In this document: one piece after another, positions 1 through 64,000 of the stretch
How the letters are laid out: each line of letters opens with the position of its first letter
Numbering within the stretch: the first letter of the stretch is position 1
DNA from: Paragordius varius
Taxonomy: Eukaryota > Animalia > Nematomorpha
NCBI GenBank assembly: GCA_964247055.1
Contig: OZ176054.1
Location: forward strand, 7,068,001-7,132,000
Reading direction: 5' to 3'
Length of the DNA: 64,000 nt
The notes under the pieces: generated by a model
The model's input: only the letters and a program-made list of their open reading frames with translations
The model's database searches: none
What the model was told of the DNA's origin: nothing
Position numbers and translations under genes: made by a program

Positions 1-298
1 AACATTCACATTTTAATGACCTTAAATTTAAGTAAACTTTTATATTTTTGTTTACGTTTAGATGACACCTGTTGGCAATCTATCGTCATTGCCTAATGAT
101 CCCAAAAATATAATTAAATCATATAGTACACCTAAAATTATATCCATGCTTATAAATAAATTTAATAATTAAACGTCAAAATTTCAAAATTTTATGGATA
201 ATAGGGATTGGAAATATCTTTGAAAAAAATCTCAAAAATATTTTATACCTTTACTCAAATATTTTCATCACTTAATTTATTTATAAGAGCATACCAAC

Positions 299-3200
299 CA
301 TGTTTGGTATGAATGGTAACAAGAGTCCACCAAAAAAATCAGTCGCTTCCAAAGGTAATTGTGTCGGCATGTTATCGATTGAACATACCAGGACCCCATC
401 TCCTGTAAAACTATCATTGTAAAAAATTTTTAATACTTTTTAAGTAAATTTATTTATACCCCAAATTAGATGATTTCATATCTTAAAAAAGCTTAACTTG
501 ACAAAGGTATAAAGTGACTTTAAAAACTTTTTATAGCCATAAAATAAAATAATCAACAATATATTTGTAAAGCAATGCAAAACCATTAAAAAGAGTTTTC
601 ATCACACATACCATACCTTTCTGTATTTTTATTTTGATCAGCATCGTAAAGGCAAAAAGGTTTATCTATCGTGGTACATTCACTCATAAATTCAATACTT
701 CCACCTGGATCAGCTGATATATCGCAGATGGCTAAAAGTCTGTGTGGTAAATTGGGACACCCTGGAATTTCTAAAATGCATATAATGCGCATAAAATTAT
801 AATTCAATTCAATTTGTTTATGGATTCTTAAAAAGAATTAGTATTAAAGCAATTAATTTTTTGAGAAGGGGATATTTTTATCATATTGCCAAAACAAAAA
901 ACTTTTGTTCTACCCAATTATTATCATATCTCCAACCATTAATAACGTTACAAAACTTTAATAAATGAGAAAATATATAAAATTACAAACAATATTGCAA
1001 TTACTGATCATAATTAATTTTTTGCTTTCTGCCTTTAAGTTATATAAAGTTTTATACCAGTTTTAAGCGTATTAGGAGTGGAAGCTTTTGAAAGATTTTC
1101 ATCAGATGAATTAGGAGTGTTGAAAGGATTCGTTGAATCAGGTTGCAAATTTTGCTTACGTGTAAACATAAAAGATGGTAGGGTCATACTCTTAGGGTTG
1201 TTGAAATTATTTTTTCCAAAATAAAAATGATTCGTTAAAGTGTGATAAAGCTTTTTATCATATTTCGTATCACCTTTATTCTGTCCATTATTATTGTTTG
1301 GTTGATCATAATAAAAGTATTGCTCAGGGGCATCTGTAAGAGATGAGCGACCATAATATTTTCGAAAATCCAATCCTGCATTAATATAAAAGTAATGAAA
1401 TCAGATTTTCTTAAGTAAAATAACCCTTAATCATGATGTATTAAATTTTTAAAATTTATATACGAGTTAATGCAATGTACAGTTATAATTAAAACGCCTT
1501 TCCAAAAACTATTTACTTTATATTTTATGTATATTACACAAAAACGGAATGAAACATGTGTAGGACAAAACAATTTGATCAGAAATTTTTAACCCACTTT
1601 TTTAACAGTTAAAACAATTTAAAAATCATCAATATAAATGCTTTATAAATTTATGACAAACAAATTTTACATAATGTTACGCTGGTTAAAATAGAGCAAT
1701 CAATTTTTTTAATATACATTTTTGTTTTTACATACAAATACCTTTTACATACAATAAATTTAAAGGGTAAGACAGTGGTGAGGAAAACAACATATTTTTG
1801 TTCATTATAAATTTTTTATAATATTTGTATAACTGACTCTCTCGATGCGGTATATGATCGCTGGCTTGGAGCAATGTTTTAGCTGCTGGGATAGTTATCA
1901 GTTTGGGTGAATCGGGAGCCCAATATATCCCGTTTATAATAACGTTTGCGTAGGGGGCAATCTATAATTAAAAAAATATAAAAATTCATAATTCGCCATG
2001 GATGAAATTATATAATCAATTACAGAAAAAAACGTAAAATAAATTTTAAATCATAAATTAATCGCTAAAAATTGTGGTTAATAATTTCAAACTTAATTTG
2101 GTCGCCAAAAAAATTGAATGTATAATGGGGGTTTTTTTCAAAAAAGGCAGCAATCGAATATTTTTTCTATTCATTTGGTTTAAAAAAAGTAAATATTGTA
2201 AAAATCAAAAACAGAAATATTTTAACCTTACTACTAAACATTGAAATATAATCTTTAGGATTTTTGTCATAATCTTCAGCATCAAAGGTCCCCCTCTGTT
2301 TATGTACTAAATGATGTTCGCGACTTATGACACATGCGTATATTTTATTCATTTCTATACAATATTTAATAAAATAAAATTAAAGTTATTAAGACAAAAT
2401 ATAATAAATAGAGCAGAAAAATCTTATAACATATTTATTCTTAAATTATAGTACCGCATTATTTTTATAAAGTATTATAACATAAATTCAATAAAATTAG
2501 GATGTATCTAACTAAAATTCATTTATGAATTCAATAATTTGCTAATATTTGCATAAAATTATTCGGCTTAATCCATAAAATAAAAATTATCTAAATTAAA
2601 AACGTAGAAGATTACACGTAATTTTGATAATATAAAGAAAATACTTCCGTATTTTAGGACTTTTGGTAAAGTTTCTGGATGAATGTATTCGTGGGGTAAT
2701 TCATTAAAGACTTCACGAGCACCCTGTAAAATAAATAAAATTATATTTGGATAAATTAAAAAAAATCAATTTTATTTGACTCATTGGTAGCTAAGACTTA
2801 ATACACTCCTGTGTTATGAAACACTAGCTGATGGTCCAACCTTAAAAAAATTATCCCTAATAAAAAAATAACCGATGAAAAAACAATACTAATAGGTCAA
2901 CATACACATATAAAAAATTTGTGACTCTTTAACTCGTATTCCGGATTTCATATCAAAGAAACCAAGATTTATTGATTTAAACACGCCTTTTTTGTTTTAA
3001 TTAATATTTTGTAATGATTTAAATTGAGTAAGGAGTTATTTTAAATATTATTGATGTCTCAAATGATCAAATTTCATTATATAAAGTAGAAATTAAATAT
3101 ACTTATACAACTTTGAATATTTGAACCACTATAGAAAAATTTACAGTCATAAAAGCAACAACCACAATAAAATATAGAGATGAACTCTGTCACCAAAAAA

Positions 3201-6200
3201 CAAAAAAGGTTTACATTTAAATATTAATTACTCACGTGGTTTTATTTTAAATTATTATAATAATAATCAACAAAATACAAAAATTGAAGGACTTTATAGA
3301 GTATAGCCACACAAAATCAATAACTTATCGATCGATAAAAAAATTAATAAATTATTATAAAATTCGTAATGGCTGTTTTAAAAAAAAGATATGTACTTGA
3401 GATACATTCCCAGACCCTGTAAAAATGAAAGTCAAGGGGCCAATCGATTTGGGCATATAACCCAAGGCGATTTGATAACCAACATCTCGAATCGCTTGTC
3501 TAGCAACATTACTATTACGATAATTATGAGCCAATCCTACATTCTAAAGCGTAGTTTAAACAGTAAAAATTAAAGATAGATTATAATATTTTTTACATAT
3601 AAAAACTACATTTTTTGGTATATAACAAAATTGCAAAATAAATTAACTCTGCTACCTATTTACATTATTCTTTATTTCGCAACTCAAAATGATAGGTTAG
3701 TTATTTCAAAATATGCCTTTCTTTATAATGAAAAAAAAATCTTTATTTTGTTTGCCTTTATAAATTTTTACTGTAACTTTACTATCAAATCACAAAAATG
3801 TTTTAGCTAAAATAAAAGATTGTAATAACCATGAAAGGTGTATGATGACCCAAGGCCAATAACCTTAATCCCAAACCGTGCAATATATTAATCATACCAG
3901 CCACACCGGCATACTTGCCAAATGCAATGACTCTAGCGTGATTTTCATCCACCATTTTTTCGTAATCGATTAACCGTATGTTCTAAACGTAGCGAAACAT
4001 AAAATTAACTGTAATTTTGAACTTCCAATTAAATGGTTAAATATTAAATATCCGTCAAATAACCAAATAATGTTAAAAAAGACATAAGATTTTTTACGTT
4101 ATTAATTAAAAAAATAATAAAAATATAGTTAATTTAAAATTTAAGAATATCGAAAACCGAATTATAATCAAATTTGTTAGCAAAATTTGTTGTTACAAAA
4201 TTGATAAAGCCTCGCAAAAAATTAAGCCCCACGACTTTTCTTCAAGTAAAAAGCAAATAACCTTTTCTAATATGGCATCCAAAAGTCCCATATTATCGGC
4301 TTGGGCTTTATGAGTATGTGAAAAAAAGACATAAGTTTTATTATCAATGAGTTCATCAATATCAGCTGGTCGCTTGACACCAACAATCAAACTAGCTTCA
4401 CTAATATCCTCCTGTATCATGGCTCCTGCTTTGGCATATTCCTTTATTAACAAATAAAAAATGCGATATAGTTTGATTTACATGTTGTTTATTGAAATAT
4501 AATTTTTGGTCTAAAGCGGTTCCACGGAAAATCTAATGGTAGTTTTGGTCCCATTAAATTAAATTTCCAGACGAATTTTTTCTTAACAATTATATAATAT
4601 TTATTTATCTATTTCAAAACTTCCAGTGTTGATTGACCTTGTTCTAAAAGCATTATAATACAGAATTTTTAACTTTATTGGAATAAACCCCCTTTGTGCA
4701 TTATTTTGTAATTTGGATATTTAAAACTTTTTCAAAAAGTAAACGTTAAAGGTTTGGCAATTTTGATTGGTGAAATCTCCCTGTATTACTAAATCGTCTG
4801 CCAAAATTATAATTCGATAAATATTTTTGGTTTACAATATAATTTAATCAGGATCAAATAAATTAAATGATTTAATATATTTTTGATTATCAATATAAGT
4901 AATTTAGAAGACGTAATCTAATTACCATTTAAAAGCATATAATACACAAATTAAATGGGCAATAAGGTAATTGCTATAATTATCAGAAAAATATAATCAA
5001 ATAAAATAAAATAAACGAAACTTATGGCCTTAAACGAAAATAGGTAGGTTAATTTTAATTTTTAATTTCATTTTTGTATGTATTAAAAAATCTTAGAATA
5101 TTTAGCTCCTCAGTTGTTTTTTAGTTTAGGGGTAGAGTAGCATAGGCATAGAAACCCGTACGCTTTTTACTGTACACTATACTTGGGAAACTTTTACTAA
5201 GCGAATTTCTCGCATAAAAAAGGTTATTAATTAATTTTTGTTAATAAATAGTTGAAATCAGAATAAAAGCATATTCGCGAAACTTTTCGGTCCCATGTAC
5301 CACATACAAAGGTTTTAATGCATATGATTCAAAAAAATTCAAAAAAGACGCTTATAATTATATTTTAAATCGGCAATTTTTCAGCATCAAAATTGTATGC
5401 TAATTATTTTAAAATCATAATACATATCGACATGTAAATTAAATTCTGCTCTCGTTACTGTCGTAGGAATTCAAATAAATTTTATGAGGTGAAATCCATT
5501 GTCCACCAAAAAATTTGATCCACAATTATTTATTTATATGAATAATTAGAATAACCTAAACAATTCAATATATGATCATATAGGTTAAAGTAAATAATAA
5601 CAACAATATAACGCGAAGGAATCGCTTAATAATTTTTCCTTATGCTATGACAGATTTCGTTAATTATATAATTAGCACGATAATATAAGTAGTAAAAACC
5701 AAAAACAAATATTTTTCTCACATCATATTTGAGGATAATTTAGCCATAAAAATTGCTAACCTAAATTAATTCAATAGTGTGAGCGGTTATTCACAAATAA
5801 ACTGCAGACAAGCAGCTATACAAGATTTTTTGGCACAATAATGCATATATTTGTTTTTTTTGTCGAAAATAATAAATAAACTTTTTGGCACATTTTACGA
5901 AAGCTATAAAATGTATTACTTACGGCATTCAATGTAAAATTAATTTCGTAATATTTGTTGCATAATATATTAATTCCTGGGATATTTTTCTACTTTAACC
6001 GAAATTCATCTCAAATAAAATAATGTCCTTCGTCAATGGTAATCATAGACTAGCATTGTGCCTGTAAGCGCCTGAAGTATACATCTATTTGACTTACGGT
6101 CAACCATTTTCTATATATATACCATACATAATTTTGCAATTCAGGTATAATTACAATAGGGATGGCAATTTAAACCTAAACTGATTTGAGCATAACTCGA

Positions 6201-6428
6201 GTAAAAATAATTAATTAGAAAATAAAATCTTACATCCATAGGGTACGCTCGACGATTAGAAGGTTGTACTAAAACACGTAACCCTTTCCCACATAAAGCC
6301 TTTACATGAACGGGCGATAAGGGGGCTCGCCTTTCCCAAGCACTTTGGGTCTCTCTACGAATTGCCAATGTATTGAGATTTGATACATCGGTCTTTTGGG
6401 AATATAAACGAAATATAATGCGTAACAT
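299..6428 (-). CDS. AASS: Alpha-aminoadipic semialdehyde synthase (bifunctional LKR/SDH), 5' portion covering the LKR domain; gene continues off the left edge
   Basis: Hand-spliced GT-AG exons in transcription order: 6428-6234, 4441-4262, 3982-3830, 3543-3397, 2723-2645, 2354-2227, 1961-1838, 1375-1058 (extra exon), 770-617, 410-299; phases are consistent. Motifs: [153 protein letters not shown]. The N-terminus [12 protein letters not shown] looks like a mitochondrial presequence. The last donor (299 vs 295) is ambiguous. Confidence 0.93.
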
Positions 6429-6754
6429 AAAATTTGTGTCGATGGATTAATTAGAGAAAAAACAATGGTAAAAATACGCTTTTCAAATTTAAATTATAGA
6501 AGGTGTGCCCTTCGACACATGATAAAAATACACTCATTTTTGTCTATTGTTAAAAAATAAAAATAATTGATATCCAAATAATTATTTATGGCAAAATAAT
6601 TTTAAAATCTTCATAAAACTTTGCAATGTATTGGGGGTAGTAGATTTACTTATTATTATGCTTTTTTATTTGTAAGATGGGCCTATGTTAGGCAATAACT
6701 TAAAAAATAATATTTCAAATCTACTTTTTTGACATTTTGACCGAAAGTGCTATT

Positions 6755-7820
6755 AACACTTAAAAAAGTACTGAAAACGATCCAATTTAAATTTATTCTA
6801 TTCAAATTAAAATTATATAAATAAGCCGATATATCTAAATAAAATTTAGTTTTTAAAAAGTTCTATATCAAACAACTTCGACGCCATTTTTATTTTACAA
6901 CCTTGCAAAATATCGAGTTCATTTGATTAACACTTCGATTCAAATTGGGGTATGTAAATACCCCAGACTAAATTAAAATTGGTAGTTTTAAAAAGATACT
7001 GAGGAAAACGGTCCTATTTTAAATTTAAGCTCTATCTTAATAAAAATTATATAAATAAACCAAAATATCTAAATAAGATTTTGTTTTAAAAAAAAGTTCC
7101 ATGTCAAACTAATCCGACGCCATTTTTATTTTACAAATTTTTGCAAAATATCGTCATTTTATTTTAAGGGTAAATATAAAGCTAATTTTTTATTTAAATT
7201 AAATCATAAATTGTTAGAAATAGAAAAGGCTATTTATTTTGCGTTTTTTTTCAATTTTACCATTCCACCACGTTGTCTTTTTTGCCTTTGAGTTTAAATT
7301 AAAATAATTAATATTAAGTATTTTTGAATAGATTTTTTATATATTTCGGTTTATTAATGTTATGTAAGTGCAAAATTTTGCCATGGTTTTGATTGCTTCC
7401 ATATTTTTAATAATTTTATTTTAAACAGGCCTGGGGTATCTAACTACCCCAATTTGAATCGAAGTACTGAAATGAGTGTGTTGTATTCAAGTGTTAAGCT
7501 AAAATGAAACCGATTTATTCATTTAAATGACATCTAAAATTGATAGAAACAGTAAAAGTAGTTTATTTTGTATCATTTTAAAATGTAGCTAATGCACACA
7601 TGTCATGTTGACAGAGGTTTTACCTTAAAATAAGTAATATGAAGTATTTTTAAAACTTTTTTATATATTTCGTTTTATTAATTTTATAAATGTGCGAATC
7701 CTAGCCATGGTTTAAATTCGCTCCTTATTTTATAAATTATTTAATTTAAAACAAGTCTGGAGTATCCAACTACCCCAATTTGAATTGGAGGACTGAAATG
7801 AATGTGTTGCATCCAGTTAA
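6755..7820. repeat. Composite dispersed repeat with internal direct and inverted modules
   Basis: ~6770-6915 repeats directly at ~7000-7155 (…gacgccatttttattttacaa…gcaaaatatcg). ~7320-7490 repeats at ~7640-7815. 6931-6968 (cacttcgattcaaattggggta…tacccca) is the reverse complement of ~7430-7467. An inverted homolog lies at ~51080-51803. Confidence 0.7.
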
Positions 7821-9409
7821 ATATCTCAATATTAAATTAATTTCTTGAAAAAAAATTTAAAGGGGGGTTCCAATTTAAATCTATGCTTCCATTTTAACAA
7901 TTCATCTTTCGATTTTTTGGGACAATTGCTAATTGGAATATTTTCTACCTCTGCTTAAATTATATAAACAACTGTTTTAAGAGTTGTTTTGGCTTAATCC
8001 ATTTAGCAAACTATCTTCTACTGCAGATAAAAATTAATAATTTTAGAGTTTTTTAACTTTTAGAGTCCGAAACGCGAATACCTCCTAAAGACGATATAAG
8101 GCAAGGAGTTAATTTTGGATTTTAAAAAATCAAAATTTTTTAACACTTCATGACCTTTTGGTAGTTTATATCCCAGATTTGAAATTCGAATATCTGAAAA
8201 AGTATTTAAGGTATTATGAAAGTATGCTTTCTTTAGCCTCTCAGGCGCATAACACAAAAACATAAAAGTGTAAATTTGATAAATCCTTCGCCGCCATTCT
8301 TTTAAAGCTAATATAATTGGCAAAAATGCATAATATTTATATAAAAACGAGCTGTTGAGTTTAATCGTGTTTTGGTGTCCAGTTTTAAACTCTAGAAGAA
8401 AAACTGTAATAAATAATAACTTTTTTATTACAGAAGAATGTTTGATAATCAAATTTTAACTAATAACATTATAAAGAGCAGAGTTCAAGATATTCTGGAA
8501 TATAAAACTACCCTAATATATTATCGCAAACAAAAAGTGAAAACATGAAATGTTACAATCTAATTTGGAAGCTAGTTAATTATTCACTTTATTTAACCTT
8601 AATTTACATTTATTAGCCTGCTATAATATTAGCGATAAAAAAATAAGGCATAATAGCTGTAAAAAGATTTGAGATGAGGAATATTTTACAATTTTAAATA
8701 TTTTTATCTCTGCTCCAAATACGTATTGTCTAAATTTTTCCCTCAGGTTTATGCAAAAACTAAGAAATTTCAAGTCTTGTAGAATGAATATTGATATTTA
8801 GAGGCATCAATATTTAGCGCAAACTTTAGTTTCAATACATTCCATTTTTTTAATTTTTGATTTTAGACAGGTCTGGGTCATCATTCACACCAATTTCTAT
8901 AACCAGAGACGATTTTAGAGGTTAAATAGGTTTTATAAATTAACTTAGCATAGTGTTTGGAATGTTTTTATATCTACTAAATTATAAGTGGCGAACAAGC
9001 ATATAATTTTGAGATAAACGACATTAATATGCAGGTGACTATATTATATTAACTCCAATTATCTTTTTGAATTTTCTAACCAAAGCCATTTAAAATTAAA
9101 TAAATCTAAATAATTACGGAATAACTCAATTCAAACAAATGCATTGATTATATCCCTTTTAGGAGCATTATAAAAAATATTTATTAAAAATTTAAATTAT
9201 GAACAAATTTTCTGCCAAAAATATAACCGCAATTTTTTGGATTTTTATAAAATTTAATAATGGTAATTAAAACACTGAATTATTAAAAAAATTGTATTAA
9301 TATGCTTTTATTAATTATAACAGTTTGATCTTATTAGATATGCTATCTAAAATATTACACTCTCCCAAAACTGTAAAGAATAAAACCATTTTGTATTGGA
9401 TGAAATCTC

Positions 9410-10335
9410 AGTTCAAAAGATGGCTCTTTTCTTTCAACATACTTAAAGACAAAATTTTTTGAAACTATATTAAAATATTTTTTTAATATTTTACTAGCTA
9501 AATTCACTATTAAAATCTTAACATTCATATTTTATTCAGTAAAAAAACTTAAATATCAAAATAAAAGTAAAAAATATATTTTTTAAAATTTTATTTTTTT
9601 ATCACCTGGTTTATGAGTGTATAAAAAATTTACTGTTTTATTTTGGAATCTGAGATGAGCGGGAATTAAAGTATATAAATTAAAACATATATAGGATTTA
9701 ATAGTAGTGGAATATCAACCAAAAATCCGTCCAAATCCCAGTTAAAATATTAATTTGTGTTAAAACAATGTTATAAGGATTAGGATTGTTGTTTGATACA
9801 CTACTTTTCAATATACTAATTCCCACTCATGTAAGATTCCAAAATAAAACAGTATAAATTTTTTATACACTCATAAACCAGGTGACAAAAAAATGAAAAA
9901 ATAAAAAACAATATTTTTTAGTTTTATTTTGATATATAAGTTTTTTTTACTAAATAAATTATGAAAGTTAAGATTTTAATAGAATTTAGCTAGTAAATAA
10001 TTAAAAAATATTTTTAGTTTCATAAAAAAATTTGTCTTTTAAATATGTTGAAAGAAAAACGCCATCATTTGAAGGAGGATTTGATAACCCTAAGATTTTA
10101 GGCTATTTATATTAAAAATATCTCCTAAATGATAATAAACCCTAATATATCAAGTTTTATTATTATTTTTTGAATAATTCTTAATTATCAATCTTTACTT
10201 TTGGCCCAATTTTGATTTCCTAATATTTCAAAAACTAGGTCGTCAACTAATTGAAATTTTTGGGCCAAATGAATTCGCTGAACATGAGCTATCTCATGAA
10301 AAAAAAATTTGATGAAAAAATAACCCTCTTTTTTC
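9410..10335. mobile_element. Left-truncated copy of the foldback/MITE element seen complete at 19778-21010
   Basis: ~9410-9667 is the reverse complement of ~9820-10075. ~10075-10335 matches ~20720-21000 and ends in taaccctctttttt. Confidence 0.75.
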
Positions 10336-10925
10336 CATATAATTACAAATTAATATAGTTTTTAATTAAATAATTTATAATAACAATAACGCTTTTTTGA
10401 TATTGCCTTTAAATTCAAACATTATTTCTGATATGTTTGACAAATGCCATTAATTGTATGGGATTTTATTTGGGTTGATTAAAAATTCGTTTACCATCAT
10501 TTCGATCGCTGCAAGTACACATTGTGCAAGTTTAAGTTTAATTTTCACATTGTGGTGTGCCCACAAATTTTATAAATATATAATCGATATATATAGAAAC
10601 TTGGATTCTCCCAACTTCATTCCCAATTTTCTTTCATCATTACAGTTGGGACAGCCTACCTCTTTAAGCAGTATATTGTCATACAAGATGCGAGTGATAA
10701 AGTTTTTTTATACTTGTAACTTAAAATTTTGCAATCATATACACATAAAAAATAATAAATTTTTGGAATTGCATTGATCATGCTGTCATAGGAGTAATGC
10801 TATTTTAAATTTCTATCATTGCTTAAGCTGACCATTTGGTAAATGGTTACAAAAAACTTATTATTTAATTAGAATGTGTATCCTTTAAATTGGATAAATT
10901 TAAGCCACTTCGTTTCCATTATATA

Positions 10926-11900
10926 ACAGGTGTAGACAAAAGTCTTTATAGGTTTTTTGGTAAAAAAAAACATATAATTTTGTAAAGAAATCAATTATTT
11001 ACTTTATTCATTATATTTTTTATCAGTTTCTTCACGCCTATCTAGTAATATATTAATCCATTTAGAAATTCGATTGTATTTTGCTAAGTGTCCTTTGTCA
11101 AGCCATTTTGCAAGTCTTTGAAATTATTAAAGTGCTGCTCTGCAAGCGTGTGCCTCATTGATCCAAAGAGGTAATATTCACCTGGCGCCATATCAGGGAA
11201 ATACGGCGGAGTAAGAATTTCCGTTGAAGGAATTTTTAAATGTCTTTGGTTTTGTGGCGGAGGATTGTCATATGTTAAAATCTTTTTGCCATGTGTGACC
11301 CATTCCAGTCTTTTTTAATTAAATCGTATATACTCATTATTTTTTGGCCATAGCGCTGAGTATTAATGGTTTTACTAGATTTCAAAACCATAATACAATA
11401 CCGCTCTAGTTCCGCCAGACACAGATAATCCTCGTGTGCCGAGATTATTGGTCTTCATTGCTCTTAGGCGTCTCTGATTTTTTGTGCTGCACGTAGTGCT
11501 TCTACCGATTGCCATTGAGTTTGAGTTGAATCATTATCCAATAACTACTGCGCTTGATAGTCTTAGCAGTTGTGTGCTAAGCGCCCACTCTTTCTCATTT
11601 TGATATTATAATTTAATCATTAACCATGTTTCACATGTTTTAATCGATGGAGTATGTTCACCATATCTTTCTACCATCAAACGATGACTTTCAAGATTCG
11701 TTTTCTTCTGAGAAATAGCAAAAGCAGTGCACGATGCAAATTTAAGGCACACGATTCGAGATGATTGATGTAATAAGGCGCTTATTTGGCAGACTCGAAT
11801 TGGTGTATTTGTATTAATTGGGTCTGTGTCAAATTAATCGTCTGCGTACTTTTTACCGATTCTCTTAGTTAAGTCGGTAATGACTATGACACACCTCAAC
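10926..11900 (-). mobile_element. Degenerate mariner (Mos1-like DD34D) transposase relic
   Basis: Minus-strand translation of ~11230-11105 gives EILTPPYFPDMAPGEYYLFGSMRHTLAEQHF, matching the mariner YSPDLAPSDYxLF motif region. DNA similarity to 40600-41000. Frames are broken and the boundaries are approximate. Confidence 0.8.
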
Positions 11901-14900
11901 ACAGTTATATACAACAAAATCATATTTAAAATATTTTATTTTTTTGCAAGCTGAAAAAACAAAATGCTACCCCCAAAAAATATGTGAAGTGTTGATAATA
12001 GTAGGTTAGATTTAATATGATGTGTCATATTTGATTAAACCTTATGTGGCTTACTACAGGTTGTGACAAGTTAGTTTAATAACCAACATTTAGATCCTGA
12101 AAATTCCGTCATATAGTGGTAAAAATAAACAGAAATAGGAAAAACAAACCGAAAATATATAGTGATATGCTTCGATCGTGATCACAGATAGTTTGGTACT
12201 TGTTAACACTCATCAGTACGACACAAATATTTAAATTGGAGTTTTCTCATATTTTCGATAAATATACCCAACTTAGAAATATTGGTATATTTTTGCGCCT
12301 TACATAAATAAATGATAAAGATATAACAATATGACTCCAAATTCGTCCAAATTTTCTCCAAAAAAATAATCAAAACTGGTCTGGTTAGCCCTTACATATT
12401 TTAATTATTGCAAAAAAGATGTGATTTTGAAAGTAAAAGTAAATTCAAAAACCGTAAAATATGGGTCTCGCGGAAGTTTTGCAGGAAAATATAATACTTT
12501 ATTATAACAAAACAAATATATTGACATCAAACATGATATTTTTATATTAATTAGTATTATATTTAGATTTTTGCATGGCAATCGGTTACAAGGATGCATC
12601 GAAGCGTTGAAGTAGATATACATTAGGGTTTTTACAATACAACAATATCGGAGAGCCATATAAAGAAAGTTCGTATTTTAATTATAAAGGATATTAAATC
12701 TTACCTATTACCAATATTAATGGGTCACTTTAAGCAAATATATGGTTAGTTTGTGTGATAATATTTGTTTAAAGAAATTTTAATCAGTGTATTGTTTCCT
12801 TAAATGTTTTTTATATTTATAATTATAACTATTATTATTAAAATAATGATTGTATATACTGGTTAATATAAATAATGTTTTTTCCACTCTTTTCTTCTCA
12901 AATAAATTAACTAACCTGTGGCAAATATAAGTACTAAAAAATTTAAATAAACTAACTACTAGACAGCTTCATGATTACCTTTGTCTATCATCATATAATG
13001 GAATGCAAAAGGTATGAATTATAAACATCATATTAATTTTTTTAGCAAAATATTATTTATTAATAACAATATTATAATCAACAATCCAACCTTTTTTCCA
13101 TTAAGATTTAGCACATAATTAATATCAAAATTTGAAATAATCATGCCTAAAAATGATTATTTAGATTTAATGTCATTTTTATGAATTGTCTCCTTATTTG
13201 ATTATCGGCTGAACTCGTTTGCTAAAACTTTTTTGCATTCTCACCTACGTGGTTTATCTTTAGACAATAAAAAGCTAATTAATTTTTTATGATAAAAAAT
13301 CTTTTTGATAATAACAAAATTTTTGACAGATTTGCATATCTATATATTCCAGTGCATAAGTAAATATATTTTATCCGCCAGATAATAAGGAAGACGACTA
13401 ATTATTATCATAAAAGTATACACAGTATTTTTATCATTACAAAGTTTTCGCTTTTTATTTTTATCATCAGAAAAGAGTGATATTTGATCCCTTAAACCTT
13501 TGTATCTAAACTCATTATTATATATGCATACAGTTTCTGTAATTCGTATCTTTCATCAATACAATCCACATAATCTGATCTAAGGTTAACTTTCACTAAT
13601 AATGCAACATATCCGATGTTTATGATTACGATGTCATTACGCAATAAAAACATGATGTTTTGTCTCCTCTCGTTGTTCTGCATATATACAGTTCAGTGAT
13701 TTCTCATATCACCAAATAAATATTAATAATCATGATATATAATTAAAGTTTTAGTATAATCATATATAAATATATTTACATAAAGCTCCTCCTACCTATC
13801 AGTACAAAAAAACAAAAAAAATTAATACGCTTAGGTAACGACAACTGACTGTATATAAATCAGACAGATGAAACAAAACTTCTTCCAACAAATACATACA
13901 TCCGATAATACTACTTTTGTAAATGGTGATTACTGAACCATTCGTCCAATTATTACTTTTTTTGTTTGCTTGCTTCAAAGTAAGAATCGGATAAGGGATT
14001 AAGAATGAATAAAATCTTTGGTATGTTATCAGAGGACATTCATCCCACTATGTGATTTGTTGTACCTTTTTCCGCTCAAATTACACCGAAAGTTCAGTGA
14101 TAATTATTAGATATTATCCAAATTTTTTAAATCTTCTCTTGTACTAAAATAGTGAATGATTTTGCTTAAAACACCAACCAAATTTGCTAAATTTAATTGT
14201 TAATAAAAATATTTTAAGATCAAACCTTTTTTTAATAATGGTTATTTATATCAATAATATTAAGATAGGAAAGAACATAAAATATCTCATAGAAATATAA
14301 TTCCATCCCTCGTCGAAAAAACATTGAATGATAACTGTTGTGCATGCATATATCGGAATATATGTGCTCTTTATGCATTATCATTATTTTCTAAAAGAAC
14401 TTTCACTTACTCAGCATTTTATGTTTAATGTTTGCATTTATAACAAAAAGAATACCTCTGCGATTAAAATTATATATTTATATCATTATCTACGTGTTTC
14501 TCCTGATTTCCTAACTGAACAAATATCTTCTCTTGTCATAACAACTACAAGCTATTAAATCATTTCCAATTTTAATTTATCTTTTTATTATGTTACATAT
14601 AAATTACCTAACATTATGAAAGAAAGGTTTCATATCAATTCAAGCCTCATTTAAAATTGCTACAAGACAATCCTCTTTAATTTAATCCTGAATGTTATTA
14701 TATTTAAATACTATCATTATTGCGGTCCTTCTTTGATGCAAAACAAGAAAAATTATTATTTAAAATATTTTTCTTTTGAAATCTCGCTGTAAGGACGGAC
14801 AAGTTTTGCACAAATATAATTCTCATATCAAAGGATAATACAGAAAATTTAATTTCTGTTAGATCTGTAATACATGGTGCGAAAAACGCGCTTTTATTTT

Positions 14901-15847
14901 AATCTAATTCAGGCAAATACCTCAGCAAATATTAAAGATAATTGGTTATGTAATTGACCTTTTTAACATTATTTGACAATATTTTTAATTCTTGTAGCGC
15001 AGTGCTTATATTTATCCCGTTTCTTTAACAAAAAACTTTATATTCTTTTTTTGTTTCTGACCGGATGATTTGTTCATCATAAATTTTTATTACAGCTATA
15101 AATTAAAATTCTATTACTTTGATACAAAAAAGTTCCAAAATAACTTTTGTACTGAACATATTATTTTGGCTACACCACACTAGAGTTAGGAAGATACAAA
15201 ATACGACAATTATTCAAAAAACATATAAAACCTTAAAAGACTCATTATGTCACCAAACAACACTGCTACGAATGTCATGTTTTTTATGACCCAATCTTGT
15301 AATTTTATTTTGTACTCCTATTCTCTCCCCATATAGACAAATACCCTCATACTACATATTTTATATATTTTAGTCTACACAATATTAATTTTTCACTTTA
15401 CCTTCACGAACCGTCCCATCTAATAAAACCCCTTTGTTGATAGAAAAAGAAATTAATTAGCCTTCTTATCTTTTTTTTACTATTCTACAAATAATATTAA
15501 TTACTGAAAATGGCTGCTCACATAGCCCACAAAAAGTCATAAAAAATTACCCAAGTTGAATAAATAATGACTCCGACAAATGTCTTAGCATTGACTAGGC
15601 CATATCGTCATCGGCATAGCTCTTACAACTGAACTAATTATTATTATTAAATTTAATTATATCTACTGATTCTTTTTGTTTGGTGAACGAGACCCCAATC
15701 TGTAATTAGTTTAATTACCCTATAACTTTCGTCCTTTTTATTATTTTATTAGTTGATCTTAAAAACAAACCAACTCCATTCATTAACTGCTGCAGTTCTC
15801 CAAATTATATTAAAACAAATATTATTCCAAGAGAAAATAATTTCAAA

Positions 15848-18800
15848 ATGATTTCCATAACACATCGTGTCAAAAGCTTTGCAACCGTATTTGCTTTGAT
15901 CATATCTTTAGCAGCGGTAAAAAAATTTTTATTTTGTATTTGTACAAGTTAAAAATGCCATTTCATACGTATATATAAAAAATGTGATTTCTTATGACCA
16001 TGAAAATGTAAGTTGAACGCGGTTAATAAGGAAAAGCATAAATATGCACAAGGCAATAAGGAACTTAAAAAGAGTAAAATTTTAATTCCTTTATGAAATG
16101 CTTCTAATTAAAATCTTGTTAAAACGAACATTTATATATTTGTATTTTTTGAATTGTCCGATAAAGATATTAAAATTTAGCTGAATATGTATATTTAAAA
16201 TAGCCATTTTTTCCAAATTATGTTATAAATTAATAAGGCATTGATCAGTATTATTTATTGACATATTTAGGTCGTAAATGGGATACAGGGAGATCAATTT
16301 GATGACTTTTTACGTTTGTTAAAAATGCCCATATCTTCCATGTCAGAAACTAAACCCTACTTAACCATTCCAAACACTGATAAATTCTTAGATAATTCGG
16401 ACACAATGGTAATTCAACCAGTCAAAAATCTTACAGATACTAAAGCCGTTCGGGTGAAACAAGAACCGTTGACGCAAAAAAATGCGTTTGGTGATGCAAT
16501 GTTTGCTTTGATGGATGAAAGTGATAAAACATCATCAGCAAACATGAATAATCCCTTTTTATTTTCCGGTTCAGAGCATTTGAAATATGCAGGATCTCCC
16601 CAACTTCAATCTCAACAACACCTATTGATTCTAGATAAAAATCGCAATAATAATAACTTGATATTTCCACCTCCATCGGGTTTGGCTAATATGCAATCCT
16701 CATCCTCTCAAAATGGTATTAGAGCTGGTGCTATTGATACGGGTTTATCATTCATAGACCTCGAAAGTGGTATAATCGCCTGTCAATTCAATGAAACTTC
16801 CCCGTTAACGGTTCACAATATAACAATCATCTGCGACGGGAAAATCGATTGTTTAGATGGAGCAGACGAAACTAATGAACATTGCAAAGGTTTCGTATAT
16901 TTTTTATTTTTTTTAGAATTTTAACTTTGAGAGTTTTATTGGAATTTATAAAACCTACATTATACTATATTTGCATAGCTATTAAAATTTATGGAATATT
17001 AAAAATTATTTTTAATGTTTTAAGCATATAAAATTCCATAAAAGTTGAGGGTATAAATCGATGCCCGGTTTATTTTCTGTAACTAATTTTGTTTTAAATT
17101 TTTTCTAAGCGGAAACTAAACATTAATATTTGAATCCTACTCATTCTTGCAAAAATAAATCAGCCGGCATTAACAAAGGTTTTATAAGGTAAATTTTAAT
17201 TTATAATATAAGGTTAGTTTGATAGAAAAAATAATGATATATTGCAAAACTCTAAAACAAATATCAATATTTATTATACATCCTTTTTTGAATGCATTTT
17301 TTTAATGATTTAATGAAGTACACCTCTATATAAATCTCAGCTCTCCACACATGTTATTTTATTTTACATAATTACAAATAGAAGAAATATTTTAAATACT
17401 ACCTGTTTTTTATTTCAAATTATTTCTCTTACTGATATATGCAAACATTTGTTTGTTTACCTGTGGAAAAAAGTATATAGGAATTTTTATATATGAAACC
17501 ATGTATATATATATGAAGATAGGTTTTAATTTTTGATAAATACAAAAAGAAAGATGAGACGACAAGGGGATGTTACAGCAGAAATAGTAATAAAAAAATA
17601 GAGAAGTGAACGTGTTATTGACCTTTGATTTATGAGTTTATGTAGGATGATATGATAATTTTTTTATTATCGTCATTATAATTTTCTGCATATTAGACAA
17701 AAAAATGTACTGTAAAATATAGAACTCTTAAATCAAAGAGGATTAAGCATGCAGCATGTTATGTAAAAAAATCTCAAAATATAAAAAGTTCAACAATAAT
17801 AAAACACATTTTATTAATAAAATGGTCAACAACCATTGTTCTACACCAAGTCATAATGGAATCAAAAAATTTAAAAAGATTACATTTATAACCGTAAAAG
17901 CGGAACAGATCGCAACCGTTAGATGGGTAATCTTAATAGTTTTTGGCCAATTTATCCCAGAAAACAAAAGGCTTGAATACAATATTAATATTTATAGGCT
18001 AGAATAAATCAGAATTTTGTATAAACGGCATTTTTATACAACTAATACAATTTGTTGACAATTATATATATTTAATATAAAAAACTATTTAATTCTCATG
18101 TTTTGAGAAAATATTTGATTTGGAAAGAATGTAATATCTTAGGAGGTCTATAAACTATTTTTAAAATTCTCGTCATCCTTAAAGTTTAACCAGTTTGTTA
18201 TCACTAACGATTGGTTGAATAACCATGTAAAACAAAACGTTTATTGTTCGAACCAGCCATGTGAATATTAATATATTACGAATATTGTTTTATTTAAACT
18301 AATACTCGTATTATTTTATATAGCGACATGTAACCCCGAATGCGAAAAAGGGAAAGGAATCTGTTTGTTAGGAACGAGCAATCTGCCAGGAAAATGTTAT
18401 TGCGTCGAAGGGTATGGTGGAGAGACATGTTCTCAACCAGGTAGACCATACACAATTTTTAAAAAATACTGAATCACAATTAAAAATTAAACATTCTCTT
18501 GTTGGTTATTATCTTAAAAAATAATTAAATAATTAAAATAAATTAATTAGATATGATTAAAAGGTGATTTTTACAAATTTTATAATTGGCTAATATAATT
18601 TTTAATTTTAGATGAAAACGAATGTATAGTCAATCCGTGTGGTAATTATGCCTTATGTACAAATACGGTAGGCAGTTACAAATGTGAATGTATTCCAGGA
18701 TTCTCCGGTGACGGATTTAACTGTGAAGGTACCTAGAATTTTTTTTATTTTAGTTACCCTTTTATATGGTACCGATGTATTAAAATTAAAATGAATATAT

Positions 18801-19727
18801 TTTTTCATATGTTTGACATACGAATATAAAATATCACCCTTAAAGTAATATTTATATTAAATTATTGTTGTTTTAGATATTGATGAATGTGCTTTGGGTA
18901 CCCATACATGCAATGATGAAGAGGTGTGTTTTAATTTGCAAGGAACGTACAAATGCGGAGATTGTCCAACTGGCACGAGGCGAGATGGTAAAATTTGTAA
19001 AGGTATGCGGCCAATTATTGGGTCCTGATGATTAACAATTTCAGAAAATTAAACATCGTTTATAAGAAAAATAACTTTAAAATTCATTTCTTGCTACTAA
19101 AGCTGGTATATTTGGCCTTTGATTTATCATTTAAGGTTTATGAGTTTATTAAATAAGATCCATATAAATTATATCAATTTCAATTTTTATTTAACGATAT
19201 TCAATCCATAGATATCAATGAGTGTGTCGAAAATATCCATGATTGTGATTTAAATGCTCAATGTATTGATGTAGCTCAAAGTTATACCTGTGAATGCAAC
19301 CCTGGTTTCAGCGGGGATGGTAAAACTTGCTCAGGTAAAGTGGAAGATTCAGTACTTAATATAAATTTTTAGCAAATTATCAGAATTATATTCAAATTTT
19401 TTAAACACCCTTTAAAAATCAAACTTTTCAAAAGTCGCCTAATAATTTTACACCAAAAATTATTTTATATTCTACATATATAATATATAAAAATATTTAA
19501 GAGCCTAGAATAAACTTAATTATTTACAATTGAGAAATTCATTAAATTTAACTTTAAAATTTGTCTAGATATTGATGAATGCGCATCTGTGACATTAAAT
19601 AAATGTGATGCAAATTCCCAATGTATAAACAACATGGGTGGTTACAACTGTACTTGTAACTTTGGTTTTAGCGGAAACGGATTTCAATGCACTGAAGGTT
19701 GATCTTAAATAAAAAATATCATATTTC

Positions 19728-19780
<53 letters not shown>

Positions 19781-22700
19781 TAAGTACAAAAAAGAGGGTC
19801 ATTTTGATTTAACGAAAAATTTTTGATAGCTTATGATCAGCGTATTCATTTGCCGCAAAATTTTTATTTGTTGACAATCTAGTTTTTGAAATATTGAGAG
19901 AAAATCAAAATCGGGCAAAAAGTGAAAATTAAGGATAATAAAGATAATTCAAAAAATAGATCTGAAATATTATCGTTTATTATCATTTTAGTAGATATTT
20001 TCAATATATAAATAGCCTAAAATCATATAGTTGTTTCTATAAAACTTCAGGTCAAAAGATGGAGTTTTTCTTTAATGACACTTAAAAGACAAAAAAAATT
20101 TGATGAAACTATATTAAAATAATTTTTTTTAATTATTTACTACCTAAACTCACTATTAATAATCTTAACATTCATATTTTATTCAGTAAACTAAACTTCT
20201 AAATCAAAATAAAACCAAAAATATTGTTTTTTATTTTTTTTGTCATCTGGTTTATGAGTATATATAAAATTTATACTGTTTTATTTTGGATTCTTACATG
20301 ATTATGAATTATTAAGTAGATAATTTATGCAAAATAGGATTTAAAAGTAGTGGAATATCAACAACAATCCTTACAAATCCCTGTAATAAGTCTGTTTTAA
20401 CACCAATAAATATTTTTATTGGGATTTGTACGTATTGGTTGATATCTACTTTTAAATCCTATTTAAGTTATATACTAAATATCCCCACTCATGTAAGATT
20501 AAAATATAAAACAGTATAATTTTTTATACACTCATAAACCAAATGACAAAGTTCGAAAATAAAAAAACAATATTTTTGGTTCAATTTTAATATATAAGTT
20601 TTTACTGAATAAAATATGAATGTTAAGATTTTAATAGTGAGTTTAGGTAGTAAAATTATTGTAATATAATTTCATCAAATTTTTTTGTCTTTTAAGTGTG
20701 ATAAAAGAACGCCATATTTTGAGCTGAAATTTACGAAACCCTAACTATATGATTTTAGGCTGATTAAATATTGAAAATATATCCTAAAAGGATAATAAAC
20801 CATAATATCTCAAATTTTATTATTATTTTTTAAATTATCTTTAATTATCCATAATTTTTACTTTTTGCCCGATTTCGATTTTTTCTCAATATTTCAAAGA
20901 CAAGGCTGTCAACAAATAAAATGTTTTGCGGCAAATGATGCTGGTCATAAGCTAACTCATGAAAAAAAAATTTTGTTAAAAAAAATTAACCCTCTTTTTT
21001 GCACACAGTGTATATAATATATATATTAAAAAAATAATTTATGTCTAACTGTATTATGCGCAAAGATATTTTAACGGACTTCAATACTAACCGCGTATCC
21101 AATGAGTTGATTCGTACCAAATCTGGAAACGTAAACAATATGATTATTCCTTTGAAAGATGGAGGCGGTGAAATAGGGAACAAAGATAGCAGTTTAACAT
21201 TAGTTAAAAATAAAAATTTAATTGGGCTACCAGCCATAACGACGACCCCAGCGGTAAATAGCGAAGATGCTTACACATGTATTGATTTTTGTGACGTTAA
21301 CGCTGAATGCTACATCCCTCGATTATCGGGTGAAACGGGGGACCCTTATTGCAAATGTAAAGTTGGTTTCCAAGGCAACGGACTAATCTGTGCAGGTTAA
21401 TCATAAATTATTAATGGACCAAGAAAATTAAAAAATATTTTGCGATACATTTAAATTTCGAAAATTTGGCTCTTACGTTAATTTCTATTGATTATATTTG
21501 ATTTGGCTTTCAGACATTGATGAATGCTCCTTTAACACAACCAACTTTTGTGGCCCACATAAAAAATGCGTAAATGCAATCGGTAGTTATGTATGCGTTT
21601 GTGAATCCGGTTATGAAGCTATTGAAGGTGGAAAATGCAAAGGTAATATTATTTTTTACATATCATAATATATTATTTTTTAATTTAACTGTGAGATTAC
21701 TATTTATTATAATAAAAATTGGATATTTTATTAAGACATTGACGAATGCCTCAACGTAGCTAAATATCCATGCCCTTCTAACTCGGTTTGTAAAAATGAA
21801 GAAGGATCTTATATCTGTGAATGCAATCAAGGTTATTCATTCAAAAACGGAGAGTGCATAGGTTATTTCCTTTTTATATAATTTAGAATATACTGACAAA
21901 ATAATTTAAAAAACTTTATCATAACTCGTTTTTTTGAATTTATCAGACATAAACGAATGCCTTGAAAATGGTGTTGCCTCACCATGCCCTACTAATGCAA
22001 AATGCATTAATCTTAACGGAACTTATGATTGCGAATGTTTACCAGGATTCAAAGCCAATTACATTGAAAAGAGCTTTAATCTATCAACCTCTTTACCCAA
22101 ACAACAGCAATTATTATTTGGATCCCCAGAACGACCTGATCTATTAAAAACTCGGTTCACATGTGAGGATGTAAATGAATGTGAAGAAAGCACAAAAGTC
22201 CGTGGAGGCCAATCACCGTGTTTCTTTGATGCAAACACAGAATGTGTAAACACACGGGGTGGTTTTGAATGTCCGTGTAGATCTGGATACAGGAGAGATC
22301 CGATAGCTTCAATCGGTACAGGACGCTTATTTAACCCAGATAATACTTTTAACGTTAGCAACATTCCAAAATGCATAGATATTGATGAATGCGCCGAATC
22401 AACTATCGCACTTAAGATTCTGTCGGAAAAAAAGTAATGGGTGTTATCTGTTCACTTTTCAACCTAATTAACTATTTTAGTGTCAAGTTATGGTTATATT
22501 TTTTTATTATTACTAAAAACTACATAATTACATAAATAGATATCATTTCCCTATAAACCGTTTTTGTGCAAAAACTATAATAGCCATTTAAAAAACATTA
22601 AGAAAATTTTAAAATCGTATATTTACGTTTTATACCAAATATTTAAAGTTAGAAAAAGTTGTCGATATTATTATATATTTATATAGAGCTACAACAAGCA

Positions 22701-25700
22701 AAAATCTATTTTCGTCTGCCCGAACTTATGCTGAGTTTAGATTCAATTTCACAACGACGGCTGACGATGAACCCGAAATGGATGAAACAAGTGATGAGAT
22801 GACTGATACTAGTTTATGCCCTCGAAAATTAAATTTGATATGTAAAAATCTACCAGGAACCTATAAGTGTGCATGCGCTAAAGGATACACAGTGGCCAAT
22901 AAAAATACGGATGTACTAAATGTTGCTGATATTCATCCACATTTACCACAATGTATTGATGTGAATGAATGTGACGCAAAACATGAAAAGGTATGCGGGC
23001 TAATTCCACACTCCAAATGTCTTAACATCGAGGGAAGTTTTGAATGTGTATGTGATTCGGGTTTTCGTAAAACTGTTATGCCTTCAACATTGCCTAACCT
23101 CAATTTAACTACTGCAATCGATAAAAATTTAAATGCTATGCAATGCCAAGACATCAATGAATGCGCAGAATATGTCGCAGAGATGAATAAGAAAAAATCT
23201 GATAAAGATAAAGAAAGTAATTCACCATTTGATTTGTGTCGGGATAAAAACAAAATGGATAATACTCAATGCACAAATACGCTGGGATCATATAAATGTG
23301 GATGTTTAAACGGGTATGTAGAAACGGGACAAAATGGAACAGGAGGTAAGACAAATAAATGCATTGATATAAATGAATGCGATTTGAATCAATACAAGCG
23401 GTATTTAAACATAACTCATGATGTGATAACAAAAGATTTGCAATCATCATCCCAATCGCAATTTTATGTTTCATTTTTGGAAACTTTACAAACGCATCCC
23501 ATATTTGTGAATGTAATGCAAAAAGAAGCACGATTCACTAATTTAACGTTAGCGCTAAAGAGTGGGGATATACCACATTTATTAAAGGAGGATCATAGTG
23601 GTGTATTATCACCCCACAGCTTTTCACCAATTATTATGGAATTAGTCAAAGAAATTTCCAGTAACTTAGCGGAAGAATACATTCCTGCAAGAACGATTCA
23701 TGCATGTTCATACTTCATTAAAGGTATTTTAAATACACATTAACATTTATATTTGAATTCACTGCAATATTCATATTTGTACGTTTAATGATAAAAAATG
23801 CGATGAAATATTATATTAAATCATGAAGGTTGTTGAAAAAATAAATTTTAAATTTTTGAATAATCCTCTTATGTAGCCTCTTTTTATAATAGATTTTTGC
23901 TTTCTCAAAAAATAATTTAGTTTAGTTCAGGGGATATAATTCGAAATACTTTACTTTAAGTCATGTTAAGATAGCATATACAGTGACTATCAATCAAATA
24001 CCCGGTTTATAGCGGACAATATTAGACCAAGACATCGTATAGTTAAACTTTGAAAATAGTAGTTAGAAATATTAAATTTGTCGTTTGTTTTCAAAGTTTT
24101 CTGACAAAAGTAACCTAATTTTGTGGCTTCAATTTCCTAAATAATTTTCCGAAGCCTTTATTTTTAACGCATAAAATACCACAAACTGTCAAATATTACA
24201 CAACAAAATTCTTTTTAATGATTTTCATCTATTTTTTGCATCGCGCTTGTTGTTAGGATCCCAATGTACCAACACTATGGGCTCATTTCAATGTGTCTGT
24301 CCCTTCGGTCAAACCATTAATACAACAACTCTAGCGTGCGTAGACATTGATGAATGCAATAATGTTAACGATTTAGAGAATGCGAATCCGTGTAAATCTA
24401 TCGCAAATTCTCATTGTGTTAACATAATAACCACAGATACTGATAGCAATACTGCTAATACGGTTAATACGGCAACCAAACAGCGCCGAGGATATAAATG
24501 TGTCTGTGATGCAGGATATAGTTTCAATCAAAGTACTCAATCATGCCAAGATATTAATGAATGTGAAACAGTTACTAAAATAAATCCATGTCAAAAACTT
24601 GCTATAACCAACATGACGGGTGATGGCAACTTTTACAATGATCAACCTGGTAGCTTATATTTTTTTATTAATAAATTTTAAGGAATTTTACTTTAGAAAT
24701 GGAAATTATTTTATTTTTAAAAGGAATACATCCCACATGTCACAATACACAAGGTGGTTTTGACTGTCTCTGTCCTAAAACAGGATTTAAATCAATCTAC
24801 AATTTAAGGGCCAAAAAAACGGGAGGCTTGGATTTGCTTTGGTGCGAAGATATTGATGAATGCGAAACAGCCACTCTAGTGAAATCTATAGAGGCCTTAC
24901 CATGTTCTGAGGTATCAAACTCAATATGCCTCAATAAGGTTGGTTCTTTCGATTGCATTTGTCCCGACGGATATAAGAAAATCCGCAAGGAGATAAAAAC
25001 GGCAGATAACACTACACAAATAAGGTATGATTGTTTGGATGTGGATGAATGCACTCAACCTGGTACGAAATCTGATTGCGAAGCTAGGGTTAAAGGCTCT
25101 CAGTGCCATAATAAGGACGGTGGATATGAATGCTTGTGCCCTAAAGGCACCAATTTTGTGGCCCTTTCTCAAGCTAATGTATCGCTCTTCTCGTCCCCAT
25201 CAAACACGGGTAATAAAACTGTACAACTATTTTCATTGTTTCACCGAGAAACTGATAGTAATGATAACATAAATTCCAGTACACCTATGCATAAAAGTAG
25301 TATGCTAACAGGCCATTGTCGAGATATAAACGAATGTCTCGTAGCACGTAAGATTACCGATATTTGTCCGAGCGCAAAACATGTTTGTCGAAATACTCAC
25401 GGTTCATATGAATGTAGTTGTCCCTTGGGATATGTGGAAAAAACTTTAACCAAAATTTATGACACCACATCTGCCAATCCCTTAATATCATCAAAAAACT
25501 CTACTAACGATCAACAACCTAAAACAGTTTGCCAAGATATTGATGAATGTAAGGCCGGTAAGGATCCATGCTTAGCCCGCGGAAATAATCATAGTCGGTG
25601 TTATAATTTACCAGGCTCCTATGAATGTCAATGTGTTGAAGGTTTTTCATTTGATTCAACTCTATCACGGTGTATCAATATTAATGAATGTTTGTACAAT

Positions 25701-28700
25701 GCATCGACGGGGAATGCCAAAGCCAAAAATGGAAATGGAAAAAACAATGGGAAACAGTCAGGCTTTCTTGTGTGCGATAGGGAAACGACTGATTGTATAG
25801 ATACCGAAGGATCTTATACATGTCAATGTAAACCAGGCTATCAAATTGATGTGGAGGAATTCATTAGAAAAAATGGGTTGAAAAACGAAACTTTTGGTAA
25901 GTTTCGACAATATTTTATCATTTTTTACGTACAATAAAAAACTTATGTTACATTTAAACCCATCATAGATTCAGAAGGAGCTGTATTTAATTATGCTCGT
26001 CGAAAGCGAATACTGTTTAAGTGCATCGATATTGATGAATGTCAAATCATGGTAAACCAATACATTGATGATAATGCTAAGAACTCTAATCGCACAACCA
26101 AAGTGGGTACTAAAAAACAAGGTAAACGATCGATAGCAAGCGGGGGTTTGAAGTTACCGACATCCTCTTGGAGTTCCATATCATCCAAATATACAAAGAA
26201 AAAACTTATACAATATGATACATTTTCTACCATGCAACATTTGGTACCATTAACAGACAAAGAAACGTCTCCTAACCTACAACATTGCCACGAGGATCGC
26301 GCCATATGCATAAACAATCCAGGTACTTTTATAGTTCTTAAGTTATTGTAATAAGGGGGTAATTGCGTTAAACACCTCACAAGGTATTATTATTAACTTT
26401 ATCAAATTAAAAAAATTAAGTCACTGAGAAAATCCACAATGCGATTTTTTTGGTTCATGATACGATTGAAACGTTAACATATGTTTGATAAAACTCTTTC
26501 TATTTACTTTTCAAACCGATTTCAAATTAGTGTCGGATAAAAAATATATCTAATAACTTTTTCCATCAAAGGATCATACACTTGTAAGTGTAAGACAGGC
26601 TTTAGAGGTGACGGTTTCTCGTGTGTCGACAGAAACGAATGTGAGGAGAATGATGATATTTGCGGCCCAAACACATCTTGCAAAAACAAAATCGGATCCT
26701 ACGAATGCCAATGTTTGCCGGGCTACTATGAAAAAACTAATAATCAAACTACCAAGGAGGAAATGAATGATCATTTTATATCTGTAAATGATATTGTTAA
26801 CGAAGTTGCCGAAGATTTTTTGGCTGAACAACAAAACTTAACTCTACCACACAACAAAAACAACACACTGAAAGGGAAATTAACACCTCAAACAATTCAA
26901 TGTGTCAATGTTAATGAATGTCAAACTGGGAAACATGTGTGCGATTTAACAACTAGTCAATGCATTGATAAAGGTTAATTACTTCTTCATAGGAATTAAT
27001 AGTTATAACTATCTTAAAACATTTACCAAATGATATCTGGGACAATTAATAAGGAAGATGGATTTTTAAAAATATTGTTTGATAACTTATCAGTGTGTCA
27101 TTCACGGTCATAACCAGTCAGTGTTTTAGAAATAAAATAAACTTTACTGATTAAACTTTGTTGAATAGTGTTATGTTTAATTAATATTTTTAGTTTTGAA
27201 AATTCCACATATATAAAAAAATTGATAACTTATACAGATATATCTATGTTAGAAAGGTGACTGATTTGAAATCTGTAATAGGGTTTATCTAATCAATTTC
27301 TAAGCACCCAAATAAATGATTACAATCCTATTATTTTATATCATTCTTTTTTAAAATAATATAGAGGGTACATATGCATGCGTGTGTCGCAAAGGTTTTA
27401 AAGCATCTTCCAAACATTCCAAATCCGCAACTACGAACGACATTGGGTTAAATTCTTTTAATTTACCGGCGGGTGAAAGCGTATTTCATCCTACCAACAA
27501 AGCCTACAAAAATGTTTATCGTTTTGCGTGTGAAGATATCGATGAATGTACCTCCGAAGTTGTATCTGAAAATGCAAATGTCAAGAACGAAATTGAAGAT
27601 ATGAATCAAAGTTTGCTTGCTAAAAATGGCCAAAATGACACGGGGGTATTACCTTGTCACCCATTAGCAACTTGTCAAAATACATTCGGTGCTTTCAAAT
27701 GCACATGTCTAAAAGGATACACCGGGGATGGAAAACGTAGTTGTTTAGGTAGGCTGATTTGCAAAGATTAACAATACTTTGGACTTTATTTTTTAATCAA
27801 ATTTAGTATACAATAACGAGGTATTATAGGTCATTTCAATATTGAGGGATAAAATTTACATGTTTATAGCCATATATGTGGTTTTTTGTTTATATTTTAT
27901 GGAAAAAATACAGTATTAAAAAATGAAAAATCTGATACATGGCAGCAGAAATATTAATAGAATCTAGAATTAAGCCATTAATACCGAAACGGCCTATAAT
28001 ATATCTCATTAATGGAATGGTTAGATATCAAAGAATGGCTTATAGTTTTTTTAAAATTTAAACATTAGTTATTGGGTTGTAAATGTAAAATGGCTATTTA
28101 TGTTGTATAGAAGTTTCCACGGTCAAAAGCACAGTAAAATTAATGGCATCATCAACTAATAAAGCGCAAATAACTAAAATATCCCCTACTTCTCTTGTAG
28201 CAACAAAAGGTACTACAATGAATCCAATAACAAGCTCTACAACAATATTTGATATAATTACAATGGAATCAACAACACCCTTTTCAAACCGCATACTTCA
28301 AGCCAGTGATCAAAAGTTACTAAGTAAACAAATAATTTTTTCTTGAATATAGCGTTTTTTTTTAGAAATGAGATGTATTTTGTTAAAAATGGGTGTTTTT
28401 CATACATAGTAACTTGATGTTGTTGAAAACCTAATTTATCATATTAATTAATAAATTTTTTTACAAAAAATCACAAAAGATCCTATATTCTTTATTAATA
28501 GAGCCGTTAAAAGCCGAAAAGCCTAAAATGATTATTATGGATGAAGGAGAAAAAGAGAGCAAAGCAAAAAAATCTGGTTTGATTAATAAATAATTGCTTA
28601 AAAATTACCTTTCTATTAAGGTTTAATTATTGTACCCTCTTTCCCTCATATTATATTTAGACCCAGTACTTATATCGTTCGAAAGCCTAAAAAATATTGA

Positions 28701-31700
28701 TCCTCTTAACCCAATAAATGCTACACCCAAAAAATCGATGATGTTACTGACAAATAAATCGGAAATCGACTTCACTAAAACTCTCATTTTAAACAAATCA
28801 TCGGATTCTTCTGCCGGAAAAGTTATGTCATCTGTAGTTAAGGACAAAACAAACATATCAATAATTGCTGCCAAGGATATAACCTTTAATTCTACACAAG
28901 CTAAGCTGAAACATGTTATAGTTAATTTGGAACCGCTAAAGGAAAAAGGCTTAGCTACTAAAGTTAAAGCAGTTCACAAGGGTATGGATATATTGTTTTA
29001 TTCACAGTAACGAGATCTATTATATGCCATTTCAGTATTGAAAATGGTGCTAAAATTAATTTGCATGCGTTTTTATTAGTCACATTTTCGGAAAATGAGG
29101 AAAATCCACAGGGTTCAATTAAACATGTGTAACTAATAAAATGGAAAATCCCAGACGCCATTTAAAATACCAAAATATTTCTGTATTTATAAGTAAAAAT
29201 TTAAATAATTAACTACTACAATGTATCTTTTTAGGCATAAAACCGAAACAAATAAAAACGAGCACATCATCGACCATCCTACCATTTATTATGGTTAAAA
29301 AAGACGAAAGCCAAATACCACACAAAGGCCTTAAACCACAAAAAATATTGATAACCGCTTCAACTTTAGCCCCCAAAGAAGTTCCTCAGCCACTTTTAGG
29401 GCTTAAAAAAGTTATTGCGGAATCAAAAAAGGAAAAGACATCGGCTCTAAATATAAGACAATCAAAGATAAGTAAAGTTAATGTTACAAGCACCACCATA
29501 AAGAAAACAGCAGTAAAAAACGAAAAATTAAATGCTAGAGTTTTACCAAAACCAGTCGCAAAAACGCAAAATTTAGTTAAAAAACCTTTGTCAAAAGTTA
29601 AGTCTAACGCTAAAATACCTCCCAAAGTTAATAAATTGCCCGTAGGAAAAAGGACTCAAAATAAGCCGATTTCTAATGTGAAATCAGCAATAAAACCTTT
29701 GGTTGTCGATTCGTTGAAAGCCACCAATATTACGATAGCCAATTTAAATAACCAAATAAACGAAGTAGAACTCAAACATGAGAAGAGGGCCAAAGAAAAA
29801 TCATTAGCGCTGAAATCAAATCGTGTACCAAAAGATGAATCAAAATTCCTATCAGCTTCTACAAATGTCCAACCCAATTTGCTAGTTGTCCAAAACTCAG
29901 GTCAAATTGCTAAAAATCTGGAGAATACGGCTTCAAATATTAATTTAATATCCATCATGTCTCAAATCGCGAATAAAACAATTGCCGACGAATTTGGCCT
30001 GTTTGAAAAGCGTAGTAATCATTCTAAAAGTTCCCAAATCTCTGATGTACCATCATCTACTCTATCATCTAATGGTGAGTAGAAATATATATTTTTATAT
30101 TTTAAGAACTTTGTGTTAAAATATATAATTAGGTAAATTCTTTTTACATGCTTTATGCTAATAATTTTATTAGAAATTGTGGAAATGAGCAGCTTAACTA
30201 CTGGCAAAATGAATTCCAAGACAAAAAATCCAATCGTAAATGCCACATCAAAAGGTTTGTTTTTGTGTTAAACACGGTTTTTACGATCTTATTATATTTT
30301 TTGATAATTTCCCGTTTCCCATAATTTTATTTAAAAATGATTTTTCAAATTATTCTTACATTTTATTATATATCAAATTTTCGCTAAGGATAAATATTTT
30401 TTCTGGATAAAAACGATACTTTTAAACCATTTTCATTCCATTTACACCTCCAATTCTTTGGGGTAGTTTTCAACCCAACTAAATTTCCAAATGAACTACT
30501 GTTTTGAATTTTGGTAAAAATTTAACTAACAAAAATTGTTCACCTGTATTAGATGAAAAAGCCATATTTTTATCAGTTGTTCTTCTAAAGTCCTAAAGGC
30601 GAGCCCCAAAAAACGGAAAAAACAGCTGTTTAAAATCAATATTTGTTAATTTTTTAGATAAGTTATTCAATAATATTCAAAAAAAATGGGAAAAGTTTGA
30701 ACTGAGCAATTTGCGGTTTACATAAAAAATTTATTCATGCGCCTAAAAGTTAAAGAAAGCATTTTTTACCCAATACTTTAATTATATATTTAAATTTTAT
30801 ATGGCTCTGGGGTACAAAACTACCCCAAAAGGTAATGAAGTTTTATTAATTTTGTTTAAAAAAACAAGGCTGTTTATTGTAAAAGCTATTACGTTAATAA
30901 TAAAATGACGATGCCCTTTTAATTATAATAGTTATAAAGTTAAAATGTCAGTGAAAATATAAAAAAATATAATTCTAATAGTAATCACACTATTTGAGTA
31001 GGGGTTTCACTAATCAATGCGTAAATATATCAAACTTTTTAATGGTGTTAAATCAGTTAGATTACAAAACTAAATTACATTTTAACTAAATTAAATTAAA
31101 CCAAAAATGTAAATACTATTTGATTACCATTACAACTATGGTTGTGCTGACCAAGTCCATGACCATGGTCATTTCAGCTGATTTTTGAAAAATTGCTGGT
31201 AATTTTTTTGGAAGAAAAATAGTAAGTTATTTTTTAATATATTTTAACAAAAATATATAAATATTTAAATTTGCTTATTTAAAAATTTAACATGTTAAAC
31301 ATGCATCCTTAAAACATTAGCATTTAAGCATATCCAGTTATTTCGAAAAAGAAAACAATCCAACTTTTTATAAAATATTCAATTATTCCATATATGTGAA
31401 CTAATAAAATGAAAAAACATTTTATAATTGGATATTTCAATGATCAAAGAAAGTGTGAAAGAAACAGGAAAAATTTTATTTGAAATATCCAGTATTAAAA
31501 GCGACGTATTTGAAAATTCAGAAGCAATTTCATAATCCAATATCGCATGGTATTTCCTTAGGTAAAGTGGTCATGACCACTACCATGGTCTGACCGGGTC
31601 TGACCGGACTTTTTTGAAAAAGCAGTCAAATGCACAACCCTAATTACAACGTTTGTTTTTCTTTAATTTTATAAATTAATTAATAAATTTTCGCTTAATA

Positions 31701-34700
31701 AAATATTTTTATTTTCAGCTTTTTTTCAGTATTACAATTTAATAAACTATATAAGCCAATCTATTTATTTTTTATAATATAGATTTTAGCTCAAAAACAT
31801 CAGTGACCTCTGGTGTGTTAAGTAGCAGTGCAATGTCATCCTTTTCAAGTATGAAAATGTTTAACAATAAAATTCAATATTTACAGACAAAATGTAAAAA
31901 CATAAAGACAAAATATTTTTAAAAAAGACACTCATACCTTTTTAAACCCTGTTTTTCCTGAATAAAACGATTAAATATTGATAATTGAGTGTTACCAATT
32001 TACATTTCAGTCCTTTAACTGCAACCCATAACGATAAATATAATTTTAAAAAAACTACTTTTAAAAATATGGCGGTCATATTTGTCTGTATAATTTCCAT
32101 TTTTACTATTTTAGATTTACTAAATAGTTTTTTCCGCTAATATTGTGTTGATTAACAAATTATATTATAAATGACAAAAACTATATAAAATAAAATATGA
32201 GAATGATGCTATTTTTACGAAGTTTAAATAAAAAAATATTCATCTATCTGCAATTTTTTAGGTGAATAATTTTTAAAGAATAATTAATGCAATTTTTGGA
32301 TAATTTATAAATAACAATATTTAAATTACTTAATTAAAAAATTATTCAGCTATCTGTATTTTAATCATCATTAATCAAAGTTAAAGTTATTTTCGAGCAA
32401 TATGTTACATTTGCGTATTTTCGCAGAAGAGGGGTAAATCTATGAGCCAGCACTGAATAGCCTTGAGGGGAGAGGCGGGTAAAAAAATGCATTCGTTTAT
32501 ACATTGTGTTTATTAAATTTAGTGGTTCCTCTAGTAATTTTATTAAAATTATATATAAATCCTAATTAAAAAAAAAGATTTATAAATGATTGCAGGATAA
32601 TAATTGGAATAATATTTTACTTGAAATAGCAATGGATATTTTCAACACGTCAGTATTGGTTGAAGAACTTTCAAGCGAGGAGTATGCCGAATATCTTAAA
32701 TTTCTGAACACAAGCTCCCTATGTATGATGATATATTTAATACCTTTTCTGATAAAACATTCTTTAATTTTCATTCGATTTTTTAATTCTTAATAGATTC
32801 AGATTCAACTACTCCCACAGTTTACACCACCCCAATATACACAGGAGAGCCCAAAATCCAAAAAACTACTCAACAGACTTTGGCTAAATCAACATTCCTC
32901 GCTCAAACGTCTCAAGGTATATCCGTTTTTCATATATATCAATGGTTCTCACCAAATATTTTTATAGCCCAAAAAAAATTATTTTTATGTCTCAAGTTTT
33001 TGAAAATATTTTATAGCTTTTTGACACATCTGCAGATATTTATACTCAAAATAAGTATACCATTTGCATCAAGAGTCTCATTAAACATTTCAAGTTGATC
33101 CTTGAACATGTCAAATTGATCCCTCAACTTTAACCTCTTTTTTTCATTTAACCAAACTTTTTAATCAATATCAATTTTTGAGCATTCAGAAACCGTATAT
33201 CTCTATGAAGTTCCTAAAAAATATATTAATTTTAATAAGATTTTAACATGTAATTAAAAAAATTATAGGTTTTCTGGGTTATTAATTATAGTTTTTCGGT
33301 TAAAAACATTTATAATTGAATAGTTTTGTTGAATTGGAAAAAATTAGTTCGAAGCAAAATATTGGTTTTAAATGAAAAATATTAATTTTGAATGAATTAA
33401 TATAAAATCAATAAAATTTTATTAGAAATTTAGGAGATAAATAAACGCATGCCAAATTTATGGTTAAACCCAAACTTAAAAAATTTAAGGACCAACTTAA
33501 AGTAGGACCAGCTTGAAGTTCAGGGACACTCTTGAAGAACAAATTGTATAATCAAAAAATTAAATTTTTAGCATAGGCATTTTTAAGGCCGCATGCGCTT
33601 AATGGGCCGCGGTTTGAGTACTACTGATACATATTATCACACAAATTAATAAAATAATATCAGTTTCAAAACTAAATTATAAGGACAAAACATAAGTAAA
33701 CATATACAACCCGTATGATTACCGTTGACTTATTTATTAACTAACCCTGCTAGGTTAATAACAAAAAAACGTAAAGTTTTAAAATATATGGGTTTCATTA
33801 ACAGACAAATATTTACATTTTACTTTTTATGTTTTGTCTTTATAATTTAAAGTTTACACTATTTTAGAAACAACAACAGTTAATTTGAAGCATAACCGTC
33901 TTTCACCCACACCCTATACTGCACGCATTGAAACGTTATTTAATCCAAGTATAATTACAAAAGCTAATAAATCTTCAATTTCCAATGTGGTCCCGAAAGC
34001 TTTAACCAACACTAATGTATCGTTTGTAGAGCAAGTTGTTGAGCGAAGAGGTTATTTGATATTTAGTTATTTGATAAATAAATTTTGTCACAAGTACAAA
34101 AAGTTTGAATTGTTTTTAATCAATTAATTGATATATATATAGATAAACACATCCCATCCATACAATTTGAGATAGAAAAGGTGAGAGATACCAGCAAAGC
34201 TGAAGCTCTAACATCACCTTTTGATGAAAATTATAAAGGTATTTAATATAATCGCACTTTTATCAAATTTAGTTATTTTGAAGAAGATTATACCAATATT
34301 TTTTTGCAAATTCCCTAGTTTTATGTTTTTGGGATCGGGCACAATTACTTCTCCTAAACGTCTCGCCTCACTACAAGGCAATGGTGTATGCCAAAACTCG
34401 TCTAACTCAGTGCCAAAGAGAAATTAAAACTGCGTTGACGCAAACTACGCCCACACAAATGACGTTAGAATTCCCGTATGATGAATGCGGAGCCATTTAT
34501 AAAATAGTAACTAATCATTATCATAATTTATTAAATAACTATTGATTAATTAAAAGAATGATTATATATGGCCAAAAACAGGCAAATATTTTGGATTTTA
34601 ATCTCACATATAATTGACAAAATTTCTAAAAATTATTATTTATTTTTCCGAAATACAAAAAAGGTTGATGACAATATTCAGTATTCGATTGGTATAATAC

Positions 34701-35610
34701 TTACCAATACACCACCCTTAATAACGAAAGATTCTCAATCCTTTACCATTATGTGTAATTATCCAATCACAGAGCTTAAAGCCGTTAGCGATTTGAATAT
34801 CTCGTACAATTTTAAAACATATTTCTTTTTGATTAAAGTTCCCTTTCAAATAGTTAAATAATATATTTTTATATTCAAGGGCCCAAAGAGCTTTAAGCCG
34901 TGGAAGTGATCAAACGTAAGAATTTTTATATAAACAATATTTTCAACTTATTATCACCAAAAACTTTGAATGTTTATTTATCGTTAATGTAATTTTTGAG
35001 ATATTGGGTTTATTTTTTACCATTTTTTAATTTTCCATATTTGCAATTATTCATTAACGTATAGTCAACGCTATTAAATATTAAATTGAATCAGATATTA
35101 CTTTCCAGGGATTCAAAATTCGTTAAAAGCATATTTCTTTAATATATATATTTAAACCATCCTCCATATTTAATTTTAAAATGATTTTGTTAGGATGGAA
35201 GAACCCGAAACAAAATTGAAAAATACTCCTGCACCCCTTAATTGTAATATGCAAATTTTAAATTCCAACAAATCGCTCATTAACGAAGCCAACGTCGGTG
35301 ATCAACTCATGTTTTACCTCCAATGTTCTGGTAAGCCTGCTAATAAAAATTCAATTGTAGATTGTGTTAATTTTTCTGTTATCATCAAATTTGCCCATTT
35401 GTATTTTTAAATTCTTTGTAGTTCTAAACTCATATTTTTGAGAAACATCGACAAGAAACAATGATTTAACTTACCGGTTACACCTTTATTGTATTTGTTA
35501 TTTATCCATAGTTTAACATTAAAACCACGAAATATATTTATAACTGATTTAATTTTAAAACAACTTTGATAACTGAAAAGAATGCAATACATTTAATCTG
35601 CGAATGTAGG

Positions 35611-35645
<35 letters not shown>

Positions 35646-36794
35646 AACTGTTTCTTTTTTATAAAATATCAATTTTAGTTGTATATGAAAATTTATTTTT
35701 CAATTTTATTGGTAAACAGATAGCTCTTATGGATTATTTGGGTACGATTGTTGGGCCCGAAATGTATTGGATAAGGATCAAAGCGTACAACTCGTGGATG
35801 AAGATGGGTAATTAATTTATACGCCAAATTTAATGTGATTTTATTTTAATTTTTTATGTTTGACAAAGTTTACCCATAGTAACCTAATATATCAATAAAA
35901 AAATTAAGTATTGTTGAATATACACATTTCCAATACATACTTAATAGTTTTGTCTTTATAACTGTACCTTATCTTATAATTTAGATGCTCAAAGGATCCA
36001 ACTCTGGTACAAAACTTCCAAAAAGAAGAAAATTCGAATGCAATATTTTCTCTTTTTAGGGCTTTCAAATTCCCATTTGATGCTAACATTCGATTTGAAT
36101 GTCGAATTAAGCCTTGTATAGGCCCTTGTGAACCGGTAAGTCATAAAATTCATATTATTCTTAAATTATTACATATTTAATAAAATCCCAAATTATGTTT
36201 CATAGACTGAATGTCAAGATTCCGATATAACGTATGGAAAGAAAAGGAAAAAACGTAGTATTGTCAATGCGGGTCAAATGATACCCTCCAATACTATATC
36301 ACTTAAGGCAACTGGTATGAGTTTAGGAAAATTGACTCCCGTTAAAATTGACACAAAAATTATAAATGGCGATAATATTAAACCAAATGTTACCGATTTA
36401 CAACAACGAAAAAGTAAAAAAGATAAAAATAGTAAATCTTTCCATAAATCTCAAGAAGTGAATAATAACACCTATAATATTCAAAATAATGAGAAAACAC
36501 GGCACACAAATGGTAAAACAGAACTGAACAAACATATAAAACACCTCCCGCCTGCAAACGTTATCGTTTCACAAGAGAAAATTTTGTTTAGCGTAATATC
36601 CATCAAAAATCCTAAGCCCCAAGTTACAGAGGAAAGCGTCATATACGACCGAAAAAGAGATGAGTTATCTAATTCCAAAGATAGATCTTACCTAGAAAGG
36701 GATAGTGGTGATTGGGGTATGTTTATATTTTTGCTATTCCCTAATAACCATTTTATATGGGTAAAAAAATTTAGATAATTTTTACATGGATACT

Positions 36795-36829
<35 letters not shown>

Positions 36830-38602
36830 TAAAACCAGTCAAAATTAATTTACGGAATTTTAAACGTTTTCCCAATGGTACCCGTCCATCCCTCATAATG
36901 TATTCAAACAAACTTATGCGGAAACCCAAAATTAAAAACAAAGGCACCAAACATAGCAATGTTGATTATTCCACTTTTAGACCAAAGCAAGAGGAATCCA
37001 CTATCACTTACCTCAAAGCGCGATCTAATTTCTCCATTCAAAATTTATTGCTAACCAACTCTACTGCCGATATTTTCACAGATATTATTGCTGGCGTAAA
37101 AGCAAAAAGAAAAAATGAACATCACCTCAAGGATTACTTTGACTTTATTGAAAGTGATTCAGACAATAACTCAAATATTGATGGTATATAACTTATATAA
37201 TTATACAGACAAAATGTAAAAACATAAAACAACTATTTTTTTTCAAAAGATGATAGTTTTAAGAAACTTGATTTAACGCCATAAACTAATTAAAAATTTT
37301 GCAAAATATAATTGAGTATGTTAACTATTTACACTATTCCCTATTTTTGGATTCAAAACGATGGGAGTGAAAAAATCAAGGATTTAATTAGTATTGTCTT
37401 TTAGAACAGGGATGTCCAAAACGCTTTTTTCGGCACACAAAAAGTGTATTTAAAAAATGTTAAAAAAATAGAAATGGATTACAAAAAAATATTTTCGATT
37501 ATTTAGAAGATATTCAAAATTGGGTAAAATAAATCAAAACATAAAGAAATTATCAAAGCAGCCGGGAAAATACTTGTGTACATCCCTGTTTTAGAAATAT
37601 AGAGTGGTGTTTTAGTTTTGCCTTGTTCCTATATTACTATAGTAATAATTAAATTGTTAACCTGCTTACTAACTTTTATAATGACGATATCTATATTTTA
37701 GCTATTTTGCATCATGTGACGCATTTTTACCAATGTTCTAATAGTAAAAACAAAAGTTTGATAAAGAGTGAACAATTTCACACGAAAATTCATAAATATA
37801 TACTCATTCAGTCTTTACTATCTAAATATCTATTTATTAGCGATTATGCCGGCAACGCATATCTTACGCTAAAACTTAATTTTAATATAGTTATCAATAG
37901 CAACCAATGTTTTATATTTTTACTATTTTAACAAAATTAGACATTACAAATGATATACAGCATCAAGAGCTTAAAAGCCTAGCCGACCTTGACATAGACG
38001 ATAACCATGGTATTCATGCCGTTCCAGTTACCTGTGTAAAACCAAAACAAATTTTCCTATTCGTCGGACTGAGCATCCTGATAATATTGATAGTTCTTAC
38101 CATTGGGTTTGTATATGTGCAGTATGGGAAAGGAAAACATTCTTCACTAAGTCTCAATGGTGGTAGCTCTATGTCAACCCTAACTTTTCAAAGCAATCTA
38201 AACCACGAATGCTCCGCAAATAGGTTTTTCCCCTGGCGTAATCAATGGCGGAACAATATACAAAACGAAAATTTATGTAAAGATAATCATCACGCATACT
38301 ATGTAAGTACACTGGCTACCCTAAACCAAAGCCATGCTAAAAACTTTCCATCTCAAGCCATGATGGATTATACAGCAACACCGCCATTCTTTAACAGAGT
38401 AAATGTTCCCTCTTACAATATACCCTGCGAAGTTATAGATAGGGCGTCGTCCTCTGACAAAATAATTACTAAAAACAATAAGAAAGAAGGAAGAAAAGAA
38501 ATACGAAAAATTAATAAAATAGGTAAAGAATCTACCCAACCTACATCCTGGGTTATACATGATAATTGTGTTGGGTATGTGCACGATGTTCAATCGAATT
38601 AA
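15848..38602 (+). CDS. Large fibrillin-like EGF/ZP transmembrane extracellular-matrix protein (FBN-1/Dumpy-like), ~3459 aa
   Basis: 35 hand-spliced exons totalling 10380 nt (divisible by 3): 15848-15916, 16271-16889, 18324-18440, 18612-18728, 18877-19002, 19212-19334, 19569-19697, 21066-21395, 21514-21642, 21736-21861, 21947-22433, 22687-23723, 24257-24649, 24724-25896, 25969-26322, 26572-26973, 27365-27748, 28111-28323, 28502-28576, 28661-28981, 29235-30074, 30174-30254, 31783-31848, 32797-32916, 33868-34050, 34143-34238, 34319-34506, 34664-34803, 34880-34915, 35194-35330, 35720-35807, 35985-36135, 36206-36716, 36827-37183, 37941-38602. Features: signal peptide [27 protein letters not shown]; LDLa-like [13 protein letters not shown]; ~25 EGF modules, mostly D[IV][DN]EC; ZP hallmarks ([63 protein letters not shown]); furin site RKKR; [25 protein letters not shown]. 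Small stalk exons are less certain than the EGF and ZP exons. Confidence 0.88.
19733..19777. repeat. (TA)n microsatellite abutting the foldback element; other (TA)n tracts at ~35612-35642, 36798-36825, 38843-38878, 42593-42612, 48101-48129
   Basis: Direct reading of the dinucleotide runs. Confidence 0.95.
19778..21010. mobile_element. 1.23-kb non-autonomous foldback/MITE element with ~540-bp inverted arms and TA flanks, in intron 7 of the EGF/ZP gene
   Basis: Left end TA|CACTAAGTACAAAAAAGAGGG, right end CCCTCTTTTTTGCACACAGTG|TA. ~19778-20320 is reverse-complementary to ~20470-21010. No ORF of note. Confidence 0.85.
31137..31642. mobile_element. hAT-superfamily MITE, 506 bp
   Basis: 8-bp target-site duplication attacaac at 31129-31136 and 31643-31650. 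Imperfect TIRs tatggttgtgc… / …gcacaacccta. Confidence 0.8.
33056..33550. mobile_element. MITE family with TATACCATTT[AG]CA termini and subterminal cttgaacacttcaagtt-like tandem repeats; other copies at 39543-40080, 46478-47592 (LINE-interrupted), ~62330-62798, partial ~56075-56150
   Basis: TIR-like ends tataccatttgca / aaattgtata, and ataccatttaca / tgtaaatggtata. Inverted arrays of ~21-bp degenerate units at both ends of each copy. Confidence 0.7.
37407..37588. mobile_element. hAT-type MITE, 182 bp, in the last intron of the EGF/ZP gene; duplicated at 44360-44541
   Basis: TIR cagggatg / catccctg with an 8-bp TSD ttttagaa on both sides in both copies, so it predates the duplication. Confidence 0.85.
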
Positions 38603-38842
38603 TTTTAATTTTATTATTACCTTAATAAGTATTTGGCAGACAATCTATTTACTACTGATTGGTGATATTTATATAATATCAATTTTGTATTTTTATAATA
38701 TTATGTCGTTTATATATTTAGTAAATGTCATTTTAATATCAACTATTATTTTGGCGACAATCATATGCTATTTTTACTCAAAATTATCAAATATTTAATT
38801 TTTTATATTCAAACCATGTTTATTATTGAATATAGTTTTACA

Positions 38843-38876
<34 letters not shown>

Positions 38877-40089
38877 ATTTAATTGCATTTGTATTACTTA
38901 ATGTCTATAAATGTTCAATAAATTACTACTTAACAAATTTATAATAACATATTTTATATAAACCATTACCTTGATTTATACGTCTAGACATAAACATATT
39001 TGTCTTAAGCGTAAAAAATTTGGAATATTGGATATTTAATTAATATATTGAAAAATTCAATAGGTTATTTGTTCAATTGAATAACAACAATTAAAAAATA
39101 TCAATAATTTTATCTCAACAAATTCAATTTTCAAGGACTACTAGATAATGAAAGTCATAAAATTTTGGTAATTAGTTTATATCCGTTCAGGCATAGTTAG
39201 GTAGTAACGTTCAATCTTGATACAATAGCCATAGCAACTTCTGGACGGAGCCTTTCGACTGTTACAATAAAAAAAGTAAGAACCATTTTATATAAATTAT
39301 GCATTAAAAAATTATATTGTAGCGGTGTATGATTATGAGATATTCGTATTATTGAGTAAAATAAACCAATTGATTATTTATTGTCTTAAGTGCAATAATT
39401 ATTAATATATTTTTTTACCATAACGTTTTTTGAACATGACTCAGCTAGGAATAATGATCATTTGCTTTTGCCATTATTTTTGCCAGGTTTAGTCATAAGT
39501 TTTAATCGGTTTTTAGTGAAAAACTAATTTTGAAAGGTCATTCATACCATTTACAGTTCAAGAGTCTCCTTGAACATCAAGTTGGCCCTTGAACACTTCA
39601 AGTTAATTCTTGAACACTTCAATTTAGTTTTTATACACTTCATGTTGGTTTTTCAACTTTTTTATTTTGTTTTTAACTTTTATCAATCAAACCAGGTATC
39701 ATTCATTTTTTATCATTATTAACCTATTATCTTTATTTAATCTATACTTTTAGATCAATAAAAAATTTTATCATACAGAAACCTATATTATAACAGGTAA
39801 ATGAAAAATATATAAATTTTCTGCGTTATTAATTAAATTTTTTTTGTTAAAAAATTAAAGTAAATTATTTTGGTAAAAAATATTTCGAACCAAAAAAGTC
39901 GATTTAAAATGAAAATTATTAATTTCAATTGAATAAATATATAATAAATAATTAAATTTAAGGTAAAAAATAATAAAAAATAATTACAAAAATTATAGTT
40001 AAATACAACAAGGATCAACTTGAAGTGTTTAAGGGCAAACTTGAAGTATTCAAGGACACTCTTGAAATGTAAATGGTATATTTATTTTA

Positions 40090-41000
40090 TTCAATATTGT
40101 ACATAGGCTTCTACACAATAAAGAGTTCAGCGAATGCATAATAATTTTCATCAAGTTTTGCTATGTGAGACGGAGCATCTATGTCGCAAAATGACTTTGA
40201 CATGTCTTCTGGCCAATTCCGGCCGTTTTTCGATTAATGCATGGCTTTGTTGGCGATAGCGCTGTGCACAAACGGGATCATCGGGTTCCAAAAGTACATA
40301 ATACAGAATATCGTTCTGATCCCATCAGGCACAGAGCACTTTGTCAAAACCATCTGGCATGGACGCGCTTGGCAAGGTTAGAGCCTAGATTTTTACGCTT
40401 TAAATTTACACAAAACAGCCATTTCTCGTCAACGACGCAAAAATAGATTTATTTTCTTGACGTTGAAGCTTTATTTCACATATAACTTTTCGATTTGGCG
40501 TTCATTTAAATTGGGAAACTATCAACCGAGTTTAGTCTTCTCGTTGCTCGTCATTTAATGATTGTTTTTTGTGATACATGTGATCTTCTGTTAATTGTTG
40601 TTAAGTTTGAGTTGGTTATTATTCAATCACTCTTGCACTATAGCGTGTTCGCAGTTGTGAGGTCTACCAGAGTACATACACTCATTACTCATGCATATGG
40701 AATCACAACTTTTAATATTTCAAGATTATGTTTCACATGTGTTTAATGATGGAGAATGTCCACCATATATTTCTGTCATCAGGATGATTTTCAACAGCCT
40801 TTTTGTTAAAATAAGAAAAATGTGTGCCGCAAATGTTTTTTTAAATACAAAATTCGGCATAATTACTGAATGGTAATAATACGCTAGTTTTTAGAAAACT
40901 CAACTGTTTATTTGTTGTTTGATGTCAGATGAACAAAATGGGGTTAACAAATAATGCCCTACGTACTTCGATGATGTCTTTTAGTTAAACCGGTAAGAAA
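40090..41000 (-). mobile_element. Degenerate mariner transposase relic; duplicate at ~47600-48050 has a ~500-bp internal deletion
   Basis: Minus-strand translation CVVDEKWLFCVNLKRK … LCA*WDQNDILYYVLLEPDDPVCAQRYRQQ matches the mariner TGDEKW and CVWWDQxGVIYYELL motifs. Stops and frameshifts are present. Confidence 0.85.
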
Positions 41001-41901
41001 ATATGACTTTGCATGTTAAGCATATAAACCTAAGACTTAATTAGGTATTCTGATATATTTATTAAAATGATAAAATAAGTTCAGATAATTATTTAAACAT
41101 ATAAAAAATTAAAAAATACAATTTTCATCAATAAAAATTATAACACTAACATGTCTTTAAAGACAAATTAACGGGTGTTAACCCTATGATTTTACGAAAT
41201 TTGTGAAGGTAACTGACCTAGTATATTATATGGAGTTTGCTATTCACAAAAATTGCAAAAAACTAATAAATCATATGCAGATTTATTGTTTACAAGATAT
41301 TCTGTGGCCCATATTATTATCTTTTGAGCAATACTCTAGAGTCGATTTAAATATAAATTATTATAAAAGTATCTATGATGTGGGGCCACAATAAAACTAT
41401 GCATTCTAAGATCTCATATATACACACAAAGTTTCAATGGATAGGAGGCTGTATAAAATTTAGACATTAGTATTTTGTAACTTTTTAATATTTGAGAATA
41501 TTGTTTGATTACCTTATTTGTACAAAAACCACTTTCCCAAAAATATTATGTTATAAGTAAGCTCTGGGCAAAGACATCCCAATTTGTGACCGTATACAAA
41601 AGTGAAAAAGTAATAGCTATGAAATAAATAATATTTGGTCTCATATTTATCCATCAACGCTTATTTAAAATAATATTTGATATACATTATAAGTAAAAAC
41701 TAATGGTATTTTCAATTAAATATTGCGCGAGATAGATAGCGTTTAAAAATCCTTTACCATTATGTGTAATTATCCAATCACAGAGCTTAAAGCCGTTAGC
41801 GATTTGAATATCTCGTACAATTTTAAAACATATTTCTTTTTGAAATTTAAAATTTCCTTTCAAATAGTTAATATATTTATTTCTAATTTCGTATATTCAA
41901 G

Positions 41902-44900
41902 GGCCCAAAGAGCATTAAGCCGTGGAAGTGATCAAACGTAAGATTTTTTAATAAACAATATTTTCAACTTATTATCACCAAAAATTTTGAATTTTTATCG
42001 TTAATGTAATTTATATTGGGTTTATTTTTATTTGCAATTACTCATTAACTTATAGTCAACGCTATTAAATATTAAATTGAATCAGATATTACTTGCCATG
42101 GATTCGAAATTAGTTAAAAGCATATTTTTTAAAAATATATTTGGGCCATCCTCCATATTTAATTTTGAAATAATTTTGTTAGGATGGAAGAACCCGAAAC
42201 AAAATTGAAAAATACTCCTGCACCCCTTAATTGTAATATGCAAATTTTAAATTCCAACAAATCGCTCATTAACGAAGCCAACGTCGGTGATCAACTCATG
42301 TTTTACCTCCAATGTTCTGGTAAGTCTGCTAATAAAAATTCAATTGTAGATTGTGTTAATTTTTCTGTTATCATCGAATTTGCCCATTTGTATTTTTAAA
42401 TTCTAGGTAGTATTAAATTCATATTTTTGAGAAACATGGACAAGAAACAATAATTTAACTTACACCTTTATTGAATTTGTGAGATTCTTAATTATCCATA
42501 TTTTAACTTTGAAACCACGAAATATATTAGTTTTAAATCTACTTTGATAACTGAAAAGGATTCAATACATTTAACCTGCGATTGTAGGCCAATATATATA
42601 TATATATATATATTTCCAACTGTTTCTTTTTTCATAAAATATCGAGTTTCATATATGAAAATTGATTTTTCATTTTATTTGGTAAACAGATAGCTCTTAT
42701 GGATTATTTGGGTACGATTGTTGGGCCCGAAACGTATTAGATAAGGATCAAAGCGTACAACTCGTGGATGAAGATGGGTAATTTATACGCCAAATTTAAT
42801 GTTTTATTTTAATTTTTTATGTTTGACAAAGTTTACCCATAGTAATCCAATATGTCAATAAAAAAATTGAGTATTGTTGAATATACACATTTCCAATAAA
42901 TACTTAATAGTTTTGTCTTTATAACTGTAACTTATCCTATAAATTTAGATGCTCAAAGGATCCAACTCTGGTACAAAACTTCCAAAAAGAAGAAAATTCG
43001 AATGCAATATTTTCGCTTTTTAGAGCCTTCAAATTCCCATTTGATGCTAACATTCGATTTGAATGTCGAATCAAGCCTTGTATAGGCCCCTGTGAGCCGG
43101 TAAGAATTAAAATTCATAAAATTCATAAATTATTACATATTTTATAAAATCCCAAATTATGTTTCATAGACTGAATGTCAAGATTCTGATATAACGTATG
43201 GAAAGAAAAGGAAAAAACGTAGTATTGTCAATGCGGGTCAAATGATACCCTCCAATACTATATCACTTAAGGCAACTGGTATGAGTTTAGGAAAATTGAC
43301 TCCCGTTAAAATTGACACAAAAATTATAAATGGCGATAATATTAAACCAAATGTTACCGATTTACAGCAACGAAAAAGTAAAAAAGATAAAAATAGTAAA
43401 TCTTTCCATAAATATCAAGAAGTGAATAATAGCACCTATAATATTCGTAATGATAAAACACGGCATAAAAATGGTAAAACAGAACTGAACAAACATATAA
43501 AACACCTCCCGCCTGCAAACGTTATCGTTTCACAAGAGAAAATTTTGTTTAGCGTAATATCCATCAAAAATCCTAAGCCCCAAGTTACAGAGGAAAGCGT
43601 CATATACGACCGAAAAAGAGATGAGTTATCTAATTCCAAAGATAGATCTTACCTAGAAAGGGATAGTGGTGATTGGGGTATGTTTATATTTTTGCTACTC
43701 CCTAATAACAATTTTTATATGGGTAAAAAAATTTAGATAAATTTTTACATGGATATTTTGTGTATATATATTTATAGTTATAAAACCAGTCAAAATTAAT
43801 TTACGGAATTTCAAACGTTTTCCCAATGGCACCCGTCCATCCCTCATAATGTATTCAAACAAACTTATGCGGAAACCCAAAACAAACAAAGGCACCAAAC
43901 ATAACAATGATGATTATTCCACTTTTAGACCTAAGCAACAGGAATCCACTTACACTTACCTCAAAGCGCGATCAAATTTCTCCATTCAAAATTTATTGCT
44001 AACCAACTCTAGTGCCGATATTTTCACAGATATTATTGCTGGAGTAAAAGCAAAAAGAAAAAATGAACAACACCTCAAGGATTACTTTGACTTTATTGAA
44101 AGTGATACAGACAATAACCCAAATATTGATGGTATATAACTTATATAATTATACAGCCAAAATGTAAAAACATAAAAACAACTATTTCTTTCAAAAGACA
44201 AAGTTCATTTTTCAAAACTTGATTTAACGGCATAAACTAATAAAAACTTTGCAAAATATAATTGAGTATGTTAACTATTTACACTATTCCCTATTTTTTA
44301 ATTTAAAACAATGGGAGTGAAAAAATCAAGGATTTAATTAGTATGGTTGTCTTTTAGAACAGGGATGTCCAAAACGCTTTTTTCGGCACACAAAAAGTGT
44401 ATTAAAAAAATGTTAAAAAAATAGAAATGGAGTACAAAAAGATATTTTCGATTATTTAGAGGATATTCAAAATTGGGTAAAATAAATTAAAACATAAAGA
44501 AATGATCAAAGCAGCCGGGGAAATACTTGTGTACATCCCTGTTTTAGAAATATAGAGTGGTGTTTTAGTTTTCAAGCCTTGTTCGTATATTACTATAATA
44601 ATAATAATTGTTAACCTGCTTACTAACTTGTATAATGACGATATCTATATTTTAGGTATTTTGCTGCATCATGCGACGCATTTTTATTAAGGTTTTAATA
44701 GCAAAAACAAAAGTTTGATAAAGGGTGAGCAATTTCACACAAAAATTCATAAATATATACTCATTCAGTCTTTACTATCTAAATATCTATTTATTAGCGA
44801 TTATGCCGGCAACGCATATCTTACGCTAAAACTTAATTTTAATATAGTTATCAATAGCAATCAATGTTTTATATTTTTACACTTTTAACAAAATTAGATA

Positions 44901-45559
44901 TTACAAATGATATACAGCATCAAGAGCTTAAAAGCCTAGCCGACCTTGACATAGACGATAACCATGGTATTCATGCCGTTCCAATTACCTGTGTAAAACC
45001 AAAACAAATTTTCCTATTCGTCGGACTGAGCATCCTGATAATATTGATAGTTCTTACCATTGGGTTTGTATATGTGCAGTATGGGAAAGGAAAACATTCT
45101 TCACTAAGTCTCAATGGTGGTAGCTCTATGTCAACCCTAACTTTTCAAAGCAATCCAAACCACGAATGCTCCGCAAATAGGTTTTTCCCCTGGCGTAATC
45201 AATGGCGGAACAATATGGAAAACGAAAATTTATGTAAAGATAATCATCACGCATACTATGTAAGTACACTGGCTACCCTAAACCAAAGCCATGCTAAAAA
45301 CTTTCCATCTCAAGCCATGATGGATTATACAGCAACACCGCCATTCTTTAACAGAGTAAATGTTCCCTCTTACAATATACCCTGCGAAGTTATAGATAGG
45401 GCGTCGTCCTCTGACAAAATAATTACTAAAAACAATAAGAAAGAAGGAAGAAAAGAAATACGAAAAATTAATAAAATAGGTAAAGAATCTACCCAACCTA
45501 CATCCTGGGTTATACAAGATAATTGTGTTGGGTATGTGCACGATGTTCAATCGAATTAA
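41902..45559 (+). CDS. Duplicated 3' exon cassette (ZP-C, furin site, spacer, TM, cytoplasmic tail) of the EGF/ZP gene; open reading frames and splice sites intact
   Basis: Exons 41902-41937, 42183-42319, 42690-42777, 42949-43099, 43170-43677, 43778-44131, 44898-45559, all AG/GT-flanked with the same phases as copy A. The only exonic indels are two 3-nt deletions. No signal peptide of its own. The preceding exon fragment 41748-41814 has no acceptor. Confidence 0.75.
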
Positions 45560-46724
45560 TTTTAATTTTATTATTATAAAAAAGTATTTGGCAGACAATC
45601 TATTTACTACTGATTGGTGATATTTATATAATATCAGTTTTGTATTTTTAAAATATTATGTCGTTTATGTACATTTGCAAATGTTATTTAAATTTCAACT
45701 ATTATTTTGGCGACAATCATATGCTATTTTTACTCAAAATTATCAAATATTTAATTTTTTAAATTCAAACCATGTTTATTATTGAATATAGTTTTACAAT
45801 ATCACATATATATATTTAATTGCATTTGTATTACTTAATGTCTATAAATGTTCAATAAATTACTACTTAACAAATTTATAATAACATATTTTATATAAAC
45901 CATTACCTTGATTTATACGTCTAGACATCAACATATTTGCCTTAAGCGTAAAAACAATTTGGAATATTGGATATTGAATTAATATATTGAACAATTTAAT
46001 AGGTTATTTGTTCAATTAAATAACAACAATTAAAAATATCAATAATATTATCTTAACAAATTCAATTTTCAAGGACTATAGATAATGAAAGTCATAAAAT
46101 TTTGGTAAATAGTTTATATCCGTTCAGGCATAGTTAGGTAGTAACGTTCAATCTTGATACAATGGCCATAGCAACTTCTGGTCGGAGCCTTTCGACTGTT
46201 ACAATAAAAAAGTAAGAACCATTTTAAATAAATTATGCATTACAAAATTATATTGTAGCGGTGTATGATTATGAGATATTCGTATTATTGAGTAAAAGTA
46301 ACCAATTGATTATTTATGTCTTAAGTGCAATAATTATTAATATATTTTTTTACCATAACGTTTTTTGAACATGACTCAGCTTGGAATAGCGATCATTTGC
46401 TTTTGCCATTATTTTTGCCAGGTTTAGTCATAAGTTTTTATCGGTTTTTGGTGAAAAACTAATTTTGAAAGGTCTTTTATACCATTTGCACTTCAAGAGT
46501 GTCCTTAACACTTCAAGTTGGTCCTTGAAATTTCAAGTTGGTTCTTGAACACCTCAAGCCTTAAACACTTCAAGTTGTTCTTCATCTTTTTACTTTGTTT
46601 TTAACTTTACTCAATCAAACCATGTATCGTCATCCTTTTTATCATTACTACTATTCTCTTTATTTCTAAACTTTTTTAATATCAACTTTTTATCATTCAG
46701 AAACCGTATATCTTTATTGATTTA

Positions 46725-47265
46725 TTAAACAGCGACACCCCAGTAAAAGTAGTAAATGAAATCCTATTCTTAGGCTCTCTAAAAGTTATCAACGGATTCT
46801 CCACGCTAGATATTAAACGCCGCATATCATTAGGAAAGTCAGCTGCGAACAAGTTGACTAAATATGGATTATAAAGATATCACTATGAAAACTAAAGCCA
46901 GAGTAATGAAATGCATGGTTTTCCGGTAGCTATGCTGCCGAAAGGACACAAAACTGAATGATAAAAAAGGATTGTAGCATTTGAAATGTGGTGTTGGAGG
47001 AGAATGTTGAATTTAGATGATCTGAGAAGATTATAAATGAAACAATAAGAGAACAATTTATATTGAGAGTCATTTAATGGGATCTATAATAAAAAGGATG
47101 TTCACGTATATTGGACACATTTTTAAAAGTACATCCGTTAAGATGGATTTGATTTTTGAGAAATTGAAGGGAAAAGAAAAAAAGGGACACCGATGTTAAG
47201 ATGGCTGGACAATGTGAAGAGGAATCTGGTAGATAGTATAATAATAGCATGCGAAGAGGCGAGAA
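46725..47265 (+). mobile_element. RTE-clade non-LTR retrotransposon 3' fragment nested in the MITE of copy B only
   Basis: Translation fragments LFLGSL…DIKRRISLGKSAANKLTK, DITMKTKARVMKCMVF, KRIVAFEMWCWRRML, FTYIGHI. Frameshifted. Absent from copy A (39770-39840). Confidence 0.85.
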
Positions 47266-48102
47266 TTGGTCATTTTTATTTCCAAGGGGTCGAACTCAAC
47301 CTAAAGAATTACCTACCTATAAAATTTAAGTTTTTTGGTTTAATTACAATTTGTTTGTTAAAAACGTTAAGAATTAAATGATTTTGTTGAGTTGAAAAAA
47401 ATATTTCGAAACAAAAAAGTCTCTTTTACCTGAAAATTATTAATTTTAAAAGAATATATATATATATATAATAAAATTTAAGGTAAAATAATAAAATAAA
47501 AAAACTTGCAAAAATTATGGTTTAATACAACTTGAAAAAATTAAGGACTAACTTAAAGTGTTCAAGGACATTCTTGAAGTGCAAATGGTATATTTATTAT
47601 ATCCAAAATATTGTACATAGGCGTTTACACATTTAAGAGTTCAGCGAATGCGAAAGAATTTTCCATCAAGTTTGAAAGGTTTTGCTATGTGAGACAAAGC
47701 ATTTATGTCGCAAAATCACTTTGCCATGTCTTCTGGCCGATTCTGGTTGTTTTTTGCTTAATGCAAGGCTAAAATTACATTTGTTGGCGATAGCGTTGTG
47801 TATTAACGGGTTCAGCGGGTTTCGAAATTGCATAATACATAATATCGTTCTTATCCCATCAGGCAGAGAGCACTCTTGCCAAAGCGATCTGGCATTTGTG
47901 TTAATGAACTCGCTTAGAAAATAATACGCTAGTTTTTTAAGAACTCAACTTATGTCTATCGTTTAATGTCCGATGAATGAAATGGGGTTATCAAATAATC
48001 ATCTGCGTACTATTCGTAGATGTAATACCTTAGTTAAACCGATAATAAATAAAGACTTTACTGTTAAGTATATAAACCTGATAGATTTAATTAGGTGTTT
48101 TG

Positions 48103-48134
<32 letters not shown>

Positions 48135-51079
48135 CAAAATAAATCAGATAATCTTTTAAATATACAAAAAAATTAAATAAAACACAATATCGGGACCTGA
48201 TTCTATAATTTTACGAAATTTGTGAATAGGTAACTGACCTAGATATTATATGGAGTTTGCTATTTACTAAAATTTCATAAAACTAATAAAACATATGCAC
48301 ATCTATTTTTTAAACAGCTATATTCTGTAACCCATATCATTATTTTTTCCAGTATTGCTCTAGAGCCGATTCAGATATAAATTATTATATAAGTATCTAT
48401 GATATTGGGCCAAAAACTATGCATTCTAAGGGATCAAATTTAGCCCTTAACAGTTAACTAAAAAATTAAGCCTTTTTAATATTAAAGAATATAATCTTAT
48501 TTTTACAAAAACAACTTTCACAAATATATTATGTTATAAGTAAGCTCTGGGCAAATACATCCCAATATGTGACCGCGTACAAAAGTGAAAAAGTAATAGC
48601 TGTTAAAATAATTATGGCCTCATATTTATCCATCAGCGCTTATTAAAAATAATATTAGATAATTATAAGTAAAAATCACTGCTAATTTCCATTAATTATT
48701 CTGTGATTGATAATGTTTAAAATATAGCAATATATTTTGTCGAGATGTAAATTTATATTTTTCGTTTTTTCTTGCTTTAAGTCAATCATATTGCTATTTA
48801 AAGAAACGATATCTAATAATATTAGGACAAATTAGCAATGTGTTAATATTCATTTTCAAAAAATGCTGTTAAGGTCCCCTTAAATTATATAAAATACAAG
48901 CACGGTACTGGAAAATATCTCGAAAAAGTTCTTGTTTAAAAATTCGAATCTTTCATTTCAATAAAAAAGAGTTAAAATATATAGTCCCAATAATAAAAAT
49001 TACAAATAATTAAGCCAAAATTGAAATATATTTACCAAATCCACCTGCTGTAATACTGATTAAAAATATAACAAGTATGCACAATCCATGATAACAATTT
49101 ATAAATAATCGGATATACATAAGGCGTAAAAACAAAAAATTAAATTGATTTAATATATTTTGGCCAAAACACTTTTTGCTTAAAATAATAAACAAGTTTA
49201 TGCATAGTAACAGATTAACATAGGTCGACAAAAACAATTATAATGTTCATATATTTGTAATTTTAATATTAATAAATCCGAGCTTTTTCATACTTCAAAC
49301 AATTTCAATTTATATGAAATATGAGGGAGGATGGTAACTATTTCAAGGATATATACATGTGGCTAAAGTCGTTGTCGATTTATACCTTTTTCGTTGATTT
49401 ATGTGCGCCAATTTTCTCTGTTATAAGTAATGGATATAAGTTTATGTAAATGTGTTTTAAGTTAAATTTTCCGTCCAACGTATTTTACAGCGACCGCATC
49501 TTCGTTTCTCCTCTAAGTTGCTTTTTATATGATACAGATTTTTTGCTCTAACGGTCAGTGTCTTACGATATCTTTGTTTTAAAACAATGACCAGATAGAG
49601 CCATTATGGGTTTGTTTTTCGAAGAATTACCGAGTTTTCTTATCATGAAAGGGGTGGTGCCCACTGTAGCCAACATTTTTTAATCATAGCACTACCTGGC
49701 TAAATTATTATAATTAATATAGTAATTATGATATCGATTAATATTAGCGAATAATGAGAAATTTTTTTTAAACAATACGCTTTCTAGCCATAAAATACAT
49801 CTTTACAATGGTTTAGAAATTTAATTAAATGTGTAAATGGCGAAGTTTTGGCGACTAATTGATTTTGCAATCAACGTTTTTTCAATTCAAATTAAATCAA
49901 TCATAATAATTTGACTCTCCAGAAGTGCAAATTAATAACCAAATACGAGCAGAAAATCTATAATTATTGGGTTATTTATAATAGTTAAAATTATAAACGA
50001 AATATGTATTTTTTCCTGATGTTGACTAAATCAATGCGCCTATAATGCGCCTACCAATTAATTAAATTTTTAAAAACCGCGCCAGCTAACACCGTCGCCG
50101 CGTTGCTCCGTCGTTCCGTTTTGAATATAAAAATTAGTTGGGTTAAAATTAAAAACCCAGAAAATATGGTTTATAATTTTGATGAATAAATGTTTAAAAA
50201 AATTATCCATTTTTATCAAATTATTTTTTTGATAATATAGCATACATTAAAAATTCTAATCGCGAATTCTTGCCTTTTTGCCTATATTCTAAGAATAATA
50301 ACCCATTTAAAAGGTGGAAAAATTTTGTATCTTTGGAGCCTACACTTAAAAAATAAAACTTTATAAAAATATTTTATCGTATAATATAGTTTATAATGTA
50401 TTTAAATCTCGTGGAATAAGGTCTCTCTCTACCTTTTACCAAAAAAAGTTGCATAATGTGCTCTTTTGCGATATTCCCACATAGAACAATTATTACAAAA
50501 GTGTAAATAATTTTAAATCCGATTAATGTACGCAAATTTCTTAATTACCACAACAGTGAAATTCCTTATATTTGCGATCCTAAAATCAAAGGCACCTTGC
50601 AAACTTCTATATATTTCTCTATCAATATATTTTATCTTTTGTATTCCTAATTTTGTGCACTTGTAATTATTAGTCTCAATTTTAATATTATGTAAAAATC
50701 ATGAAAGAAAAATAATTGATTAGGATCTAAAACGGTTTTGATTTATAATACATTTATTGCAACTTAAGCAGTTGGAAACAAATATTCCTTTGATTCTAAT
50801 TAGAGTAGGACTTCAGGACTGGTTAAATTCATATATTCCTTAAAAAATGTTACAAATTAAAATCATTGCAAAGTTTGATCTTATATAACATTGATGGACC
50901 GAAAAATTAAAAAAGATTTATTTTAAAAAATTGAATATTCCTTATTTATGGATAAATCTGAAAGGAAAAATTTAGCCAACAAAACATGTGTACATTAACT
51001 AAATATAATTGCAATATAACCACTTTTTCTATTTGCATCAATGTTATATGTGATTTGAATAACTTTAGCGTTATAATTA

Positions 51080-51803
51080 TATGAACACGATATTTTGCAT
51101 AAATGTTGTAAAATAAAAATGACGTCAGAGTACTTTTATATATAATTTTTTTATAATTTGGATATTTTTACTTATTTAGCTGATTTTCATTAGGATAAAA
51201 GCATAAATTCAAAATGGGACCGTTTCTTTCAGTAGTTTTAGAAAATAACAACTTTACTATAATACCCCAATTTAAATCGTATGTTAATACTTGGACACAA
51301 CACAACAGTCATTAGATTCAAATTGAGGTTGTTGGATACCTCAGCCCTGTTTTAAATTCTTTAAAAAATATGGAAGGAATCGAAACCATGCCAAAATTTT
51401 GCACTTATATAACTTTAATATTCCGAATATATAATACTTTTAAAAAAATACTTAATATTACTTATTTAAAAAAAACCCAAAAGGAAACATTTAGTAAACG
51501 TGAGATGTGTGCAATGGTAAAATTAAAAAATAATACAAAATAAATCACTTTTTCTGTTTCTATCAATTTTAGATGTCATTATAAAAAATTCGCTAGCATT
51601 TTAGCTTTAAATATACAAAATAAAAATGGGGTCGATGTAGATTGACATCGAACTCTTTTTTTAAAACAAATTTTTATTTAGATGTTTTGTAATATTTATA
51701 TAATTTTTATTATGATAGAAGCATAAATTTATACTAGGATGGTTTCTTTCAGTAGTTTTTTAAAAATCCTAACTCAAATTAAGTCTGAGGTGTTTAGATA
51801 CCC
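51080..51803. repeat. Inverted homolog of the 6755-7820 repeat, directly upstream of PPIL1
   Basis: tctatcaattttagatgtcatt (~51559-51580) is the reverse complement of aatgacatctaaaattgataga (~7526-7547). ~51600-51803 is reverse-complementary to ~6950-7150. Confidence 0.7.
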
Positions 51804-51893
51804 TAAATCGAACTGTTAAAGGTCTAAAAGACATCCAATGTAATTGTTCAATTGATGGATTGAATGAATGTAAGCTCCCTCTAACCAACAAGC

Positions 51894-52563
51894 ATGTTAA
51901 GTGCTTATAGCGATAATATTCCAGATATAAATTGGCAACCACAATTTGTTTCTATGGAGACAACGTATTTCTAATATAATCATTTAGTATGGGTCAATTT
52001 TCTATAGAATTATATTGGAAGCATACACCCAACACTTGCCGGAATTTTGCTGAACTAGCAAGAAAAGGATATTACGACAATACCATAATTCATCGCATAA
52101 TTACAGACTTTATTGTTCAGGGTGGTGATCCTACCGGCACAGGTTTTTTTATACCTTATGTTAGGTCATGGTGGTGCATCTATATATGGAAAATATTTTA
52201 ATGATGAAATTCATCCTGATCTAAGGCATACTGGTAATTTTTTTGACGCAAACTTATTCAACTTTTTAACAAATAATTGCTAAGTATTCAAAATAAAACA
52301 AGGTCACATTATTGCATCAACATTATATATTTATTCTTATAGGAGCTGGAATCATTGCTATGGCCAATAGTGGACCAAATACAAATGGAAGTCAATTTTA
52401 CATTACGTTAGCTCCTGCGCAACACTTAGATGGAAAACATACAATTTTCGGCCGAATTTCTAAAGGTATGGGTGTTATCAAAAAAATGGGTATGTTACCA
52501 ACTGATGAAAATGATAAACCCACGGAAGATATAATTATATATAGAGCGAATGTTTTATCTTAA
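51894..52563 (+). CDS. PPIL1: Peptidyl-prolyl cis-trans isomerase-like 1 (spliceosomal cyclophilin), 171 aa
   Basis: Exons 51894-51964, 51988-52142, 52165-52233, 52343-52563 (516 nt). Translation …[124 protein letters not shown]… has the PPIL1-type WQP…LELYWKH signature. Confidence 0.95.
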
Positions 52564-53334
52564 CACTATATGTACTTGTAAATAAATATAAATGTATAAA
52601 ATATATCCTATACCATTGAACATACATTCAAATTCTGTTGATTTTATCTGATCCTATCTTAAAATAAATATTTAATATTCAATTAAATAATGTCGATGTC
52701 CTTAATTTTCCGCAACTTCGAATGTCGTTTTAAAAATTATTGGAAAATCTCCAGCCATTTTATTAAATTTTTTGCAATAGGCTCGATATGAATTAGTACG
52801 TGTTAAACAAGGTAATAATTTTTAAGAATTCGGTTCCCCAATTTTCAAATAAATATCTTTACGGTATCATAATTATGTTAACTGCATATTATGTAACCAA
52901 AGTGATTATCAGAGATGCTGCTCATAAGTAAAAAACAAAAAAATTATATTTCAAATAAGTTTTTTCAATCCTAAACTCTTTACATATTGTTATCTGAATT
53001 TATGTTTCGCTAACTTTGTAGAATTATATAGTGAATTAAAGTTATGCGCATCTTTGAGTTTTAATTTGAAAAACAAAAATGAAACTGCTATACACATACC
53101 AACGTTTTAGGGGTCAAATATTTTGCGAACGAAAATATTATATTTGCCCATAAGATATTTAAATAAGAAATAATTATTAGCTCATATTAAGAAATATCAG
53201 TAAACATTAATTAATGTGCTCGGTATTCTGATATATTTTTTAGAATAACAGTTTAATTTTATCATTTATAATTGGCGCTTAAAAACTTGGATTCAACAAT
53301 GCTTGAGAGTATTATATACAAAATTTATTAACAT

Positions 53335-53844
53335 TTAATTGGAAAGGCCTTGCTTACAGGCTTGAATATGATTTTCTAAAAAACTTTGTCTTGGTATGTA
53401 TGTTCCAGTGACGCCAAATAACAAACGAGATCTACGATATTTCAATATATCTTGATTTAAAGGTAGTATATCCCGATTGTTAAATTTGACTTTTTTAATA
53501 ACCTTTTGAGGTATATCCGAATCCTCCTCATTATGTGATAAAACTTCATTTATGTAAGGTTGGGTGAGTGAAACTGTAAGTTTATTAATGGCTTTAATTT
53601 TCTTAGCTATTTTTGGTTGAATTAACTTTTTTATCGCCTCTTCGGATAATTTAGATTTGTTAATGGCCATATTTTTTGCTTTTTTATTTTTCATAAGATT
53701 AATGTGAGATTTTATGGTATCATCTTTGGCATGTATAATGTCCTTTCCTTTTGAAAAACTAATAGATTCTGGTATATCGTCATATAATTCTTTAGTTTCT
53801 TCTAACTTCTGCAAACTACCATAATAATGTTTTCGAGTTTTCAT
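53335..53844 (-). CDS. Intronless lysine-rich 169-aa protein, tentatively NOL7/Bud21(Utp16)-like nucleolar SSU-processome component
   Basis: ATG-initiated open frame. DDIPESISFSKGK … KSKLSEEAIKKL resembles, from memory, the D-x-P-E-E-x-[TS]-F … KLLP-x-x-IL-x-x-L pattern of NOL7/Bud21 N-termini, and the C-terminal RSRLLFG…IPRQSFL resembles the NUC129 region. The family call is not verified. Confidence 0.6.
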   Translation of the reverse strand: MKTRKHYYGSLQKLEETKELYDDIPESISFSKGKDIIHAKDDTIKSHINLMKNKKAKNMAINKSKLSEEAIKKLIQPKIAKKIKAINKLTVSLTQPYINEVLSHNEEDSDIPQKVIKKVKFNNRDILPLNQDILKYRRSRLLFGVTGTYIPRQSFLENHIQACKQGLSN

Positions 53845-53893
53845 GCTTTAATTTTGAATGATTTTATGAACATATGGAAATATAAGACATTCC
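53845..53893. promoter_or_regulatory. Putative minimal bidirectional promoter region between the NOL7-like ORF and USP5
   Basis: Only 49 nt separate the two divergent ATGs (53844 minus, 53894 plus). Inferred from geometry only. Confidence 0.45.
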
Positions 53894-56800
53894 ATGCTAT
53901 CGGTCACACAAATGTTTGATTTTTCTGAAAATTTGGCTCTTGTACAATCAGTTGAAGCCGCAACTAAAATTTACAAGGATGAGTGTATGTATTGCTTCGA
54001 TAATCCCGAAACAGAAACTGGTATATTTGTATCCTTAAAAACATTCTATGGTTACTGTCAACACCATTTGGATGTACTTTTCAACAAAATTCCACAGATA
54101 TTTTTGCATTATAAAAAAACTAAGCTGTTGGACGATAAGCCAGTCGCAAAAGTTACTAAATTAGCTATTGGAGGTGAACACGGTTTCCAAGTTAATAAGC
54201 AATTTCAATATCATGAACAATATACACTATATATCATGCCTGATAAATTGGAATACAATATATCAGAAACTCAACTGCCAAGTCAACTTACCCAATGTAT
54301 AAAGGATGTAATCGCAGCCATACCTGCTCTAAAAGCTACCGAAATTGATATGAAATTATTGGAATGGGATGGAGAGCAACGCCAAATTACGAAGCATGCC
54401 TACACACTAATACAAATTCCTCAATCCGAAATCCCAAATTTTCCTATAGATCTTACTAACTCCGATTTAAAATGCCGAGATTGCGACGTGACCGAAAATA
54501 TATGGTTGAATCTTAGTGATGGGGCTATCGTATGTGGACGACGAAACTTTGATGGTTCTGGCGGAAATAACCATGGTATCGAACATTGGAAAAAAACTCA
54601 GTACCCACTTGCAGTAAAGATTGGAACGATAGATGGTGAGAGCATGAGCGCAGACGTTTTCTCCTACGATGAAGATGATATGGTCTTAGATCCGAATCTT
54701 GAATCTCATTTAGCTCATTTAGGTAAACTGTTTGTTCAATTTTATACGATATTTTCACTAAATATTTATGGTTTCAATTTTTTATATTTTAATTATTGAA
54801 CCTAAACCATTTATATTTTGGACGTTTCCGTTTTCAAAGCAATTTTTATCCCCTGTTTTAGAGTCTAAAATTTGGACAGCTCCAAAACACGATTTAACTA
54901 AACAGCTGATTTTAAATATCCAGTTTTTATTCAAAATGCAAACTAAAAGATCATAAAGATTATTTACATTTTTCAACCATAATACACATTGCCTATTTTT
55001 ATAAATTGTTAGTTTGACAGGATTTCAATTTTATCAGTAACAAAAGGAACTATTATTTCAATATGGAATAGAATAACAACAAATATTTTTTAAAAATTGA
55101 ATATAAAGGACAACAAACAGTTATTCACATCCATGTTTATTCTGTTTAATGCTGACGACGGACATCCTTTATAGTGTCCGAAACGATCGCACTATTTATT
55201 TATTATTTTATATGAGACATTTTAAATAAATTTCCATATATTTTTATCGTATTATCGATGCACCTAAAAAGCTCAAGAAAGCATATTTTTAAATTTGCCT
55301 TTATACCTTAAATATTTTTTTAGATATTTAAATTTGAAATCGCTATGGGATATAAAACTACTTCAAAATGTCATGGAGTATTAATATACAAATAATTTAA
55401 TTATTCAGATACAACGAATATGCCAGAAAAATACATAAAAATTAATTAAATTATATGTTAATTTGTAAAATTAGTTTGAATTGATTTTTTTAACGGATCA
55501 CTAAAGCTTTTTGAATTTTGGTTTTAAAGTGGCTCCAAATAAAGCTCATGGTTTGGTTTTGATTAGTGTATAAAATATGTTCATTTTCAATGTATATAAT
55601 TTTCAAAGATACAAAAATCCTAAATTTGTTTTAGTGTATAATGGCCAAATATCAATGTTAATTTATTTTTATTAATTTTTGACCGTAAATTTTATGCATT
55701 CAGTATGATAATTTGAAGTTTCGTCAAAGGTTGAAACTTAATATTTGATATTGTATAATTTGTCATGTTAATCGTTTTTTTTGACATACAGGGATTGATA
55801 TGTCCAAGTTAAACAAAACTGGTAAAACTATGGCCCAGTTAGAGATTGAGATGAATGAAACGTACAGAAATGAATGGAATTCCATACAAGAACTAGGGAA
55901 AAAATTAATTCCAGTTTTTGGACCTGGTCTTACAGGGATTTATAATTTGGGAAATACCTGTTACATTTCATCCATTCTTCAAATTCTTATGAGTTTACCA
56001 CGTTTCCAACAGTCCTATTTTCAAAATTATGAATCTAACATGATTAAAGGTTTATTTATTTTCAAACCGTATTAAATATACCATTTACAGTTTAAATTTA
56101 CCCTCGAACAAATCAAATTAACCCTCGAACAATTCAAATTTACCCTAAAATAAATGTGTTTTTAAGATTAAATATTATCTATATTTTTTAAAAAAGGATA
56201 AAATCAAAATAATACAAAATAATAAACTTTTCCATAAAAATTTATTTAATTTTAATGATTCCCGAAATTTCATATTTTTTTTAGGGTGAAATTGAATCGT
56301 TAATAATATAATGATGCGTGTATCACGCGCATCGCTGTAACTTGAAACCGATGATTTTGAAATAAAAATGGAATTTAAGATTTCAGAGAATTTTGCATTT
56401 TTATATATCTTTTGATGTTACATCAACATAATAATATTAAAATAATTTAAATTTCAAAAGCTACATCTTTAAAAATGGGAAACTTAAGTATAGAATAAAT
56501 AGTTTATTTAAATAGACAAAGTATAATAGTTAGATAGATGGCTTGTTGTGAAAGGAATTCTTGGCCTCCCGTCGTGACGGAGTTTATGTGTTTGATCATT
56601 GCATTGATGGTTTTTTTGTTTAACCGATCCCCGGCTTTTATATTTTTAGCCTGCAAGTCTTGGGTAATTTTATTCTCCCATTTAATTGTTGGACGACCAA
56701 CTATGTTTTGTTTGTTTAGCTTGAAATTTGTTATATTTTTATCCAATTATCATTATCTAATCTTTGTATATGATCGTAGTAGCCGAGTCTACGGATCTGT

Positions 56801-59800
56801 GGATGTATTTTTTGTTTATCATTTTGAGAAACGGTTCGCTTAAATGTATTTATCATTCTTTGTTCCATATTTTCCTGTGTTTACTTATTTGCAATGTTTC
56901 GCAAGCATATGTTATAGTAGGCATAAGGCCAATCAGATATATTGGTTTTTTGAAGATATGAATGTTTGTTTGTGAACATTTGCTTATATTGGTTGTACCT
57001 ACCCCAACCAATTCTTAAACGATTTTTAATTGCTTCTACTTGAGCGGAAATGGTATCACCAAGGTAAGTAAACTTTTGTACTTTTTCGATGTCGCTCTCA
57101 TCTATTTTAAGGGGATATAACTTCTATGGGTGAGTACACTGTTTGGATAAAGAACATGGATGGCTTATGTAATTATTATTATTTTTAAAATTTCTTTTAA
57201 TCCTAAGCATGATTTATGTAACCAATATTGACATTTGCTGCATTTGATAGAGTTAAGCCTATTTTTTAAGCATGCGCGGCATGAGTATTTTATTATGTCC
57301 TTATTTTTTTCATCTGTTATTATCACCTTGGTTTTTTGGATGTTGTTTGGGAGGCCATAGTGCTTAAGACAATTATTCCAACGTTTGAACTTTTGACTGA
57401 GTTCGTTTAGATTTTCTGACGTTAACAATAGATCATCAGCGTAGATAATCTCCTACGGAAGGCTCGTATGGTGTCTATTATTATCGTGATTAGTAGGGGG
57501 CTGATAACAAAACATTGGTGTATTCCTGTTGTGATATGGAATGAAGTTGTGTACCCAAAATATGTGTTAAAACAAGTTTTACCAATATTTAATTATTATA
57601 AATAAACGGATGTAATTACTTCTGGTAATGGATACAAATGCAATTTAATAAGTAATTTTTTAACAGCATTTTTAATATTAGGGTGTCTCAATAACAGAAG
57701 TAACAGTCAGTAGAAATTAGGTCTGACCGGTTATGTATGCATTTATAATCGTGACGATACCCATTCAATTTTTTTGAATATATGTTTGTTTCATGTCCAT
57801 GTTTAAAAAAATAAAATAATTAAATTTAAACTTCACGTAATTTAGTTAATTTTTTTTTAAATTGTTTTATTGGTCATAAATGTTATGTACACTTTTAGAA
57901 ACCACGATTTAATAAATTATGTGATTACGTAATATTTATCCTTATGTTGTCTCAATTGACTGGTTATGACCAGTAATGATTGCATTTATAAGCAATCAGA
58001 CCGGTTATCAATTATGACTCAAAACCCAATTCATTATCATTTATATAGGCAAAAAAACTTATTTGCTCCAACTAAAAGTTATTTGGATGTTTATATATTA
58101 CTTATATCCTTTATTCAGAAAACTTTGGAGAATCTTTCGCCGGAATCAATTATAATAACCATACAAATCCATGTGACAATTTTAACATTCAGTTTGGGAA
58201 AATAGCTTTTGGACTCTTATCGGGTCGATATTCTCATGAACCTCCTATGATTAATGCAGACTCTCATTGTCAAAATGAAGAGGCACTCTTTGAAGTAGAT
58301 GGAATAAAACCGCGATCTTTTAATCAGCTGGTCAAAAAGACACACCCAGAGTTTCGGACTGATCATCAACAAGATGCCCACGAATGCCTTATTCATTTGC
58401 TCCAATTGTGTGAACAAAGCTTTGTTAATAATTCGAAGAAGGATAGTTCACATAATAATAGGAAACATTGCGACAACGATTCGAATGATATGAAAATTAA
58501 CGAGTTAATAGCTAATCCTGCCAATACCTTTAAATTTGTCGTTCAAGAACGCTGGGAATGTCCAGAGACTCATAAAGTAAATTGCTTAAATATTTAAATA
58601 CATAACGACATTATACATAATAATAAGATCAAGTATTTGGTAGTTATCAATAATGTTTAAAATAATTTGATTTAGCATGTAAAAGCTTTGTTTTTTGCTT
58701 TTTTTGAATATGCCAAGTTTCGGGATTCTGTACAGGGTGGATGAATGTATCATAAAAATATATTATATAGTTTGTGTAATTTATAATATAAGCAATAGTT
58801 GTTTGTCATAATATACGATTGAGATCATCTTTATCGGTAATTTATTGTTTTTTGTAGGTCTTTACTGAGCTTGGAAGAGTTTTTAAATTTTATTTTAATG
58901 CTTCTAACATATCATGTTCTCATCGTTCATCCAACTCAATTTTCGGGTTACAGTGGACCCGCTTCCACCTTAATGCCCATTGTAAGAAAAAATGCATGAA
59001 ACTATATACCAACTATGACCCTTTTTTGAGAATACATATAAAATTGATATTTTTGATGAAAATTTAACTAATATTAAAAAATATATAAACAATAACATAG
59101 TTTTATAGAGTTTTGATATATAAGTCTTAATTACTTTCATCATTTTTGGCTATTATGACGGTTTCATAATACTCACAAAGGAAGTTTTAAGGAAGCCGTT
59201 TTACTCAACTTTGAACGAATATCATGTAAAATTTAGGGCCATTTTAAAGATTGGAGAAGTGCATGATATGAATGATCGACTTTCATTTTGGGGTTTTTGG
59301 GGTCTTACATTTATTCACTTTATATGTACATATATATCGACACATTGTTTTTTACATAAATTTCTCCTTACGTTTTAGGTTAAATACATTGATAGGATAG
59401 AAAATTATTTGTCACTTGCTATACCGTTGGAAAAACTTATGCCTGTTGATAATCCTGATTCCGCTTCGCTAATTGAAAATAGGAAAACGACCGAAAATAA
59501 CTTAGTTGCAGACTCTACAAAAATTGAATCTGATAATATGGATGGTGATCATGAAAACCCAAACAATAATAATAATAATGCTTCTTTGGATGAAGGAACT
59601 TCTCTCGATACTTCACTCAAAATGAAAGGGAATGACATGTGTGTCACTAAACCAACCAAACATAAAATTGAATTTTCACAACTTCTTAGCACCTATTTTG
59701 AACCGGAACATGTGACAGGATTTCAAGATCCCAAATGCGGCAATGGTAATAATATTTCTTTATTTAACAATATTTCTTGGATTGCTTTATATTTTTAAAT

Positions 59801-61143
59801 ATATACTACATAAATTTTAATCCCTAACCTCCATTTTTTAACCCATTTAGAAATGGTTAAAACGTTAAAGCTTAAATCACTTCCACCTTACTTGGTGTTT
59901 CACATTAAACGTTATTCGATAATGCCGAACCCTGTGACAGGAATCTATGAACCAATTAAACTTGACGTTTCTCTCGATAATGTCCCAACTTTGCTTGATT
60001 TATCTCCACATAAATTATCCGAGGAAGACTTGTTGAAATGTTTGGAATATTTAGATCATACTGATGACCTTAAACCTTCCGCATCTTGTAGTAAGACAAC
60101 TAACAACACAATACCATTCCCAGAGGCATTTGAAAATATAACTCCATCTGTGTTAGATATGGGTTTTACACTGACTCAACTCACGAATGCTTGGCGAGTT
60201 TTGATAAAATCAAAGAGTACATCACTGAATTTAACCATGGCCCCTGAATTACCTACACTAGAAACTGTCATTAATTGGATTATGGAACACCCGTATGAAT
60301 CATTACGGGAAGAAGAAAATAACTATAAAGCTTCAAATAATTTTGATGAAAATTCTAAAAATAATTTACAAGGTAAATCTCTATATACGAAAGCAATTAC
60401 AGACACAGATCATCCACATGTTGCTTCAATCATGGGTTTAGGTTTTGAAAGGGCTCAGGCTATTATAGCATTACAACAAACACAAAATGATATTGAGAGA
60501 GCTGTGGATTGGCTCTTTAATAATCCGGATGTAAAGGTTTTTATCATATTTAAAATACATTTAAAAAATTAAAATTTTTAGCCAAATACAATTGTTATTG
60601 TGCTAAATTATAATTATTACTTTGAAAATGCCGATATGTATTAGGGCTAGAGTAAATTGATTTCACTTATTTTAGAATTTCAATCATTTTTTGTGTCATA
60701 TTTAGGGTGAAGTCGCTGAAGCACAACTAGCCAACCATTTTGATCCAAGTGTAGCCAACTCATCTACCTTTAATCATTCGCACGGGCAAAAAAATAAGAA
60801 TTCTAATCTACCTCAAAATAAAGATGAAACTTTATTAATTAAAGCACTAGTTTCCGAAAACGAAAAAAGTATTCAAGCAACAGAAGAAACGTCTCAGTAT
60901 CGTTTGAGAGGTATTGTAAGTCACATTGGTATCAATTTAGCTTGTGGACATTACGTATGCCATGTAAAAAAGCGTATACCATTAAACTTTCTCCCTAAGG
61001 AACTTAAGAATGGAGTAACTATTGACAACATTGAACCCAACAACGAACACTGGGTCATTTTCAATGATTCCAAGGTGGCATTATCTGAAAATCCACCCCT
61101 AAATTTGGCATACCTATACTTTTATGAACGCGTTAATCAGTGA
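53894..61143 (+). CDS. USP5: Ubiquitin carboxyl-terminal hydrolase 5/13 (isopeptidase T)
   Basis: Exons 53894-54722, 55792-56049, 58119-58576, 59379-59745, 59851-60536 (alternative donor at 60530), 60706-61143. ZnF-UBP CRDCDVTENIWLNLSDGAIVCGRRNFDGSGGNNHGIEH; Cys box GLTGIYNLGNTCYISSILQ; QQDAHECL; two UBA-like segments (DMGFT…, MGLGFERAQAIIALQQTQNDIERAVDWLF); His box SHIGINLACGHYVCHV; WVIFNDSKVA. USP5 vs USP13 cannot be resolved. Confidence 0.93.
56500..57480 (-). mobile_element. Degenerate RTE-like LINE fragment (RT C-terminus plus Cys/His motif) in USP5 intron 2
   Basis: YADD catalytic motif at 57443-57432 (EIIYADDLLLTSENL), then CRAC…SIKCSKCQYWLHKSC and, after broken frames, VGRPTIKWENKITQDL. 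Confidence 0.85.
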
Positions 61144-62798
61144 TATTGAATATTACTGTACATTGTTGCGAATGAATGGATGAATGAGTTTTTTTGTATG
61201 CAAGTTCATTTTTTACTCATAATGATTAATGCTTCCACTTTGTATTCATGATAAATAAATATATTACATAATATGGACCTTATCTTTAGCACATTTTTAC
61301 ATCTAATATAGATTTACATAGAAAAATGTGTGTATATAAAATTGCACAATATAGATCCGACGAAGGATTCCAGTATAAGCCATTTCCATTTATTTATTAT
61401 TAGGCTTAATGGAAACATTAGACCTTTTGCCGATAACGTAAGACTAGTTAGTAGACGATAGTCACACAACCCTTATTTGAGATTGGTAAGTTTGAGTGTT
61501 TTAGACTTGGGACAAGCTTTTTGCCGAATTTCGATTACTCAGCGCTTTTAATAAAGCAACACCGTTTTGATAGTTGCAAACCAAGAACTACACTTTAGAC
61601 CATCATGTGCATCCAATATTTTTCAATGACTTGGAATTAATTGTCTAGAAGCAACTCTTTTAAAAAACCGAAACGAGTCCTATCCAAATTAAAAAAATTA
61701 GGTAAGAAACGATTATAAACTGTTTATACCTTCCATTACTTGTTAAGAGACACTTTGGCCATATCTACACAAATAAGACCAGAATACTCAGCCTTGCAGA
61801 TGGAACATCCCTGTTAAACTATATATTTTTAATTTGCGATTACACCTCCTCATGGTATGGTGAATCATGCAGCCCCAAACCTAATTTGGATTCTATGCGC
61901 ACGAACACTGTTGTTTGCTGCCAAAAAATCTGATTTCAGTGACAAAATATACCCTTTAACCCAAAGTTACCAATATCTATTGAAAGAGGCGCTTTAGACA
62001 AATTTCTGGCCCCATAATATTGATTGTGTAAATTCATTCAAAACGAAACCAATCGCATATGCGTTGAAGTGGTGTGCGTGGTAGCGAAAAGCAACAACTT
62101 TTCGATAGCGAGAAAAATAGGCAATACTCTTTACTTTGGAAATTGTGAATATGAATATGTGGGCGATAAAATCGTTAGCGGATAGTAATATTTAGCGGCC
62201 GATATAGAAGAAAACGTTTTTTATATTATTTTTTAATTTTTTACCGTTTTTTGCATTCTACAAAATATAAAATACACTTCAACAAAATATTTTCAAAATT
62301 AGAATATTATAGCAAAGTACGCAAAGTTTCCTTAGACACTTCAACTTTTAAACATTACAAGGTCAGTTGTCCTGGACCTTAAATTTTTTAACCATAATTT
62401 TGCATGCATTTTTCTATTTTATTATTTTGCATGATTTTTTTGTTTGATTTTTCCATTCACAAACAATTTTTTTGTTTAAACTAATTCTATCCAATTTTTA
62501 TACTTTTATGCATGTTTTTAACTAAAAATTTCAATTAATAATATTAAAAAACTATATTTAATTAAAAATGATTTTAATATTGAATTAAAAAAATACTATT
62601 CTTGAATCATAAAACTGTTTTGAAAAGGTTAATTTTTATAAGAAAGATGTATGATCTATAGTATGGTTAAAAAAATTATAGGCAAAATAAAAATGTTCAA
62701 GAAACAAAGTTGAATGGCCAATGAAGTTGTAAGGACTTCTTGAAGTGTTTAAGAGCTAACTTGAAGAGTTAAAAATCACTCTATAGTGTAAATAGTAT

Positions 62799-63135
62799 AT
62801 TGTTGTTGTGGTTGTGTTTAACAGTAAGCTTTGATGGTGCACCATCGTAAGCTATCCAGCTTTTTGTGAAATAGTTCCTTATCAATACAATCTGTTTTTA
62901 GCAGTTTGAGTTGTTGGAAATCCAGATCGATCTTTTTAGTCCAGGTTAAACGTAGGCGACCGGGCTTATTGTTGCCGGATGGAATGATGTCGAATGAGGT
63001 CCTGATCTGATTGTCAGGATTCATACGGTCAAGGTGACCGTAGTACCTCATTCTTTTGAATTGAATGAATTTGTCTATTATCTCTATTTGTATGTGATTG
63101 CGGATATCTTGGGGATTTAGTTGCGTTGGCATCAG
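62799..63135 (-). mobile_element. 5'-truncated RTE-like LINE 3' end
   Basis: KRMRYYGHLDRMNPDNQIRTSFDIIPSGNNKPGRLRLTWTKKIDLD matches the RTE C-terminal RLRWYGHxxRM…GRPRxTW pattern. It ends in a short (ACA)-type tail aacacaaccacaacaac. Confidence 0.8.
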
Positions 63136-64000
63136 GCGTAGTATGCGATTTTCCGCGCTGATAAAACGTTTCTTGAGTTTGTGCCAATGCCATGTATTAT
63201 AAAAATTTTATCGCGCTCTATATATTTTTTGCATTCACTTGTTAATTTTACGAATTGAAAATGTTCGGTTTTCGCTACTCGGATAAAAAAAGTCAAAATT
63301 TATAGAAACATTGTTATATAAAATATATTATTTAACAATTTGTTTTGTGCAATTATCATCCAACAAAAAAATAATATAGTAAATATTAACTGTAAAAGTT
63401 GCTAGAGGCTTCTCGATCAATACACCCTAAAGTTAAATTGACTATGAGCCTGAAACATTATTAATTAAATTGTACTGAGTGTCTCATATATATTCTGATA
63501 GGAAAATGTATCAGGATTATCTTGGTGCTTTTGGTTTTGGCCATCGAGTGATTTAAGAAAGATATTTACTCTTTTGTAGTAACTGCTCCATATCAGAAAA
63601 TCGCAAAATTTACGCATATTTAATAAAAAAAAATTTTGTGAAAGTAAATGCTATATTCCAAAAAATCTCACTAAAATATATCAAAAACCACATATAAAAA
63701 ACAAATCAATATTCATATATAATTTTTACTTCTAGATGTGGGCTCCGAAAGTTCCATTTTTTTTCGTTAAAATAGGCTAGTTCTCTAAAAATAAACGCGA
63801 AAATGCAGGGACGGCATGATCTATGCTAAATTTTGACATAAAATTTTTTATGGTATTTCGAAACATGGCGGTAACAGTATAAAACGCTTTATGATATTAT
63901 AAAAACACTTTTTCCATATAATTTGATGATGCTGAACATTTCTCTCACTTCAGAATTTGAATTTAAAAGTTCGTTTGCTTTTAGATATATGTGAATGTTG

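Follow-up and report, generated by a model that had tools for sequence, protein, structure and literature searches.

The 3' end of a putative apical-matrix gene of Paragordius varius is present twice, head to tail, in the genome assembly, and both copies carry an intact set of terminal exons. The stretch of DNA analyzed here, referred to as the window, comprises 64,000 nt of contig OZ176054.1 (GCA_964247055.1, positions 7,068,001-7,132,000). Our tentative preference is for a partial duplication that is real, and probably recent or still polymorphic, with the second cassette (B) an unused spare.

Judged from its sequence, the gene appears to encode a large FBN-1/Dumpy-type apical-matrix protein from an AT-rich animal. 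In the predicted architecture, calcium-binding EGF modules stand in arrays and are accompanied by Ser/Thr-rich stretches, a putative ZP module, a furin site, a transmembrane (TM) helix and a tail. Pfam EGF_CA matches were obtained at 24675-25934 (E = 6e-49) and 22613-23740 (E = 7e-21). Single ZP exons fell below Pfam thresholds, the top match being the ZP-C-type domain VERL_C (E = 0.063), and a phmmer search of the PDB with the ZP exons gave no match; Atlas features of exon 32 pointed to PF00100 clusters (0.94; 204 shared features; 10 of the 10 best hits). The KKRKKR motif sits 11 residues past the final ZP-C cysteine, and the TM segment consists of 23 hydrophobic residues with Kyte-Doolittle 19-mer means of up to 2.15 or more. 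The 219-residue protein encoded by the last exon had no match in a word search or in an exhaustive phmmer search of 1.84 billion representatives. C. elegans FBN-1 and Drosophila Dumpy are likewise rich in calcium-binding EGF modules and have Ser/Thr-rich stretches. FBN-1 also shows the C-terminal order predicted here, with a ZP module (residues 2438-2674 in FBN-1), a furin site immediately after it (2676-2679) and then a TM segment (2745-2767) (PMC4395870). However, furin site and TM segment are separated by a spacer of ~65 aa in FBN-1 and of ~305 aa in the present gene, which also carries a ~160-aa tail without detectable relatives, and PMC4395870 describes no duplicated 3' cassette for fbn-1.

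Self-comparison of the window resolved units A and B as a single collinear head-to-tail tandem repeat with a unit of 7.0 kb (Table 1). The opening 96 nt of the two units are identical, and identity with gaps counted is 92.6% between 34737-39788 and 41748-46711. After 39788 and 46711 there follow three less similar blocks (76-85%) that close at 41747 and 48721. Likeness between the units is ~93-97% over the initial 5 kb, whereas the final 2 kb show 76-86% and contain 0.5-kb indels; the unique final 650 nt of the A and B flanks are only ~80-86% alike. A search for inverted repeats or TIRs at the copy-specific insertions gave nothing clear, and no match was returned by Pfam on the flank ORFs or by Rfam over 33-50 kb of the window.

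Table 1 Features of the tandem repeat and its two terminal cassettes (window coordinates).
Feature	Position	Strand	Remarks
Repeat unit A	34737-41747	+	3' part of split ZP exon, seven terminal exons, 3' UTR, 3.1 kb downstream flank; from self-comparison
Repeat unit B	41748-48721	+	Collinear with unit A; from self-comparison
A/B junction	41747..41748	.	GTTTAAA/AATCC; 1 nt microhomology
Copy A split exon, 3' part (duplicated)	34737-34803	+	Phase-2 donor at 34803
Copy B orphan exon fragment	41748-41814	+	Lacks an acceptor (AA in place of AG); in-frame TAA 41744-41746
Copy A linker and ZP-C exons	34880-34915, 35194-35330, 35720-35807, 35985-36135	+	
Copy B linker and ZP-C exons	41902-41937, 42183-42319, 42690-42777, 42949-43099	+	
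Copy A exon with end of ZP-C, furin site and spacer start	36206-36716	+	KKRKKR furin site 36239-36256
Copy B counterpart of ZP-C-end/furin exon	43170-43677	+	Furin site 43203-43220
Copy A spacer exon (exon 34)	36839-37183	+	Highest divergence among the exons (17 substitutions, one 3-nt indel relative to B)
Copy B spacer exon	43790-44131	+	Other animals mostly carry these B-type letters
Copy A last exon	37941-38602	+	TM helix 38051-38119; tail ~160 aa; stop 38600-38602
Copy B last exon	44898-45559	+	TM helix 45008-45076; stop 45557-45559
First AATAAA past stop A	38917-38922	+	Counterpart past stop B: 45854-45859
Insertion in A flank only, ~0.5 kb	40361..40874	.	Partly repetitive
Insertion in B flank only, ~0.6 kb	46712..47320	.	

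Exons were called by open frame together with AG and GT sites and were joined locally to check frames and count differences. The initial annotation had proposed that copy B begins mid-exon and that the seven downstream exons remain intact, and both statements stand: the first piece of B has AA in place of an acceptor and an in-frame TAA just upstream, and in neither copy have the seven exons lost their AG/GT sites, phase or open frame. Each cassette encodes ZP-C, the KKRKKR furin site, the spacer, the membrane helix and the tail, with zero disabling changes across 2 kb of coding sequence, and an AATAAA lies ~300 nt 3' of each stop. The proposed compatibility of donor 34803 with acceptor 41902 is borne out, both being phase 2, and two full terminal exon sets are reachable in frame from this donor, acceptor A lying 77 nt away and acceptor B 7.1 kb away, past a poly(A) signal. 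A GTAAGT inside the last exon (38303) was considered as a route from cassette A to cassette B and was rejected because its phase of 0 does not match the phase-2 acceptor.

Recounting of the A/B differences reproduced the 10 substitutions previously listed up to the furin site, all synonymous and 6 of them within the 151-nt exon; 10 synonymous and 0 non-synonymous differences would be expected with P ~1e-7 if neutral. Nine of the synonymous differences fall in the linker and ZP-C exons (41902-43099 in B), in which the protein is identical. Copy A and copy B read T and A at 34892/41914, T and C at 35763/42733 and G and A at 35769/42739, and the six sites of the 151-nt exon lie within 43015-43096 of B. 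Between furin site and TM helix there are 8 synonymous and 17 non-synonymous nucleotide changes and two 3-nt indels, and from TM helix to stop there are 0 synonymous and 4 non-synonymous changes. Substitutions amount to 1.9% in exons versus 6.6% in introns. The contrast noted earlier between indel-rich introns and exons with only two 3-nt indels, both in-frame, corresponds to 14 versus 1.0 events per kb, and the 2 exonic events compare with 27.9 expected from the intron rates (P ~3e-10). One intronic insert specific to B lies around 41883-41890. Neither the part through the furin site nor the TM helix differs in protein between the cassettes, and the ends are 97% identical overall, with 19 substitutions and 2 one-residue indels in the cleaved-off part formed by spacer, TM helix and tail. 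With no protein difference before the furin site, either cassette would release the same mature ectodomain. The signature is one of purifying selection, and it is the same as that expected for two alleles of one working cassette; the synonymous-only pattern is no demonstration of selection on a second cassette.

Other animals were represented by short Logan contigs (samples S1 and S2 and run X5), depth being contig depth; a presumed RNA run (X8) yielded 0 contigs for the window. These contigs differ from the window by ~5%, a level to be read beside the 6.6% of the A/B introns, and the A flank differs from other animals by ~6-7%. At the exon 32 sites 43024, 43027, 43072, 43090 and 43096, S1, S2 and X5 all carry A-type letters. 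Exon 34 of S1 and S2 is mostly B-type, with 4-5 non-B letters where A differs at 17. Because two other animals thereby combine an A-type exon 32 with a mostly B-type exon 34, the A/B differences are shared, recombining polymorphisms and not fixed copy-specific changes, and their level equals the divergence found between individuals.

Such differences are also what would be seen if the locus were single-copy and the animal heterozygous, with haplotype B placed behind haplotype A by the assembler or by gap-filling and only one cassette on each chromosome. We regard this uncollapsed haplotype as quite possible, its odds being close to those of a real duplication. The A/B divergence of the gene body equals that between individuals, and the synonymous bias and near indel-free exons are as for two working alleles. 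In S1, contigs matching B exactly have depths of 411 and 301 versus 640-720 in adjoining unique sequence, or about half. Moreover, a real duplication predicts twofold depth, and the finding that the last exon is close to A-flank depth argues against it in both samples: the long last-exon contig stands at 533 versus 683-720 for the unique A flank in S1 and at 248 versus 205-211 in S2. One S2 contig enters the unit start without a branch, coming from 52 letters that do not resemble the A flank, and in a de Bruijn graph this speaks against the junction in S2. Among the listed contigs (S1, S2 and other runs, all short) none bridges 41747/41748, and the loose-end letters of contigs found no placement within the window. 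Deducing bridging from bin depths was tried and rejected as non-unique. False heterotype duplications stem mainly from high local heterozygosity (PMC9516828), and the present case resembles them in its adjacent copies, allele-level synonymous-biased differences and heterozygous genome.

However, false duplications are mostly separated by gaps (Ko et al. 2022, PMC9516828), and there is no gap between the present copies: the 64-kb window contains no N, the A/B junction included, and the joined sequences there have no homology or overlap able to connect the end of A to mid-exon sequence. The pair is also the sole large tandem duplicate within the window. Contigs of exons 32-34 stand at 1.3-2.9x flank depth in two animals, the excess covering 42873-44156, in a depth record that is internally inconsistent, with the last exon and unit start at ~1x flank, and that is only weakly GC-related. 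Finally, the flanks diverge by 14-24% and carry 0.5-kb indels, ~3x the difference between animals, such that the allele-like A/B difference holds for the gene body and fails for the final 2 kb of flank.

The reading that we tentatively prefer, a real partial duplication, draws on two of these observations. For such a junction to stand in an overlap-based contig, some read should carry it, which supports a real junction, and the low likeness of the A and B flanks, set against the small difference between animals, fits paralogues better than ordinary alleles. The tandem copy of the last 7 kb of the gene would have arisen from a non-homologous break-and-join with one breakpoint inside an exon and the other between genes. 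With a B exon fragment that lacks an acceptor, and with B placed past the stop and poly(A) signal of cassette A, the transcript would normally end in A, and cassette B would be an unused or seldom-used spare. Cassette A should win by default because its acceptor is near and that of B is distant and beyond the poly(A) signal. Cassette B may be intact since it would represent another allelic lineage of the single working cassette, acquired either by exchange between two divergent homologues or by later gene conversion, and its selection as a second C-terminus would not be required. Were B spliced in, furin cleavage would still release the same ectodomain. A young intrachromosomal duplication should have left near-identical copies, yet the divergence is 6.6%, which argues against it. 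This divergence needs either homologue exchange without breakpoint homology or an old duplication, and the latter fits badly with the apparent absence from two animals.

An alternative hypothesis, which we consider unlikely, is that the duplication is real and that the donor at 34803 is joined to either 34880 (A) or 41902 (B), making the two cassettes candidate alternative C-termini. Two precursors would then differ in spacer, membrane-anchor surroundings and cytoplasmic tail, depending on whether poly(A) site A or distal splicing wins the competition. Compatible phases, intact splice sites, a stop and AATAAA of its own in each cassette and the undamaged coding sequence are consistent with this hypothesis, and the old-looking flanks suggest lengthy retention. 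However, there is no protein difference before the furin site or within the TM helix, such that the mature products would not differ; the other 19 substitutions vary between animals; the proximal acceptor is the nearer by far; and an allelic origin accounts for the intactness. A fuller form of the hypothesis, improbable as well, is a retained duplication in which one giant ZP-matrix precursor would receive either spacer/anchor/tail cassette by poly(A)/splice competition, the same polymer subunit would be routed or cleaved differently by tissue or stage, and gene conversion would keep ZP-C identical. In the immunoglobulin heavy chain, for example, competition between polyadenylation and splicing selects the secreted or the membrane end, each encoded by its own set of 3'-terminal exons. 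The present arrangement is alike in having one upstream body and two terminal exon sets, each with a stop and a poly(A) signal. In contrast, the immunoglobulin-type ends are clearly different proteins of documented use, and the ends described here are 97% identical, share the same mature part and are candidates only.

If real and used, cassette B would be a fresh case of partial tandem duplication giving rise to a new alternative 3' end, here in a phylum about which little is known and in a protein expected to shape cuticle and precuticle. The main present value is one of caution: in a highly polymorphic genome, finding a duplicate intact and with synonymous-only differences is no proof that it is selected, because two alleles of one working gene look just the same as such a duplicate, whether they were stacked by recombination or by the assembler. 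For annotation, neither two ZP genes nor two isoforms should be counted here without read support. At PEP1 of Arabis alpina it is reportedly the 5' end that is duplicated, with expression shown, and the present case concerns the 3' end. PEP1 is described as a comparable partial tandem gene duplication in which the remaining exons are shared and the transcripts overlap (PMC3527215).

The two tandem 7-kb repeat units that hold the 3' end of the ZP-matrix gene, termed A and B, are best described as a partial tandem duplication of that 3' end, possibly a haplotype artefact. In a self-comparison of the window, they stand out as a single large direct repeat of ~7-kb period. The first 5 kb of A and B align at 92.6% including gaps (~93–97% per 250-nt window, with exons at 98–99%), and the last 2 kb retain only three alignable blocks of 76–85%. 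Intronic (TA)n microsatellites have unequal lengths in the two copies (35612–35643 and 42592–42615; 36800–36826 and 43759–43771), and reads are apparently cut at 42585–42622. There are no N bases anywhere in the window. The A/B junction reads GTTTAAA/AATCC and the end of unit B reads GTTTAAA/ATATAGC, such that microhomology at 41747/41748 is limited to 1 base and the joined sequences are otherwise without homology. One hypothesis is that the assembler stacked the haplotypes of a single-copy locus, which we consider a serious possibility, if short of an even chance. However, a non-homologous joint in gap-free sequence favors a real junction, because an overlap assembler yields such a join only if reads carry it, and the unique flank ends are 14–24% apart, ~3 times the distance between animals.

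Coordinates of the repeat units, cassette landmarks and downstream neighbors
Feature	Position	Strand	Remarks
Unit A	34737–41747		Head to tail with unit B; self-comparison
Unit B	41748–48721		Directly after unit A; self-comparison
A-only insertion, 0.5 kb	~40361–40874		A flank (3' of last exon); self-comparison
B-only insertion, 0.6 kb	~46712–47320		B flank (3' of last exon); self-comparison
KKRKKR furin site	A 36239–36256; B 43203–43220	+	After last ZP-C cysteines
Hydrophobic helix, 23 residues (predicted TM)	A 38051–38119; B 45008–45076	+	
Cyclophilin, PPIL1-like	51980–52560	+	Pro_isomerase E=1e-19; downstream neighbor
USP5-like deubiquitinase	53870–61140	+	zf-UBP_var, zf-UBP; downstream neighbor

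The gene encodes many calcium-binding EGF modules in plus-strand exons from ~18.3 kb on (Pfam EGF_CA E=6e-49 and 7e-21), followed by Ser/Thr-rich stretches without Pfam matches and, from ~34.3 kb on, by ZP-module-like exons. No single exon reached the Pfam Zona_pellucida threshold, the top Pfam match of single ZP exons being VERL_C, a ZP-C-type domain (E=0.063), and PDB sequence searches with the ZP exons gave no match. All 10 of the best ESM Atlas feature neighbors of the 50-residue exon 35986–36135 are ZP-C clusters (PF00100), the first at 0.94 with 204 shared features. Assignment of these exons to a ZP module is well supported and falls short of formal proof because the gene model was searched only exon by exon. 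A spacer of ~305 residues separates the furin site from the hydrophobic helix, behind which a tail of ~160 residues runs to a TAA. For the helix and this putative cytoplasmic tail (37943–38599), neither a word search nor an exhaustive phmmer search of 1.84 billion representative proteins found a relative. The predicted architecture is that of C. elegans FBN-1, whose published layout has EGF modules, Ser/Thr-rich regions, a ZP domain with the furin site directly behind it, and a TM segment (PMC4395870).

The initial annotation had read the two cassettes as candidate mutually exclusive C-termini, and its underlying observation is correct in every point checked. Copy B begins mid-exon: its fragment 41748–41814 has AA instead of AG before it, and an in-frame TAA stands at 41744–41746. 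In both copies, the seven downstream exons all retain AG/GT sites, open frames and phase, and donor 34803 and acceptor 41902 are alike phase 2. The 10 A/B differences that precede the furin site are all synonymous, and six fall in the 151-nt exon (P ~1e-7 under neutrality). Between furin site and helix, synonymous differences number 8 and non-synonymous ones 17, with two 3-nt indels in addition; from helix to stop the counts are 0 and 4, respectively. Constraint is weak behind the furin site. Substitutions amount to 1.9% in exons versus 6.6% in introns, and indel events to 1 versus 14 per kb, the only exonic indels being the two of 3 nt where 28 would be expected. Over 664 residues, the cassette proteins are separated by 19 substitutions and two one-residue indels, all of which lie behind the furin site and outside the helix. 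Judged from these patterns, purifying selection has acted on the exons of both copies for almost the whole time since the sequences split. Such a signal could arise because the second cassette is itself selected, because two alleles of a single cassette were wrongly stacked by the assembler, or because a real duplication took copy B from another allele (by divergent-homologue exchange or later gene conversion). The synonymous-only divergence, which was the main argument for alternative cassettes, therefore does not discriminate.

Contigs of animals other than the assembled specimen bear on allelic origin. These are short Logan contigs with one depth figure each, from which simple variants were perhaps dropped; the best run shares 72% of sampled words with the window, and no run resembles the assembly's own source. 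None of the RNA runs contains the gene, and a presumed RNA run yielded no contig on the window. The DNA contigs differ from the window by ~5% in the gene body, the same level as the A/B difference there, and by 6–7% in the A flank. In exon 32 (B, 42949–43099), sites 43024, 43027, 43072, 43090 and 43096 carry only the A-type letter in 3 of 3 DNA runs; in exon 33, sample S1 is B-type save at 43414; and in exon 34, samples S1 and S2 are mostly B-type (4–5 other letters; A differs at 17), yet have the A-type ATT. Because A-type and B-type letters are mixed across exons 32–34, the "copy-specific" differences are shared polymorphisms in varied combinations rather than fixed paralogue differences. 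S1 contigs identical to B over 206–239 nt (intron and 3' region) have depths of 301–411 versus 640–720 in nearby unique sequence, or about one copy in two. Were the duplication present in S1 and S2, last-exon depth should be twice that of the flank; the long unbranched last-exon contig is instead at roughly flank depth, with 533 against 683–720 in the unique A flank of S1, and 248 against 205–211 in S2. One S2 contig, moreover, passes from 52 letters unlike the A flank directly into the unit start; as a de Bruijn path would break there if the A-flank-to-exon junction were present too, this contig argues against that junction in S2. The parity in copy number, together with the unbranched contig, points to a single cassette in these two animals. 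No contig bridges 41747/41748 among those listed (>600 pieces lie outside the listing). Speaking against a single cassette, contig depth over exons 32–34 (42873–44156) in these two animals is 1.3–2.9 times that of the last exon and unique flank, an excess for which GC content does not account, and one animal has a back-joint 44151->41837; further partial copies elsewhere, or another duplication boundary, may be responsible. Animals under one species label are ~5–7% apart in non-coding DNA (40500–46400; runs X1, X4 and X5); this reflects either extreme polymorphism within the species or a label that covers cryptic species. A published hairworm genome of equal GC content (26.9%) is reported to have a heterozygosity of only 0.55%.

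The allele-level divergence of the gene body, the shared polymorphisms, the half-depth B-type segments and the apparent single cassettes all point to an assembly artefact or at any rate to allelic origin, as does the expectation that a young within-chromosome duplication yields near-identical copies, which A and B are not. Weighing this evidence against the junction, we give a little under even chances to a real duplication whose second cassette is an unused spare. Genuine use of B as an alternative C-terminus is possible but unsupported, and we consider it unlikely. Were the duplication real, transcription would reach cassette A before B, and donor 34803 would meet the A acceptor behind a 76-nt intron. 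The terminal exon of A has its stop and, 315 nt later, AATAAA. Use of B would require polymerase readthrough of this poly(A) signal and 3 kb of flank with donor 34803 still unspliced; for this reason, and as splicing is generally co-transcriptional, A would be the default end. Use of B would alter the precursor only behind the furin site, and cleavage would then leave an unchanged secreted ZP polymer subunit.

Several repeats were also observed. A short dispersed high-copy repeat occupies 44147–44330 in a copy B intron (A counterpart ~37199–37380); its summed contig depth is 9,000–19,000 in X1 versus ~600 nearby, numerous contigs of other loci terminate at 44147–44199, and no clear terminal inverted repeats were found at 44147–44330. 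Just downstream of the B-only insertion lies a short open frame, 47160–47378 (...GTPMLRWLDNVKRNL...), with a resemblance to C-terminal portions of the reverse-transcriptase ORFs of LINEs; a Pfam search of the frame gave no match. A ~1-kb dispersed element, with copies 77% alike, occurs in direct and inverted orientation (9408–10378, 19825–21042), one copy lying within the EGF part of the gene.
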